DNA of 64,000 bases from a virus. Numbering within the stretch: the first letter of the stretch is position 1; each line of letters begins with the position of its first letter. The stretch spans positions 9,308 through 73,307 of IMG/VR virus record IMGVR_UViG_3300020442_001467; one strand, given 5' to 3'. The position numbers were made by a program, and so were the translations under genes. This document shows, in pieces, positions 1-64,000 of the stretch. Under the pieces are notes generated by a model. It was not told the DNA's origin. It was given only the letters and a program-made list of their open reading frames with translations, and made no database searches.

Positions 1-369
1 AGCAAAGGGTTTGTGGCATCTATGGACTGTGAGGTCTACACACGAGATCATGGATTGATGCGAGGACAGTATCTGTTTACACTAGATAACTATCATGCAA
101 ACATCGATGTTATAGATAATAATGTAAGTGAGGTGCCACAAGAGCACAAGTCGCATAACTGCATCGCTTTAAACAACGGTCAGTATGCACTATATCCTAA
201 CAACAGAATGCGACTGTATGACCTCTCTATAACCCCACAGGACCCTCAATTCCCTGACTTTAAGGTATCCACCATAGAATACCAAGTAGAGGCAGGAATC
301 GACTGGGGACGCCTTGGAGACACTGACGATTATTTCTGGCAAACACCAAAGGAGAAAGAAAATGGGTAA
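1..369 (+). CDS. conserved cyanophage hypothetical protein (5'-truncated by window)
   Basis: Frame open from position 1 to TAA at 367-369; protein-like composition (HKSHNCIALNNGQYALYPNNR). Confidence 0.7.
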   Translation, partial: SKGFVASMDCEVYTRDHGLMRGQYLFTLDNYHANIDVIDNNVSEVPQEHKSHNCIALNNGQYALYPNNRMRLYDLSITPQDPQFPDFKVSTIEYQVEAGIDWGRLGDTDDYFWQTPKEKENG

Positions 370-490
370 TTCACCTACCGACAAAAGTAAAGATTTTATC
401 AAGTCTGGAATGACCCTGATCACACAGGTTGACTCCGACAGGTATCTGAAGAAGATGAAGAAAGAAGATCAGAAAAAGGACCATAAATAA
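362..490 (+). CDS. small hypothetical protein (42 aa, MGNSPTDKSKDFIKSGMTLITQ...)
   Basis: Read manually: ATG at 362 overlapping the upstream stop, AAGGAG upstream, fills the gap before gp25; below the ORF-track size cutoff. Confidence 0.6.
   Translation: MGNSPTDKSKDFIKSGMTLITQVDSDRYLKKMKKEDQKKDHK
482..489 (+). promoter_or_regulatory. T4-type late promoter variant (CATAAATA)
   Basis: One mismatch to the gp55 consensus TATAAATA, ~20 nt upstream of gp25. Confidence 0.6.
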
Positions 491-508
491 ACAATAAATT
501 GTGTTATT

Positions 509-904
509 GTGCCTAATCAACAGTCTTTTAAAGATTTAAAGGTCACCTTCAATCCACACCCCATTACAGGGGACTTGCAGGTGACAAAAGATGAGGCAGC
601 TATTAAACAGTCAATTACTAATTTGTTATTGACATCACCTGGAGAAAGATTGTTTGATAGTAAAATCGGTTCGGGGATTCGCGACTTGTTGTTTGAATCT
701 CTTGATTTTGCTATTGCGGGTCTTATTGCTGATGAGATCAAACGTACTCTATCAAAATACGAACCTAGGATAAAACTGCAAGAAGTTGAGGTCATACCAG
801 ACTTTGACAATAATGCTTTTGAAACGAACATTGAGTTCACAATTATTGGTCGTCAAGACACTCCTGACCAATCAATCAACTTCCTCCTCCAGAGAACCCG
901 ATGA
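509..904 (+). CDS. gp25: baseplate wedge subunit gp25
   Basis: AIKQSITNLLLTSPGERLF...GSGIRDLLFE...YEPRI motifs of the gp25/GPW family; directly before gp6. Confidence 0.93.
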   Translation: MPNQQSFKDLKVTFNPHPITGDLQVTKDEAAIKQSITNLLLTSPGERLFDSKIGSGIRDLLFESLDFAIAGLIADEIKRTLSKYEPRIKLQEVEVIPDFDNNAFETNIEFTIIGRQDTPDQSINFLLQRTR

Positions 905-2703
905 AGCATATTCAAGTAAATGATTTAGACTTTGAAAATATTAAGACTACTCTCAAAGAATATTTGAGAGCACAGTCTGATTTCACTGATTATGATTTCG
1001 AGGGTTCTGTCTGGAGCACATTACTCGACGTATTAGCATATAATACGTATTACACCGCGTTCAACACGAACATGGTGGTAAATGAGTTATTTCTAGAGTC
1101 TGCCACTCTTCGTGACAATGTAATTTCTCTGGCAAAGCAACTAGGGTATAAACCAAAGTCCGTAGTTGCGGCAAAGGCAATGGTTAATTTCCAAGTAAAT
1201 TTTCCAGGATCCGCACCTCCAATCATTGTATTGAAGAAGGGTACGGGATTTGTCACTACCTATAATGATAAACTGTACCGCTTTGTAGTATTAGATGACT
1301 ACAAGGCGGGTGTTGTTAATGGACAAGCGTTTTTCACTAACGTAGAGTTGTATGAAGGTTCTGTTGTTGAGGACAACTTTACCGTAAGTAATTTCATCAA
1401 ATCGCAAAAATTCTTACTGTCCAACGGAAAAGCGGATACTAGCACCATTAGAGTCAAAGTATACCCTACAGAACAGTCTAGTGAGTTCGCTTACTTCAAT
1501 ATGATCGATAATATCATCGACATCAAAGACACTGACGGTATTTTCTACGTAGATGAAACCGCAGACGAGAGATATGAGTTGTTCTTTGGTGACGGTGTTA
1601 TTGGTCAGAAACTAGATCACAACAACTATGTCGAAGCATCGTACCTAATTTCTAATGGTTCTGAAGCAAATGGCGCATCGTTATTTGTATTTGCTGGAGT
1701 TTTAGAGGATGTCAACGGAACTGCGTTTGGAACTGAAGTAAGAAACATCACAGTTGTTGATATAGCAAACGGCGGTGCTGATATTGAAAGCATTGACAAG
1801 ATTAAGTTCAATGCACCGAAATTGTATGCTACACAGAATAGAGCAGTAACAGCTACTGATTACGCTGCTATTGTAAGAAAGATTTACCCAGCAATCTCTG
1901 ACATTATCACATACGGCGGCGAAGAAGAGAGATACCCCGAATTTGGTAAGGTCAAGATTGTTATTAAACCAGACAGTGGTTCTACCTTATCTACAACAAC
2001 CAAGCAACAAATTATTGCTGGATTGAAAGATTACGCTGTTGCTTCTGTAACTCCCGAGATTAAGGACCCATCTATCCTATATCTGGAGTTAAACAGCAGA
2101 ATTAACTTTAACACTAGAGTTACTAATCAATATCCAGAAGATATCAGAACCAAGGTCTATGCTGGCGTTGAGCAGTATACTAAAGCATCAAGTACCGAAA
2201 AATTCAACGGTAAGTTCAGATACAGTAAGTACGTTGGAGTCATCGACTCTGCTGATAGATCCATCACATCTAACACTACAACTGTATTGATGAGAAAGGA
2301 TTTCTATCCTCTGATCAACAGCACTTCTTACTACGAACTCTGCTTCCAGAACCCATTTAAGAGCAACTGTCCTGAAGATGGTCCTGTCATTCAGAGCACA
2401 GCATTTAGAGTCAGTGAATATCCCATTACTGATGTCTACATGGAAGATCGCTTCGGCAAAATGATCCTATATAGACTAGATCCTGGAACTGGCGAAAAGA
2501 TAGTATTGAAGGACTATATTGGCGATGTAGATTACGACGAGGGTGAAATCAAGTTGTATGACGTGACTATTATAGAAGGTACTTTCTTCGACAACAGAAT
2601 TTCAGTTCGTGTCGTTCCTCGTAATAACGATATCGATGCATCTAGACATATGTACTTGGATGTAGATGTTGCTAATAGTAAGTTCGCGGTATACCCAGAG
2701 TAA
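901..2703 (+). CDS. gp6: baseplate wedge subunit gp6
   Basis: LDFENIK...FTDYDFEGS...LDVLAYNTYY...ELFLESATLR and QNRAVTATDY motifs of T4 gp6; ATGA overlap with gp25. Confidence 0.95.
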   Translation: MKHIQVNDLDFENIKTTLKEYLRAQSDFTDYDFEGSVWSTLLDVLAYNTYYTAFNTNMVVNELFLESATLRDNVISLAKQLGYKPKSVVAAKAMVNFQVNFPGSAPPIIVLKKGTGFVTTYNDKLYRFVVLDDYKAGVVNGQAFFTNVELYEGSVVEDNFTVSNFIKSQKFLLSNGKADTSTIRVKVYPTEQSSEFAYFNMIDNIIDIKDTDGIFYVDETADERYELFFGDGVIGQKLDHNNYVEASYLISNGSEANGASLFVFAGVLEDVNGTAFGTEVRNITVVDIANGGADIESIDKIKFNAPKLYATQNRAVTATDYAAIVRKIYPAISDIITYGGEEERYPEFGKVKIVIKPDSGSTLSTTTKQQIIAGLKDYAVASVTPEIKDPSILYLELNSRINFNTRVTNQYPEDIRTKVYAGVEQYTKASSTEKFNGKFRYSKYVGVIDSADRSITSNTTTVLMRKDFYPLINSTSYYELCFQNPFKSNCPEDGPVIQSTAFRVSEYPITDVYMEDRFGKMILYRLDPGTGEKIVLKDYIGDVDYDEGEIKLYDVTIIEGTFFDNRISVRVVPRNNDIDASRHMYLDVDVANSKFAVYPE

Positions 2704-2707
2704 GTAG

Positions 2708-5700
2708 ATGAGTAATAAAATTTCATCGCTAATCGAGACACAGCTTCCTGCGTTTATCGTTTCTGAATATGGAAATGTTGCGGCAGTTATTGAAGCATAC
2801 TATGAGCAACTAGAATCGACGGGTCAGTCTTTAGATATTATATCGAACATCACATCATACCGTGATGTCGATTTTTATGAAAAAAATCTGTTAACAGAAC
2901 AGACCACACTAACTGTTGGTATTTCTGCTGCAGCTACCACTATCGCTGTTGCTGATGCATCTTCATTCCCCAGAAAGAATGGATACATCAAAATTGGTGA
3001 TGAAATTTGTTTTTATGCTTCTAGAACAGATACAGAGTTCTTGGAAGTTTCTAGAGGAGTTAGTGGGACCACCCAATTAGGGGATCTCTACGAAAAGTCC
3101 CAATACACGTCCTCTGACGCAAAGTTTCACGCTACCAGTTCGGCAGTACATAATTTAAGTCACCTCTTCCTGTACGCCCTTGTGAAGGCGTTTGAGAGAG
3201 AATATCTGGTTGATGTGCCAGAAGTATATCTCAAAGGAGATATTGACAAACGTCAGTTAATTAAGAATATTGCCGACTTTTACAAAGTCAAAGGAACTGA
3301 CAAGTCAATTAGGTTTATCTTCAACTCTATCGTCTCAAAGAGTGCTGATGACATCCCTACAACATACTATCCAAAAGATTTTACTGTAAAAGTATCAGAA
3401 TCGAATTGGGATGCTGCTTTTGCTCTGCAAGTAATTATTCTGGAAGGTAACGCCAACTGGTTGATTGGACAAACTATTGTACAGCAATCTGACAAAAATT
3501 CTCCAGATGCTTCATATGCATCTGTAAGCATCGAGAATGTAGTTGGTATTGGCAAGGTTGGTGACTATGGGTTGTTTAACCTGATTATCAACCCAAATAC
3601 CGTAAATGGTAATTTTGCGATCCCCCAAAAGACAGTCCTGGACAGGGATCTCGCGACTACTCAAGGTCCTGGAGATACAATCACTGTAGACTCTACTTTG
3701 GGTTGGTCAGCACAGTCTGGATACCTACAAGTCAATAATGAGATCATTAAATTTGAAGGAAAGGGTGCTAGACAGTTTATTATCAGCGAAAGGGGTAATA
3801 TCACCAGAACACACAATGTTGGTGACCTGGTAGTAAACTATTCTAATGTTTCAGCATCTACTAATGACGGTAGAGTCAAGTTGCTTGTCTATGGAACTCT
3901 AACAAATCTCAATGTCGAGAATGGAGAACCATACTCTCAAGTAGGTGACAAGGTTCAAGTTTCCAAACCAGGATTTGAAACCAAGAATTTAGTCATCTAT
4001 GACCAAAGGGCAAACAATGTTCGCTGGAAGGTAAACACCTCTGGTCTAACTCCTTCTGTTCCATTCAACCCTGGTGTTGGTCAAGGACTACAGAAGTTCC
4101 TTTCTGATGTCAGTGCAGTATATGAGGATAGTCAGTATTACTACTTTGCTACATCGTCATATCCATCTACTCCTATTTTAACGGGTCAGACTCAACCAGT
4201 TCCTATGGTTGATCCCCAACTGCTTAAACTCATTCCAAAGCAGACTAGCACAACTCCTGAAGTATATAAGACTCCAACCAGAGATGTAGGCATTTTTGTT
4301 GACGGTTCTATTGCTTTCAGTTTTAAGAGTGAGAACAATATTCCTTATGGAGATATTCAGACCTACACACTCACCAAACGTGGTTCTGGATACACTAAAC
4401 CTCCTTATGTCTTGGTAAACGGAGATTCGTCTATTGCTCTGTCTTCTTTGGCAGGTGATACTGTCAATGCCATCACAACTATTAAGAGTCAAAATTACAC
4501 AGCAGATCCTCTGATCGAGATTACTGCTGGTAGAGATGGTAAAGCAGAAGCAGTTATCACATCTGGAGAAATTACTAGTATCAGAGTTATTGATGCTGGT
4601 GAATATTATTCTGCACCTCCTCTTGTCGTTATTAGTGACCTAGCAGGAAAAGGTAGGTTTGCTGAATATCGTGCAAAGACAAATACATTAGGAAAAATCA
4701 CAGAGTTTGAGAAAATCTCTGGTGGTAAGTTCTACACACAAGAAAATGTAAGGGTTGAATTAATTTCCGAAGGACAAAACAACCCTGCATCTGCAACTGC
4801 CGAAATCTACCGTTGGGTCCAAAATAGATTCTTTGAAAATGAGTTAATTTTAGATGATAACAACGGACTAGCAGTAAAAGATGTAATTGAAAATGAATAT
4901 TATTACGGTATTGCTGCAAACCCAAAAAGACTGCGTTTGAGGTTGCAAGACAGCATCCAAAATATCACGTTCCAAGAAACGGCAACTGTTACTCACTCAC
5001 CAATTCTTGGGTATGCTTATGATGGAAATCCAATTTATGGTCCATATGGATTCTCCGATCCCCTAGACAGCTCATCCTCCATTGCGAGAATGAACAGTGG
5101 ATATCAACTTAAGAGTTCTAGAACTGATGGTCCCGTCGATGCTCCATACGAGATGGGCACATTTGTTGATGACTATGAGTGGGTTGCTACAGTTGATACT
5201 GGCAAGACTCGTCTTGATATCAATAATGGTAGATTCTGTGTAACACCAGAATTCCCACAAGGAACGTATGCATACTTCATTACCATCGATGCTACGAATA
5301 AACCCGTATATCCATACATCCTTGGTGAGAACTTCTATTCCCTTCCTGTCAGATCAAACTACGAAAGTAAGATTACTCAAAAATCTATTCCTTCCGATTC
5401 TAGAAGACTGTTTATTCCTGGCACATTGAAGAATGGTTCTGGAGAAATAGCATTTGTAGATTCTGTATCAACTGGTTTTGTCTCTTCTGTAAAAATTGAA
5501 GATTCACAACCTAACTTCCAAGTTGGATCTAGAATCTATGTTGATGACTCTGGAAGTGGTGGTAGCGGTGCATCTGGTATTGTATCTTCTACTTTCGGTA
5601 AACCTGTTACCAGTATCGAATCAAAAGAACTCAAAGCAGTTCAACTAACCACTCTAAATTCATTCTATGGTTTCCTTGGCGATACAATCACCCAAGAGGG

Positions 5701-8700
5701 AACAGGTGCTGTTGGTGAGTTGATCAGAGATGTCAGTGAAGAAAATGAAATTGTTTTGAGAAGTGTTACTGGTACATTTGTACCAGGAAATGAAATCAAC
5801 TCTTCTACTAGAGTAATTAACCTCTTGCTCTCACAGAACAGCACATACACCCAAGGCGAGACTCTTGCTCTTGTATTGTTTGATGATCCCACCACAGAGA
5901 TTGCTACTGGTGAGATTTTAGCAGGAACTGTCGAACAGAATGCTGTCAGACTAAAAGTATTGTCTGGTAACTTTGATGATTACCTGAATTATGCAGAAGG
6001 CGAAGTTATTCTGAAGAGTAGTGATCTGGGCAACACTGCAGGAACCGAAATTGTAATTATCAAAGAATTGAGTAAGAATGTTGGTGTCACTGGTGTTGAT
6101 GAATCTATTGCTATCCTAGAAACAACTGAAGCACATGATTTTGGTAGTGGTGATATTATTGACATCATCGTAGATCCTGACGAAGCAACTACAGAGACTA
6201 CCTATTATGTTACCAAGAAGAAATTCCAAGAAGTTTCTCTATTAGATCTACAATATAGTGCCAAAGTAAACGATAGTGGTATCGGAGCATCTACTGTCAT
6301 TGGTCTTGGTAAAGACTACTATACAAACACATATAATGATGTACCCCTGGTATTTGCAAATGCTGCAAAGAACAGAGATGATATTGTTCAGGCAAAAGCA
6401 ACTGTGGTTGTTGCTGGTGACAACTTTGATGGTAGTGGCAATATTGCTAGTATCAGTATTACCGACCCAGGTTCTAACTATCGTAGAGATGATATCCTAA
6501 CTTTAGATCCAACTGCTATTCCTAGGGTAGATCCTGCCGATTTGGATCAGAGTCCTAATCTTGGTATGGAGTACACCAACCAGCAACAAGTAGAAGCAAA
6601 CTTATCGAAGAGATTCTTTGTTGCCGAAGCTGACTATGACGACTTCATTGCCAACGAATATGTGGCAGCTGCCTTCGGACAGAATGATGGTGGTAACGTA
6701 AACTTCATTTACCAGAACACAGATCCAGATAATTTTAGTGTTCAGTATTTCATTGTTGATGAGGAAGGAGATGATCTCTCCACTTCCGATACAATTGGTG
6801 GATATGCAATTACCGCTACAGATACTTTCTATCCCCCTGGTTCACTGTTGCCCCAGTACGTATTCAAAGATCTGGATACGAACGAAGTAAACCCTGATTA
6901 CAATCTTCGTGTCGGTAGCACACTCACTATTCCTAATATGGGAGGTCACACCATTTATGTGGTGTCTGACTACAGCACATCGCTGGCATTGGATGGATAT
7001 GCATTGAAAATAGATGACTATGACATTGCTACTGGATCTTCTACTGATCAATCTTCTCCAATTACATTCACACCAGTATTTGCTGGTACATACTACTATA
7101 TCTGTATTGCCCACCCAGAGATGGTTGGAACCATTACTGTGTATCCTTCCCCAGGATCATCCACTCCTCTAATCAATGTAGATTCTGCTGGATTTGGTGT
7201 TGACAGAACAGATCTCAATGTAACCAACACTTTCGGTATTGCAGTGAATGATTTACTGTCTATCGGATCCGAAGTTATCAAGGTTGTCACAGTTGACAAT
7301 GCTAATAAGAAGATGACTGTGTTGAGAGCACAGGAAGGAACCAGTAAGTCAGATCATGGTGATGGCAAAGAGATAACCTCTTTCAGTCCAACATACAATT
7401 TCACTCCTGGATCTAAACTTGGCGGCAATACTGTCAATGATCCTGTTGTTGTGTCTTATGATAAGACTGCCAAGACTTTAGTCGTCAACTGGGATTACGA
7501 CGCAACATCAACAGTTCCACTGACAACTGTATCTTCTATTGAAGATCAAAGTACACCACCTAAAGTGGTATCTATTTCTAGTGCAGAACCCATCAAAGAG
7601 AAGCTTCTATTCTCTTTAGACAATACCAATTTTGACACTAACCCTGTTGTTGATATTCAGAAGTATTACTTCTACAAGTTTGATGTCAGTCATCCTTCGA
7701 TGCTGAATTCGTACCTGGATATTTCTACAAGTCCAAACTTTAATGTCTTCACTGAAGAAAAAGAAGTTGGATTGACCGAACCAGGCAACCCTGGCGCATT
7801 TGTAAGAATTAGACTTGGTTATGGCGCAAACATTGGTGAGAAGACACGTAAGGATGTAAACTTCACTAGTTACTACTATTTCCTTACAAATTCTTCTACA
7901 GACACCGAAGGATCTTTCTTGAGAGTTATTGACGATCCTCTTTCTGGTAGAAAGTCTGTCACATACACAACTGACACTAAAGTTGTCTATGGTCTAGATG
8001 AAGTTCCTCAATATGACGGTTCTGGAAGTATTAATTACACAGGACGTTCTGTTGGTAAGATTGCATCTATTACATTAGACAATCTAGGTTCTAACTACAA
8101 GAAACTGCCTGTTATCAGAGGTGTTGTTCCTGCCGATGGATATAAAGCAAAAGTAACTGCGGTCAGAAATGCCACATCTAATGAAATCGAGGCAATCACT
8201 ATTTCTGATCCTGGTCAAGGATATTCTAAACCAGAATTGGTAGTTGCTAGTGGAGATGGCACTGGTCTTCGTACTGTAGTGGACACTCAAAATGGTAAAG
8301 TTACTCAAGTAAGAATTATCAATGGAGGAACATTTACAGAGACTCCATTGGTTGATATTATCGAAACTGACAACAAATTATTCTTTGAATCCGAAAACAT
8401 TGGATTGCCACAAAATGTCAACTTCGTTAAGTATGGATCTGGATTCCACACTGATGATACTATTATCTCTGAATACTCCACACCGTCTGTATTTGTCTTG
8501 AGATCTTTTGATCTAGATGCATTCAAACCTGGAGAACTCATTGAACAACGTTCTGGTCAACTTGTCACTGCTCAAGGTAGGGTTGCACCTAATGGATGGA
8601 CAAAAGGTTCTAATATACTGCGTCTTGAAAAAATTACTGGTGTGTTCAAACAAAACGAGCAGATCATCGGAAAGAGTGGAAAAAATACTGCTATCATCGA

Positions 8701-11700
8701 TAGCATCAAGAAAACTACATTTTCTCCAGTTATTGTAACGAGAGACAAGACTTTAGGTGTGTTTACTTCTGATAGAGGTAAAATCAGTTCTGGTAACCAG
8801 AAGATTCATGACTCTGATTTCTATCAAGATTACTCCTATGTAATTAGATCTAGAACTCCAATCAAGCAGTGGCGTAATATCATCAAAGATACTACACACC
8901 CTGCAGGATTTAAGGCGTTTGGTGAGGTGTACCTGGAAACACAGGCACCAGCAATCATGCCTAGTAGTCAACCAGTCAAAAAGACTACTGTGATTCTCAC
9001 AGGTCCACCTGTAAACCTATCTACAGTTTCGACCAAGAGAACTATTACTACCAGTGTATTCAAGGTAGAAGACTCTAGAGTCTCTAGAGGTGCTGGTTCT
9101 GTATCTGTTGATGATTTTGATGTAACCCTGTTTAAGACTAGAGAGTTGGAACTTACTCCTGACTTTGATGGTAAATATGATCCTCAAACAGGTCTGAAGA
9201 TTGGTAATACACAGTTCACTATTATTGACAAGGAAACAGGCACTGCATACACTCCATACAACGAGCAAGAACTGCTCATGACTATTGATGGTATAGCACA
9301 GAGACCTGGTTATTCTTTCAAGGTTACTGGCAACCAACTCAATTTCTACGAACCACCTCTTGGTGTCAGAATTGTAGAGGATCAGGAAGTTCCAGCACAA
9401 CAAGAATATATTAGATCTTTCAAATTTAGAGAAGACACCGACAATGCTCGTTATCTCAAGAGACTACAGAACATTGCAGATTCTTTTGATGGCAGAACCA
9501 GAATCTTTGATCTGCGTTGGGAAGATGGTAGTGTCGTAAAAACACAGGTCAATGAAGATCTGTTTGTATATCTTGATGGAGTATTGCAGCAAGGTTCGTA
9601 TGAAATCAGACGATTTTCAAGCCCAAACAAAACAGATCGTATCGCTTTCAATAAAGCACCCAAAAACTACAAAGACCTATACGATGCTGATGCTTTTCCA
9701 CAAGAACTACAGAACGAAACATATTTCTATGGATTTGGTGTGGGTCTATACGAAAGACTTGGTATTGACGAAAGAATAGTTCCTTTCAACACATATAATA
9801 GTTACTCCATCTATGATTCTAAAGGTGACGTAATTAATGTAGATGATGATAAGAATCTCTATGTTTATGTTGATGGTGTATTACAGAATAGAGAGTTCTC
9901 TTACAAGATTGCTGGATCTTCTATCATATTCAACCAACCACTTACTTTTGCAGAACAAGCGGATGGTGGGTATACAACTGCTAGAGTTGACATTATCCGT
10001 CTGTATGGTAAAGATGCTCAACAGACAGTCACCCTGTTTAACCACGAACCTGATGTTTACTTTAACAGAGCAACAGTTCAATTAGATCTTGCTGGTGGTT
10101 ATGACGCTCTCACAACTTGGCGCACACAAAATACTACTGACACTACGATTGTCAAACAAGGAGATAAAGTATGGGGAGATCTCATCTCTGTTTCTTCGGA
10201 TGCTGGCAACACATTTAAAATTGAACTGCGTTCACAAAACATTTTATCCGACACATCTCTGCCCATCACTTTTGATAGAAATGATGGTGCTCCACTTACA
10301 CTGAATCCAGATAGTTTTACTATTTCATATGTAACTAATGAAGATGGAGAAAGAGTCCTCAATAGACTAGAGGCAAACTACATTCCTTACTTACCTACAG
10401 GTGATGCCTTTGATAGTTATGACTACAGAGGTGAGATTCTGAAGCAACATCCAAACCTTCGTGTTGGTGATAAGATCAAAATTGATGGTGAAAAATCATA
10501 CAGAAGTATTATCAGTTCACCACTATTTGCAAGACCAACCGAATATCGTGACGACGAACAAGTATCCAACAACTTCTTCACGAAGATTGCTGCTGGTAAC
10601 TATAACGGCGAAAGGTTTGGTGAAGGTTTGTCTGTAGTTGCCAACATTACTGCTGGTAAAGTAACTTCTCTTGATTGGAATCGTAGAGATCTCTCATACT
10701 ACTTCAATCACGGTGTCCTTATCAATCCAACTGCATATAATTACAACAGCGCACCAATTCTAAACTTTGTTCCTGTCAATGGTGAAGGTGGTGGTGCTAA
10801 AGCAAGAGTGATTGTATATGGTGGTCAAATCATTGACATTGAGGTCGTAGATCCTGGATCTGGTTATACCAAGGCACCCAGAGTCGTAGTTTCTAGAGGT
10901 TATTCAATCCTTCGTGAGAATAATCATCCAGAGTTCTTCATGACCAGATATACTACTGGTGGTGGGGGTCAGCAACTAGTTGCCACTATCTCTGCTGTAT
11001 CATCTGTTATTCCTCTGTTTGATAGAAACCTTATTGAATCTCTCGCTATCATACAGTCACCAAATCCTCTCCAATTCAATAACGAATACGTCAGAGTTAT
11101 TCAACCAGCGTCTCCCGCAATTGGAATGGGTGAAGTATCTGAACAGAAGATCCTCTCTCAAATTCAGTATGTTGCTGCTACAGAATCTCCTGCTGCAGTG
11201 TCACAACCTGCATTTACGAGAATCTTCCCTGACAATATGGATCTTGGTTTTGAGTCATTTAGGGCAGTTAAGACCAGACAATATAGTTCTGGTGTCGTTG
11301 CACTAGATGAGCAACCAGTTAATAACCCTCATCTCTATTCTCAAGGTAAGTTAGGAACTACAGTATCCTCCTTTATTGATTACTTGTTCCTAGATGTTGG
11401 TTATGCAAATGTGTCTGGTATTACTCTGGAGCAACTAGAATTGACTTATACACAATTCCAAGGTATTAGCGAAGGAGTTGATACCTGGATGGATAACATG
11501 GCAATCAATGCCTCTTCATTAACTACCGATGGAACACTATTCAACCCAGGTGTCCCATCACTACAAGAACATGTCAGTTTCTTGGATGCTCCTGCAACTG
11601 ATGTGTCAATTGTCCTTTATGTTCCAGACACTTCCAGGTTCCCCGACTCTGGAAAACTCTTGTTGGGTAAAGAACTTGTAACATATACTAGCAAGTCAGC

Positions 11701-11803
11701 TGATCGTTTTGCTGGTGTGACAAGGGGTGTCGATGGCACCACTGCAGAAGCACATGCTGCAGGTACATTCATCAGGACTATCGGTCTAGAGACAACTCTC
11801 TAA
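2708..11803 (+). CDS. gp7: baseplate wedge initiator gp7-like giant protein (3031 aa) with YHYH-like and cupredoxin-like inserts
   Basis: Lies between gp6 and gp8; LIKNIADFYKVKGT and DSDFYQDYSYVIRS...HPAGF motifs; repeated GSGY..P.V units. Confidence 0.8.
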   Translation: MSNKISSLIETQLPAFIVSEYGNVAAVIEAYYEQLESTGQSLDIISNITSYRDVDFYEKNLLTEQTTLTVGISAAATTIAVADASSFPRKNGYIKIGDEICFYASRTDTEFLEVSRGVSGTTQLGDLYEKSQYTSSDAKFHATSSAVHNLSHLFLYALVKAFEREYLVDVPEVYLKGDIDKRQLIKNIADFYKVKGTDKSIRFIFNSIVSKSADDIPTTYYPKDFTVKVSESNWDAAFALQVIILEGNANWLIGQTIVQQSDKNSPDASYASVSIENVVGIGKVGDYGLFNLIINPNTVNGNFAIPQKTVLDRDLATTQGPGDTITVDSTLGWSAQSGYLQVNNEIIKFEGKGARQFIISERGNITRTHNVGDLVVNYSNVSASTNDGRVKLLVYGTLTNLNVENGEPYSQVGDKVQVSKPGFETKNLVIYDQRANNVRWKVNTSGLTPSVPFNPGVGQGLQKFLSDVSAVYEDSQYYYFATSSYPSTPILTGQTQPVPMVDPQLLKLIPKQTSTTPEVYKTPTRDVGIFVDGSIAFSFKSENNIPYGDIQTYTLTKRGSGYTKPPYVLVNGDSSIALSSLAGDTVNAITTIKSQNYTADPLIEITAGRDGKAEAVITSGEITSIRVIDAGEYYSAPPLVVISDLAGKGRFAEYRAKTNTLGKITEFEKISGGKFYTQENVRVELISEGQNNPASATAEIYRWVQNRFFENELILDDNNGLAVKDVIENEYYYGIAANPKRLRLRLQDSIQNITFQETATVTHSPILGYAYDGNPIYGPYGFSDPLDSSSSIARMNSGYQLKSSRTDGPVDAPYEMGTFVDDYEWVATVDTGKTRLDINNGRFCVTPEFPQGTYAYFITIDATNKPVYPYILGENFYSLPVRSNYESKITQKSIPSDSRRLFIPGTLKNGSGEIAFVDSVSTGFVSSVKIEDSQPNFQVGSRIYVDDSGSGGSGASGIVSSTFGKPVTSIESKELKAVQLTTLNSFYGFLGDTITQEGTGAVGELIRDVSEENEIVLRSVTGTFVPGNEINSSTRVINLLLSQNSTYTQGETLALVLFDDPTTEIATGEILAGTVEQNAVRLKVLSGNFDDYLNYAEGEVILKSSDLGNTAGTEIVIIKELSKNVGVTGVDESIAILETTEAHDFGSGDIIDIIVDPDEATTETTYYVTKKKFQEVSLLDLQYSAKVNDSGIGASTVIGLGKDYYTNTYNDVPLVFANAAKNRDDIVQAKATVVVAGDNFDGSGNIASISITDPGSNYRRDDILTLDPTAIPRVDPADLDQSPNLGMEYTNQQQVEANLSKRFFVAEADYDDFIANEYVAAAFGQNDGGNVNFIYQNTDPDNFSVQYFIVDEEGDDLSTSDTIGGYAITATDTFYPPGSLLPQYVFKDLDTNEVNPDYNLRVGSTLTIPNMGGHTIYVVSDYSTSLALDGYALKIDDYDIATGSSTDQSSPITFTPVFAGTYYYICIAHPEMVGTITVYPSPGSSTPLINVDSAGFGVDRTDLNVTNTFGIAVNDLLSIGSEVIKVVTVDNANKKMTVLRAQEGTSKSDHGDGKEITSFSPTYNFTPGSKLGGNTVNDPVVVSYDKTAKTLVVNWDYDATSTVPLTTVSSIEDQSTPPKVVSISSAEPIKEKLLFSLDNTNFDTNPVVDIQKYYFYKFDVSHPSMLNSYLDISTSPNFNVFTEEKEVGLTEPGNPGAFVRIRLGYGANIGEKTRKDVNFTSYYYFLTNSSTDTEGSFLRVIDDPLSGRKSVTYTTDTKVVYGLDEVPQYDGSGSINYTGRSVGKIASITLDNLGSNYKKLPVIRGVVPADGYKAKVTAVRNATSNEIEAITISDPGQGYSKPELVVASGDGTGLRTVVDTQNGKVTQVRIINGGTFTETPLVDIIETDNKLFFESENIGLPQNVNFVKYGSGFHTDDTIISEYSTPSVFVLRSFDLDAFKPGELIEQRSGQLVTAQGRVAPNGWTKGSNILRLEKITGVFKQNEQIIGKSGKNTAIIDSIKKTTFSPVIVTRDKTLGVFTSDRGKISSGNQKIHDSDFYQDYSYVIRSRTPIKQWRNIIKDTTHPAGFKAFGEVYLETQAPAIMPSSQPVKKTTVILTGPPVNLSTVSTKRTITTSVFKVEDSRVSRGAGSVSVDDFDVTLFKTRELELTPDFDGKYDPQTGLKIGNTQFTIIDKETGTAYTPYNEQELLMTIDGIAQRPGYSFKVTGNQLNFYEPPLGVRIVEDQEVPAQQEYIRSFKFREDTDNARYLKRLQNIADSFDGRTRIFDLRWEDGSVVKTQVNEDLFVYLDGVLQQGSYEIRRFSSPNKTDRIAFNKAPKNYKDLYDADAFPQELQNETYFYGFGVGLYERLGIDERIVPFNTYNSYSIYDSKGDVINVDDDKNLYVYVDGVLQNREFSYKIAGSSIIFNQPLTFAEQADGGYTTARVDIIRLYGKDAQQTVTLFNHEPDVYFNRATVQLDLAGGYDALTTWRTQNTTDTTIVKQGDKVWGDLISVSSDAGNTFKIELRSQNILSDTSLPITFDRNDGAPLTLNPDSFTISYVTNEDGERVLNRLEANYIPYLPTGDAFDSYDYRGEILKQHPNLRVGDKIKIDGEKSYRSIISSPLFARPTEYRDDEQVSNNFFTKIAAGNYNGERFGEGLSVVANITAGKVTSLDWNRRDLSYYFNHGVLINPTAYNYNSAPILNFVPVNGEGGGAKARVIVYGGQIIDIEVVDPGSGYTKAPRVVVSRGYSILRENNHPEFFMTRYTTGGGGQQLVATISAVSSVIPLFDRNLIESLAIIQSPNPLQFNNEYVRVIQPASPAIGMGEVSEQKILSQIQYVAATESPAAVSQPAFTRIFPDNMDLGFESFRAVKTRQYSSGVVALDEQPVNNPHLYSQGKLGTTVSSFIDYLFLDVGYANVSGITLEQLELTYTQFQGISEGVDTWMDNMAINASSLTTDGTLFNPGVPSLQEHVSFLDAPATDVSIVLYVPDTSRFPDSGKLLLGKELVTYTSKSADRFAGVTRGVDGTTAEAHAAGTFIRTIGLETTL

Positions 11804-11811
11804 AAACACCG

Positions 11812-11825
11812 TATAAATATAAATA
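11812..11825 (+). promoter_or_regulatory. tandem overlapping late promoters (TATAAATATAAATA)
   Basis: Two exact TATAAATA at 11812-11819 and 11818-11825, upstream of gp8. Confidence 0.8.
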
Positions 11826-11857
11826 ACACAGAAATCCAACCCGTATCTCTTATTTCA

Positions 11858-13723
11858 ATGGCTGCTATTATCTCGGAAAAGTTCAGAATTTTTAATGCGA
11901 AGCAGTTCCTAGAGTCTCTTACTGAAGGCGCTAGCGATACTGGTGCCGACCGAAGTCGTATGTACTTCTTTGTCGGCAGACCCCAAGCATGGGATTCGTT
12001 TTTAGAAGTATATTCAACAGACGGTGGTTCGTTCACCGTAGGTAACGAAGTATATGTTGGTGCCAACTATGCTGGCGCTACATTCAAGGCAACAATCGCA
12101 AAGATTCTTCCTGAAAGTCTTCTACTCAACTTGGTAGGACCACTTCCAACTAGTGCTCCTGCTCTAGGATCTCTGTTAAAGGAATACGACGGTTCGGCGG
12201 ATACGGGTGTCCAAGCAACCACGGGTGTCTACAGATATTCTACAGAGAACGTTCCTCCTGTACCTCTTGATAACCTAACCGAGAAATTCAGCGTTTATAG
12301 TGACATCATTGCAGCGAAGAGAATCACTTCTTCCTATGCAAGATCTGTTGTAAGAAGATACAATTGGGACACAGCGAACAATCCAAAGTTCGACATGTGG
12401 AAACCCAACTATTCTGCTACCCCTGCTGGTGGTGGTCAGGTCGGTGTTGGAACTGCTCTTGGCGGATCTTCTATCTCTGGAGCAAAGTTCTATGTAATGA
12501 ACCAGGGTTATGAGGTATTCAAATGCCTCTACAACGGTGAGTCTGTTGCTAACCCATCTGGTGTCAACGTAGTTCACGAACCCAAAACTAATCCTTCTGC
12601 TGGTCTCGGTACATATTCTAACGGCATCTTTACTGCTCCTGATGGATCTTACATCTGGAAGTACATGTACACCATGCCTACTGATGATGTACTAGCATTC
12701 CTCTCTTCTGACTTCATGCCTATTGCAGCAGCAGGAGAAGCGAGCAGAGTTGCAACTGAAACTGCAGCAGTATCAGGTTCTCTTGACGTTGCTCTTATTA
12801 GAGACGGCGGAACTGGTCTTACCAACGGCACTTTCTATGCTCCTGTATTAGGAGATGGTACTGGCGGCATTGCTAAACTAACTGTTGCTGCTGGTGTTAT
12901 CACTGGTGCTGAAATGGAAGCAGCAGGTTCTGGTTATACCTATGCATCTATTCCTGTTGTGACTGGTGTTCCTTCTGGAACTGCTGGTAGCACCGAAGCA
13001 ATCGGTCTATTCACTGATACTGCTCTTACAGTATCTCAAGCAGTTGCAGCAACATCTGCTCCATCACTAGAAGTGGTTATCCCCCCACAAGGTGGTCACG
13101 GTTCCGACTTCGAGACCGAATTTAACGCAAAGCGTGTTATGGCAAATATTCGTCTCACTTTCGTTGAAAGTGCTGGCGACTTCCCTGTCGATAACGATTT
13201 CCGCCGTATTGGAATCATCAAAGATCCTCTTGATTACGGTACTACTACTTTCGCTACTTCTGATACCCTTTCTGGATTGAAGGCAGTTAAGATCACTGGA
13301 GCAACTGGAGACTTCACTCCCGATGAGATGATCTCCCAGACCGTCGCTGGTGGCACTGCAAAGGGCACTGTAGTCTCTTGGACCCTAGATGCTGGATCTC
13401 CTACTCCAACACCTTCTACCCCTGGTAGCGGCGTTCTGAAGTACATGCAAAGTTCCGAGTATCACATGGATGCTAACTACATTGTGAGAGAATTTGCGTC
13501 TGACGCTGCTAACGCAATTGTAGGTGCAGATTCTGCTTCTCAAGGTACTGTAGATGTTGCATTGGCAGATGGTACAGAACTAATTGGTTCCGTATTCACC
13601 GATGGTCTGGCAGATCCCGAGATCGAAGCGAACACAGGCGATCTCATATACATAGAGAACAGAAGACTAATCACCAGAGCAGCAGACCAAATTGAGGACA
13701 TCAAGTTAGTCATCGAATTCTGA
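11858..13723 (+). CDS. gp8: baseplate wedge subunit gp8
   Basis: MAAIISEKFRIFNAKQF N-terminus; FYVMN..YEVFKCLYN, DGSYIWKYMY and YIENR..ITRAADQIEDIKLVIEF motifs. Confidence 0.92.
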   Translation: MAAIISEKFRIFNAKQFLESLTEGASDTGADRSRMYFFVGRPQAWDSFLEVYSTDGGSFTVGNEVYVGANYAGATFKATIAKILPESLLLNLVGPLPTSAPALGSLLKEYDGSADTGVQATTGVYRYSTENVPPVPLDNLTEKFSVYSDIIAAKRITSSYARSVVRRYNWDTANNPKFDMWKPNYSATPAGGGQVGVGTALGGSSISGAKFYVMNQGYEVFKCLYNGESVANPSGVNVVHEPKTNPSAGLGTYSNGIFTAPDGSYIWKYMYTMPTDDVLAFLSSDFMPIAAAGEASRVATETAAVSGSLDVALIRDGGTGLTNGTFYAPVLGDGTGGIAKLTVAAGVITGAEMEAAGSGYTYASIPVVTGVPSGTAGSTEAIGLFTDTALTVSQAVAATSAPSLEVVIPPQGGHGSDFETEFNAKRVMANIRLTFVESAGDFPVDNDFRRIGIIKDPLDYGTTTFATSDTLSGLKAVKITGATGDFTPDEMISQTVAGGTAKGTVVSWTLDAGSPTPTPSTPGSGVLKYMQSSEYHMDANYIVREFASDAANAIVGADSASQGTVDVALADGTELIGSVFTDGLADPEIEANTGDLIYIENRRLITRAADQIEDIKLVIEF

Positions 13724-13756
13724 TTATAAACAAAAACAAGACGGTAGTTTAATACA

Positions 13757-16700
13757 ATGCCACAGAAGACTAATCTTAAAGCCGCCCCATATTTTGACGA
13801 CTACGATTCTAGAAAGGATTTTTACAAAGTATTATACAGACCTGGTTACCCTGTACAGGGTAGGGAACTTAATACTACACAATCTATTCTACAGAATCAG
13901 ATCGAAAGCTATGGCAAATATGCTTTCAAACAGGGCGACCTAGTTGTCCCTGGAGAGGTCGGTCTTAACAAAAAACTGGACTTTGTAAAACTATCGTCTG
14001 TTTCTGAAGTTGCTGTTAATGTCGATGGCGAATTAGTATATCAGAAGTACGACATCGATGGTCTAGTTGGTCAGAAGATCAACGGACTATCTTCTGGTGT
14101 TATTGCTATTGTTCAAACTGTTGTAAAAGCAACAGAGAACAATTCCGATACATTATATGTAAAATATTTGACGGCAGGTGACAGTGGAGACGAAGAAACA
14201 TTCCGCCAAGGAGAAACTCTCGAAGTTGTTGATGGCATTAACTCGCCTCTCCTTGTTGTTGGTACTGACGGTAGTGTTCTTCCTACTAGCGTTGCAGTCT
14301 TAAATCCTGATACAAATGAGACTACATTTGTAGATAGTGGTGCCATGGGATTTGGTTCCGCTGTACAAGTGGAAGAAGGTGTTTATTTTGTTAATGGTTA
14401 TTTCGTAAGAAATGATTCTGGTCTTATTGTTGTTGATGGTTACAGCGACAATCCTTCAGTAAAAGTTGGATTTAAAATTGACGAAACCCTAGTTACACCA
14501 GAGGATGAACCCTCTCTGTATGACAATGCTTTTGGGTCTTCTAACTATGCAGCACCTGGAGCACATAGATTACAGATCACATTAAATCTGGTCAAATATC
14601 AGTTTGAACAGACTCCAGATAAGAATTTTATTCAACTCCTATCCATCAAGAATGGAGTTATCCAGAAGCAAGTTAAGCAAGCAGCATATAATACTCTTGA
14701 GAATACTCTTGCAAGAAGAACCTACGATGAATCTGGCGATTACGTAGTAGAAAATTTTGACGTTGATATTAGAGAGTTCTATCAAAGAGATGGAAACTTT
14801 GGTTTGTATCGTGCTGGCGTTGATGGCACAGTAGGACCAAATGGTATTTCTGCAACCGAAGCTGCAGATAAACTAATTGCAACGGTTGGTGCTGGTAAAG
14901 CATATGTTCGTGGTTTTGAAATTGTCAACAAAGAAACCAAGTATCTAGAAATTGATAAAGCAAGAGAAACCCTTGCTAGAGATAATGTAACGATCAAGTC
15001 TAATGGTCTTGCATCTTTCACGCTAACTAACGTATACAACACCCTCCCTCTAAATGCAGAAGGAGCAGATCTTACTGCATATCCAACTATCTTCCTGAAT
15101 GCTGCATATAATGACGGCACCATTGGATTCAATAATCTAGAAGATGTCACTGAATACAGACAGACTATTTCTAGAAGAGGACAAGGGTTCGACAAAGATG
15201 ATGCTATTAAGACTATCTGGGTACAGGCATCTGCCGATCTAGGTCTTATTGACGATACCAGTATTTCCGATTCCCCTGGTGCTGGAAAACTGGATTTAAG
15301 AACTTTGTACTTTGTTCAGACCAGAACAGACACTGGTGGTGTAGCAACAACAAATACTGTTAAGTGTCTATCATTTGCAAAAGTCACCAGACCTGAAATT
15401 GGTGATGTAAATGCACAATTCCTTCAGTTGACAGTTGCTGGCAGAAAAGATTTACTGGATGACTTCTTCATTGAGTATGACGATAACGTAGCAACAAGAA
15501 GAAGATTCTTATACACCAGTCTTGCTAATGTTCAGCAAGAAGTTAACAACGTAGGATACATTGTAGATTATTCCGACAGCATTGTTCCTGTCATCGGTGT
15601 AGCAAAACCAAAAGACTTTACTCTCGTTAAGAGACCAGAGGGATTCAATCAAGATACAGATATCATTATCTCTCGTGGAAAACTTGCTGATGGTAGACAG
15701 ACATACAATGGCAACTTCGATCTCTCTTATTTCAATCCAGTATTTTTCACCAGACTTTTCGTAGATTCTCCTGTCACTCCAGCCTTCGCACCTGGTAAGT
15801 ACATTTATGGCACTACAAGCGGCGCGTATGGCATTGTAGAGGGTTCTTCTAATGGTTACATGTCATTGGGTAGAAGTCTGTTTGTAAAGACCTTGTACGG
15901 CAATTTCCTGCCTGGTGAGACTATCAACAGCGAAGAAGGTTCAGTCCTACGTATTCCAAAGAACAACACCATCTCCCACTTCGTTGTACAACGTCAAGGA
16001 ACTGGTTACGTTGCAGGATCGAAAATCAATGTCAACGGCACTCTATTTGAAAGTGCTGATATCGAAGTTGGTATTGATGGTGGTACTGTTTACAAGATTG
16101 TAATTAAGAACAGAGATGCAGTGCAAACTGAATTTGCTGCACCTCCTATTTGTGAAGTAACTGGAGCGAATACAATTGCTGTAGGTATTGCTCCTGTATT
16201 GTATAGAGATACAGTCTTGACATACACAGCACAGAATGTCAAATCTTTGTATTCTGAATTTGGATCTAATAATAAGTTCTCTGCTGACATCGAAACTACT
16301 GAAGGTAGTCTTTCTGATACAAGAAACGTAACCGAGTCTACTTTCTCTGGTACGAAAGGATATAAGTTTATTGAGTGCAATGCGTTCGGATCCGACGCAT
16401 CTCTTATTCTTGTTCAGGGTGACATCATTCAATTCAACGATGATACTGGAAGAGTTAACAAGTTCACTGTCGAACTAGTAACCACACCGAGAGGAACCGA
16501 CAAGTCTAGAATCTACTTGAATGGTGCGCTGCCCGATACTATGACAGCAAAAACTGTCATTAGACAACGTGGAAAGATTAACAATGGTTCTACATCCACA
16601 TTGATCTTCCCAACAGGAAGTAAAGAAGTTGGCAGTTTGGTTAAGTCAACTGAAGATACCAAACTAACTTATTACATCAGAAGAGACTTTGTAACCACTG

Positions 16701-19700
16701 GCAGTGATAATGGTGGTAACATTACTTTTGCTGCACAATTAGACTTTGGTACACAGAGATTTACTCAATTTACAGAAAGAGATTTCCTCATCACTGTCCT
16801 AGACAAAGGTGGTTCTGACCTAGTAGAAACTGGCGATGTTGTTTATGTTTCTTCAGAGTTTGTCAAGATTCTGAATACTACAGATGCTACCTCTGGTTTG
16901 TCTTCTGGTAGTATCACCCTGACTTTCCCTGGTAACTACTTTGGCAACAACGTAACCAACTTCCCCAAACTGAAGTTGACTGCTACCATTGAGGTCTCAA
17001 AAGGTAGACCAAAACTCAAGACAGCAATTAAGAATAAGAGAGTCGTTATCCAATCTCCTGGAGACCAGGTTCTACCTCTCCGTGGTTTGGACTATGATAG
17101 CGACAGCACCGAAGTATTCTCCTATTCAGATGCATTCCGTATCAGATACATCTATGAAGGATCATCTTCTGCTCCCCCAACTGTTGATGTCAATGGCAAT
17201 CTGGTTGTTGGTACAGATCTTACTAACAGATTTACTTTTGATGATGGACAAAGGGATACATTCTATGACGTATCCAGAATCGTTCTGAAACCTGGATTTA
17301 GTCCACCAACAGGTCAACTAGTTGTTGCTTTCGATTACTTCGAGCATTCTCAAGGAGACTTCTGCACTGTTGACTCTTACATCCATGAAGCAGGTGTAGT
17401 CCTAGATGAGATTCCTGATTTCAACTCTAACGTTCATGGCAACGTAAGTCTGAAGAATGTTATTGACTTCAGACCAAAAGTAGACTCTACTGCAATTATT
17501 CCTGGATATCAGGACACATCACTACTGTCACAATCAGAGTACATCAACTTCATTGGACCTGGTGGTTCTGTTTCTAGCACACCATCTTCTGCTAGAAATC
17601 TTCCTTACACTATCTCATTCAGTGAGTCACAGTTCCTTGACAGAATTGATGGCGTCTTCCTCACCAAGAAGGGCGAATTCGTTGTCAAGAAAGGTAATGC
17701 ATCTCTTAACCCAAGCAAACCAGAGATTATCGAAGATGGCATTCCTCTCTACTACATGTTCATCCCTGCGTTTACGAAGTCCAGCAAGGATGTAAGAATT
17801 ACTCCTGTTGACAACCGTCGTTACACAATGCGTGACATCGGTAAACTAGAGAAGCGTATTGAACGACTTGAGTATTACACTACGTTGAGCATTCTTGAGC
17901 AGCAAGCTCTCAACATGCAAGTCAAAGATACTCTTGGTATTGATAAGACAAAGAGTGGTTTCTTGGTTGATAACTATGAAACTCATAATGTCGGTAACGT
18001 CAAGTCTATCGACCACCTCTGTTCTATTGATGCACAACAGTCTGTATTGAGACCTCAATCTAAAGAAGACAGTTTTACACTCAAAGAAGTCAACAGAAGA
18101 GATGACCAGAGAAACATTTCTGGATATACAAACTCTAATGGTGTTATCACACTTCCATACACCAACGTTGTGTATGCACAAAATCAATTTGCAACTAGTA
18201 CAGTAAATCCAAACCCATTCGTTGTTCTACAATATGTTGGCGATGCTGCACTAATGCCAAACATCGACCAATGGTATAACAGTGCAGTTGCACCGTTGGT
18301 AACCGAAAACAATACTAATCTGTTCTCTGTCTTCTTGGCAAAACAAGATGCACGAGTAGCATTCTCTAGTATCTACAACTCCTTTGTAATTAACTGGGTC
18401 GGTGTAAACAAAACCTTCTATAACTTGAAGAGTTTTGCAGAGAACAACGGAAGATCTGCCGAGTCTACTGTGAGCAGTGCTGCCATTGGGTCCTCTTCTA
18501 ATGTCAGTCCACAAAACAATGAGATTGCGAAGGGAGTCGGATACAAGACAGTTAATGGAACTAACGTATCTAATGCACTGAAGTTCTATGCCAGATCTGT
18601 TCCTGTTAAGTATGTCGTAAGACGTATGAAACCAAAGACGAAACTACACGTCTTTATGGAAGGCAGAGACATCTCTAGATGGATTAACCCAGACTCTAGA
18701 TTTACTGGTATTGCTGGAAACTCTTCTACTACATTTGGTAGTGGTATTACAACAGATCAATATGGCAATGCTAGCGGTATCATTCTAGTACCATCGGGAT
18801 ATGCACCTAGAGAGAATTCTTTCTGGACTGGTAACATCGATACCATGCTATATGATGACACCTCCGAAGAAGTATATTTCTCCACAGGTATCAAGACAAT
18901 CAGATTTACTTCTAGTTCTACTGATGCTCCTATTACTGATGTAAATGGAGTCAGTTCTTTCGCTGAAGTCAAGTTCTATGCTACTGGTATTCTGCCAGAG
19001 AACCCTGCATCTATTATCTCTACTGCACCAGCATTCTTCAAAGCAAACGAAGGTGTACAGGAGATTGATAGTAACACAGAGAACAAAGAAAGACCAAACC
19101 CAATGGCACAGACTTTCAAAGTCGAAAGCTTTGAGGGTGGTATGTTTGCAACAGGCGTTGACCTGTTCTTCTCCGAGAAGAGTGCTACTGTTCCATTAAG
19201 AGTTTATCTCTCTAACGTAGAAGCAGACAAACCTGGTAAGTACATCCTTCCTGGATCTATCAGGACTCTCTATCCAGATACTTTCCTGAAGGTATATTCT
19301 TCTGGAAATATTACTATTCAACAGGGAGAAGATGTCACTGGCAACAGAAGTCTTGCTAAAGGACCTATTGCTAAAGTTCTTGATAGAAACAATTTTGAAG
19401 TTACCCCTTCCAGTAATGGCGAGATCTCTCTAACAAATGAGCAGACTTATACGTTCATCTTGAATAATCACAACGGAAGAGATTTCCTACAGAACGAAGA
19501 TTTGACTATCGGCACAGTTACTGCATACAACAATGCTAACAATGCTACAGTAGGTCTGAAGATTGCTAAAGACTCTGGTCGTGTATCCAAACTGAATATT
19601 ACCAATTTGGGTTCTGGATACGAAAGCGCAACCATCACTATTGAAAGTCCACAACTACCTGGCGGAAGCAACGCTACTGGATCTGTTAAAGTATCTAGTG

Positions 19701-21877
19701 GTCAACTGTTCCTTGCCGATGTAAGTCTTGCTGGTAGAGGATATACCGAAGCACCATCTGTTGTTATCAGAGGAACTGGTGCTGGTAATAATGGCGCTGT
19801 TATCGAATCCGAGATTGAAATCGACGAACCCGCTGTAAGAATGGGTGTCGCAGTCGATCCTGAAGGTGGCATTAAATCCACCACGCCTACACGTTTCAAC
19901 TTCGAGTATCCTGTTTATCTACAAAATGATACCGAGTATGCACTCAATATTGAGTGTGATGCTGTTGAATACAAACTATGGTCTTCCAAGTTGGGAGAAG
20001 AAGATATTTCTTCTGGTCTGGTTGTCAATGCACAACCTCTCCTTGGATCTCTATTCAAGTCTCAAAACACTGCTAACTGGGAAGAAGATCTATTTGAGGA
20101 TATCAAGTTCAATCTATACAGAGCAGAATTCGATACTTCTAGACCTGGTGAACTGGTTATCAAGAACGAGGATCTGGGATACGAAAAACTAAAATCTGAT
20201 CCTTTCGAGACTTATGCTCTTGCCAACAGCACAGCAACTTCTCCTCTGTTCAAAAACAACAGCAACATCATTAAGGTATATCACAGAGATCATGGTTTCG
20301 AGACCACTGGAGATTCTAAAGTATTCTTCAGAGGACTGCCTGATTTCGCTGGATATGATGCCATCGAACTAGAGTCCACCCTATTCCAAGTTTCTAATGC
20401 AGGCATTGACTCTTACAATATCGTTGGACCATCTAGAGCATCTGATACTGGATTCTTCGGTCAAGATGCAGTTCTAGCATCTTACAATAGAAAGTACGAA
20501 AAACTCTACGCACAAATTCCTTACTTGCAAGTCAGTGGAACTTCTATTGACAGCATGGTAAAAACCACCAATGTTGTTCCTGTTGATTCCAACACTACCA
20601 ACTACACTTCATATTCTATGACAGATTATGAGACAACTTTCTTGAATGAGGAACAATACTTCCTGAATCAAAAGTTGATTGCATCTCCAATCAATGAGAG
20701 TCTCAATAATCTAGAGGGATCTTTGATGTACAAATTGACGATGAAGACCGAGAAGTCACATCTGTCTCCTGTTGTTGACTTGAGATCTGCTTCTGCAAAG
20801 ACTGTCAGCAATAGAGTAGAAAATTCTGTAGGAACAGAAGGAAGATATGGTAAGAGATATCAAGAAGTTCAATTGTTCCCTGTATACAGATTCACTATAC
20901 AAGGAAACGAGAGCGGCGGTAATCTTGTTCCTATCACCATTGATCAAAATGTCACTGGCGTAACTTCTGGTGCAGAATCTGAAGTCCTGCGTGTACGTGA
21001 TAATGACATCTTTGTTAAGATCAAAAACTCTGTAAACTTTGTCTTGGGCGAGACGCTGTACTTCAGTACCCAATCTGCTTCTGGTGGTGATCTAGATGGA
21101 ATTACTGTAGTGGTTGCAAACTCTGGAATCTTTAATGAAATTCCAGAGTTTGTAGTTGGTTCCACAGTTACTGCATTCAATCCTTCAGTAAGAACCGAAA
21201 AGTATGATAATAAAGTCAGTGGTAAAGTAGTCTTCTGGGATTCAAACACCAAGACATTAACTCTTGAAAATGATAAGAGACCTATCAATGATGACTACAC
21301 CAGTGAAATTACACTGGGTAGTGACTTTGCTAGAACTGCAACCACGAGTCTACAAACATCGGATGTCTTCAGAGTCGGTGATCTAATTGACTTTAAGAAT
21401 GCCTCTTTCGAGACATCCAAGTTTGCTGAAATTAAGGCAATGTCGTTTGGAAATGGTGTTGACTTTGTTGCAGAAAATGGTTCTGTGAATACATCTGGTG
21501 TATCCAAGTATGTAACTAAAGAGATCTCCCTAGCAAGTTCTGCTTCTTCACTGAATACTAAATTGACTGTCAATGCAACCGATGTTAATAACATCCAAGT
21601 TCTGTACAAGATCAAACCAGAAGCATCGCAACAGAAATTTGATGATATCAGTTGGACCTATTTCAATGGAGATGGTTCTTCGGATAATGATGTCATTGCT
21701 ACAGCACAGAATAGTATCTCTGGACAGTATGAATCTCAAGATGCATATCAAGAACTATCATTCACCGCGAGTGATATTCCTGACTTCGCATCCTTTGCTA
21801 TTAAGATTGTTATGAAATCTGATAATCCTTCTTATGTTCCCAAAATTCAGGACATGAGAACTGTTGCTTCTTTCTAA
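13757..21877 (+). CDS. VrlC-like (DUF4815) large virion structural protein, 2706 aa
   Basis: MPQKTNL..APYFDDY...VLYRPGYPVQGRELN, APGAHR, LARRTYDESGDY and RRYTMRDIGKLEKRIERLEYYT motifs typical of this cyanomyovirus family after gp8. Confidence 0.85.
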   Translation: MPQKTNLKAAPYFDDYDSRKDFYKVLYRPGYPVQGRELNTTQSILQNQIESYGKYAFKQGDLVVPGEVGLNKKLDFVKLSSVSEVAVNVDGELVYQKYDIDGLVGQKINGLSSGVIAIVQTVVKATENNSDTLYVKYLTAGDSGDEETFRQGETLEVVDGINSPLLVVGTDGSVLPTSVAVLNPDTNETTFVDSGAMGFGSAVQVEEGVYFVNGYFVRNDSGLIVVDGYSDNPSVKVGFKIDETLVTPEDEPSLYDNAFGSSNYAAPGAHRLQITLNLVKYQFEQTPDKNFIQLLSIKNGVIQKQVKQAAYNTLENTLARRTYDESGDYVVENFDVDIREFYQRDGNFGLYRAGVDGTVGPNGISATEAADKLIATVGAGKAYVRGFEIVNKETKYLEIDKARETLARDNVTIKSNGLASFTLTNVYNTLPLNAEGADLTAYPTIFLNAAYNDGTIGFNNLEDVTEYRQTISRRGQGFDKDDAIKTIWVQASADLGLIDDTSISDSPGAGKLDLRTLYFVQTRTDTGGVATTNTVKCLSFAKVTRPEIGDVNAQFLQLTVAGRKDLLDDFFIEYDDNVATRRRFLYTSLANVQQEVNNVGYIVDYSDSIVPVIGVAKPKDFTLVKRPEGFNQDTDIIISRGKLADGRQTYNGNFDLSYFNPVFFTRLFVDSPVTPAFAPGKYIYGTTSGAYGIVEGSSNGYMSLGRSLFVKTLYGNFLPGETINSEEGSVLRIPKNNTISHFVVQRQGTGYVAGSKINVNGTLFESADIEVGIDGGTVYKIVIKNRDAVQTEFAAPPICEVTGANTIAVGIAPVLYRDTVLTYTAQNVKSLYSEFGSNNKFSADIETTEGSLSDTRNVTESTFSGTKGYKFIECNAFGSDASLILVQGDIIQFNDDTGRVNKFTVELVTTPRGTDKSRIYLNGALPDTMTAKTVIRQRGKINNGSTSTLIFPTGSKEVGSLVKSTEDTKLTYYIRRDFVTTGSDNGGNITFAAQLDFGTQRFTQFTERDFLITVLDKGGSDLVETGDVVYVSSEFVKILNTTDATSGLSSGSITLTFPGNYFGNNVTNFPKLKLTATIEVSKGRPKLKTAIKNKRVVIQSPGDQVLPLRGLDYDSDSTEVFSYSDAFRIRYIYEGSSSAPPTVDVNGNLVVGTDLTNRFTFDDGQRDTFYDVSRIVLKPGFSPPTGQLVVAFDYFEHSQGDFCTVDSYIHEAGVVLDEIPDFNSNVHGNVSLKNVIDFRPKVDSTAIIPGYQDTSLLSQSEYINFIGPGGSVSSTPSSARNLPYTISFSESQFLDRIDGVFLTKKGEFVVKKGNASLNPSKPEIIEDGIPLYYMFIPAFTKSSKDVRITPVDNRRYTMRDIGKLEKRIERLEYYTTLSILEQQALNMQVKDTLGIDKTKSGFLVDNYETHNVGNVKSIDHLCSIDAQQSVLRPQSKEDSFTLKEVNRRDDQRNISGYTNSNGVITLPYTNVVYAQNQFATSTVNPNPFVVLQYVGDAALMPNIDQWYNSAVAPLVTENNTNLFSVFLAKQDARVAFSSIYNSFVINWVGVNKTFYNLKSFAENNGRSAESTVSSAAIGSSSNVSPQNNEIAKGVGYKTVNGTNVSNALKFYARSVPVKYVVRRMKPKTKLHVFMEGRDISRWINPDSRFTGIAGNSSTTFGSGITTDQYGNASGIILVPSGYAPRENSFWTGNIDTMLYDDTSEEVYFSTGIKTIRFTSSSTDAPITDVNGVSSFAEVKFYATGILPENPASIISTAPAFFKANEGVQEIDSNTENKERPNPMAQTFKVESFEGGMFATGVDLFFSEKSATVPLRVYLSNVEADKPGKYILPGSIRTLYPDTFLKVYSSGNITIQQGEDVTGNRSLAKGPIAKVLDRNNFEVTPSSNGEISLTNEQTYTFILNNHNGRDFLQNEDLTIGTVTAYNNANNATVGLKIAKDSGRVSKLNITNLGSGYESATITIESPQLPGGSNATGSVKVSSGQLFLADVSLAGRGYTEAPSVVIRGTGAGNNGAVIESEIEIDEPAVRMGVAVDPEGGIKSTTPTRFNFEYPVYLQNDTEYALNIECDAVEYKLWSSKLGEEDISSGLVVNAQPLLGSLFKSQNTANWEEDLFEDIKFNLYRAEFDTSRPGELVIKNEDLGYEKLKSDPFETYALANSTATSPLFKNNSNIIKVYHRDHGFETTGDSKVFFRGLPDFAGYDAIELESTLFQVSNAGIDSYNIVGPSRASDTGFFGQDAVLASYNRKYEKLYAQIPYLQVSGTSIDSMVKTTNVVPVDSNTTNYTSYSMTDYETTFLNEEQYFLNQKLIASPINESLNNLEGSLMYKLTMKTEKSHLSPVVDLRSASAKTVSNRVENSVGTEGRYGKRYQEVQLFPVYRFTIQGNESGGNLVPITIDQNVTGVTSGAESEVLRVRDNDIFVKIKNSVNFVLGETLYFSTQSASGGDLDGITVVVANSGIFNEIPEFVVGSTVTAFNPSVRTEKYDNKVSGKVVFWDSNTKTLTLENDKRPINDDYTSEITLGSDFARTATTSLQTSDVFRVGDLIDFKNASFETSKFAEIKAMSFGNGVDFVAENGSVNTSGVSKYVTKEISLASSASSLNTKLTVNATDVNNIQVLYKIKPEASQQKFDDISWTYFNGDGSSDNDVIATAQNSISGQYESQDAYQELSFTASDIPDFASFAIKIVMKSDNPSYVPKIQDMRTVASF

Positions 21878-21878
21878 T

Positions 21879-22076
21879 ATGAAACTATCTGAATACCTAC
21901 AAGTCGAAGGTCAAGAAGGACTTGTACGAGACATGAATACGGGTGCCATTATTAACACGGCACCCAAACCAAAAAAGAGACTCGCAGAAGAGTTCAAGAA
22001 TGTGCAGGATGATCTAAATACTTTGAAGGAAGAAATGTCCGAAATCAAGTCCCTCCTTAAGCAGTTAATCAAATGA
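21879..22076 (+). CDS. small coiled-coil hypothetical protein
   Basis: VEGQEGLVRDMNTGAIIN followed by a heptad C-terminus; ATG at 21879 just after the upstream stop. Confidence 0.75.
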   Translation: MKLSEYLQVEGQEGLVRDMNTGAIINTAPKPKKRLAEEFKNVQDDLNTLKEEMSEIKSLLKQLIK

Positions 22077-24379
22077 CACTACGTAACGTACCAAAGGCGC
22101 ATACGCTGGAACAGCAGCGTCAAGAGATTAACTTAATTGCATCTGACCTAGACACAGCAGTCGATGGTACAAAAACATTTGGCGGGAGTAAAACATTTTC
22201 TAGTGATGTAACATTCCAAAGCACTGTAGCATTCGACGGCATTGCAACATTCAATAGCAGTCCTACTTTTTCTGATAATATAGTAGCAAACTTCGGTGAT
22301 GATGCCGACCTAAAAATTTACTATGATGGTTCAGCGGGTGTCCTGACATCATTTATTGATTCTGATGCTTTACAGATGAGATCAGAATCTGATACTAGTG
22401 AATTGTATGCCACATTCCTGAAGGATGGACCTGTTGAGCTATACTACGACGGTGCTAAAAAATTCGGAACTAACCTTACAGGTGCGACAGTTTTAGGAAA
22501 TCTTGAAATTGATGACGAGATCCATTCTGCATCTGGTCTTATAACATTAAAAGTTGCTGATGAGATAACTCCTGGCAACATGATCACCGCAGCAATTTTT
22601 GGTGGTGCAATATATGCACCATATGGTTTTCAGTCTCATAATGCTAATGATGAGGGTATCAGTGAGACATCTACTACTTCTGGATTTAATGTAACCAGCG
22701 GTGGACAGATTTATATTTCCACTGGTGGATCAAGTGCTCTCTGGAAAGGAAAACAAACTGGAGCTACAACTGTCACATCAGAAATCAATGCTCAAGGTAA
22801 TGCTAGATTTGATGGAACTGGCACTTTTGGAGGCGATGTTTTTATTGGAGGATCCGCAAGTTTTGCTAACAATGCTGTCACCGTCAAAGACGATGGATAT
22901 GTATTCATAAACCGAACATCAGGACAAGGGTTAATCATTCAACAAAATGGAGACGGATCGTCATCTGATAATAAAATTACTTTAGGTGTTGACGGATCTG
23001 CTACATTTGCTGGAACTATCGATGCGGCAGGAATTACAGTTAGTGGATCCGCAATTCAGACTGCCGTTGCAACCACGTCTACTGTCGGTACTGTACAACC
23101 AGATGGCACAACTATCGCTATTGATGGCAATGGTGTTATCAGCGTAGCGGGTGGTGGCGATCCATTCACTGCTAACGGATTCAAGTTTGGTGTCAATGAA
23201 GGATCTGGTCCATCAGGAACTCTGGGCGAATTAAGACAGATTGGAGGCAGACCACATTTCTATGATGGATCTGCATGGCAAGAGTTTATTCTTGGTAGCA
23301 CTCAACAGGTTACAATCCCAGCGGAAACTGATTGGGACAAAGTGCTCATTAGATCCACTTTCGATAGTGATTTTAATGATGTAAAATTTAGTGTCGTTGG
23401 TAATGTTAATTACGATAACAGTGTAGTTGATGCTACTTTGGTTGGAGCTCCAGTTAAAGTGGGAACCAATTCAATGAAATCCAATGGAGACGGTGTTTTA
23501 TATCCCCATAGATCTGATTATGATTTCACTGGAACATGGACCATTGAATTTTGGATTTATTTTGATAGTGATGGTGGTCTTTCTTCTAACACCAACAATG
23601 GACAGCAAGATATTATTTCAAAAGCTAATACAAATTTTGATGCTGGATCTTGGGCAATTATTACGACAAAAGATCAATATGCAAATAGAAGTTGGAAATT
23701 TAAATATTATGATGTAGTTGCTCAACAAACCTATTATAAATTTCTAGTTAATGATGCTGGGGTTACGTGGAATTCAAAGTACAATCAACAGTGGGTTCAT
23801 GTGGCTATCACACACGAAAGTGATGGATCACTTCATCTATACGAGAATGGTGTTGAGTCAGGCAGCACTAATTCTGGTCAGTCAGTTGTTAATGATATTA
23901 ATAACAACAGTCATGATATCATATTTGGTGGTGGTCATCTGACCCGTTCAAACATGTTTGATGGATTTATTGATGATCTTCGTGTCACTAAAGATGTTAG
24001 ATATACTGGTAATGGCACTGCAAATACACAATCTTTCACACCACCAACCACACAACATCCTATCAGTGGCACCACAACAACATTCACACCACCCCCAACC
24101 AGCAAAGCTGGTGAGATTACGCTAGGCGCATCTCCTACGTGGACTGGAACAGCAGGAGTAACAGTTTCGCAGCAATCCACTGGCAACTATCGCATGACCT
24201 TCACGAATCCATTTACCAATGCCACTGACTACTATGTCTTTACCAACCATATGGATGGTTCTGAAGCAATGCTTGTAACATCTGTTAGATCTACTGGACA
24301 TATAGATTTTTCAGTAAAGAATGTATCTGGTTCATTTATTGACACTGGGTCTATCGCTGTCCAAGTTATTGCACACTGA
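22073..24379 (+). CDS. tail fibre-like protein with concanavalin A/LamG-like domain
   Basis: FGDDADLKIYYDG and DGPVELYYDG fibre repeats; WTIEFW...WVHVAITH...LYENG...FDGFIDDLRVTK LamG signature. Confidence 0.75.
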   Translation: MTLRNVPKAHTLEQQRQEINLIASDLDTAVDGTKTFGGSKTFSSDVTFQSTVAFDGIATFNSSPTFSDNIVANFGDDADLKIYYDGSAGVLTSFIDSDALQMRSESDTSELYATFLKDGPVELYYDGAKKFGTNLTGATVLGNLEIDDEIHSASGLITLKVADEITPGNMITAAIFGGAIYAPYGFQSHNANDEGISETSTTSGFNVTSGGQIYISTGGSSALWKGKQTGATTVTSEINAQGNARFDGTGTFGGDVFIGGSASFANNAVTVKDDGYVFINRTSGQGLIIQQNGDGSSSDNKITLGVDGSATFAGTIDAAGITVSGSAIQTAVATTSTVGTVQPDGTTIAIDGNGVISVAGGGDPFTANGFKFGVNEGSGPSGTLGELRQIGGRPHFYDGSAWQEFILGSTQQVTIPAETDWDKVLIRSTFDSDFNDVKFSVVGNVNYDNSVVDATLVGAPVKVGTNSMKSNGDGVLYPHRSDYDFTGTWTIEFWIYFDSDGGLSSNTNNGQQDIISKANTNFDAGSWAIITTKDQYANRSWKFKYYDVVAQQTYYKFLVNDAGVTWNSKYNQQWVHVAITHESDGSLHLYENGVESGSTNSGQSVVNDINNNSHDIIFGGGHLTRSNMFDGFIDDLRVTKDVRYTGNGTANTQSFTPPTTQHPISGTTTTFTPPPTSKAGEITLGASPTWTGTAGVTVSQQSTGNYRMTFTNPFTNATDYYVFTNHMDGSEAMLVTSVRSTGHIDFSVKNVSGSFIDTGSIAVQVIAH

Positions 24380-24385
24380 TAAATA
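24378..24385 (+). promoter_or_regulatory. late promoter variant (GATAAATA)
   Basis: ATAAATA core ~27 nt upstream of the next ATG. Confidence 0.55.
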
Positions 24386-24411
24386 CTAAAATAGAGGAAT
24401 AGTCTGGTATC

Positions 24412-25848
24412 ATGCCATTAAGAAACGTACCAATTACATATACCCTTGATCAACAGCGCCAGGAGATCAATGCTCTTGCTGCTGATGTAAACGGGTTAGA
24501 CGTTACCTTTGACGAGAAGGTGGATGATAGGGTTGCTGCCCTATTACAAGGTGGTGTGGGAACAGCGGTCACTTATGATGACGCCAACGGATCGTTAACA
24601 ATCGATCTAGCATTCAACGAGTTTTCCACATCTTCGGTTCTGGAAGGCACCAACCTCTACTTCACAGATGCCAGAGCGAATGCTGCTATTGACGCGAGAG
24701 TAAACCAGACATTTGTCAATAACCTGAATATCACAAATCTTGGTCCCCAAGATTCTATTACTCTATCTCTAGGTCAAACAACCAAGTATCTAACTCCTCT
24801 AAACTACAACAACGTATCGTGGGACACTGCCTATGGATGGGGTGATCATGGTGCTGTTGGATATCTAACGAGTTACACAGAGAGTTCTACACTAAACGAT
24901 GTAGTTGGACGAGGAGACACAACTGCCTCTAGTATTACTGTTGGTGGAGTGACTACAAACAGCGTCACCACAGCAACAGCATCAGCAAACTTGACATTGA
25001 CTGGAAACAATGTAGTTGTTCCATCTAACACCAGATTTGGTACTATTGCTACTGCACTGGCAAATGACTATGGTGTGCTTGTCGATAAAGATGGCGAAAT
25101 TGTAATTAACCACGCACCAGGTTCTGGCGGTTTAACACTCAAGTCCAGTGGCAACACTACATTCAATATCGACGGCACTGGAAAAATTAATGGTGTTGTT
25201 AAGTTTGTAACTTCTGATGGCACCCCTGGGCAATCTCTAACCACTGACGGAAATGGTCAACTGTATTGGGGTGAAGGTGGTGGTGCTAATGTCGAAGTAG
25301 GTGACAACCCACCATCCAATGCCACCAGTGGAGATATGTGGTGGGAGAGTGATTCTGGTCGATTGAAAGTTTATTATGACAATGGAGCAAACCCAGCAGC
25401 ATGGGTTGATGCATCTCCTCCTCTCGTAGTAGATTCTCCAAACTCGGCATTTAGAAATGCTGTTGGCGACTGTGATGCATCGTTTACTTTGGGTGGATCT
25501 GGAACATTGTTCACTGATGACAATGGAACGTTTAACGCGGGTATTACTGTATCAAACTTTAGCAGAGTTAGAATTAGCATTCTGTTTGGTAAACTGAATG
25601 GTACTAACAATACCAGTGGACTTATTGCTCTCGAAAGAAGTGACGGATCTACACTGACAGAAATCTGTACAGTCGCTACAACAGATCCAAATATTACTGG
25701 TATAACTCCACTTTACTTCGAGTTTGTTGACGAGCATGGTGGAACTACTGGCGACATCATGACATATCAAATTAGATTGAAGTCCCTGACTGCATCTGGA
25801 AGTAGAACTGGTACTGAAACGTGTCAGTTATATGTTCAAGAAATTTGA
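24412..25848 (+). CDS. fibre/virion structural protein
   Basis: EGTNLYFTDARA, WDTAYGWGDH and PPSNATSGDMWWESDSGRLKVYY fibre motifs; N-terminus shared with the 22073 ORF. Confidence 0.75.
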   Translation: MPLRNVPITYTLDQQRQEINALAADVNGLDVTFDEKVDDRVAALLQGGVGTAVTYDDANGSLTIDLAFNEFSTSSVLEGTNLYFTDARANAAIDARVNQTFVNNLNITNLGPQDSITLSLGQTTKYLTPLNYNNVSWDTAYGWGDHGAVGYLTSYTESSTLNDVVGRGDTTASSITVGGVTTNSVTTATASANLTLTGNNVVVPSNTRFGTIATALANDYGVLVDKDGEIVINHAPGSGGLTLKSSGNTTFNIDGTGKINGVVKFVTSDGTPGQSLTTDGNGQLYWGEGGGANVEVGDNPPSNATSGDMWWESDSGRLKVYYDNGANPAAWVDASPPLVVDSPNSAFRNAVGDCDASFTLGGSGTLFTDDNGTFNAGITVSNFSRVRISILFGKLNGTNNTSGLIALERSDGSTLTEICTVATTDPNITGITPLYFEFVDEHGGTTGDIMTYQIRLKSLTASGSRTGTETCQLYVQEI

Positions 25849-25856
25849 AATAAATA
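25849..25856 (+). promoter_or_regulatory. late promoter variant (AATAAATA)
   Basis: ATAAATA core ~24 nt upstream of ATG 25880. Confidence 0.55.
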
Positions 25857-25879
25857 ACTAAACGGAGAGATCTTAAGAA

Positions 25880-26521
25880 ATGGCAATTCTATTCCCAGAT
25901 ACCGCTGGACAAGCTACAGACGGTTCATTTACACATACCGAGGGTGGTCTTACTTGGATCTGGAATGGTAGCAGCTGGAAATCCAGTGGTGGAACCCTTG
26001 ATACATATCAACTACCAACTGCAAGCACAACTGTATTGGGTGGTGTAAAAGTAGATGGATCTACGGTCACTATCTCCAACGGTGTAATTAGCTCCGCTGG
26101 TGGCGGCGGTGGCGGTGGAGGTGGTGGCACCAGTCTTGGAACGAGACAAGACTTTAATGCCTCTACTACTTCCACACATGCCAATGATGTTGACGAGAGT
26201 ATTGTTATTACAGCATACAAGTCATATGCACTACTGAAGTTAAATGTATCTCACCCAGCATGGGTAAGAATTTACCCCACATCTGCTGCTCGTGCAGCGG
26301 ATGCATCTAGAACTATTTCTGAAGATCCCACCCCTGGTTCTGGCGTAATTGCAGAAGCTATTACAACAGGAACCAATGAAGATGTTCTCTTCACTCCTGC
26401 TTTGATTGGATTTAACGATGATGCTACGCCATCAACAAACGTTTATCTAGCAGTTATGAACAAGTCTGGAGGGCAACAAACCATCACTGTTGAAATGACT
26501 GTACTCCAACTAGAGGCATAA
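25880..26521 (+). CDS. fibre-associated structural protein with poly-Gly linker
   Basis: TWIWNGSSW and LPTASTTVLGGVKVDG fibre motifs; Gly10 linker at 26099-26128. Confidence 0.7.
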   Translation: MAILFPDTAGQATDGSFTHTEGGLTWIWNGSSWKSSGGTLDTYQLPTASTTVLGGVKVDGSTVTISNGVISSAGGGGGGGGGGTSLGTRQDFNASTTSTHANDVDESIVITAYKSYALLKLNVSHPAWVRIYPTSAARAADASRTISEDPTPGSGVIAEAITTGTNEDVLFTPALIGFNDDATPSTNVYLAVMNKSGGQQTITVEMTVLQLEA

Positions 26522-26522
26522 A

Positions 26523-28778
26523 ATGGAACTAGGCGGTTCAGCGGTATTAGTAGATGTAGTTCTTGTCGAAGGAACTGACAAGCAAGCATTTGTAGATAGT
26601 TTTGATGAGAATAAAGCAGAGTGGTGGAATATGCTTCCATCTATGCCTACCTTGCTTGTTATGCTTGTCGAAGGAGATTTCGTTGAGACTCTAGGAGCAG
26701 ACCCAAGAGTTGTTTCTGCAACTGAAGTTCCACAATCATTTCCATGTACTCTCCCAGATAAGGAGAGCATGACAAAAAGATTTACTTCTTCCACGAGTTC
26801 ATCTTACAGAGCAGCATCTGGACTAGGAGAAGATAATTCTGGTCTTCAGTTTTACTTGGACACAGAACATATCGTTGCTACAGATCCTGGTGGAGAAATT
26901 CAAAAAATTGGTAGAGAAGTTGGTAGCACTAATGGTGACGACGCATACTTTGTTGATGGCACTTATACTTCTAGATGGACTGGAAAGAACGTCGATATCG
27001 TCACATTAGAATCTGGTAGTGGTGGAGACTGGTCTACTCACCAAGGTTTGCATGATGTACACCCAGACTTCCAAAAGTTACCAAGCGAAGATGACTCTCA
27101 TGCGAGAGTAGATCCTTATTGGTATCAGTGTACAGCACACCCCAATATGAAAAACACCATCACAGTTAATCCTGCTGATGGAACTAGAGAAGAATATAAC
27201 ATTGCTGTAAGTTTTGGTGGTTCTGGCATCTACACTTTAAGTGGATCAGATAGAAATGGAACTGTTAATGGAAGCAATCCTCCACTAGTATTTCAGGAAG
27301 GGGATATTGTTACCTTCAGCGTATCTGCTTCTGGACACCCATTTGTAATCAGACTTGCTGATGGTGGATTAAACGTAACTGATGGCAGTGTAGATAATCA
27401 AGGAGACGATTCTGGAGATGTTGTCTGGACTTTAAGAACATCATCTAGATTCATTCCAACGGATTGGCCAGATCTAGAAGCAGCTGCTAACAACCAAGTA
27501 ACATCTCAAGATGGTGGCAACAGTGGATTGACTAATCATGGCATTGGTGTATTGAGTGTTTCTGGTGGTACTATTTGTGGATTTGCAAAGAAAGCAAATC
27601 TCTATGCAATGTACCTAGTTACTGGTGACAGTCCAACGGAGTGTATTCAAGCATTGATTGATTGGCATAATGCCAAACCAAATAATCCAGAAACTGGAGA
27701 GAAAAACCCCACTATCATGATTGCAGAATATCAGTATCTGCAAGACAGGAAACGTGCAATTCCAGTAGATTATGTTGACAGTATTGTCACGCCAAATGGA
27801 ACTGTCAATAGACCTGCTGGTGGTTCTTGGGGATCTGATCTATCAGATTTCGTGAGGGCAAACATTATCCCATTCAAAGTCTACGATGCAACTAACGGCA
27901 CCAGATGGTGTGTCGTGATGCCTACCCAGTATACATATAGTTCTTTACACACAGCACTAGAAACTGCTTGGAATAGTGGTATCGTCTGTGTTAATGCCGC
28001 TGGTAATAATGGTGGAACATATACAAAGAGAGACGATTCTCAAGATGTATACATCACTGTAGATGAACCAACGCCATATGACATCACATTCATCAGCTAT
28101 GGAAGTAATAATAGTGCTTCTACTTCCAGCAGCACTTCTTGGTATCCTCACATAGCATATGGTCCACATGGAACTAATAACAATATTGATGTAGCAGCAG
28201 GATACAACTCGGAAGCAATGCCTGGTTGGGATGGATATTCAAACCGTGGACCTGGCATTACTGTTACTGGACTTGGAGCGAACACTTACAGCGCATATCA
28301 AAGTTCAACATATGGATCCCACAAGTGGGGTATGTTCTCTGGAACAAGTTGTGCAACACCAACTGTTGTAGGAAAAGTTGCCTGCCTGATGGAGAAGTAT
28401 CAACACTATAACGGAACTTGGCCATCACCAAGCGTAACCAAGCAATTATTGGTTAGGGCAGCAAAGAATGTACTACGTAGTATCCCTTCAGGCGGAACCA
28501 GTTTCTCTTGGACTAATGTTCCTAGTGCTGGGGGCGCATCTCTATCCAACGCAATTTCTTTTGGAAACTGCTCCATTACAAATGGTAGTGGGAATGGCGG
28601 ATATAAGTATACAGAGGCAGCAGGAACACCTGGACTACGAGCATTCTTTGACGAACCAGACTTCTCTGGTCATAAATTAAAACTTAAAGGTAGAAGACCA
28701 GTTCAGGGAGCAACATACCCCAGAACACCTAATTCCATTGGAAGAACATCCATAACCTACCCAGAATTGATCGTCTAA
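26523..28778 (+). CDS. subtilisin-like (S8) serine peptidase with cupredoxin-like insertion
   Basis: TNHGIGV (His), NAAGNN (oxyanion Asn), YSNRGPG and FSGTSCATP (Ser) motifs; the usual D[ST]G position reads ESG. Confidence 0.75.
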   Translation: MELGGSAVLVDVVLVEGTDKQAFVDSFDENKAEWWNMLPSMPTLLVMLVEGDFVETLGADPRVVSATEVPQSFPCTLPDKESMTKRFTSSTSSSYRAASGLGEDNSGLQFYLDTEHIVATDPGGEIQKIGREVGSTNGDDAYFVDGTYTSRWTGKNVDIVTLESGSGGDWSTHQGLHDVHPDFQKLPSEDDSHARVDPYWYQCTAHPNMKNTITVNPADGTREEYNIAVSFGGSGIYTLSGSDRNGTVNGSNPPLVFQEGDIVTFSVSASGHPFVIRLADGGLNVTDGSVDNQGDDSGDVVWTLRTSSRFIPTDWPDLEAAANNQVTSQDGGNSGLTNHGIGVLSVSGGTICGFAKKANLYAMYLVTGDSPTECIQALIDWHNAKPNNPETGEKNPTIMIAEYQYLQDRKRAIPVDYVDSIVTPNGTVNRPAGGSWGSDLSDFVRANIIPFKVYDATNGTRWCVVMPTQYTYSSLHTALETAWNSGIVCVNAAGNNGGTYTKRDDSQDVYITVDEPTPYDITFISYGSNNSASTSSSTSWYPHIAYGPHGTNNNIDVAAGYNSEAMPGWDGYSNRGPGITVTGLGANTYSAYQSSTYGSHKWGMFSGTSCATPTVVGKVACLMEKYQHYNGTWPSPSVTKQLLVRAAKNVLRSIPSGGTSFSWTNVPSAGGASLSNAISFGNCSITNGSGNGGYKYTEAAGTPGLRAFFDEPDFSGHKLKLKGRRPVQGATYPRTPNSIGRTSITYPELIV

Positions 28779-28802
28779 ATATAGATACTTGTTATACTCA
28801 AT

Positions 28803-28991
28803 ATGGATAATGCACAGTTGCGAGCTGAATTTGAAAAGCAGTTTGCAGACTATGATCTGAAAATCAGAAGAGGTGAAGAAGAACTTGCCAAGTTGCGTGA
28901 ATATCGCACTAAACTAGAAGGCGGTTTGGAAGCACTTAACCTACTAGAAAAGGATACCGATGGCAGCGATACCAGTCAACATACTGATTGA
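28803..28991 (+). CDS. small coiled-coil hypothetical protein
   Basis: Heptad pattern with KLEGGLEALNLL; fits the operon. Confidence 0.7.
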   Translation: MDNAQLRAEFEKQFADYDLKIRRGEEELAKLREYRTKLEGGLEALNLLEKDTDGSDTSQHTD

Positions 28992-29292
28992 TAAAGGAGC
29001 AGACTTTGCCGTCACCTTCTTCATCACTAATAAAGACGGAACCCCACTAAACATGTCGGGGTATACTGGTGCTGCAGCGATGAAGAAGAGTTATTCTGCA
29101 ACTACTTCAGTCCCATTTACTCTAGATTTTGTCAACAGAACTACAGGGGAAATTGCTCTGACACTAACAGACACCGAGACCCTGGCATTAGATCGTAGAA
29201 GATATGTCTATGACATTGTTCTCACAGATCCTAACGGATACAAGACCAGAGTAATTATGGGCAATGCCGAAGTAAGTCCTGGAGTTTCCTGA
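28960..29292 (+). CDS. virion structural protein (Ig-like/BppU-like adaptor)
   Basis: NILIDKGADF...PLNMSGYT...GEIALTLT..ET..L..RRYVYDIVL pattern; AAGGA upstream. Confidence 0.65.
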   Translation: MAAIPVNILIDKGADFAVTFFITNKDGTPLNMSGYTGAAAMKKSYSATTSVPFTLDFVNRTTGEIALTLTDTETLALDRRRYVYDIVLTDPNGYKTRVIMGNAEVSPGVS

Positions 29293-30011
29293 TGGCACAG
29301 TATAACGTCAGGGTTGGTAATAATGCATATCGTGTTGGTAAGCAGTTGCCAGCGCAACATAAACTTGACGTAAACTACCAGATTCCGTCAAAGTCAGTAC
29401 AAAATTCAAATCTTCTGATTGAATCACTGGCATCACAGTTTGATGGAACACAAGACACATTCAATCTGCTCGTTAACGGAGAACCTTATACTCCACTTAA
29501 CGAAGAACAAATCATGATTTCTGTTGGGGACGTTGTTCTGTCACCAGGAGTTGACTACATTGTATCTAACGACCAGATTGTTTTTAGTACGCCACCATCT
29601 GCTGGTGTGCAATTCTTTGGAGTAGCATATGCTACTACAGCAGATTTAACCAGAACTCTTAACTATGTCATAGACAGTGGTTCTTTCCCCATGGGGAATG
29701 GTCCAAAAGGAACCATGACCGTTGACGTTACTGGAACTATCGAATCTTGGACCATCCTTGCTGATAGCGAGGGCAACATCGAAGTTGATATCGAGAAGTG
29801 CAGTTTTGCTGACTTCCCCAACTTTCAGTCTATTTGTGGCACTGAACGTCCTACCTTGGGATCCATAAATAACTTCACGGCTAGAAAAAACAAAGACGAC
29901 AGTCTGTCCACCTGGAACACTACAGTGAACGCAGGAGACATTTTTCAGTTTAAGGTGAATTATTCGATCAATATTTCACGATGCATGGTCTCATTAAAAC
30001 TGAAACTATAA
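29292..30011 (+). CDS. virion structural protein
   Basis: SQFDGTQDTFNL...ISVGDVVLSPGVDYIV module, also seen in gp7; TGATG coupling. Confidence 0.7.
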   Translation: MAQYNVRVGNNAYRVGKQLPAQHKLDVNYQIPSKSVQNSNLLIESLASQFDGTQDTFNLLVNGEPYTPLNEEQIMISVGDVVLSPGVDYIVSNDQIVFSTPPSAGVQFFGVAYATTADLTRTLNYVIDSGSFPMGNGPKGTMTVDVTGTIESWTILADSEGNIEVDIEKCSFADFPNFQSICGTERPTLGSINNFTARKNKDDSLSTWNTTVNAGDIFQFKVNYSINISRCMVSLKLKL

Positions 30012-30029
30012 ATAGTAACGATATAAATA
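30007..30029 (+). promoter_or_regulatory. two late promoters (TATAAATA at 30007-30014 and 30022-30029)
   Basis: Exact consensus twice, upstream of ATG 30064 with GGAG RBS. Confidence 0.8.
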
Positions 30030-30063
30030 AATTTACACCGAGAGATAAACACGGAGAGTTTAC

Positions 30064-31491
30064 ATGGCACTGCTAGTAACCGACAACGGTGAAATTGATT
30101 CTCTGCGTAATCTGCTGAATTATAATCAGGAGATTCCCAGGAACCTAATTCTTAAGTTGTTCACCACCAATACGTATCCTGCTGAAAGTGATACACCTTC
30201 CCAAACCAGATATTATGAGCCTTACACCAACAACAATACGTTGGGTTATGGTTCTGCACCTGTAACTGGTTACCACCAAATTGAAAACAACAGAACTGAT
30301 CAGAACTACTCTAACCAGTATGGCATTCTGTTGAACGGCAACCGTTGGACGATTGAAACCCTACAAGCTGCTGCAGTTGCTGCTGTACAAGGTAGTGGTA
30401 CACAAGACGAATATACCATCACTGTTGCTGCTAACACTGGTATCAAAAAAGGCGACTATGTAACTGGCGGCGACGTTGGTACTGGTGCATATGTCGTTGA
30501 CATCGACGGTCTAACTCTCCTCTTAAGCGTCAAGAATACTGGTACATTCTCCAACCAAAACCTAGACTTTGGTGCTGGTAGAACAACCGCTTCTTATCCA
30601 GAGCAAACCTTCACCTTCAGTGGCGCTGCTGGTGACGTTTATGGTTACATGCTTGTTCGTGCCAACAACATGCCTACCACTATTCATGGTGTAGCAGACG
30701 CTGCTACAGCATCCGCTGGAACAACTATCAGTAAGACTGGTGTTCGTGGTACTATCGGCAATGACTACATCGTCCTTGCTGCTGTTTCTAACACTACCAC
30801 CATCACTGGTACTTCTGGTGAATTTGAGGTAACTGTTGGTGCTACTTCGGGTCTTGCAGTTGGTCAGAGACTAACTGGTACTGGCGTTGCTGCTGGTGCA
30901 AGAATTGCTGGTATCGCAGGAACCACTGTTTATCTAGACAAAGCACTCACTGGTGCTGCTTCTGGCAACGGTGTATTCCAAGCAGAAGTCGGTGAAGATC
31001 TAACCGTGGGCATGGCAGTTTCCCAGACTGGTACTGCTGGTGTTGTCGGTGGTGCTCCTAACGGCATCGACGCTGCAACCATTATCACTGGTATCGATCA
31101 CGTCACTTATGACGATAATGGTTCTGAACTGCTAGGACAAGTTACTGTCTACCTGAACAACGTACTGATTGACAACATTCAGCCTTCTAACAACAATGAC
31201 GAGGTTGAGTTTGACTTCAGCAAGGTAACCGCAACTGCACACGGTCTTGTCAAAGGCGATGCAGTCTACATCGACCAGGGTACTGGCAACAGCACCACAA
31301 CTCCTGGCACATACACCGTATTCGATGTACTCGATGCCAACACCTTCACTACAACCAAGGCACTAGATGGCACTGGTGATCTAACACTTTACAGCGCAAT
31401 CTTCTTCGCTGAAAGATTCACCAATGGTCCATACGCGATTCAAAACGCTGGTGACCAAATCAAAGTCACCCTGAACGTCAGCCTCGACTGA
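30064..31491 (+). CDS. virion structural protein (Thr/Gly/Ala-rich, probably abundant)
   Basis: Double late promoter and terminator; C-terminal AERFTNGPYAIQNAGDQIKVT motif. Confidence 0.75.
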   Translation: MALLVTDNGEIDSLRNLLNYNQEIPRNLILKLFTTNTYPAESDTPSQTRYYEPYTNNNTLGYGSAPVTGYHQIENNRTDQNYSNQYGILLNGNRWTIETLQAAAVAAVQGSGTQDEYTITVAANTGIKKGDYVTGGDVGTGAYVVDIDGLTLLLSVKNTGTFSNQNLDFGAGRTTASYPEQTFTFSGAAGDVYGYMLVRANNMPTTIHGVADAATASAGTTISKTGVRGTIGNDYIVLAAVSNTTTITGTSGEFEVTVGATSGLAVGQRLTGTGVAAGARIAGIAGTTVYLDKALTGAASGNGVFQAEVGEDLTVGMAVSQTGTAGVVGGAPNGIDAATIITGIDHVTYDDNGSELLGQVTVYLNNVLIDNIQPSNNNDEVEFDFSKVTATAHGLVKGDAVYIDQGTGNSTTTPGTYTVFDVLDANTFTTTKALDGTGDLTLYSAIFFAERFTNGPYAIQNAGDQIKVTLNVSLD

Positions 31492-31517
31492 TATTCTGAA
31501 ATTGAGTTCTACATTAT

Positions 31518-31554
31518 GGGGGGATTGCTTCGCTGGCGATCCCCCTATTTTTTT
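31518..31554 (+). terminator. intrinsic (Rho-independent) terminator
   Basis: GGGGGATTGC / GCGATCCCCC stem followed by TATTTTTTT. Confidence 0.85.
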
Positions 31555-31570
31555 AACTTGGCTGTAGTCT

Positions 31571-34500
31571 ATGGTATTCTCCTACGCTGGTACTGGAAGA
31601 ATGCCCCAGTTTGTTGCTGTGAAGGCACTGGGGTTAATTTCGTACAGCTATACATCAGCGATTGAGGAGCAGTTTTTATATCTAGATTTTGGTGCGCTGG
31701 GTCGTGCATACTGGGTAATTGCAGACCACGCAAGTAAAGTAATTGAAGATTACAAAGATGATCAAATAGTTGACTTGGTGGAGTCAGGCGGTCCCCTGAA
31801 CCAAGTTGATTATGGATCTATCACAGAAGTAGAAGCATACGCCACGGATGACTGGGGCGAAATCACAGTCACAGCAAATATTCAGGCAATGGGTCGCACC
31901 CATTTCCACTCGCTCACCACCTGGTCTGTTATCAAGACTTGGGTTGGTTCTGGTACAGTATTCGAGTTCGGCGGATCCAGATACAGACTGGATGCTCCAT
32001 ACATCGTTTCTGGAACACTGTGGGTTGCTGGCAATGCCAACACTCATTATGTACCTGCGATTGCTGCGGAGGGTCTACTACCCCTCCGTAGTGACACTAA
32101 AATTGCTTATGCTCCTAACTGGAACGCATTCGGCACCCTGTTCAGCGGTAGCTTTACTGGAGAGGCTGTCGTCAAGGTATCCCCAGAGGATAGCAAGACA
32201 TTATTTAACGTCCATGGTGATGCTGGTGTCAGCTTCAGACCCAACTGGGTTGGTTCTGGCGTCCTGTTTAACTTCAGCACCACTACCTTCAAACAGACAT
32301 ACGATTATGTCGGTGAAGGAACTCTATTTGGTATCTCTTCTACAGAAGAAAAGGTTGTCTGGGATTACAACAATTCCAGCATCGATTACTTTACCTATGA
32401 GAACTTCGGATCGGTTGCTGAATCACCAATCGAATCCATCACGATTCAGTCGATTGCTAATGAGACAATCCAGAGTCGTGCAAACGAAAGAATTATTGAT
32501 CTAGTTGTAGCTGGATCTACTTCTGGTGCATTCCTAGACTTTGGCAGTATCCTCACTGATGGTGAGCAGACTCCATCTACTGTCGGACTAGATTGGGGTC
32601 ACATTCTCACAAACCAGACGGATTATCCATTCGGTCTGTTCCCAATCAGTGGTACTGCCAAGCAAGTATTTACTCCCAACTTTGTTGGTTCTGGTGGACT
32701 GTTCGCATTCGTCAATGGTCGCGGCAGAACGAAACCCAGATGGATTGCCTTTGTCAACATCGGAATCTTTGGTGCATCGAAGACAAACTTCAGTCTTCTA
32801 CACCAAGGTTCTGGTTCTCTATTCAGCATCAACAATGCAGAAGACAGCAGAGCATACGCTTATAACGGTTCTGGCGCTCTCTATGCCTTCTCTGGTGCCG
32901 CCGAGGCAGTTGGGTTCAACCCACCAGAAGATACCGCTCTACTGCCACTACAGGGCGCTGCGAAGGTGTCCTTCGCCCCCAACTGGGTTGCAGAAGGTAC
33001 AGTCAAGGCAGAAGGCGCAGCAGTCGAGAGACAGACAGATCATTACAAAGGATCTGGAACTCTATTCAACTTCGAGACAGGGATCGAGAAAGTTGCATAT
33101 CACTATAGCAGCACATCCAATGCTATCTTCCAGTATCGCAACTATGGATCTGTTGCTGATCAACCAATTGAATCTATTACGATTCAATCTATTGCTAATG
33201 AGACCATTGAAAGTCGTAAGGACGACAGAATTATTGACCTGGTAGTAGGTGGCACTACTTCTGGATCTTACCTGGATTATGGTCCAATTCTTATCGATGG
33301 CGAGGACGCTCCAGAGACTGTTCGCGAAGACTATGGTTCCATCATGGAATCCATCTCTCGCTACGCAATGGGCGATCTGTTGGTACATGGTACTGCAGCA
33401 GTCAGGAGAGAGTTCTCCTACGTTGGTAAAGGTGATCTGTTTGCCTTCGTCGAGGGTCGTGGTAGAACGAAACCCAGATGGATTGCCAATGTCAATATTG
33501 AGGTCCGTGGCGAGGGTCAAGATGCAGTCGTCAAACGCTTCGTTGGCGATGGTAATCTATTCAACTTCGAGAAAGCAGAAGAAAGGAGAACCTTCGGTTA
33601 CGAAGTTCAAGGAACTCTCTTCACGTCTGGCGAAGCTGCTATCGCATTCGAGAGAGCACCATATCCTGCATATGTCCTCTTCGATGTTACTGGCAACACA
33701 AAAGTTGCATTCGTACCCAACTTCAATGGTTCTGGTGTTGCCAGTATCGATGTCGAGCACGTCGAAAGAACTACATTCAGCGAGGTTGGATCTGGTGTCC
33801 TCTTCGACATGGGCAACCTGGTCGAGAGAAGGACATACCACTACAGTCATACTTCCGACACTATATTCACTCCTCTGGATTATGGTTCGGTTGCTGCCAA
33901 TCCAATCGACTCCATTACGATCCAGTCTATCGCTAATGATACGATTGAAAGTCGTAAGGACCAGAGAATTATTGATCTTGTAACTGGTGGTTCTACCTCT
34001 GGTTCTTACTTCGATTATGGAACTGTCAGTGACTTCTATCCATCTATCACGGATGACTATGAAGGTATCACAGAGACAGTCACCAGATATGCGATGGGTG
34101 GTCCACAAATCAGTGGTGCTGCCGATGTCAACTTCAGACCTGTCTACATTGGTTCTGGAGACATTACTATCAATGTCAGCACTATCATCAGAGTGCTGCC
34201 CAGATGGATTGCCTTTGTACCCATCGAGTTTACAGGTGTTGCAACAGACACCTTCACCAAAGCATACAAAGGTTCTGGTATTCTTCCTCTACCTGTCAGC
34301 ACGACAGATGCAAGAAGCTTTGCATACGAAGGCAAAGGAGAACTATTTGCTATCAACGGTGGGGAAGAAGCAGTCGCATTCGACTACCCACGTCAAGATC
34401 CTGTATTTACAATTACAGGCGAAGCAAAAGTTGCATTCGTACCCAACTTCAATGGTTCTGGTACAGCAACCCTTTCTGGTACACTCGTCGAGAGAGCTGC

Positions 34501-37500
34501 ATTCAATCCTCCTGCGCGTGGAGATCTCTTCAGCTTCAACAATCTCGATGAGCGTAGAACATATCATTACAACTCCAGTTCTATTGATCTACTCAACAGA
34601 ATCAGCTATGGTTCTGTTGCTTCGCCAGTCATTGATTCTTGGGTCATTGCTGACCACGCAACCAAGGTCATTCAGGACTACAGAAATGATAAGATCGTCG
34701 ATCTTGTCGAGGGATCTGGTGGCGACTACTTCGATTATGGATTCCTAGAACAAGAAAATGTTGGTGGTCTTCCCAACATCAATACTCCAGATGCTACCGA
34801 AGATTATCAGTTCATCAGAGATCCAGATCTCGATGCTTCCCGATACCCCTTCGGTCATCTATTCAAGTTCTCTGGTCGTTCTGGTGGAGTCAAGGTTGTC
34901 ATCAATCTGCGTCACATCGCAGTTCTGGACAAACCAACACTCAAGATTTCTGGCGATGTATTCGTCAAACTTCCCAACAAACACGAGGGAAGTGGTGTTC
35001 TATTCAACACTGGTGGTGCAGCAGAGTCTGCAACATTCAGAGAAGTCAAGGACGGTCTATTCGAGTTCGTTGGATTCGCTGCAACCAGAAGAATCCCCAA
35101 CTTCAATGGCAGCGGTACTATCACATTGGATGGTGCATCCAGCAGTGCAGTTGCATTCGCAGGATTCCAAGAGAACACGATTGTTCTTCGCGGTATCTCT
35201 GGCGTCAAGTACACACCATCCTATGCTGGAACTGGTGTTATCTCCACATTGTCTGGTGCTGCCGAGGCAGTTACAGCAAGTCCAGACGATCTCATTGGTC
35301 TGTTCGACTTTGTTGGAACGGCAACAGAAAAAGCAACAGCAGCATACACTGGTTCTGGTTCACTGTTTGCATTGTCTGGCGCAGTCGAGGCAGTTGCTGT
35401 TGCAGAAGAGAAGAGAAATCTTATCAAGATCAGCGGCAACGCTGGCGAGAGATTCATCCCGAACTTCAATGGTTCTGGTGCTCTATCTGTACTATCTGGC
35501 GCAGCAGAATCCAGAACAGCAAGTCCAGACGATCTGTTCACTCTGTTCGACTTTACTGGTCGTGGCACGGTCAGGGCAACTATTGCCGAATCTGGATTCG
35601 CTCTTCTCTCTGTATCTGGCACAACAGAACCAGAGGTCCTCACGTTTGCAGAGCAACCATTTGGTACTGCTACGATCAGTGGCAATGCTGGAGAGAGATT
35701 TGTTCCCAACTGGGTTGGTTCTGGTACTATCGCAACCTTGTCGGGTGCAGCAGAATCTGCAACATTCAATCCTCTGGAGAGACAGCTTCTGTTCTCCATG
35801 GGTGGCGTTGCTACAGAAGCATTTGCTGCAGCACCCACAATCAAGGGAGCAGAGATCAAACTCTCTGGAACCACCGCTCCAGAAATTCGCACATTTGCAG
35901 AGCAACCATTCGGGGTTATTCCTGTCAGTGGTATTGCAGAAGTCATCAACGTCGATGTATATCTGGCAGAAGGTACTCTGTTCTCTGGTGGATTCACTTC
36001 AGAATCTGTCACGTTCAAGATTCCTCCAGTCAGAGATGGAGACATTCTCTTCCGTGGTTCTGCAGTCGAGGCAGTTGGATTCAATCCACCAGAAGAAACT
36101 GCACATCTTCTCCTTTCTGGAGAGGTTGTCATTCCTCTTCGCACATTCGCAGAGCAACCAACCGTTCGTGTTGCTATCAGCGGTGTTGCAATCGAGAAGA
36201 ACACCGAAGTATATGTTGGAACTGGTGCTATCTTCTCCAACGGATTCACCTCCGAATCTGTCACCAGAAAACTCCCAGAGTTCACAGCACACCTCAATGT
36301 TACTGGTCTCGCAGAAGAGAGAGCAACATTCAGAGAGATCTTCTTTGGTTCCCTCTTCAAGTTCAGAGGATCTGCAGGTCGCGCACTCCTCACGTTTGCA
36401 GAGCAACCACAGACTCTATCCAAGATTAGTGGTGTTGCTGCTACCACCAGAGCAAGAGACTTCGTTGGCGAAGGCAACATTGCAACTCTTTCTGGTGCTG
36501 CCGAGGCAGTCACTTTCAATCCTCTGGAAAGAGATCTGCTCTTCGATGTTACTGGCATCGCTGCAGAAAGAAGAACAAATGTATTTGTTGGTTCTGGTCA
36601 AATCAAGGTCTACCCAGAAGCAGCAGACATCAGATTCATCCCCAACTGGAATGCAGAAGGTGTCATTCCTGTCAGTGGTACTGCGGTCGAACGGGTTGCA
36701 AGAGACGAGGTTGTTCAGGTCAACATCGGAACATTCTCTGGTGCAGCAGAGTCTGTCACCTTCAATCCACTCGAAAAAGATATGCTGTTCTCTGTTGGAG
36801 GCAGAGCAGCATACAGAACTTCTGTATCGGAAGTCAAACTTGCCAACGCAAGACTCTTCGCAGACGACAACAACGGAGCAACTACCAGGATACACGTTGG
36901 TTCTGGAACAGCAACTCTATCTGGTGCTGGTCGTATTGTCATTACTCTCTCCTTCGTTGGAGACATCAGAATTGGTACATTCTCTGGTGCAGCAGAAGCA
37001 GTCACCTTCAATCCACTGGAGAAGGATCTACTATTCTCTGCATCTGGTATTGCATCCCTACGTTCCACTCGCGCTTACTCTGGAACTGGTTCTCTCTTTG
37101 CAGTCAACGGTGCAGCAGAATCCAGAACTGTTGTTCCACCAGCAGATGGTCTGTATGCAATCAATGGCGAAGCGAAGATTGTTATTACAGTCTCCCACAT
37201 TGGCGATGGCAATCTCTTCAGTTTCGTCAAGGGTGCAGAAAGCTTTACTTACGATTACGTTGGGGAGCAAGTTCTCTTCAATCTATCTGGCGAAGCAGTC
37301 GAGAGAATTACCAATGCAGAATCTGGATTTGGTTCTATCTTCTCCATCGGTGGTGCTGCAGAAAGAGTTGCCTTTGTACCAAGTCTGCTTGCAGATGTCA
37401 ACATTGCTGGTCGTGCAGCAACTCCAAGATCCAGAGTATTCACTGGTTCTGGAGACCTATATGCATTCGACGGTGCAGCAGAGTCCAGAACAATTGCTTA

Positions 37501-37957
37501 CGAGAACGTCGCAATCTTCGACTTCCTCGGTCAGGTCAAACCTGCTATCACCAAGGCATATGTTGGCGAAGCAGAGATCGAAGTTTCTGGAGCAGCGGCA
37601 GTTGCATTCGTCAGAGCACCTTATCCTGGTCAAGCAGACGCTCAACTGTCTGGCACAGCAACAGAGAGCACAACTGTCAACCCACCAGAAGACGGCACAG
37701 AGATTGCAACCTCTGGCGAGGCAAAGGTTCTTCGCTCCTTCGGTTACGAAGGATCTGGTCAACTCAAAGTACACGGCGATACCATTATTGGTATTTCTCT
37801 CCGTATCTTTGGTACTGGATCTATCAAGGTCGATGTTCGCACGAGATACTTCCCACTACTCCAGCACACACCAGATGTTCACATCTACATCGCTGGCAGC
37901 GCAGCAACTGTCAAGATCGATGTTGCTCCACCACGTACCTATGGATGGATTATTTAA
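31571..37957 (+). CDS. 2128-aa repeat-rich putative virion/fibre protein
   Basis: Dozens of ~20-aa GSG-x-L/F...GAAE repeats interrupted by YGSVA..PI.SITIQSIAN.TI.SR...RIIDLV modules; structural-gene context. Confidence 0.75.
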   Translation: MVFSYAGTGRMPQFVAVKALGLISYSYTSAIEEQFLYLDFGALGRAYWVIADHASKVIEDYKDDQIVDLVESGGPLNQVDYGSITEVEAYATDDWGEITVTANIQAMGRTHFHSLTTWSVIKTWVGSGTVFEFGGSRYRLDAPYIVSGTLWVAGNANTHYVPAIAAEGLLPLRSDTKIAYAPNWNAFGTLFSGSFTGEAVVKVSPEDSKTLFNVHGDAGVSFRPNWVGSGVLFNFSTTTFKQTYDYVGEGTLFGISSTEEKVVWDYNNSSIDYFTYENFGSVAESPIESITIQSIANETIQSRANERIIDLVVAGSTSGAFLDFGSILTDGEQTPSTVGLDWGHILTNQTDYPFGLFPISGTAKQVFTPNFVGSGGLFAFVNGRGRTKPRWIAFVNIGIFGASKTNFSLLHQGSGSLFSINNAEDSRAYAYNGSGALYAFSGAAEAVGFNPPEDTALLPLQGAAKVSFAPNWVAEGTVKAEGAAVERQTDHYKGSGTLFNFETGIEKVAYHYSSTSNAIFQYRNYGSVADQPIESITIQSIANETIESRKDDRIIDLVVGGTTSGSYLDYGPILIDGEDAPETVREDYGSIMESISRYAMGDLLVHGTAAVRREFSYVGKGDLFAFVEGRGRTKPRWIANVNIEVRGEGQDAVVKRFVGDGNLFNFEKAEERRTFGYEVQGTLFTSGEAAIAFERAPYPAYVLFDVTGNTKVAFVPNFNGSGVASIDVEHVERTTFSEVGSGVLFDMGNLVERRTYHYSHTSDTIFTPLDYGSVAANPIDSITIQSIANDTIESRKDQRIIDLVTGGSTSGSYFDYGTVSDFYPSITDDYEGITETVTRYAMGGPQISGAADVNFRPVYIGSGDITINVSTIIRVLPRWIAFVPIEFTGVATDTFTKAYKGSGILPLPVSTTDARSFAYEGKGELFAINGGEEAVAFDYPRQDPVFTITGEAKVAFVPNFNGSGTATLSGTLVERAAFNPPARGDLFSFNNLDERRTYHYNSSSIDLLNRISYGSVASPVIDSWVIADHATKVIQDYRNDKIVDLVEGSGGDYFDYGFLEQENVGGLPNINTPDATEDYQFIRDPDLDASRYPFGHLFKFSGRSGGVKVVINLRHIAVLDKPTLKISGDVFVKLPNKHEGSGVLFNTGGAAESATFREVKDGLFEFVGFAATRRIPNFNGSGTITLDGASSSAVAFAGFQENTIVLRGISGVKYTPSYAGTGVISTLSGAAEAVTASPDDLIGLFDFVGTATEKATAAYTGSGSLFALSGAVEAVAVAEEKRNLIKISGNAGERFIPNFNGSGALSVLSGAAESRTASPDDLFTLFDFTGRGTVRATIAESGFALLSVSGTTEPEVLTFAEQPFGTATISGNAGERFVPNWVGSGTIATLSGAAESATFNPLERQLLFSMGGVATEAFAAAPTIKGAEIKLSGTTAPEIRTFAEQPFGVIPVSGIAEVINVDVYLAEGTLFSGGFTSESVTFKIPPVRDGDILFRGSAVEAVGFNPPEETAHLLLSGEVVIPLRTFAEQPTVRVAISGVAIEKNTEVYVGTGAIFSNGFTSESVTRKLPEFTAHLNVTGLAEERATFREIFFGSLFKFRGSAGRALLTFAEQPQTLSKISGVAATTRARDFVGEGNIATLSGAAEAVTFNPLERDLLFDVTGIAAERRTNVFVGSGQIKVYPEAADIRFIPNWNAEGVIPVSGTAVERVARDEVVQVNIGTFSGAAESVTFNPLEKDMLFSVGGRAAYRTSVSEVKLANARLFADDNNGATTRIHVGSGTATLSGAGRIVITLSFVGDIRIGTFSGAAEAVTFNPLEKDLLFSASGIASLRSTRAYSGTGSLFAVNGAAESRTVVPPADGLYAINGEAKIVITVSHIGDGNLFSFVKGAESFTYDYVGEQVLFNLSGEAVERITNAESGFGSIFSIGGAAERVAFVPSLLADVNIAGRAATPRSRVFTGSGDLYAFDGAAESRTIAYENVAIFDFLGQVKPAITKAYVGEAEIEVSGAAAVAFVRAPYPGQADAQLSGTATESTTVNPPEDGTEIATSGEAKVLRSFGYEGSGQLKVHGDTIIGISLRIFGTGSIKVDVRTRYFPLLQHTPDVHIYIAGSAATVKIDVAPPRTYGWII
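33699..34462 (+). repeat. exact 38-nt direct repeat (33699-33736 and 34425-34462) inside the 2128-aa gene
   Basis: CAAAAGTTGCATTCGTACCCAACTTCAATGGTTCTGGT present twice. Confidence 0.9.
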
Positions 37958-37960
37958 TAG

Positions 37961-37968
37961 TATAAATA
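37961..37968 (+). promoter_or_regulatory. late promoter TATAAATA
   Basis: Exact consensus 26 nt upstream of ATG 37994. Confidence 0.85.
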
Positions 37969-37993
37969 ACATTGGTATCCTAAATTAATTTTA

Positions 37994-38452
37994 ATGACTA
38001 CCCAGGTACAGTTTAGAAGAGGTACTACTGCTGAACATGCTCACTTCGCGGGAGCGCAGGGTGAGTTGACTATTGATACTGATAAGAATATGGCGGTTGT
38101 CCATGATGGACAAACGAATGGTGGATTTGACGTTTTTCGTGCTCGGTGGGAGTATCTAAATCAAAGTGTCACACTTGGCACCAGTCTTCGTTATCTCGTA
38201 GACTCGTCTGGAGGACCACTTACGTTAACTCTACCACTATATAATAATCAGTTGGTTCCCAAAGCAGGGGACACCTTGGAGTTCATTGATATTAATTTTA
38301 CGTGGGATACAAATAATGTAACAATCGTCGATCCAATTGGAAGAGAATTTCAAAACACTTTTGGAGTTATTTCCAGTCCTTTAGTATTCGACTTGAAAGG
38401 AGCGAGAGTGCAACTAATTTGGGACGGTAACTACTGGAGGGTAATTGTATGA
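37994..38452 (+). CDS. fibre-associated protein with Mtd-N-like N-terminus
   Basis: QVQFRRGTTAEH..F.GAQGELTIDTD...VVHDG motif, then a DSSGGPLTLTLP...GD.LEFID fibre domain. Confidence 0.7.
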   Translation: MTTQVQFRRGTTAEHAHFAGAQGELTIDTDKNMAVVHDGQTNGGFDVFRARWEYLNQSVTLGTSLRYLVDSSGGPLTLTLPLYNNQLVPKAGDTLEFIDINFTWDTNNVTIVDPIGREFQNTFGVISSPLVFDLKGARVQLIWDGNYWRVIV

Positions 38453-38841
38453 CAATGTTTATTAGCGATAGCTATCAACAAGCTGGGGGGAGTGGTCAAT
38501 CCTTTTCCACCAATAGCTACACCCTTGGTAATGACTTTACCATTCATGCTCTTCAAAGAGATGATGATGGAATGCTTCGTTACACCAGAATTAGATCTAT
38601 TGATGATGAAATTGGAGATTTTTACCGTTTAGACGGAACCCCATACCTAGATATTGCTACAGGTGTGTATGACTACGTAGAAGAAACTACAGAATCCAAG
38701 TCATATAAGAATCATCCACAAGATAAATACCAACAGTATAGATTTGATAGTCGCAAGATTAGCTATTTTATTGATGATGACGGATACTTTGTAATTCGTT
38801 TCAATGAAAATTATGATTACACCACCGAAGGACCCAAATAA
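38449..38841 (+). CDS. hypothetical protein (likely structural)
   Basis: ATGA coupling; YQQYRFD..KISYFIDDDGYFV. Confidence 0.7.
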   Translation: MTMFISDSYQQAGGSGQSFSTNSYTLGNDFTIHALQRDDDGMLRYTRIRSIDDEIGDFYRLDGTPYLDIATGVYDYVEETTESKSYKNHPQDKYQQYRFDSRKISYFIDDDGYFVIRFNENYDYTTEGPK

Positions 38842-38856
38842 TAAGGCAGCATAAAC

Positions 38857-41800
38857 ATGGCAGATTTCAGATTAGGCAGACTTAAGTTTAATTGGAGGGG
38901 CGACTGGACAGTTGCCACTGCATACGTCATCGATGACATCGTTAAGTTTGGCGCAAACACCTTTGTTTGTATTTCCAACCACACGTCAGCATCGAATGAG
39001 GCACAATGGTATGGTTCGGATGGTGCCAGATGGCAAGTCCATACCGAAGGCATTTACCATAGAGGTGAATGGGCGGATGCAACCTTCTATAGAACTAATG
39101 ATATTGTCAAGTATGGCAATGATCAGTATAGGGTTGTCAACCCCCACACTTCAGCAGGATCCTTCGCTTCTGCAAACTTTGTCTCTTATGCTAACGGACT
39201 GAAGTTTGAAGATACGTGGGATTCCAACACTGAATACCAACAGGGAGACATCGTAACCTTTGGTGGTTATTCATACATCGCTCAAGCAATCACTACTGGT
39301 TCTAGACCTAACCAGAACCTTGGCACTGATTGGGAGATCCTAACTACTGGTTTCAAGGTAGTTGGTACATGGAGCAACAGCACCGAGTATAAGCCTGGTG
39401 ACGTTGTACTTCTTGGTGGTAACTCTTACGTTGCTAAAACAACCAATACAAACTCCACACCTGGATCTAATCCTTCTGATTGGGACTTCGTTGTTGGTGG
39501 TTTCACCTGGAGAGGTACTTGGAACAACACCACAACTTATCAGCCTGGTGACGCTGTTACCAGAGCAAGTAACTCCTACATCTGTGTTGCCGAGACAACT
39601 GGCAACGAACCTGAACTAGATGTTAACGGAGACTACTGGAACTCCCTGACCCAAGGCGCACAGTCTAACGTCCTAACTGATCCTGGCGATGTTCTTTACA
39701 TCTCTGGTTCTGGTGCTGCAAGACTGCCTATCGGAAATAATGGTCAAGTTCTAACTGTTGATAGCAACGGTTTCCCTGCATGGCAAAATAATAATGTTAC
39801 CGATCCTGTTTTCTATGTCACCACAAATGGTGATGACCTGAATGACGGTTCTAACATTAGTAAAGCATTTGCTTCACTTGCTCATGCTGTAAACACCGTT
39901 ACTGGTCCTGCTACCATTTATGTCAAGGCAGGTATCTATAACGAAACTCTACCAATCATCGTTCCAGAGAACGTTTCGATCATTGGTGACAACATGAGAA
40001 CGTCCACCATTAAACCAAATGTTGGACAACCTTCTAACATCCAAAGACTAACACTCGCAACGATTCCTCTCGCTTCTGAAAGAGTCATTGGCGAGACATG
40101 CACAAACGGTGCTGGCGATAAGACCGCACAGATCATGGATGTTAGAGACGGTGGTGCTACCATCGACGTTATGCCACTGACTGGTGGTGTCTGGACTACC
40201 TCCGATGCTTTCGATAACGGTGGTGCTGATATTGCACTCAATACAGTATCTACTCTCAATAACGAGAACGCAACTCTCTTCTATCTGTCTAACAGATCGA
40301 TGCTGAAGGATCTCGTTATGGACGGCATGGCAGGATTCGTTCCTTCTTCTACCGATCCGAAGGACATGAACACCTCTACTCCAGATGGTGTATTCGTCAG
40401 ACTGAACCCCAACTCCCCAATCACCAAGTCTCCTTACGTTTCGCAGTGTTCTGCATTCTCACAGACTGGTATTGGTGCAATTGTTGACGGTGGTGTTCAC
40501 GAGAAGTATGACGGAACTGGAACTCCTTCCAACAAGTCTATTGTTTTTGACTCCTGGACTAACATCCACGAAAGCGGTGGTGTAGGTTTCTGGATTACGA
40601 ACAACGGCGCTGCTGAAATCGTATCCTGCTTCACTTACTATTGCCACATCTCCTACACCTCTACTAGAGGTGGTAGAATCAGATCCTTGGCAGGTAACTC
40701 CTCCTGGGGTACTTACGCTATTGTTTCTTCTGGTTTCAACGAGAATGAAGCTACTCTCGATGGATTCATCGACGGTATCGAACTCAACTACGATCCTCTT
40801 ACCCTATCTACTGGATTCTCTTTTGAGACTGCAGAGCAAGTTACTGGCGGCACTTCTGGTGCGGTTGGTGAAGTTGCTAGCTTCCAACCTTCTGCAGATA
40901 AGATTCTTATCCGTCCTCTCAAAGGTAACTTTACACAGAACGAAGTTGTTACTGGTAGCGTTTCTACAGCAACTGCAACTCTGGTCAATAACGCTGACGC
41001 CCAGAAGGGTATGTCAGGTTTCACCTTTGTTCTTGGCGGTCTAACTGCTGCTCCTGACCCAGGTGGTTCGATTGAATACATCACTGGTCCTGGTGGACTT
41101 GGTTCCGACCTCTTCACTTATGTAATTGCTAACTCTTCTTACTCTGGACCTACTGGTCGTGGAGAACTGACCGTAACCAGAGGACTACTTGGTTCTTCTG
41201 CTACAACTCATGATGGTTTGAGCACTGTTGCTAGATACCAAACTGGTACTGCAACGTCTCTAACTGCTCCTATCAGTGATGCAGTCAGCGTTATCATCCA
41301 AGTTGCTTCGATTACTGGTATTAACACTGGTGGTTATATCATCGTCGAAAACGAGATGATGGAAGTTGTCTCCTTCCCAACTGCAACTTCGGTCGAAGTT
41401 ATCAGAGGAGTAGAAGGCACTACTGGTGCTGCACATAACTCTGGCGTCACCGTCAGAGCACTTCAGATCAAGGTTCCTAGCGAAACAACTACCGCTAGAG
41501 ACCTAACAGCATCTGACACAATTATTCTTGTTGAATCGTCCACGGGTACTCTATCCTCCGACTATATCAAGATTGACAATGAGTTCATGCAGGTTTCTAA
41601 TTCTGCAACAATTACAACTGGTACTGTTCTGGTTGTTCTTGCAGAAGAAAAACCAACTGCAACTTATGACCGTCAAGCTACAAGAATCAGATACCTGTAT
41701 TCTCAAGTCAGACTAACTGGTCACGACTTCCTGGATATCGGTACTGGTAACAAAACCCAGACTAACTGGCCAGGTCTGCCACTTTCGGCACCTGCACCAG

Positions 41801-42129
41801 GTAATGAGGTTACTGAAAACTTCCCTGGTCGTGTGTTCTTTGTATCCACGGACCAAGATGGTAACTTCACCGTTGGTCGTTACTTCAAAGTTAACCAGGC
41901 AACTGGTAGCACAACCTTGAACGCATCTTCCTTCGACCTGTCTGGTCTATCGTCCTTGAGACTTGGTTCTATCGGTGCTCAAATCGGTGAATCCATTAAT
42001 GAGTTCACAAGCGACGTTACATTCTCTGCTAATAGCAACTCTAAAGTTCCTACGCAGAAGGCAGTCAAGACTTACGTTGACACAAAGACGAAGACTAAAG
42101 GCTTCACTTTCTGGGCGGGAGCAATGTGA
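38857..42129 (+). CDS. tail fibre-like protein with tandem CBM5/12-like repeats and a beta-helix-like region
   Basis: Five W.....Y..[GND]D.V..G...Y repeats; FYVTTNGDD.NDG...AFASL...TIYVKAGIYNE pectin-lyase-like entry motif; KVPTQKAVKTYVD C-terminus. Confidence 0.75.
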   Translation: MADFRLGRLKFNWRGDWTVATAYVIDDIVKFGANTFVCISNHTSASNEAQWYGSDGARWQVHTEGIYHRGEWADATFYRTNDIVKYGNDQYRVVNPHTSAGSFASANFVSYANGLKFEDTWDSNTEYQQGDIVTFGGYSYIAQAITTGSRPNQNLGTDWEILTTGFKVVGTWSNSTEYKPGDVVLLGGNSYVAKTTNTNSTPGSNPSDWDFVVGGFTWRGTWNNTTTYQPGDAVTRASNSYICVAETTGNEPELDVNGDYWNSLTQGAQSNVLTDPGDVLYISGSGAARLPIGNNGQVLTVDSNGFPAWQNNNVTDPVFYVTTNGDDLNDGSNISKAFASLAHAVNTVTGPATIYVKAGIYNETLPIIVPENVSIIGDNMRTSTIKPNVGQPSNIQRLTLATIPLASERVIGETCTNGAGDKTAQIMDVRDGGATIDVMPLTGGVWTTSDAFDNGGADIALNTVSTLNNENATLFYLSNRSMLKDLVMDGMAGFVPSSTDPKDMNTSTPDGVFVRLNPNSPITKSPYVSQCSAFSQTGIGAIVDGGVHEKYDGTGTPSNKSIVFDSWTNIHESGGVGFWITNNGAAEIVSCFTYYCHISYTSTRGGRIRSLAGNSSWGTYAIVSSGFNENEATLDGFIDGIELNYDPLTLSTGFSFETAEQVTGGTSGAVGEVASFQPSADKILIRPLKGNFTQNEVVTGSVSTATATLVNNADAQKGMSGFTFVLGGLTAAPDPGGSIEYITGPGGLGSDLFTYVIANSSYSGPTGRGELTVTRGLLGSSATTHDGLSTVARYQTGTATSLTAPISDAVSVIIQVASITGINTGGYIIVENEMMEVVSFPTATSVEVIRGVEGTTGAAHNSGVTVRALQIKVPSETTTARDLTASDTIILVESSTGTLSSDYIKIDNEFMQVSNSATITTGTVLVVLAEEKPTATYDRQATRIRYLYSQVRLTGHDFLDIGTGNKTQTNWPGLPLSAPAPGNEVTENFPGRVFFVSTDQDGNFTVGRYFKVNQATGSTTLNASSFDLSGLSSLRLGSIGAQIGESINEFTSDVTFSANSNSKVPTQKAVKTYVDTKTKTKGFTFWAGAM

Positions 42130-42138
42130 TCCCCTCTT

Positions 42139-42146
42139 TATAAATA
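42139..42146 (+). promoter_or_regulatory. late promoter TATAAATA
   Basis: Exact consensus upstream of ATG 42192 with AAGGAG RBS. Confidence 0.85.
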
Positions 42147-42191
42147 CTAGTAAAATTACGAAATCTCGGCAAACTTAAGGAGTAATAAAAA

Positions 42192-42512
42192 ATGGCTTCT
42201 GGAATCCTGGGGACACAAGCTTCCCTTTCAGCAAACACCCTAACCACAGTATATACCGTCCCTGCATCAACCGTTGCATACGTGAACTTCAACATCGTCA
42301 ACACCAACGCTACGCCTGTTAGCGTTCGTGTTGCTCTCGCTGCTACCAGCACACCTACTGGAGCAGAATACATTGAGTATAATGCAGAAATTGCAGGATA
42401 CGGTATTTTGGAGAGAACTGGTATTGCGCTTCAGGCAACTAAAAACATTGTAGTCCTATCCGATACGGCAAACGTCAGCGTGTCTGCGTATGGCGTTGAA
42501 GAAGAGGCTTGA
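42192..42512 (+). CDS. small beta-sandwich virion protein
   Basis: TTVYTVP...VSVRVAL...YIEY...LERTG module, also repeated in the 52622 ORF; strong RBS. Confidence 0.75.
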   Translation: MASGILGTQASLSANTLTTVYTVPASTVAYVNFNIVNTNATPVSVRVALAATSTPTGAEYIEYNAEIAGYGILERTGIALQATKNIVVLSDTANVSVSAYGVEEEA

Positions 42513-42518
42513 TAAATA
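42511..42518 (+). promoter_or_regulatory. late promoter variant (GATAAATA)
   Basis: ATAAATA core upstream of AAGGAG and ATG 42541. Confidence 0.6.
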
Positions 42519-42540
42519 ACAAAAAGGAGTTATAAGAACA

Positions 42541-42870
42541 ATGGGACGCAATCTATCAACCCCACCAAACGAGCAAAGAACTACAGTTTCTATCACTGCA
42601 GCACATAGTATTCTATCGGGAGAAATCCTTCTGATTGATACTACCGCTGGCACTGAAATTACTTTGACGTTACCAGCAAACCCATCGCCTGGCGATAGAG
42701 TAAATCTAATCGATGCCGCTGGTCAGTGTGGAACAACTAAAGCAGTTATCGCTAGAAATGGCAACAAAATTGCTAACCTAGCAGAAGACCTAGACTTCGA
42801 TATTAAAAATGCATCGCTTGAATTAATCTATAGTGGATCTTCTTACGGTTGGTCGATCCTTTCTAACTGA
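42541..42870 (+). CDS. fibre-repeat-domain protein
   Basis: DTTAG.EITLTLPANPSPGDRVNLIDA...IARNGNKI...LELIY...GW resembles T4-type long tail fibre proximal repeats. Confidence 0.65.
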   Translation: MGRNLSTPPNEQRTTVSITAAHSILSGEILLIDTTAGTEITLTLPANPSPGDRVNLIDAAGQCGTTKAVIARNGNKIANLAEDLDFDIKNASLELIYSGSSYGWSILSN

Positions 42871-42894
42871 TATACCTAGGGAGGGATATGAATC

Positions 42895-43830
42895 ATGTCG
42901 AGTTTAAGAGATTTATTAGATATTGCTGATCCGTCCGTAGTACCCGTTACTACGTACTACGGACCTCAAGGAAGTCACCAGATTTGGTTCCGTGGTGCTC
43001 ACTGTTGGGAATTCAACAGCAACCATAACTACAACTGGCAAGAGCTTTGCTGGTGCGTTCCAGCATGCTGTGTCTGTAAACTAGAGATCGAAATCTGGGG
43101 CGGAGGCGGCGGAGGTTCTGGCGCTTGCTGCTGTATGATGGGTTGGAATGGTCACTCTGGTCAGTACAACAAAGTTACAGTTTGTGCATCGCAGTCTAAC
43201 ATTAACGGTACTTCACTAGACGGTTGTAAGTATTGTTTCTGTGCAGCATCCATCACTTGTAGATATCCATCTAACGGTGGTTTTGACGGATGTAAGTCCT
43301 GGGTAAATGGTCCTGGTCTAGATAACTTCTGTGCTTGTGGCGGTTGCTACGGTAACTCCTGCTGCTTTGGTTCTTCTAACTACGCTGGTGGTTGCAGAAC
43401 CAGAATCAACTGGATGACAGGTGAAGCATGGAACAGATGGCAGACTAACTGCTGGAGTCAAGATAGAGCATGTCGTGAATACTGCTGCGAGTACGGTAAG
43501 GAATACTGGGGTGCTCAAAACTCCTATAACCAGATGGACTGCGCCGACTGTGGTAACTGGTGTATGATGAAAAACTATGTTCCTACCGCTCCTTACATGG
43601 ACGGCAAGTTTGGAACACTACATACTACCAGACGTTGCTCGATGGCAACTTGTGGTAGAGAAGCAACAATGTGGATGGAAGGCAACAACGGGGGCATTTC
43701 GGGCGATTGTTGGAGAAACGGTCCTCCTGGTATGGGTGGATTCTCTGCTGACGTATTTGGCAGAGGTTGCTGCTGCGGTTCCGAAGGTGCTGCAGGTCTT
43801 GTTAAAATCACATGGCACTGTAAGACATAA
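42895..43830 (+). CDS. Cys/Gly-rich adhesin-like protein 1
   Basis: 35 Cys in 311 aa by manual count; EIWGGGGGGSG...GAAGLVKITW glycine-rich domain. Confidence 0.75.
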   Translation: MSSLRDLLDIADPSVVPVTTYYGPQGSHQIWFRGAHCWEFNSNHNYNWQELCWCVPACCVCKLEIEIWGGGGGGSGACCCMMGWNGHSGQYNKVTVCASQSNINGTSLDGCKYCFCAASITCRYPSNGGFDGCKSWVNGPGLDNFCACGGCYGNSCCFGSSNYAGGCRTRINWMTGEAWNRWQTNCWSQDRACREYCCEYGKEYWGAQNSYNQMDCADCGNWCMMKNYVPTAPYMDGKFGTLHTTRRCSMATCGREATMWMEGNNGGISGDCWRNGPPGMGGFSADVFGRGCCCGSEGAAGLVKITWHCKT

Positions 43831-43836
43831 TAAAAG

Positions 43837-44769
43837 ATGGCAAATTTACGAGGACTACTTGGTAAAGAGTTCGGCTCTACCATTGACGATACTGCCGCTA
43901 CTTTCGGCAGTTACAATAAAGTTAGGGACGGTATGGTCTTTAACTTCATGCCCTATTGTAACATGGGTAACTGCGATAACAGCTATCGTGGTTATTACAT
44001 TCAACATTGGTGCGTTCCCTGCGGTACTACCCAGATCACCTTTGAACTCTGGGGTGGCGGCGGATCAGGCGGTGGCGCTTGCTGCTGTCAGCAAGGCGTA
44101 CCAGGTGGTTCTGGTTCATATGTCAGAAAGACCCTGCAGTATCCACAGATCCAAGGTGGATGGTGTTACTACCTTTGCGTAGCACCACCTACCTGCTGTG
44201 CATCCTGCTGCTGTGGTATCCAAGGTTGTAAGTCTTACATCACTGGTTGTAACTTAAGTAACCTTTGTGCAGACGGTGGTTTCCCTGGCAAGACTTGCTG
44301 CTATGCATTCTGGAGCAACGACTTCAGATGTACTGACAGACATTACTTCGCTGGTGCTGGTGGTTGGACTCCTGGAACAGACGGTGCATCATCTTATGGT
44401 GGTGACGAAATGATCAAAGGTGGACCTGGATTCTTCAGAACTTATAATACTTCCAGCACTTGCTGGACGAAGATTGGCATGCCTTATCCACCTAGACTTA
44501 TCGACCACAAAGGTGGTCACATTATGTCTAACGTTTCTGGTGATGCATGCAACCAAGAAAGAACATATTGTACTGGTACTACTCCTTGGGCGTATAACTC
44601 CAACTGTAACGGTGGTGCTGGTATGCCTGGTGTTGGCGCTCCTTCTGCTACATCTTGTGGTGGCAGCTGCTGCTACGGGCGTAGAGGCGTTGGCGGCATG
44701 ATCAAGATCACTTATTGCTCTTGCTGGTTAGGCGTTAACAATAACTGTGCTTATCATTTCTGTAACTAA
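43837..44769 (+). CDS. Cys/Gly-rich adhesin-like protein 2
   Basis: 31 Cys in 310 aa; FELWGGGGSGG...GVGGMIKITY; paralogue of its neighbours. Confidence 0.75.
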   Translation: MANLRGLLGKEFGSTIDDTAATFGSYNKVRDGMVFNFMPYCNMGNCDNSYRGYYIQHWCVPCGTTQITFELWGGGGSGGGACCCQQGVPGGSGSYVRKTLQYPQIQGGWCYYLCVAPPTCCASCCCGIQGCKSYITGCNLSNLCADGGFPGKTCCYAFWSNDFRCTDRHYFAGAGGWTPGTDGASSYGGDEMIKGGPGFFRTYNTSSTCWTKIGMPYPPRLIDHKGGHIMSNVSGDACNQERTYCTGTTPWAYNSNCNGGAGMPGVGAPSATSCGGSCCYGRRGVGGMIKITYCSCWLGVNNNCAYHFCN

Positions 44770-44795
44770 ATAACATATAAGAAGGATCATAGAAG

Positions 44796-45692
44796 ATGCC
44801 AAACACCAATTTACGAGACTTGTTGGGAGTCGTCACAACTAAATCAATTGAAGGATTATCATCCGCTGACACCACCACCAAGGTGCCACCATATCCTTCA
44901 AAGGATTATACTGTCATGTACATCAGTGGACAGTGTGGTGCGACTTGTGATAACTGGACTTCTAACTATGGATACTTCGAGTATCCTGACTGGAAAGTCC
45001 CATCCAACACCACAGAGATCATTTTTGAGATCTGGGGCGCTGGTGGATCTGGTGGCGATAGTCGCTGCTGTGGTAGAGGCATCCCTGGCGGTTCTGGTGC
45101 TTATGCATATAAGAAACTATCTGGTAATCAGGTAGTTCCTGGTTGTTCATACTCCATGGAGATTGGACAGGGTGGTAGAGCAAGAACAAACCTAACCTGT
45201 GGTGTTAAAGGTGGAGACACTTACATCACTGGTCACAATCTTTCTAACTTCTGTGCTGTTGGTGGTGATGGAGGATGCTCCTGCTGCTACATGTGCTGCT
45301 GCTTCTGGCACACGAAGTGTACTGTATGCTGCAATGGTCCTTGTGCGCTATACTATGGTGCTGACAGAGGTGCTTATGGCAACCCTGGCGCTGGTTACAT
45401 CTTCTGCCACAGCAACCACTGCCACAACAAGCAGTACATCCCATATCCTGGTGGTCTAGTTAACGGTAAGGGCGGTTGGTTGCCCATGACCCAATGTGAG
45501 CACAGAGGATGTGGATATTGCAGCACCATGTATGCTACCGCACAACTATCTTGGGGTGGTTTCAACGATAGAAACTATGTTCCTGGTATCGGCGGTGCTT
45601 CTGGTTGGACTGACGGTGGCTGCTGCTATGGTCAGCATGGTAACCACGGTTTGATTAGAATCAGTTACAAGCAATCTGAATGCAGCTACTGA
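44796..45692 (+). CDS. Cys/Gly-rich adhesin-like protein 3
   Basis: 25 Cys in 298 aa; FEIWGAGGSGG...GNHGLIRISY; paralogue of its neighbours. Confidence 0.75.
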   Translation: MPNTNLRDLLGVVTTKSIEGLSSADTTTKVPPYPSKDYTVMYISGQCGATCDNWTSNYGYFEYPDWKVPSNTTEIIFEIWGAGGSGGDSRCCGRGIPGGSGAYAYKKLSGNQVVPGCSYSMEIGQGGRARTNLTCGVKGGDTYITGHNLSNFCAVGGDGGCSCCYMCCCFWHTKCTVCCNGPCALYYGADRGAYGNPGAGYIFCHSNHCHNKQYIPYPGGLVNGKGGWLPMTQCEHRGCGYCSTMYATAQLSWGGFNDRNYVPGIGGASGWTDGGCCYGQHGNHGLIRISYKQSECSY

Positions 45693-45712
45693 TCACCGAA
45701 CAATCTATTCTA

Positions 45713-45720
45713 TATAAATA
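45713..45720 (+). promoter_or_regulatory. late promoter TATAAATA
   Basis: Exact consensus upstream of ATG 45762. Confidence 0.85.
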
Positions 45721-45761
45721 TCTAAAGCAATAACCACAGACTACTTAAAGAGATTACTACC

Positions 45762-46490
45762 ATGGCGAAAATTTCAAAAGAATTTACATACGATCTACCT
45801 GATGAGTACACAAAGCAGACTAGTGATCTTGGACTAACTGCTACTGCGACCTATGAGGGTCCTGAATTCCTGTACGTATTTGTTGATGCTGCAACAGGTA
45901 GACTGCTAGCATCCCAGTCGTTCATGCCTACAAAGAACGAAACTGTTGATGCAGAGAATGCACAGATCAGAGCAGGTCTTGACGAGAGAGCAATCCTCCT
46001 CCGTCCTAAAGCATCCAACACCGATGCAATCATTGCATCCCTCTTCATCGCTCCTGACACTGGAGAGTCCACCGACTATCCACAGAAAAAGTACACCCTT
46101 GATGGTGAGACCGAACCATATTACGTTCGTCCCGATCCCCAGTGGACTAACCACACCTATCAAGTAGATGAGATCGAATATGATTTCACTGCTGGTGAGT
46201 GGAGCACTCCTTTCCCCTGGATGAAGCCTTGGATGACTCTTGAGATGCATACCACTGCTAGAGATAACATTGTTGGTGGCGCAAGAAAGTTCCTTGAGGA
46301 CAACAGAGCAAATCTGACCGCAGCTCAAATTGCTGCTATCGAAGCATTCGGCACCGAGATGGACGCTACATACACCAAGTATGCTGGCATCGATGCTCAC
46401 ATGATTCCTTTCCCAGACGATCCAACTGCTGGTCTAGTCGATGGTTACGACTATAACGTAGACGAAGATGGTCTGCTATCCGCTGAATGA
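45762..46490 (+). CDS. hypothetical acidic protein (possible fibre assembly chaperone)
   Basis: Follows the adhesin-like genes; helical C-terminus ending IPFPDDP loosely resembles Tfa-type chaperones; function is inference. Confidence 0.55.
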   Translation: MAKISKEFTYDLPDEYTKQTSDLGLTATATYEGPEFLYVFVDAATGRLLASQSFMPTKNETVDAENAQIRAGLDERAILLRPKASNTDAIIASLFIAPDTGESTDYPQKKYTLDGETEPYYVRPDPQWTNHTYQVDEIEYDFTAGEWSTPFPWMKPWMTLEMHTTARDNIVGGARKFLEDNRANLTAAQIAAIEAFGTEMDATYTKYAGIDAHMIPFPDDPTAGLVDGYDYNVDEDGLLSAE

Positions 46491-46512
46491 TAACTGATTC
46501 TGTGGTATACTG

Positions 46513-46536
46513 GGGGCGGGGAACCGCCCCTTTTTT
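46513..46536 (+). terminator. intrinsic terminator
   Basis: GGGGCGG-GGAA-CCGCCCC hairpin (GNRA loop) followed by TTTTTT. Confidence 0.9.
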
Positions 46537-46540
46537 CATG

Positions 46541-46548
46541 CATAAATA
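46541..46548 (+). promoter_or_regulatory. late promoter variant (CATAAATA) for the sugar-modification operon
   Basis: ATAAATA core immediately after the terminator and ~28 nt before ATG 46576. Confidence 0.65.
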
Positions 46549-46575
46549 GTAGAAACTAAATCATTGTGATTGATT

Positions 46576-47712
46576 ATGAGACCTAAATCATTCTTTATCA
46601 ATGGTGGTGCTGGACGTGTGCTTTGTTCAATTCCCGCCCTTGAGAAGTATCAAGAAGATCATCCAGACGAAGATTTTCTGATCGTATGTGAAGGAGGTAC
46701 AGACTTCTTCAAAGGACATCCTACACTTTATGGTAAGGTGTACGATAACTGGCATAAGAATCTCTTTAGAGATAAACTGATTCACACTGACACTATTTCC
46801 CCAGAACCTTATAGGGTATGGGAATACTACAATCAGAAGTGTAATCTCTCTCAAGCATTCGATATTGCTATCAACAATAAAGGTATTAGAGATTTACCTA
46901 AACCAACAATCAAACTTTCCAAGGAAGAGTCGATCAACGGGAAGTTTATTGTTGCAGAAGTAAGACAAAAGACGAATAAGAAAAAGACTGTTGTCTTCCA
47001 ACCATATGGTAGAGGAGTACAGCAGGCAGGTAATATCATTACCGATCCTTCTGGCAGAAGTTTTGAACACGGAAACATGGTTTCCATTATCAAGAGACTT
47101 CAGAAAAAGTATTCTGTCATTTTGATGTCAGAGTTTGCATTTGATTTTGAGAAAGAAGGACTTCGTGATACTATTTCATTCCCTGCTGGCAATGGAGTTC
47201 CCATGCGTGGTTGGGCAGGTATCATCAAAGAAGCAGATCTCTTTCTTGGTTGTGACTCGGTGGGTCAACACATTGCACATGCAGTTGGCACTCCTGTAGT
47301 TGCTGTCATGGGATCAACTTTCGGAGTCAACGTTTCTTATCCAGAAGAAGAAATGTTTGATGTCCTTGACATGGGCGAAGGTCTTCGTCAGTATGATCCG
47401 ATCCGTATCTGTCCTGATGAAGAGTCTGCAAGACTTAATGATGGCATCATGGCAATGAATGACAAGGTAGAAGAAGTCATCATGAAGTCGGTTGACAAAC
47501 TGATGAACAAATACTATCGCAAACCATCTATGGAGGTTGTTCTTCCTCCAGAATTTGGTGGTCCTACAGCAGATGGATGTAACCTACCAGAAGCACCCAG
47601 CAGCAATGGAAACAATTTCCAAATTCCAATGCAGCAACCCGCTCCTGGTGGATCAGATGTAAAAATTCCAGCACTAGATATTCCCAGCAAAGGGTTTTCC
47701 GTTAAAAAATAA
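46576..47712 (+). CDS. GT-B glycosyltransferase, GT9/heptosyltransferase-like
   Basis: N-terminal GGAGRVLCSIPAL and C-terminal IIKEADLFLGCDSVGQHIAHAVGTPVVAVMGST, matching the GT9 D[ST]x.xH.A.A.G.P motif. Confidence 0.75.
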   Translation: MRPKSFFINGGAGRVLCSIPALEKYQEDHPDEDFLIVCEGGTDFFKGHPTLYGKVYDNWHKNLFRDKLIHTDTISPEPYRVWEYYNQKCNLSQAFDIAINNKGIRDLPKPTIKLSKEESINGKFIVAEVRQKTNKKKTVVFQPYGRGVQQAGNIITDPSGRSFEHGNMVSIIKRLQKKYSVILMSEFAFDFEKEGLRDTISFPAGNGVPMRGWAGIIKEADLFLGCDSVGQHIAHAVGTPVVAVMGSTFGVNVSYPEEEMFDVLDMGEGLRQYDPIRICPDEESARLNDGIMAMNDKVEEVIMKSVDKLMNKYYRKPSMEVVLPPEFGGPTADGCNLPEAPSSNGNNFQIPMQQPAPGGSDVKIPALDIPSKGFSVKK

Positions 47713-47725
47713 TTGAGGATTAGTA

Positions 47726-49408
47726 ATGAACATTCTTGCAATTGCCCGTGGTCATAACGGGAGCACTACCCTGCTGGTTGACGGTAAGGTAGTATTCTAT
47801 CTAGAGGAAGAACGCCTCTCTAGATTTAAGTATGATGGTTCCCCTCTGTTGGGAATCGCAAAGGCGTTTGAATATGTTGATCATATCGACCACCTGGTCA
47901 TCTGTCACACCCACCGTGCTGGTCCAACGTTAGACTGGTCTGGTGAAGATGCATACCAGGGTTGGGTGAGGAAACTTGCCAGGAAGAAGTTTGAGTTTGA
48001 AACTCACTTCATCGATATCAATCATCATGAGATGCATGCAGCATGTGGATTCTATAACTCTGGATTTGAAGATGCTGCTTGTGTCATCGCTGACGGTGCT
48101 GGCAGTTTCCTACAGATTGAACAAGTGGGAGATGTCTCCTACGAGTTTGAAACTATCTTTGATGCATCGTATCCTGGTGAGTTTGATACTGTGTTTAAAC
48201 ACATTGGAACCAAAGCAGCTATTGGTTGCAATGAAGCAGAGAAAGGTATCTTTATTACAGAATACCCTGGTCACACCAAGATGTATGAAGCAGTAACTCA
48301 ATACTGTGGATTCCCAGCAATTGAAGCTGGCAAACTTATGGGTCTTGCTCCATACGGCAAACCCAACGAAGATTTGCCAGACTTCTTCAGAGATGGTTGG
48401 GGTAACAGGGACTTAATTATTCCTACGTATCCTAATGCTGCTCAAATTAACATTGGTCGCTATGAAATTCTCAAGAAGGATTACGAGAACCATGTAGAAG
48501 GTGAGTACACGGATATTCAAAAGGATCTTGCATACAAGATTCAGGAACAAACTTCCGACCGTATGGTTGAGTTGATTCGCAAAGCACACGAATTGACTGG
48601 TAAAAAGAACATTGTAATTTGTGGTGGTTATGGTCTCAACTGCGTTGCAAACTACAAGTATTGGAATGAGTTCCCTGACCTCAACATCTACTGCGAACCT
48701 ATTTCGCATGACGGTGGTACTTCTATTGGTGGTGCTAAATACATCTACCACAAAGTAAAAGAAACCGAAAAACCACAGAAACAGGAATCTGTTTACTATG
48801 GTCCTCAATACGCCCCTGAAGAATACCTTGCAGATCTGGGTGATCTGGAAGTTACCGACACTTCTTATGATGATGTTGCAAAACTGATTCGTGAAGGTAA
48901 CATCGTTACTATCTACCAAGGTCGTTCTGAAGGTGGTCCTCGCGCACTTGGCAACAGATCTATTCTGTTTGATCCTACTATCAAAGATGGTAAAGATCAT
49001 GTCAATGCAGTCAAGCGTCGTGAGTGGTTCCGTCCTTTCGCTTGCTCTATCAAGAAAGAAAAAGTCCATGACTGGTTCGATCTTGCAGGAAGAGAAGAAA
49101 CTCCCCATATGATGTACGCTGTTAAGTGTCATGATGGAGTAGAAGAAAAGATTCCTTCGGTTATTCATGTGGACAATACTTGCCGCATTCAGACTGTAAC
49201 CAAGGAGCAGAATGAACACTACTACAATCTCATTGATGCATTCGATAAGATTACGGATGTCCCTATTCTGTTTAACACTTCTTTTAATCTTGGTGGAGAC
49301 CCGCTGGTCGAGACAATCGAAGATGCAGTCAACACACTAGAGAAGAGCGACATCGAATGGATGTATCTCCCTGAAATTCAGAAGTTGGTCCATGTCCCAA
49401 ATCAGTGA
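47726..49408 (+). CDS. carbamoyltransferase (NodU/CmcH/TobZ family)
   Basis: EEERLSRFK, HHEMHA, ADGAG, AGKLMGLAPYG, GGYGLNCVAN, HDGGTSIG, GPRALGNRS, KRREWFRPFA, HVDNTCRIQT and NTSFN motifs. Confidence 0.95.
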   Translation: MNILAIARGHNGSTTLLVDGKVVFYLEEERLSRFKYDGSPLLGIAKAFEYVDHIDHLVICHTHRAGPTLDWSGEDAYQGWVRKLARKKFEFETHFIDINHHEMHAACGFYNSGFEDAACVIADGAGSFLQIEQVGDVSYEFETIFDASYPGEFDTVFKHIGTKAAIGCNEAEKGIFITEYPGHTKMYEAVTQYCGFPAIEAGKLMGLAPYGKPNEDLPDFFRDGWGNRDLIIPTYPNAAQINIGRYEILKKDYENHVEGEYTDIQKDLAYKIQEQTSDRMVELIRKAHELTGKKNIVICGGYGLNCVANYKYWNEFPDLNIYCEPISHDGGTSIGGAKYIYHKVKETEKPQKQESVYYGPQYAPEEYLADLGDLEVTDTSYDDVAKLIREGNIVTIYQGRSEGGPRALGNRSILFDPTIKDGKDHVNAVKRREWFRPFACSIKKEKVHDWFDLAGREETPHMMYAVKCHDGVEEKIPSVIHVDNTCRIQTVTKEQNEHYYNLIDAFDKITDVPILFNTSFNLGGDPLVETIEDAVNTLEKSDIEWMYLPEIQKLVHVPNQ

Positions 49409-50045
49409 CGACTACTTCCCAGGAATTCTAGAAGCTACCGATCTCTTGCCTAAAAAACAAGTGATCGGTATGCAGAAAACAGTATTGAATTCCGAGTTCC
49501 CATGGAACTTTGTTAGAGAGATTACGGCTCCATACCAATCGTGGAGAGACAATGACTTATACAAACAACCGTATGTAGATAGTCCTTTTTCTGTTCATGG
49601 ATTTGTTCACGAACTATGGAGTCAAGGTAAGGTAGTGTCAAAACACTACGATCAGTTTCTTCCTGTAGTCTATGCACTAGAAGATGCTGCCGATCTTGAG
49701 ATCGAAGATTTGGTGGAGTTCAGATTAAATCTCTTCACCAAGAATGTCAATAATGTGCCTTATCACATACCACATATTGATATCTCTAAACCAGGTAAGA
49801 TGTACAGTGCCATCTTTTACATTTGTGAATCAGATGGAAACACTCACTTCTTTGAGGAATTCTTCGATCCTGATGTCAAGAGATTTATCGATGGGTATCG
49901 TCCAGATCTATTCAATGTAGTAAAGACAGTACCACCAGAACAAGGTAAAGCGATTCTGTTTGATTCTAGAAGATATCATGCAAGTGCATATCCAGAAAGA
50001 CATCCAGAACGTGTAGTATTAAACATGACGTTCAAAGTCAAATGA
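49392..50045 (+). CDS. 2OG-Fe(II) oxygenase superfamily protein
   Basis: PHID (HxD)...SAIFY...DGNTHFF...YHAS...RVVLN facial triad and 2OG-binding Arg. Confidence 0.8.
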   Translation: MSQISDDYFPGILEATDLLPKKQVIGMQKTVLNSEFPWNFVREITAPYQSWRDNDLYKQPYVDSPFSVHGFVHELWSQGKVVSKHYDQFLPVVYALEDAADLEIEDLVEFRLNLFTKNVNNVPYHIPHIDISKPGKMYSAIFYICESDGNTHFFEEFFDPDVKRFIDGYRPDLFNVVKTVPPEQGKAILFDSRRYHASAYPERHPERVVLNMTFKVK

Positions 50046-50440
50046 AAATATCTTTTGTCAATGGTTGTTTTGATGTGTTACACCCAGGACACATTGAACT
50101 ATTGAAGTATGCTAGGTCTTTTGGAGACTATCTCATTGTTGCTATCGACTCCGACAGGAAGGTAGCAGAAATGAAAGGTCCCGAGAGACCTATTTTTTCG
50201 CAATCCGATAGGAGACTGATGCTGTCAGCAATCAGGTATGTTGATGTGGTCCACACGTTCGACACCAAACAAGAACTTGAGGAGTTGCTGGAATCGATCA
50301 AACCTGATACAATGGTAGTCGGTTCCGACTGGAAAGGAAAAGAAGTAGTAGGTTCACGCTATGCAAAATCAGTTCGGTTTTTTGATCGACAAGGAGACTA
50401 CTCCACAACCCAAACAATTCAAGGTACTCCTTATCGGTGA
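50042..50440 (+). CDS. rfaE: heptose-1-phosphate nucleotidyltransferase (HldE/RfaE domain II, HldC-like)
   Basis: NGCFDVLHPGH (HIGH), LIVAIDSD..V..MKGPERP, VGSDW and YSTT motifs. Confidence 0.88.
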   Translation: MKISFVNGCFDVLHPGHIELLKYARSFGDYLIVAIDSDRKVAEMKGPERPIFSQSDRRLMLSAIRYVDVVHTFDTKQELEELLESIKPDTMVVGSDWKGKEVVGSRYAKSVRFFDRQGDYSTTQTIQGTPYR

Positions 50441-51146
50441 CACCTGCACTGACAGATATGTCTATGGCAGAGTCACTAGGATCAGTCCAGAGGCACCTGT
50501 ACCAGTCATGGTCTACGATAGAGTAGAAACTGCTAAAGGTATGGCATACAACGTCAGAGAGAATCTGATGTCCTTTGGGGATGAAGTTTACATGATGACT
50601 CATGAAGCACAAATAACCAAGACTCGATACGTAGACTCCAAGTCCAACCAGCAGATCATGCGGTTGGATGAGAATGATGAAGCAGAAGATTTTGGATGGG
50701 AGTTACCCAAAGAAAAGTTTGATGCTATGGTCATCTCTGACTACAACAAAGGATTCCTTTCCCAAGAGAAGATTCAAGAACTGGTAGACTGGTTCGATGG
50801 TCCCGTTTTTATTGACAGCAAGAAAACTGTTCTCCCAACTACTTGCTTCCTTAAGATCAATGATAGGGAAGCACAACAACTAGAAGGGGAATACCCTAAT
50901 CTGATTGTCACCAAAGGTTCTGAAGGTTGTACTTACAATGGCAGAACCTTTCCTGGTATTAAGGTGCCAGTGTTTGATGTAGCAGGTGCTGGTGATACGT
51001 TCCTAGCAGCTCTGGTACATTTCTATCTGTTGCTTGGTACGATTGATCGTGCTATTCCTTATGCAAACAAAGCAGCAGCAATTGCCGTTACACACTTCGG
51101 CACTTATGTTCTATCCAAAGATGATGTAAATGAAATACGTTGTTGA
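50361..51146 (+). CDS. rfaE: heptose-7-phosphate kinase (HldE/RfaE domain I, PfkB family); start uncertain
   Basis: LLIGD...D.YVYG.V.RISPEAPVPV, ISDYNKG and VFDVAGAGDTF motifs. Confidence 0.88.
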   Translation: MQNQFGFLIDKETTPQPKQFKVLLIGDTCTDRYVYGRVTRISPEAPVPVMVYDRVETAKGMAYNVRENLMSFGDEVYMMTHEAQITKTRYVDSKSNQQIMRLDENDEAEDFGWELPKEKFDAMVISDYNKGFLSQEKIQELVDWFDGPVFIDSKKTVLPTTCFLKINDREAQQLEGEYPNLIVTKGSEGCTYNGRTFPGIKVPVFDVAGAGDTFLAALVHFYLLLGTIDRAIPYANKAAAIAVTHFGTYVLSKDDVNEIRC

Positions 51147-51453
51147 TATTGACGGCACTATCTGCTTCCCTGGCGAAGGTGATGCTGTATACACTCATGC
51201 CAGACCCAGGACGGATCGTATCAGTAGAATCAATCAACTATACATCGAAGGGCATGAAGTATACTACTTCACAGCTAGAGGTATGGGACGCTATAATAAT
51301 GATCGCCAGAAAGCATATGATGAATTCTACGAGTTCACCAAGAAACAATTATGTAACTGGGGATGCATGTTCAACGATCTGTATCTAGGCAAACCTTCTG
51401 GAGATATATACATTGACGACAAAGGAGTCAGCGACCATGAGTTCTTCAATTAA
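51130..51453 (+). CDS. HAD-family phosphatase (capsule-biosynthesis phosphatase-like; candidate GmhB equivalent)
   Basis: VDIDGTIC (DxD), FTARG and GKPSGDIYIDDK motifs. Confidence 0.8.
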   Translation: MKYVVDIDGTICFPGEGDAVYTHARPRTDRISRINQLYIEGHEVYYFTARGMGRYNNDRQKAYDEFYEFTKKQLCNWGCMFNDLYLGKPSGDIYIDDKGVSDHEFFN

Positions 51454-51790
51454 GTTCGTCCCAAAAGGTTGGGGTCACGAGAAATGGATCGTCAACAACG
51501 AAAAATACTGTGGAAAACTTTTATTCTTTGAAAAGGGAAAGAGGTGTTCTTGGCATTACCACAAAAGAAAAGAAGAAACGTTTTACATTCATTCAGGTAA
51601 ACTACAGTTAGTGTATGGATACATGGATGATTTTACAGATGCAGATACATTAATACTAACCCCTGGAGACAAGTTTGAAGTCCCCAGGGAATTGCGTCAT
51701 CAAATGAAGGCGTTAGAAGATACAGAGATGTATGAGTTCTCTACTACACACTTTGAGTCTGATTCTTATCGAGTAAAGAAAGGTGACTGA
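51437..51790 (+). CDS. cupin-fold sugar isomerase-like protein
   Basis: VPKGWGHE, CSWHYH..KEETFY and PRELRHQM cupin metal motifs; AAGGAG RBS at 51422 supports the start at 51437. Confidence 0.8.
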   Translation: MSSSIKFVPKGWGHEKWIVNNEKYCGKLLFFEKGKRCSWHYHKRKEETFYIHSGKLQLVYGYMDDFTDADTLILTPGDKFEVPRELRHQMKALEDTEMYEFSTTHFESDSYRVKKGD

Positions 51791-52565
51791 TGTAGGTCTC
51801 AATTGAGATGAACTCTTTTTGATCCCACTTAAAATTAGAAAAAGTATTGTATTGATACTTGTCTTTCAGATGTTCGGGGAAGGGGATCTCTTTGATCTCC
51901 GCCCCGAATTTTTCTGCAATGATTTCTGCTACCTGTCTGAAAGAATAGACGTGACCAGATCCTAGATCATAGATACCAGATCCAACACCATTGTTGTCTA
52001 CAATGTCTATAACATCATCCACCCAGATGAAGTCTCTCTTACAGTTTTCAGATCCCTCAAAGATTTCAATCACACCATTCTGTACTGCTTGCTCTGCAAA
52101 CTTGCTTACAGGACTGCGCTGATTGCCTTTATGTTCTTCACCCAGACCATATACATTGAAGAATCTAAATCCTTGAATGAGGTCAAACCTATCAATGTTT
52201 TCAGATACCCATAGATCCACAGCAACTTTTGACTTTGCATATAGGTTGAGAGGGTCTAGTCCACCATCAGTTCTGTTGCCATACACAGAAGCAGATGATG
52301 CATACTTTACAGGGATACCATACTCAAGTGCCTTCTCGAACAATTCAATAGAATATTCTACGTTGAAACATGTAAGTTTTTCTTCATCTGTACATGTGGT
52401 AGAAGAGATTGCACCCATGTGGATAATCTCGTCGATGTCTTTCCACCCATTAAAGTTCTCAAGCATTGCCCAAGCGTTATAATCTTCTACTCCAATGAAC
52501 GGTTGGTGCTTTTCTGCAAACTTCTTTCCAATGAATCCATTGCATCCAGTAATCAGTTTAGGCAT
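51744..52565 (-). CDS. hldD: ADP-L-glycero-D-manno-heptose 6-epimerase
   Basis: LITGCNGFIG Rossmann motif, HMGAISST, YASSASVYG, PLNLYAKSK (YxxxK), GFRFFNVYG..E.HKG and RDFIWVDD. Confidence 0.88.
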   Translation of the reverse strand: MPKLITGCNGFIGKKFAEKHQPFIGVEDYNAWAMLENFNGWKDIDEIIHMGAISSTTCTDEEKLTCFNVEYSIELFEKALEYGIPVKYASSASVYGNRTDGGLDPLNLYAKSKVAVDLWVSENIDRFDLIQGFRFFNVYGLGEEHKGNQRSPVSKFAEQAVQNGVIEIFEGSENCKRDFIWVDDVIDIVDNNGVGSGIYDLGSGHVYSFRQVAEIIAEKFGAEIKEIPFPEHLKDKYQYNTFSNFKWDQKEFISIETYISHLSLLDKNQTQSV

Positions 52566-52580
52566 CGTATTGTAGACGGG

Positions 52581-52588
52581 TATAAATA
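52581..52588 (+). promoter_or_regulatory. late promoter TATAAATA
   Basis: Exact consensus upstream of ATG 52622. Confidence 0.85.
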
Positions 52589-52597
52589 AGTATAACA
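52589..52597 (-). promoter_or_regulatory. putative extended -10 sigma70-type promoter for hldD (TGTTATACT)
   Basis: TGn-TATACT on the minus strand, 24 nt upstream of the hldD ATG at 52565. Confidence 0.4.
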
Positions 52598-52621
52598 CAG
52601 AAGGACTATAGCGACAACAAG

Positions 52622-53764
52622 ATGTCTAATCCCACTTTTGGATATTTAGCGTCTCTCGTTTCACCTAAAAAAACTAGAGTCGCACTACATACTGCCCCAA
52701 CAGGCAAAGTTGTAGAGGGTAAAATTTCGATTACACATAAAGATCCTTATCCAATTCGGGTTAGAATCGGTGTTTCTAGCGGAGGTCTACTAGACTTCAA
52801 CCCTGAAAACTATATCTTATTTGATTATGAGATTGGTGAAGGTCAGAGTTATGAGAGTGATACCATCTATTATGGTGGCGACCAATCTCTAGTTGTATGG
52901 GCAAGTTGCGATAACGCATCATTTGTTCTCCACGGTCAGATTCAAGATGACCCAACTGCTACTGGATTCGTTGCAGCAGCTCTACCAACACCAAGACAAA
53001 ACACAGCAATCTATACAGTTCCTACTGGCGAAGAGGCACTGATCAGTTTGTTTGTTGCAAACCAAGGACCATCACCTGCTAGATTTAGAGTAGCAATCAG
53101 TGATGAAGGTGCTGGTACTACAATTACTTCTGATCAATATCTGGAATACAATAGAGACATTGTTCCCAGAACTTCTTATCAAAGAACTAACTTAAAAATT
53201 CGCGGTGGTCAATCTGTAGTTGTATTCACAGATACTGCTGATGTATCCTTCTCTGTCTACGCAAAGTTTAACTACTCGGTAGTTAGTACAGACTTCTCTG
53301 TTGGCGGTGAATTGGATGTAGGCGGCGCAACTCTCTTGAGAGATGCTCTAGAAGTACAAGGCATCACCACACTGAAAGAACCATTGAATGCCGAGAAGGC
53401 AATTACATTAGGTACTGATTCTGTTCCAGCAAACCTAACTGTAAAGGGTGATATTGCAACTGGTTCTGGAAGTGTAAGTATCACAGACTCTACTGGTAAC
53501 ATCTCAACCTCTGGAGTTTTAACAGCAGGTACTATCGCAACTACTGGAAATATTACTGCAGGATCAAACAAAGTCGTCTTAAATGCAACCACTGGAGACG
53601 TTACTGTAACAGGAATTTTGGATCCTCAAGGTGGATTCCTAGGTGATCTGGATCTTCTAAATAATAAAGTAACGAATCTGGCAGATCCTGCTGCCGCAAC
53701 GGACGCTGCAAACCGCAAGTACGTTGATAGTAAGGTTGTAGCATTCTCTATCGCACTAGGATAA
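52622..53764 (+). CDS. virion structural/fibre protein
   Basis: Two beta-sandwich modules like the 42192 ORF; KVTNLADPAAATDAANRKYVD fibre neck motif. Confidence 0.75.
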   Translation: MSNPTFGYLASLVSPKKTRVALHTAPTGKVVEGKISITHKDPYPIRVRIGVSSGGLLDFNPENYILFDYEIGEGQSYESDTIYYGGDQSLVVWASCDNASFVLHGQIQDDPTATGFVAAALPTPRQNTAIYTVPTGEEALISLFVANQGPSPARFRVAISDEGAGTTITSDQYLEYNRDIVPRTSYQRTNLKIRGGQSVVVFTDTADVSFSVYAKFNYSVVSTDFSVGGELDVGGATLLRDALEVQGITTLKEPLNAEKAITLGTDSVPANLTVKGDIATGSGSVSITDSTGNISTSGVLTAGTIATTGNITAGSNKVVLNATTGDVTVTGILDPQGGFLGDLDLLNNKVTNLADPAAATDAANRKYVDSKVVAFSIALG

Positions 53765-53779
53765 TCACGGAGTTTATAA

Positions 53780-56700
53780 ATGGCAAAACGACAAATTAGA
53801 GACTATGTATTCTCCCCAGGCATCGCTGGTGTCGGTACTCTAAAGATCCTGGACAAGGTAGATGTTGATCAGATTCTGATCATCACCAATGCTACCAGCA
53901 ACCAATTTTTATATAACTTCAGTGATCCGTCCTTACCGATTTCGGTAGACTTTACCTCAACTACAGACGGATCTGACCCAGACTTCCCATACAGTAATAC
54001 ATTGTCAAATGGTGTCACCACCATTACGTTCCTGTATGATACTTCTGCACAGTTTGCTACTGACAAGATCCTAATCTTTGTAGAAGCAGAAGAGCAAAGA
54101 ACTAGACCATACGACTTCGGTACTGATGCTATCGAACGTATGAGGTTTGCAGAACCTCAATCGATGCTTGACGCTGACTTTGAGTATGGCATTCAACCAA
54201 CCAAGTGGCAGTCTCTTGACCTGCTGCGTGGTTATCCTTCTATCTACGAAGTTCCTGGATCTGACATCGGTCTCGTTGCTGTTACAACCGACGCATCTGC
54301 TGGATCAGGTGCTATTGGTCCATCGAAAATTACTGTTGATACAGTCCTGGATCATGGTTTGACTGTAGGCGATCCTGTTTCTATTAAGGGTCTGGATGAT
54401 GCTGTTTCTGGTTTCGCAAAAGCAGAAGGTTCGTTCATCATCGACGCTGTTCCTAGTACAACACAGTTTACCTACTATGCTAAAGCAAAAGTAGGAACAA
54501 CTCCTGCTACTCCACTGCTGTCCTCATTTACTGTACTGAAGCAGGCAGGATTCTACACTGGTGCTGCGATTGGTACTAACCCTGTCTTCAGTGTAGTAAC
54601 CAATGGTGCTTCGGGTAGCTTCCAAACAAAAGGATCTAACCCACAAGGGACGACAAGACTTGGTGTACAACCAGCTTCTGCACTACCTCCCATCGGTGCT
54701 CCTCTATCTGGAATCGGTCTTCCAACTGGTACACAGGTAACTTCGGTCATCAACACAAACGCTACACTAAACATTACCGACTCTTTCACTGCTCCAGTGT
54801 CAGAGATCACATTCAACGATACTGCTTCTATTGAGGTAGGTTCTTCTCTGGATGATGGTGGTGGTAATGCTATCTTCGTTACTAACATTGCTGGAAATGT
54901 TGTAACTCTATCTTCACCATACCAAATCAATAAGACTGGTAACAGCTTCGTTTCTCAACCAACGGCAGCAACTCCACTGAACTTTGGTAACGGTACTGGA
55001 GCACAGTTTGATATCACCAGAGAGAATGGTTCATACTCAACTGTTGTTATCAACACCCAAAACTTCTACAATCAAGTAACTGGCGCATACTCTGGTCAGT
55101 TGGGTAACGGTGCAGAATTTGTTGTAGAAAGAACTGGTGGTGCATCCCCAGCATACGCCAATATCTTCACTTCTTCATCTGGTAGTGATTACTCATTAAA
55201 TGAAACTATCACTATTGATGGTGCTGATCTTGGTGGCGCAACTAGCACAAACGATCTAACTATCACAATTACTTCGGTTGGTATTAACGGAGAAATTACT
55301 GGTTTAAGTTTTACTGGTGTTGCTAGCAACCAACTACAAAATGCTGGACAAAACTTCGCTGTTGGAGAAGACCTAGTTGTATATGGTAATGCATTGGGCG
55401 GCACGTCACCAATCAATGATCTAACCATCTCCGTCACCGCAGTTGGCACATCTGGAGAAATTCTTGGGTTCAACGTTACTGGTACAGCAATTCCTTCCAC
55501 AGCAAATTATGCTGGTGTAGAACAATCTTCCACAACTGGTAGTGGTATCAATGCAGGATTCCAAATCGAAAGAATTGGTGCTGGTATCGCAACCGCACAG
55601 GTAGATAACGTCGTCATCGGCGGTACTATTGAAGGAGATGATACTTTCAGAATCACCATCAATGGAACCGATGACTATACCTATACAGCAAATGCTGGTG
55701 AAACCATTGTTGCTGTTAGAAATGGTTTGGTTAACGCTGTCAATGATCCATCAACAGGATCTAGTGTTGTACAAGCAACTACTGGTGCAACTAGTGACAC
55801 TCTGGAATTGACAGCACTTACTGCTGGTACAGCATTTACAATTTCTGTACTAACAGAAGATCAAGGTGGTAATCCTGCTGACACGCAGACGATGACTACC
55901 AACAACGTCACACCAAACGCTAGCAGCAGCACTACTCCAACGTATAACGTAGGTATTGCTAACCCTGGTCAAGCATATGCAAACGGCGATGACATTGTTA
56001 TCACTGGTGATCAACTAGGTGGTACATTTGGCACCCATGATTTAACCATCACTGTACAAACTGTTAATGCACAGGGTGGCATCACTGGTATCACTCACTC
56101 GGGTACTCCATGGGATGGTAACCAAACATACCTCAACATGAATCCAAACCCAATTGCATTCAACGCAACCTTTATTCCTAGAATTTCTAGCGGTAACTAT
56201 ACTCCAGAAATTTCTAACGCTGGTGAAGGTTACAAATTGGGTTATCAATTTATCATCCCAGGCACATCTTTGGGTGGTGCGTCACCAACCAACGATATGA
56301 CAATTACTGTCGATGACGTTGATGCTTCTGGCGCAATTCAATTAGCAAGTGCTACTGGTACACCAGTTAGTGGCGATACTATTGCATTCTTCCCAGCAGT
56401 TTCTCTGTCTGCTGCAACCACTAATGTCATTGGTTCAAACTCTACAGTTACATACTCTGCTATCGCAAAGATCAACGTAGAGTTCTCATCGAACCATGGT
56501 CTGGTTCCTGGAGATACTATTCTGACATCTATCACATCTAGTGGTAATGGTCACGATCTAGCATCTGGTCCTTTCTTCGTTGATGAAGTACCTGGTCTAG
56601 ATAACTTCACCTTCACCGCAAGATCAACGGGCAACGTCTCTGGTGGTATTACTGGTGTTGTGTATCCAAGAACCGACTCGTTCTATACACACAGACCATT

Positions 56701-58801
56701 CGACGGTGGTGTTCAGTTGGGTACAGGTTCTCCTGCTCACGGCGCACAGGCAGTTCGTCAATCCAAGAAGTACATCAGATATCAGTCTGGTAAAGGTATT
56801 ATGTATACCACTGGTGCTCTATTCGCACCTTCTTATGACTTGAGAAGTGTTGCTGCAAATGGCACTGCAATTGGTAGTATCATCACTTGCGTCACCGACG
56901 ACCTCAACCACGGTCTACAGGTTGGTGCAGAAATTCAGTTGACTGGTTTGACCACGGCAGGATACAACGATCACTACACTGTAGCATCGGTTATTGATGA
57001 AATTACATTTACTGTCATTGCGAAGAACAGTCTAGCATCTGCACAAGCAGCATTCGGTGATCAACCTTCTGTTGCTCTGTATAGATGGCAGGGTGCTACG
57101 GTTCGTGCTGGTGCATTTGATGACCAGAATGGCATCTTCTTCCAGTATGACGGAACAAACATCGCAGTTGGTTTGAGATCTTCTACGTATCAGATTGCTG
57201 GTACAGTATCTGCTACACCAGACTCTAACGAACTGGTCGGAACAAATACTAAATTTACTGAACAGTTGTCTGTTGGTGACAGAATTGTTATTCGTGGCAT
57301 GTCCCACGTTGTTACTGATATTCAAGGAGACCAACTCCTTTCTATCAACCCTGACTTTAGAGGCGTCTCTAATGCAACTAACGTCAAGGCAGCACTGACC
57401 AAAGAGATCATTATTCCACAGAACGAGTGGAACATTGATAGATGCGATGGCACTGGTAAGTCTGGATATGACATCGAGATCAACAGAATGCAGATGATCG
57501 GATTCCAGTATACCTGGTACGGTGCTGGATTCATTGACTGGATGTTCAGAGGTCCATCTGGTAACTTCGTCTTCTGTCACAGACTCAAGAACAACAACAG
57601 AAACAACGAAGCGTTCATGCGTTCTGGTAACCTACCTGTTCGCTATGAGGTTATCAACGAGGGTGCAAAGAACAAACTAGAAACAGCACTCTCTTCTGCA
57701 GAAACCGAGACTATGGTGCTCAAGGATGCTTCCTTGTTCCCACCAAGTGGTACTGTACTGATCAACAACGAGATTGTTAGATACACCTCTAAACTGAACA
57801 ACACTCTTTCTGGTCTAACCAGATCTGCAAACTACACCAACTTCGTTGCTGGTTCGCAAAGAACCTTCCTCGCAGGTAGTGCAGACAATCACAATGCTAA
57901 CGCTGGTGTTATCTTACTATCCAACACAGCAACTCCACAGATTAATCACTGGGGTTCTGCATTCCTGACTGACGGTGGATTCGATGAAGATCGTGGATAC
58001 CTGTTTAACTATCAGGAAAAAGAGATTGAACTTACAACCACGAAGTCTACCATCTTCCTGATCAGACTATCGCCTAGTGTTTCTAATGCTATTACGGGCG
58101 ACCTGGGTGAGAGAGAACTGATCAACAGAGCACAGTTGCTGCTCAAGAACATTGAGATTACCACACAGGGTGGTAGCAACTCTCAAGGCGTCATCGTTGA
58201 GGGTGTTCTTAATCCCAAGAACTACCCAACTAATCCAAACGACGTTACCTGGGGTGGTCTGAATAGTGGTGGTGCTGGTGGACAACCATCGTTCGCACAG
58301 ATCGCATCTGGTGGTGATATTACATTCATCGGAGGTCAGTCACCTGTTACGGCAACTAACGCTGGAACCCAGAACTACTCTTCCAACTATGTCTTCTTCA
58401 ACACATCCGATATCGGTGGTGTACAGATCGGTTACGAAGTAACTGGTGGTGACTTGAGAGGAGGAACCACGGTTGTTAGTATCTTCAGAAGAAATAACAG
58501 CACAACTTGGATCAGATTCTCTGACCGAACTAGAGCAGGTAGTGCAGGCAGCACGACTTACTCGTTCCAGCCTCTGACTGGTGCAGCAACTCCTGGAGAG
58601 CAGGTCTTCGCTTTCACGGCAGCACCTGGATCTAGAGATACAATCGATCTTTCTGAACTGAAGGAACTTACCAACACTCCAATCGGCGGTAGAGGTACAT
58701 TCCCCAACGGTCCAGACGTACTAGCGATTAACGCATATCTAACTTCTGGTAGTGCGGTTAATGCAACGCTTAACATTCGCTGGTCTGAAGCACAGGCATA
58801 A
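53780..58801 (+). CDS. large virion structural protein (1673 aa)
   Basis: QSMLDADFEYGIQPTKW, repeated HGL.vGD and LGG.SP.NDLTITV modules, RQSKKYIRYQSGKG, YTWYGAG. Confidence 0.8.
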   Translation: MAKRQIRDYVFSPGIAGVGTLKILDKVDVDQILIITNATSNQFLYNFSDPSLPISVDFTSTTDGSDPDFPYSNTLSNGVTTITFLYDTSAQFATDKILIFVEAEEQRTRPYDFGTDAIERMRFAEPQSMLDADFEYGIQPTKWQSLDLLRGYPSIYEVPGSDIGLVAVTTDASAGSGAIGPSKITVDTVLDHGLTVGDPVSIKGLDDAVSGFAKAEGSFIIDAVPSTTQFTYYAKAKVGTTPATPLLSSFTVLKQAGFYTGAAIGTNPVFSVVTNGASGSFQTKGSNPQGTTRLGVQPASALPPIGAPLSGIGLPTGTQVTSVINTNATLNITDSFTAPVSEITFNDTASIEVGSSLDDGGGNAIFVTNIAGNVVTLSSPYQINKTGNSFVSQPTAATPLNFGNGTGAQFDITRENGSYSTVVINTQNFYNQVTGAYSGQLGNGAEFVVERTGGASPAYANIFTSSSGSDYSLNETITIDGADLGGATSTNDLTITITSVGINGEITGLSFTGVASNQLQNAGQNFAVGEDLVVYGNALGGTSPINDLTISVTAVGTSGEILGFNVTGTAIPSTANYAGVEQSSTTGSGINAGFQIERIGAGIATAQVDNVVIGGTIEGDDTFRITINGTDDYTYTANAGETIVAVRNGLVNAVNDPSTGSSVVQATTGATSDTLELTALTAGTAFTISVLTEDQGGNPADTQTMTTNNVTPNASSSTTPTYNVGIANPGQAYANGDDIVITGDQLGGTFGTHDLTITVQTVNAQGGITGITHSGTPWDGNQTYLNMNPNPIAFNATFIPRISSGNYTPEISNAGEGYKLGYQFIIPGTSLGGASPTNDMTITVDDVDASGAIQLASATGTPVSGDTIAFFPAVSLSAATTNVIGSNSTVTYSAIAKINVEFSSNHGLVPGDTILTSITSSGNGHDLASGPFFVDEVPGLDNFTFTARSTGNVSGGITGVVYPRTDSFYTHRPFDGGVQLGTGSPAHGAQAVRQSKKYIRYQSGKGIMYTTGALFAPSYDLRSVAANGTAIGSIITCVTDDLNHGLQVGAEIQLTGLTTAGYNDHYTVASVIDEITFTVIAKNSLASAQAAFGDQPSVALYRWQGATVRAGAFDDQNGIFFQYDGTNIAVGLRSSTYQIAGTVSATPDSNELVGTNTKFTEQLSVGDRIVIRGMSHVVTDIQGDQLLSINPDFRGVSNATNVKAALTKEIIIPQNEWNIDRCDGTGKSGYDIEINRMQMIGFQYTWYGAGFIDWMFRGPSGNFVFCHRLKNNNRNNEAFMRSGNLPVRYEVINEGAKNKLETALSSAETETMVLKDASLFPPSGTVLINNEIVRYTSKLNNTLSGLTRSANYTNFVAGSQRTFLAGSADNHNANAGVILLSNTATPQINHWGSAFLTDGGFDEDRGYLFNYQEKEIELTTTKSTIFLIRLSPSVSNAITGDLGERELINRAQLLLKNIEITTQGGSNSQGVIVEGVLNPKNYPTNPNDVTWGGLNSGGAGGQPSFAQIASGGDITFIGGQSPVTATNAGTQNYSSNYVFFNTSDIGGVQIGYEVTGGDLRGGTTVVSIFRRNNSTTWIRFSDRTRAGSAGSTTYSFQPLTGAATPGEQVFAFTAAPGSRDTIDLSELKELTNTPIGGRGTFPNGPDVLAINAYLTSGSAVNATLNIRWSEAQA

Positions 58802-58810
58802 GGAGCACAC

Positions 58811-59641
58811 ATGGCAGAACCCTCTAGTAGACAAGAACTCAAGGAGTATTGTTTGAGGCGTCTCGGTCATCCAGTTCTCGAAATCAACGTAGATGACGAT
58901 CAACTGGATGACCTGATTGATGACGCTTTTCAATACTACCGTGAGCGACACATGGATGGTGTCGAAAAGATGTATCTCAAGCATGAGATTACAGCAGATG
59001 ATGTAACGAGATTTGATGGTGCGGATGAAACGTCATCAACACTAGCTCCTGATGCTGCTACCTGGACTAATAGAAAGAACTTTATTGAAGTACCAGAGCA
59101 CGTAGTTGGTATCTCCAAAGTTATGGGTATCTCCTCTAACTTTGCAAGGAACAATCTCTTTGGTATGAACAACCAGTATTTCCTGATGGATATCTTTTCC
59201 TTCTCGTCAGGATTTGCTTTTGGTAACTTTGACATGACGAACTACTACATGATCAAGCAGTATTTTGAAACGCTTGACATGATTGTTCAGACTGGATCTC
59301 TGGTACAGTATAGATTTAATCAAAGACAGGACAGACTATTCATTGATATCGATAAGAATAGGATGGTGGAAGGTAACTACCTCCTAATCGAATGCTATCG
59401 TTTCTTGGATCCTGATGAATTCACCCAAGTATACAATGATAGTTTTGTCAAGCAGTATCTAACTGCACTGATCAAGAGACAGTGGGGTCAGAACCTAATC
59501 AAGTTTAACAACGTACAACTGCCTGGTGGTGTGTCACTAAACGGCAGACAGTTGTTTGAGGATGCACAGAAAGAGATCGACGTTCTCATGGAGAAAAGTG
59601 CAACCTACTACGAACTTCCCCCAATGGATATGATCGGATGA
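58811..59641 (+). CDS. gp13: neck protein gp13
   Basis: ELKEYCLRRLGHPVLEINVDDDQ and KRQWGQNLIKF..VQLPGGVSLNG motifs. Confidence 0.93.
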   Translation: MAEPSSRQELKEYCLRRLGHPVLEINVDDDQLDDLIDDAFQYYRERHMDGVEKMYLKHEITADDVTRFDGADETSSTLAPDAATWTNRKNFIEVPEHVVGISKVMGISSNFARNNLFGMNNQYFLMDIFSFSSGFAFGNFDMTNYYMIKQYFETLDMIVQTGSLVQYRFNQRQDRLFIDIDKNRMVEGNYLLIECYRFLDPDEFTQVYNDSFVKQYLTALIKRQWGQNLIKFNNVQLPGGVSLNGRQLFEDAQKEIDVLMEKSATYYELPPMDMIG

Positions 59642-60516
59642 AAAGTATCTACTTCCCGCAACATGGTGGTGTCAGCACAGAACAGGGTCTTATCCAGAGT
59701 TTAGTGGATGAGCAAATCAAATTGTTTGGTAGTGATGTCTACTATCTTCCAAGGAAGATGATCAAAGATGTAGCACTCAATGACATCCTGTATTCCGAGT
59801 TCAATACTCAATACATGATTGAGATGCTACTGATTAATGTTGAGGGATTTGGATCACCATCCGAATTCATTAGTAAGTTTGGTCTACGTATCACTGATGA
59901 GATTACTATGGTAGTCTCCCAGAACAGATGGAGTCAGGTATTCCAAGAGTTTGCTGACATTACCACTGTAGATGGTAGACCCAATGAGGGAGACCTTATC
60001 TATCTACCACTCACCAAAGATCTGTATGAGATCAAGTTTGTAGAAAGAGAAGCACCATTCTACCAGTTAGGTAAGAACTATATCTACACGATGACTGCAG
60101 AGATCTACGAGCTTGGTAACGACGAGTTCGAGACAGGCATCGAAGAGATTGATGTGGTCGAAGAAATCCTCGCACCTTCGATCACGCTTGCTATGGATCC
60201 TCTTGCAACCACACACTACTCTCTAGGAGAGATTGTTACTGGTGGCACAACAGGAACCACAGCAGAAGTTTCTTTCTGGGATAGAGACAACCACGAACTT
60301 AAACTTATCAATAGAAATGGTAACTTTACTCCTGGCGAAACTATCACTGGAGCGGAGAGTGGCACTGTACAAGACAGCGTTACGGTAGACAATCTAACAC
60401 TAGAAAACGTCCAGTACGCCGATAATAAATACATTGAGACTACAGGTAATGATTTACTTGATTTTACTGAAGTGAATCCATTCGGAGAGTATGGCAACGT
60501 TACTGGTGAATTCTGA
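59638..60516 (+). CDS. gp14: neck protein gp14
   Basis: GSDVYYLPR, SKFGL, RPNEGDLIY.P, YEIKFVE...PFYQLGK and DFTEVNPFG motifs. Confidence 0.93.
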   Translation: MKSIYFPQHGGVSTEQGLIQSLVDEQIKLFGSDVYYLPRKMIKDVALNDILYSEFNTQYMIEMLLINVEGFGSPSEFISKFGLRITDEITMVVSQNRWSQVFQEFADITTVDGRPNEGDLIYLPLTKDLYEIKFVEREAPFYQLGKNYIYTMTAEIYELGNDEFETGIEEIDVVEEILAPSITLAMDPLATTHYSLGEIVTGGTTGTTAEVSFWDRDNHELKLINRNGNFTPGETITGAESGTVQDSVTVDNLTLENVQYADNKYIETTGNDLLDFTEVNPFGEYGNVTGEF

Positions 60517-61325
60517 TGTTAGGACCACATTTTTATAACGAAGCGATTAGGAAAACAGTAATCGGTTTCGGTACACTATTCAATAACATTGAAATTAGAA
60601 AAGTAGATCCTTCTACCAAAACTGTTCTAGAAGCAGAGAAGGTTCCTCTTGCCTATGGTCCCAAGCAGAAATTTCTAGCAAGACTAGAGCAGAACCCAGA
60701 CGTTGATAACAAAGTAGCAATTACTTTGCCTCGTCTCTACTTTGAGATGACCAATATTTCTTATGACACATCCAGAAAAATCACAGCAACCCAAAAGCTT
60801 AAGAAGACTATTGATGCAGATGGAGAATCCCTCTCTGTACAATACGTGCCCGTACCCTATAACATGGAGTTTGAACTCGGCATCATCGCCAAGTCACAAG
60901 ACGACGGACTACAGATTCTTGAGCAAATACTTCCGTACTTCCAACCAAATTTCAACATTACGTTGAACATGATCCCAGACATGGGAGAGAAGAAAGATAT
61001 TACTATCAATCTAAACGGCATCAACTACGAAGATGACTGGGATGGAGACTTCCTAGACAGAAGAAGTATTGTATGGACTTTGAACTTTACTGCTAGATCT
61101 TACATCTACGGTCCTTTCACCAAATCTGGTGTTATCAAAAAGGCAACTGTATACGAATCAATTGGAGACAAGAACGATTCTCCAGACAACAGAAATACAA
61201 AACTTACATACACACCCAAAGCACTGGAAGACAAAAACCAGGATGGTGTTATCGATGCACAAGACGACGCACTTGTCATCAGCACAGACGACTTCGGATT
61301 TAATGAGGGTATTGAATTGCTATGA
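60516..61325 (+). CDS. gp15: tail sheath stabiliser / terminator gp15
   Basis: FYNEAIRK..IGFGTLFNNI, VPLAYGPKQKF, ITLPR, PVPYN and QILEQILPYFQP motifs. Confidence 0.93.
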   Translation: MLGPHFYNEAIRKTVIGFGTLFNNIEIRKVDPSTKTVLEAEKVPLAYGPKQKFLARLEQNPDVDNKVAITLPRLYFEMTNISYDTSRKITATQKLKKTIDADGESLSVQYVPVPYNMEFELGIIAKSQDDGLQILEQILPYFQPNFNITLNMIPDMGEKKDITINLNGINYEDDWDGDFLDRRSIVWTLNFTARSYIYGPFTKSGVIKKATVYESIGDKNDSPDNRNTKLTYTPKALEDKNQDGVIDAQDDALVISTDDFGFNEGIELL

Positions 61326-61762
61326 ACGAATTTGAAAAGAACATGGAAGATATCTTTGATATCGAAGTCGAAAAAGAAGAGACTGCAATCGAACAATCAC
61401 AACCATCGAAACCAGTACCAGAAAAGAAAGAGCAGGATCATCAGGATAAAGACTATGATTACACAAGAGCTCAACTGTACAACCTCATAGACAAGGGTCA
61501 GGAGGCGCTCAACGGGGCGTTAGAGGTAGCACAGGAGTCAGGGCACCCAAGAGCATACGAGGTCGCTGTGAACGCTATGAAGCAGGTTGCAGACACCACT
61601 GACAAACTGATTGATCTACAGAAGAAAATGAAGGAGTTAGATGCTCCTACAAAGAACGCTGTCAACAATAAAACCACAAACAATTTGTTTGTAGGTAGCA
61701 CAGCAGATCTACAAAAGATGCTCAAGCAAATAAATAAAAGCGAAGATGATACGGCAGAATAA
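61322..61762 (+). CDS. gp16: terminase small subunit gp16
   Basis: DYDYTRAQLYNL..KG, ESGHPRAYEV and NNLFVGSTADLQKML motifs. Confidence 0.93.
   Translation: MNEFEKNMEDIFDIEVEKEETAIEQSQPSKPVPEKKEQDHQDKDYDYTRAQLYNLIDKGQEALNGALEVAQESGHPRAYEVAVNAMKQVADTTDKLIDLQKKMKELDAPTKNAVNNKTTNNLFVGSTADLQKMLKQINKSEDDTAE
61729..61736 (+). promoter_or_regulatory. late promoter variant (AATAAATA) within the gp16 3' end
   Basis: ATAAATA core ~30 nt upstream of ATG 61765. Confidence 0.45.
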
Positions 61763-61764
61763 AT

Positions 61765-62169
61765 ATGAAGTCGTTTAAGCAACTGCGTAGTGACATCAGA
61801 GAAGCAGCAGAAAAACGTTACTGCCCTGGATGTGAAAAGTGGGAGACTAGAGATGTCTGCAGATTCGGAGTCGAATACTGGGACAAGTATGCCATCAAAA
61901 ACTTTAAAGAAGCAGTCCTCGGAGAAGCAGCCTGGACCAGAAAAGAAGGAAAGAAAAAGTCTGGAGGACTTAACGAGAAAGGAAGAAAGTCTTACGAAAG
62001 AGAGAATCCTGGATCTGACCTTAAAGCACCATCGAAGAAGGTTGGAAATCCCAGACGGGCATCCTTCTGTGCAAGAATGAAAGGCATGAAAAAGAAGTTG
62101 ACCAGTAAGAAAACTGCCAACGATAAGGACAGCAGAATTAACAAGTCACTTCGTGCGTGGAATTGCTGA
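61765..62169 (+). CDS. basic conserved cyanophage protein (DUF6321-like C-terminus)
   Basis: AAWTRKEGK...GGLNEKGRKSY...RRASFCARM.GM...RINKSLRAWNC. Confidence 0.75.
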   Translation: MKSFKQLRSDIREAAEKRYCPGCEKWETRDVCRFGVEYWDKYAIKNFKEAVLGEAAWTRKEGKKKSGGLNEKGRKSYERENPGSDLKAPSKKVGNPRRASFCARMKGMKKKLTSKKTANDKDSRINKSLRAWNC

Positions 62170-62195
62170 CATAACATGTAAAAAGATTGTTAAAT

Positions 62196-62225
62196 TTGTT
62201 GAATAATCATTGAGAACCCTATAAT
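62196..62225 (+). promoter_or_regulatory. host sigma70-type promoter for the petE-PTOX-gnd unit
   Basis: Perfect TATAAT at 62220-62225 with TTGTTG 18 nt upstream. Confidence 0.55.
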
Positions 62226-62230
62226 TAGTT

Positions 62231-62398
62231 ATGAGTTTTGAACCTGAAATGCGTCTTAACGACACCGACATTTACCGCCTGATCAAATCCTGTGAACTCT
62301 ACCAAGAGCGAACAGGTTCAGAGTACATGTGGGAACAATATGATGACTTGATCAATAAGCTCAAAGCTTATCAAGATAACTATTCGGCAGATACATGA
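62231..62398 (+). CDS. small hypothetical protein (55 aa; alternative start 62249)
   Basis: Read manually: MSFEPEMRLNDTDIYRLIKSCELYQERTGSEYMWEQYDDL...; ATGA overlap with petE. Confidence 0.65.
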   Translation: MSFEPEMRLNDTDIYRLIKSCELYQERTGSEYMWEQYDDLINKLKAYQDNYSADT

Positions 62399-62718
62399 GA
62401 TTCTTTTTCGCTTTTCTCGCGACACTATTTCTCGCTGCTCCCGCTTGGGCAGTAGATGTACAGATGGGTTCCAACGGGAACCTTGTATTCGATCCAGCAG
62501 AAGTTACTATTTCAGCTGGTGAGTCGGTTCACTTCGTCAACAACATGCTTCCACCTCACAATGTTGTGGTAGAAGATCATCCCGAAATTTCTCACGAGCC
62601 ATTAGCAATGATGCCTGGTGAAGAGTTTGATGTAACCTTCTCCGAAGCAGGTGATTACACTTACTGGTGTGGTCCCCACAAAGGTGCAGGCATGATCGGC
62701 ACTGTGCATGTAGAATAA
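62395..62718 (+). CDS. petE: plastocyanin
   Basis: Signal peptide ending AWA; PHNVV and YWCGPHKGAGM type-1 copper ligands. Confidence 0.96.
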   Translation: MRFFFAFLATLFLAAPAWAVDVQMGSNGNLVFDPAEVTISAGESVHFVNNMLPPHNVVVEDHPEISHEPLAMMPGEEFDVTFSEAGDYTYWCGPHKGAGMIGTVHVE

Positions 62719-63218
62719 TGCAAACAATCAACAGGTTCGTTTTAGATATCACTGTTGCAATATTAGATTTTCTCTACGAAGGTAGAGACTATCAACGTTT
62801 TTGGGTGCTTGAGGAAATCGCTCGGGCACCCTATTTTGCGTTCTTAAGCGTGTTACATTTTCGTGAAAGCATGGGACTACGCGGTCCCGAACATCTATAT
62901 TTGATGAAACAACACTTCGAGCAATCACTCAATGAAACAGAGCATCTGGAATACATGGAAAGTAGGGGTGGTAACAATTATTTTATTGACCGCTTTGTTG
63001 CCAAGCATCTCGTACTTATCTACTATTGGAGCAACGTGGTTTATTATTGGGTGGCTCCTCGCCTTGCTTACCATCTCTCCTATGAAGTAGAGATCCATGC
63101 AGCAGAAACTTATGCAAAGTATCTTGCTTTAAATGGACATGATGACAAGATCCTTGAAATTTTGAACGATGAACTACATCACTCAAAAGAACTACACGAT
63201 GCTATGGAGTTAATCTGA
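62718..63218 (+). CDS. ptox: plastoquinol terminal oxidase (PTOX)
   Basis: RFWVLEEIARAPYF, NETEHL, EVEIHAAETY and DELHH di-iron motifs; TAATG coupling gives the start at 62718. Confidence 0.93.
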   Translation: MQTINRFVLDITVAILDFLYEGRDYQRFWVLEEIARAPYFAFLSVLHFRESMGLRGPEHLYLMKQHFEQSLNETEHLEYMESRGGNNYFIDRFVAKHLVLIYYWSNVVYYWVAPRLAYHLSYEVEIHAAETYAKYLALNGHDDKILEILNDELHHSKELHDAMELI

Positions 63219-63436
63219 TGTTTAAGAACTGGGGCAAAGGTGTAGAACCACCTGAATGGGCAACAAAAGAAGAAGTGCAGGAGATGATTGATGATGCCAT
63301 ACGCAAACACAATCGTAATGCTTCAATTATCTCAATGTGTGTTGGTTGGATTGTTCTTGCACTTTTTGCTGAAGGTCTTCTTCGACTCATTGGAGTAATA
63401 CCACCTCTACTGCCATGGTTGAAAATAACATTATAG
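63218..63436 (+). CDS. small membrane protein
   Basis: EVQEMIDDAIRKHNRNASIIS followed by a hydrophobic helix; TGATG coupling. Confidence 0.7.
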   Translation: MFKNWGKGVEPPEWATKEEVQEMIDDAIRKHNRNASIISMCVGWIVLALFAEGLLRLIGVIPPLLPWLKITL

Positions 63437-63603
63437 TGATAGAATGGATAGGCATTATCCTTGCCTTGGTATTTGGTGTGACCATGTTCTGTCAAGGTCA
63501 TGCCATCTTCCATGGTAAATATGGGTATAAACACGCAGAACGTGACAAACAAAAAATGTCTGACGCTCGCAAACAAGTTGAAAATTTATTCAAAGACAAA
63601 TGA
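63436..63603 (+). CDS. small membrane protein
   Basis: N-terminal hydrophobic helix, then QGHAIFHGKYGYKH; GTG start coupled to the upstream stop. Confidence 0.6.
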   Translation: MIEWIGIILALVFGVTMFCQGHAIFHGKYGYKHAERDKQKMSDARKQVENLFKDK

Positions 63604-64000
63604 AAGTAGGACTAATTGGTTTGGGTAGGATGGGCGAAGGCATGTCCCGCCGTATGATGAAAACAGGCATTGAAGTTTACGGTTACAGGAGAAACTATGG
63701 TAAAGCAGTGGAAGCGTATGAAGCGGGTTATATCAGTGGATGTGCCGCTTCTCTGGAAAGCCTTGTTCAAGTAGTACACCAAGATGACATCGCAGGTAAA
63801 GTTCCTGGGATCTTTCAACTCGTTATCCCAGCAGAACTAGTAGAGGACACACTCGATGAGCTATTACCACTTTGTATGGAGGGTGATATTATTATTGATC
63901 ATGGCAATTCCAATTTTAAGGATTCTAGACGCAGGGCAGAAAGGTTGTCTAAACTGGGCATCCAATATCTTGACTGTGGTACTAGTGGTGGTGTTTACGG
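63600..64000 (+). CDS. gnd: 6-phosphogluconate dehydrogenase (3'-truncated by window)
   Basis: Read manually: MKVGLIGLGRMG...IIIDHGNSNFKDSRRR...YLDCGTSGG; absent from the ORF track because no stop lies in the window. Confidence 0.93.
   Translation, partial: MKVGLIGLGRMGEGMSRRMMKTGIEVYGYRRNYGKAVEAYEAGYISGCAASLESLVQVVHQDDIAGKVPGIFQLVIPAELVEDTLDELLPLCMEGDIIIDHGNSNFKDSRRRAERLSKLGIQYLDCGTSGGVY

Follow-up and report, generated by a model that had tools for sequence, protein, structure and literature searches.

Selection against off-frame stop codons in the repeat array of a giant cyanophage gene

Stop triplets in the unused frames of a gene are usually regarded as neutral, or even as slightly useful, since they cut mistranslation short. 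Ribosomes can be put into another frame by programmed recoding, either at −1 or +1 frameshift sites or by bypassing as in T4 gene 60, where a take-off codon is followed by a stop and has a matching landing codon. All three frames of a gene can encode the same periodic peptide in Ohno-type oligomer repeats, whose period is not divisible by three. The closest described idea is the ambush hypothesis of hidden stops (Seligmann & Pollock 2004, cited in PMC13328622; PMC5909447, PMC3700767, PMC2996987). The PE_PGRS genes of Mycobacterium tuberculosis are poor in off-frame stops, for which frameshift tolerance has been proposed; in the available part of that paper, its own regression ascribes the depletion mainly to GC content (PMC13328622).

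The giant cyanophage gene described here shares with the ambush hypothesis, as far as the available parts of those papers set it out, selection on stop triplets of unused frames through synonymous codons, tied to ribosomal frameshift errors, but the sign is reversed: off-frame stops are eliminated (1 against 87 in synonymous shuffles), not enriched, and the effect, which is nearly absolute and which composition does not account for, is limited to a single repeat type of a single gene family. As with PE_PGRS, we are dealing with repeat-rich, fast-evolving surface-protein genes poor in off-frame stops; here, however, GC is 48%, shuffles that preserve protein and codon usage still give 87 stops, and, in contrast to the tolerance idea, no frame-shifted variants were found in the cyanophage family. 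In overprinted genes of viruses and phages, too, an alternative frame runs open over a long distance within a coding sequence, but here this holds for both unused frames, in islands that track repeat units, the alternative frames show no amino-acid-level constraint, and synonymous divergence is almost unreduced. Programmed recoding would supply a reason for off-frame ribosomes, but we found neither a slippery heptamer nor a take-off-site stop nor any trans-frame product that is conserved, and the gene strongly avoids slippery junctions. The sequence-only reading that preceded this analysis knew of no description of such a pattern, and our literature search likewise found none of a selected off-frame stop purge of this kind.

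A giant gene and its repeat array

The window, the whole 64,000-nt stretch analysed, comes from a marine S-CAM1-like T4-like cyanophage. Its giant gene (31571–37957, + strand) encodes 2128 aa and is a full-length member of phrog_11522, a family of unknown function, with residues 1–2128 matching profile positions 1–2130 of 2130 (E = 0, 4002.6 bits). The gene is syntenic in S-CAM1, S-CAM3, S-SSM7 and Sf-FS3, and a gene for an Mtd_N tail protein lies directly downstream; judging by this synteny, the giant gene probably sits in a tail-fibre module. Family members span 1248 to 3690 aa, and their extreme C-terminus (..PxRxYxWII) is invariant across 35 aligned sequences. A PDB sequence search with the giant protein gave no match at E <= 1, and its AF2 monomer model has a pLDDT of 27.

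The C-terminal part of the gene (34749–37954, + strand) is an in-frame repeat array with periods of 123 and 246 nt and motifs including GSG..LF and SGAAE..TFNP, and it holds a single stop triplet in all sense frames. The repeat units share merely 60–83% DNA identity, and their start-to-start spacings of 120–738 nt (including 123, 246 and 738) are all multiples of 3. Thus the array is open in three frames like Ohno-type repeats, but, unlike them, it has periods that are multiples of 3 and frames that encode unrelated peptides. In the N-terminal half, stop-free stretches of 274 nt (32590–32862), 381 nt (33554–33933) and 489 nt (34061–34548), all on the + strand, lie over repeat units as short islands edged by the stops of linker modules. 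One such linker ('..SITIQSIANETIESR..IIDLV..', 33106–33246, +) has 10 off-frame stops in 141 nt, and further clusters of the linker type are found at 32398–32589, 33934–34060 and 34549–34746 (+); overall, the linker modules carry 24 off-frame stops per kb on the same mRNA. The gene ends in tandem in-frame stops, TAA TAG (37955–37960, +), followed by a +2-frame stop at 37963 and a +1-frame stop at 37986, 6 nt ahead of the next gene's ATG at 37994, so that every frame meets a stop within 35 nt past the gene end.

An automated count of all + strand frames in 34749–37957 found two stop triplets, the TAA at 37955, which is the gene's own stop, and a TAG in the +2 frame (36427–36429, +), arising from ATT AGT (Ile-Ser), which agrees with the lone TAG found by eye in the sequence-only reading. 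Base composition would predict about 154 stops, and dinucleotide composition about 110. When the codons were shuffled with the protein sequence and the gene's codon usage held constant, 16.5 ± 2.5 stops arose in the +1 frame and 70.8 ± 5.7 in the +2 frame; the off-frame total averaged 87 and never fell below 65 among 2000 shuffles, against 1 observed. Scarcity driven by composition (GC 48%) was rejected on these null models, and the earlier statement that codon bias is an insufficient explanation therefore holds. The other 32 ORFs of the window have 5–27 (+1) and 16–59 (+2) off-frame stops per kb, in line with the claim that neighbouring genes are rich in them; the depletion is absent from this phage's other giant fibre-like genes, and on both strands of the 73-kb contig no stop-free stretch of at least 250 nt was found besides those of the giant gene.

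Selection on synonymous codon choice

The depletion takes the form of the context-dependent codon switching that had been noticed from the letters. NNY codons preceding AA, AG or GA end in T once and in C 123 times, against 66% T-ending elsewhere; the same test in the neighbouring fibre gene gives 56% versus 60%. NTA codons stand ahead of a pyrimidine 24 times and never ahead of a purine, and no NTG codon is followed by A. TGG was correctly described as abundant (99 copies, 2.1-fold over-represented), UGG, UAC and UAU are enriched in the stretch, and minus-strand stop triplets are indeed ordinary, matching the shuffles (102 vs 105.9; 21 vs 19.0).

A comparison with S-CAM1 (91% identical), which shows 294 differences in the stop-free half, reveals how this state is kept. 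Only 21 and 19 single steps in the two directions would create a stop, against 42.6 ± 5.4 and 39.7 ± 5.1 with matched random mutations, and all 2000 simulations gave higher counts. Two of the 23 potential stop-creating sites listed are real stops in S-CAM1, and the remaining ones are compensated by a change in the adjacent codon (e.g. GGC AGC <-> GGT GGC, ATC AAC <-> ATT CAC). The +1 frame is fully open in the window's copy of the array, in that of S-CAM1 and in those of 14 close relatives, and S-CAM1 and 12 listed IMG/VR relatives have a +2 stop at a like distance from the 3' end (1528–1534 nt).

More distant homologues retain the depletion as well, down to about 30% protein identity (30–37%), which answers the question of orthologues raised in the sequence-only reading. 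In the S-CAM3 homologue (37% protein identity) two stretches, of 1303 and 1203 nt, are open, and in that of S-SSM7 one of 1197 nt, while in Sf-FS3 the depletion is weak. The final 3.2 kb hold 4–44 off-frame stops at 15 of 17 IMG/VR loci, compared with 84–116 in shuffles, and in all 11 repeat-carrying homologues off-frame stop density is 1.6–5 times lower inside repeat units than outside. The constraint is thus specific to repeat units, to the strand and to stops, and is common to the gene family. The shuffles, the coupled substitutions in S-CAM1 and the conservation in homologues together support the conclusion that purifying selection, acting on the choice among synonymous codons, removed the off-frame stops and continues to exclude them, and that what is avoided is the set of all three stop codons as read on the mRNA strand, as had been proposed.

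Slippage, internal starts and tmRNA

Recurrent frameshifting or hopping between repeats had been put forward as a cause, but the giant gene avoids slippage and does not promote it. No in-frame X_XXY_YYZ heptamer was found where shuffles give 3.6, junction-spanning homopolymer triples number 22 instead of 62.8 (0.35 of the shuffle expectation, compared with 0.61–0.77 in other giant genes), and TTT occurs 2 times in frame +2 versus 25.4. A programmed −1 frameshift was rejected on the counts of slippery heptamers and junction triples, and bypassing of the T4 gene 60 type was rejected because the stretch has no in-frame or adjacent stop as a take-off site.

In-frame internal start codons are suggestively avoided too. 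In the window's giant gene, ATG stands at 0.19% versus 0.84%, GTG at 0 of 93 Val codons versus 5%, and TTG at 5.6% versus 15.7% of Leu codons, with CTG unchanged. S-CAM3 and S-SSM7 follow the same trend, and in three diverged homologues in-frame ATG, GTG and TTG, but not CTG, are 3- to 10-fold scarcer where the gene is stop-free. GTG is also absent in an S-CAM3 control gene (0 of 90), and the TTG deficit could equally be explained by avoidance of T runs. Off frame, start codons show no depletion in +1 (121 vs 98 in shuffles). The +2 frame is open except for its TAG, as originally stated, but does not lack start codons entirely, since one ATG/GTG/TTG was counted (1.7 in shuffles). Because this frame has a single start codon and yet lost most of the purged stops (70 to 1), off-frame ribosomes must derive from the main frame, not from internal initiation.

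Chains from broken mRNAs are marked for degradation by tmRNA. Genes for tmRNA are present in S-CAM1, S-CAM3, S-SSM7 and Sf-FS3, and thus in 4 of 5 cultured lineages with the giant gene, while S-SCSM2R has the gene family and no detectable tmRNA. Sf-FS3 combines tmRNA with weak depletion, and S-CRM01 and S-CBWM1 have tmRNA, yet no stop-free stretch of at least 220 nt in a giant gene. The co-occurrence fits the idea that release is prevented but is confounded by phylogeny, and the link is loose.

Possible causes and their meaning

Tentatively, and with more doubt than confidence, we suggest that part-length chains are harmful and that ribosomes off frame in the repeat must avoid release, so that selection would act at translation. 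A ribosome slipping off frame within the repeat would have to meet no stop and so escape the release factor: a repeat chain of partial length, if cleanly released, might be a dominant-negative fragment that harms fibre assembly, while one extended by a long stretch of nonsense sequence would either fail to assemble or be degraded. Part-length chains could also arise from slippery codon junctions, which are likewise avoided, and from in-frame internal starts, which suggestively are as well. It seems rather unlikely to us that this amounts to an 'anti-ambush' quality control, in which stopless frames prevent the release of stable part-length chains and disposal possibly occurs via the phage tmRNA. 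Rare codons are fewer in the alternative frames than in shuffles (0.103 vs 0.140; 0.165 vs 0.208), giving no sign of built-in stalling that would pass ribosomes to tmRNA. Against harm by part-length chains, it can be said that the invariant C-terminus is missing as well from a frame-shifted, nonsense-tailed chain, which is here assumed to be less harmful than a shortened one; that all frames reach a stop within 35 nt beyond the gene; and that, as other giant fibre-like genes are undepleted, a special harm from this protein's fragments is an ad hoc assumption.

Several other explanations have to be weighed against harmful part-length chains. That the harm comes from termination itself within a long polysome, rather than from the chain set free, is in our view unlikely: a released ribosome could restart nearby and make C-terminal fragments carrying the invariant motif, or a ribosome gap could expose the 6.4-kb mRNA to cleavage. 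The scarcity of in-frame ATG, GTG and TTG, the invariant C-terminus and the ending of all three frames ahead of the next gene's start agree with reinitiation, but with just 6 in-frame start codons left a purge of about 87 stops seems excessive, +1 starts are undepleted, other long genes of the region are unpurged, and linkers on the same mRNA retain their stops. That the other frames are really translated, by overprinting, programmed frameshifting or hopping, with a product whose length or composition matters and whose sequence does not, is improbable. The mechanical +1 ORF of 1076 codons (34758–37988, +), reported earlier, does exist, starts with ATG, is rich in L, S and Q and remains open in close relatives, and the alternative frames use commoner codons than shuffles. 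For the product of this ORF, however, neither Pfam (above cut-off) nor PHROG gave a match, slippery heptamers are absent, the +2 frame has one start codon, and the N-terminal open stretches are short islands between linker stops. Four-fold-site divergence is barely lowered (0.119 in the stop-free half, 0.137 in the N-terminal half, 0.136–0.186 in neighbouring genes), substitutions lie mostly at main-frame third positions, and identity to S-CAM3 is 27–29% for the alternative frames against 37% for the main frame, so that an overprinted gene was rejected and the suggested conservation of +1/+2 peptides was not borne out.

We give equally little credence to mutational frameshift tolerance, by which indels or out-of-register rearrangements would yield full-length novel host-contact proteins without truncation, as proposed for PE_PGRS in the available part of PMC13328622. 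No protein segment nearby evolves faster than the stop-free half (11.1% of its amino acids differ from S-CAM1 vs 0.7–7.4% elsewhere) and family lengths vary widely, but within and between 42 family genes no main-frame protein matches any alternative-frame translation at E <= 0.01, internal gaps in 10 pairwise alignments (66–91% identity) are multiples of 3 barring a few alignment or end artefacts, indel-prone junction homopolymers are avoided, not favoured, and second-order selection would hardly impose a near-perfect codon-by-codon rule. It is very unlikely that a nuclease or binding factor, from the host or from a rival phage, reads UAA, UAG and UGA off the ribosome, a cause also considered in the sequence-only reading. 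The avoided set is exactly these three triplets on the mRNA strand only, but, to our knowledge, release factors on the ribosome are the only readers of exactly this set; UGG, UAC and UAU are enriched, not shunned; and the mRNA would still be hit, because linkers of the same transcript and all neighbouring late genes have normal stop densities. A passive legacy, in which a chance stop-free unit was amplified and stops are under no selection, is scarcely credible. The region is a repeat array, and such amplification may well be the origin of the stopless state, but units have diverged to 60–83% identity, the state endures at 30–37% protein identity, and 2 stop-creating changes were realised where about 40 were expected, with compensating neighbour changes; as a full explanation it is already contradicted by the S-CAM1 substitution data.

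In practice, gene finders will report spurious kilobase-long ORFs in such repeats, and codon-optimisation or 'hidden stop' design rules may mislead for such proteins. Because S-CAM1 grows on Synechococcus WH7803, it offers a clean, experimentally tractable system for studying the price that a cell or virus pays for ribosomes out of frame, and a possible poisoning of assembly by truncated repeat-fibre chains. A natural gene family here does the reverse of what is usually expected of off-frame stops, near-perfectly, over kilobases and across deep divergence. If the 'anti-ambush' idea is true, products of frameshift errors can be potent assembly poisons, and the codon content of untranslated frames would be a strongly selected trait.

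The giant gene and its protein

The window belongs to a 73-kb viral contig, the closest cultured relative of which is Synechococcus phage S-CAM1 (Kyanoviridae, Anaposvirus), with 91% DNA identity across the stop-free stretch described below. This stretch lies in the second half of a repeat-built giant gene on the + strand (31571-37957, 2128 aa), which sits within the tail-fibre module and is followed on its 3' side by genes for a 152-aa Mtd_N tail protein (37994-38452, directly downstream), a 130-aa protein and a 1090-aa tail-fibre protein (38857-42129) with four matches to CBM_5_12, a carbohydrate-binding module. The gene order is common to the window and to the cultured phages S-CAM1, S-CAM3, S-SSM7 and Sf-FS3. 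Residues 1-41 of the 152-aa protein match the Mtd N-terminal domain (PF18454, E = 2.5e-14), and the protein is 65% identical over 49 residues to mtd, the tropism determinant of Bordetella phage BPP-1; the 1090-aa protein is annotated as 'polymorphic membrane protein' in the S-CAM1 record.

The 2128-aa protein is a member of phrog_11522 over its full length, a family of unknown function, and no Pfam domain was found in it. Iterative profile searching that started from one double unit of 82 residues detected 26 repeat stretches covering 68% of the protein, near-unbroken over residues 1139-2089, while in the N-terminal half four linker modules ('..SITIQSIANETIESR..IIDLV..') are interleaved with the repeats. 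The copies are 60-83% identical in DNA and are spaced by 120, 123, 243-252 and 738 nt, every one a multiple of three. The extreme C-terminus (..APPRTYGWII, window 37900-37954, residues about 2110-2128) has its P, R, Y, W and I invariant in an alignment of 35 family members (28-96% identity), which suggests that it may serve as a docking or assembly signal. Searching the PDB with the protein sequence gave no match at E <= 1, and the ESM Atlas returned only unnamed viral clusters (0.88-0.89, under the lead level of 0.9); the AF2 model of 635 repeat residues, computed with a 35-row alignment, had a pLDDT of 27 and was unusable. The +1 product was discarded as a Thioredoxin_16 protein, its Pfam score being 17.2 bits against a cut-off of 26.5 bits.

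Depletion of off-frame stops and its maintenance

Between 34749 and 37954 on the + strand, a single stop triplet occurs over all frames, a TAG at 36427-36429 in the +2 frame (we refer to the two unused sense frames as +1 and +2, and to stops in them as off-frame stops); about 154 are predicted from base composition and about 110 from dinucleotide composition. TGG, one base from both TGA and TAG, is over-represented twofold. When the codons of each amino acid were shuffled over the positions it occupies, leaving the protein and the exact codon usage unchanged, 2000 trials gave 16.5 ± 2.5 stops in +1 and 70.8 ± 5.7 in +2, and the total was always at least 65. Per kb, the remaining 32 ORFs of the window hold 5-27 off-frame stops in +1 and 16-59 in +2, and elsewhere in the contig neither strand has a stop-free run of 250 nt. 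Three other giant ORFs of the same structural region (2708-11803, 3031 aa; 13757-21877, 2706 aa; 53780-58801, 1673 aa) have a normal off-frame stop density, and homopolymers and CpG-containing junction triplets are generally avoided in them.

The depletion follows a codon rule. Before AA, AG or GA, NNY codons end in C 123 times and in T once, while 66% are T-ending at other positions; all 24 NTA codons are followed by a pyrimidine, none by a purine, and NTG codons never precede A. The adjacent fibre gene lacks the NNY switch (T-ending 56% vs 60%), and the numbers of stop triplets on the minus strand agree with the shuffles. When all 64 triplets were compared in the alternative frames, those driven to zero were the three stops; homopolymers and CpG-containing triplets were likewise depleted, but control genes share this. 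The sequence-only reading had described the near-total absence of stops, the context-dependent codon switches and the abundance of stop triplets on the minus strand, and had proposed per-gene counts and synonymous shuffles as checks; the description held on counting, and both checks came out in its favour.

Comparison with the S-CAM1 orthologue, which differs at 294 sites in the same half and has only three off-frame stops there, points to selection. Random mutations matched for codon position, base change and synonymous status would create 40-43 stops, the observed single-step count is 19-21, and none of 2000 simulations was that low. Twenty-three single differences would each create a stop alone, and in 21 cases a second change in the neighbouring codon blocks it (for example GGC AGC <-> GGT GGC, GAC GAT <-> GAT CCA, GTC AAG <-> GTT ACG and GCA GAA <-> GTC GAA); the two that became stops in S-CAM1 are found 37 and 58 nt before the gene end. 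These compensated differences, together with the shuffles, indicate that the stop-free state is upheld by selection rather than by codon bias, as had been claimed. The window, S-CAM1 and 12 IMG/VR relatives (79-91% identity) all have the lone +2 stop 1528-1534 nt before the 3' end, and another +2 stop, 37 nt before the gene end, is also common among relatives.

A protein search, in which the best 8000 candidates were scored, gave at least 528 relatives at E <= 1e-5. The depletion is kept in the syntenic homologues of S-CAM3 (37% protein identity; stop-free runs of 1303 and 1203 nt) and S-SSM7 (1197 nt), and runs of 522 and 599 nt were found in the syntenic homologue of Sf-FS3 and the homologue of S-SCSM2R, respectively. 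Of 37 IMG/VR loci, 17 were analysed; in 15 of these the last 3.2 kb contains 4-44 off-frame stops, where shuffles give 84-116, so that the proposed check on orthologues also supported the claim. The locus L047 (26% identity) has 78 against 128 in shuffles and one open run of 1285 nt, and L049 (25% identity) shows neither depletion nor repeat; L025, L027, L029, L031, L038, L043 and L044 are truncated by their contigs, and their last 3204 nt are not the homologous region. In 11 of 11 repeat-carrying homologues, the off-frame stop density is 1.6-5 times lower in repeat units than outside (4.8 vs 24.1 per kb in the window gene). In the N-terminal half of the window gene, stops gather in the linker modules and none occurs in the intervening repeats (274, 381 and 489 nt). 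In P-SSM2, where the gene next to this position is Mtd_N-like, the place is taken by an unrelated tail-spike gene of normal stop density. Judged from these homologues, the depletion is a trait of the gene family and is tied to the repeat. The feature is real and extreme, it is conserved, and selection maintains it.

Other readings of the depletion

Among the causes proposed from the sequence alone, an overprinted, conserved protein in an alternative frame is contradicted by the comparison with relatives: substitutions fall mostly at third positions of the main frame, the main frame is better conserved than the alternative-frame translations, and four-fold-site divergence from S-CAM1 is barely lower (0.119; N-terminal half 0.137, neighbours 0.136-0.186), a small deficit that is about the cost of stop avoidance by itself. 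Recurrent frameshifting or hopping also found no support, since X_XXY_YYZ heptamers, expected of programmed frameshifting, number zero and homopolymer triples across codon junctions reach 0.35 of the expected number (the other giant genes: 0.61-0.77), with NNT followed by TTN seen twice where 25.4 are expected. The third cause, a nuclease directed at stop triplets, fits poorly with the linker modules, which have a normal stop density in the same mRNA.

The pattern is no record of frame switching during evolution: comparison of 42 family genes gave no match between a main-frame protein and an alternative-frame translation, and in alignments of 66-91% identity the lengths of internal gaps are divisible by three, except for a few artefacts of alignment or of sequence ends. 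By the same lack of cross-frame matches and by the repeat spacings, it is not an Ohno-type repeat of non-3n length either. Internal initiation does not account for the pattern either, as the +2 frame, purged most (70 to 1), has one ATG/GTG/TTG, and the idea of stall codons fails because rare codons are scarcer, not commoner, in the alternative frames. Co-occurrence with small heat-shock proteins (sHSPs) is unspecific, sHSPs being widespread in cyanomyoviruses according to PMC3827213. Contigs of four sequencing runs gave nothing bearing on frame use: paired 1-nt gain/loss events 2-6 nt apart and inter-repeat joints were seen, which appear to come from the alignment of diverged relatives, and RNA-library contigs span parts of the gene, which is not proof of transcription.

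Off-frame termination as a proposed selective agent

To our knowledge, release factors on the ribosome are the sole known readers of exactly UAA, UAG and UGA. As this set has no other known reader and the signal is specific to the sense strand, the simplest candidate for the selective agent is termination by ribosomes out of the main frame. The unusually strong avoidance of tRNA-slippage contexts suggests that frame loss seems especially costly in this gene. Quick stopping is the usual remedy and yet is avoided, which suggests that the harm comes from the part-length chain once released or from termination itself. In a long repeat-built fibre, presumably oligomeric, fragments ending within the repeat could join full-length chains or template onto them and spoil them, while a chain to which run-on translation adds hundreds of nonsense residues might be degraded or stay inert. 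We regard it as possible, though rather doubtful, that off-frame termination is selected against since part-length fibre fragments are harmful. The proposal has a gap, in that a frame-shifted chain misses the invariant C-terminus just like a truncated one.

In three diverged homologues (34751-37954 of the window and the homologous parts of loci L003 and L005), in-frame ATG, GTG and TTG, though not CTG, are several-fold scarcer in the stop-free repeat parts than in other genes; the repeat part contains no Cys and 0.19% Met. In-frame starts within the repeat would yield C-terminal fragments, and their scarcity would fit the harmful-fragment proposal; the TTG share of the deficit could also be explained by avoidance of T runs.

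tmRNA removes chains made on broken mRNAs. ARAGORN found permuted tmRNA genes in all but one of the five cultured lineages that have the giant gene, namely S-CAM1 (1279-1593 of its locus, L007), S-CAM3 (L009, 1571-1885), S-SSM7 (L008, 1460-1811) and Sf-FS3 (L051, 1452-1779), where tmRNA might help to dispose of run-on chains; none was detected in S-SCSM2R. The link between tmRNA and the gene is weak, being imperfect and confounded by phylogeny: S-CRM01 (L052, 1470-1779) and S-CBWM1 (L053, 1442-1759) have tmRNA and lack a long stop-free stretch, and a family member was undetected in them, an empty search answer that is not proof of absence. The six genes are of the two-piece type, mostly abut or overlap tRNA genes, encode tags like ..ANNIVAFSR.. 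and are annotated as 'hypothetical protein', as tRNA-Arg or not at all.

The nearest concept is the ambush hypothesis, of which the pattern is the mirror image. The nearest reported case is that of the PE_PGRS genes, in which off-frame stops are likewise scarce; the authors of PMC13328622 credit this mainly to GC content. Open-access papers and bioRxiv yielded no account of a stop-free phage gene that is not GC-rich, in agreement with the earlier statement that none was known, and the pattern appears to be unpublished. What the finding concerns is selection on off-frame stop content.
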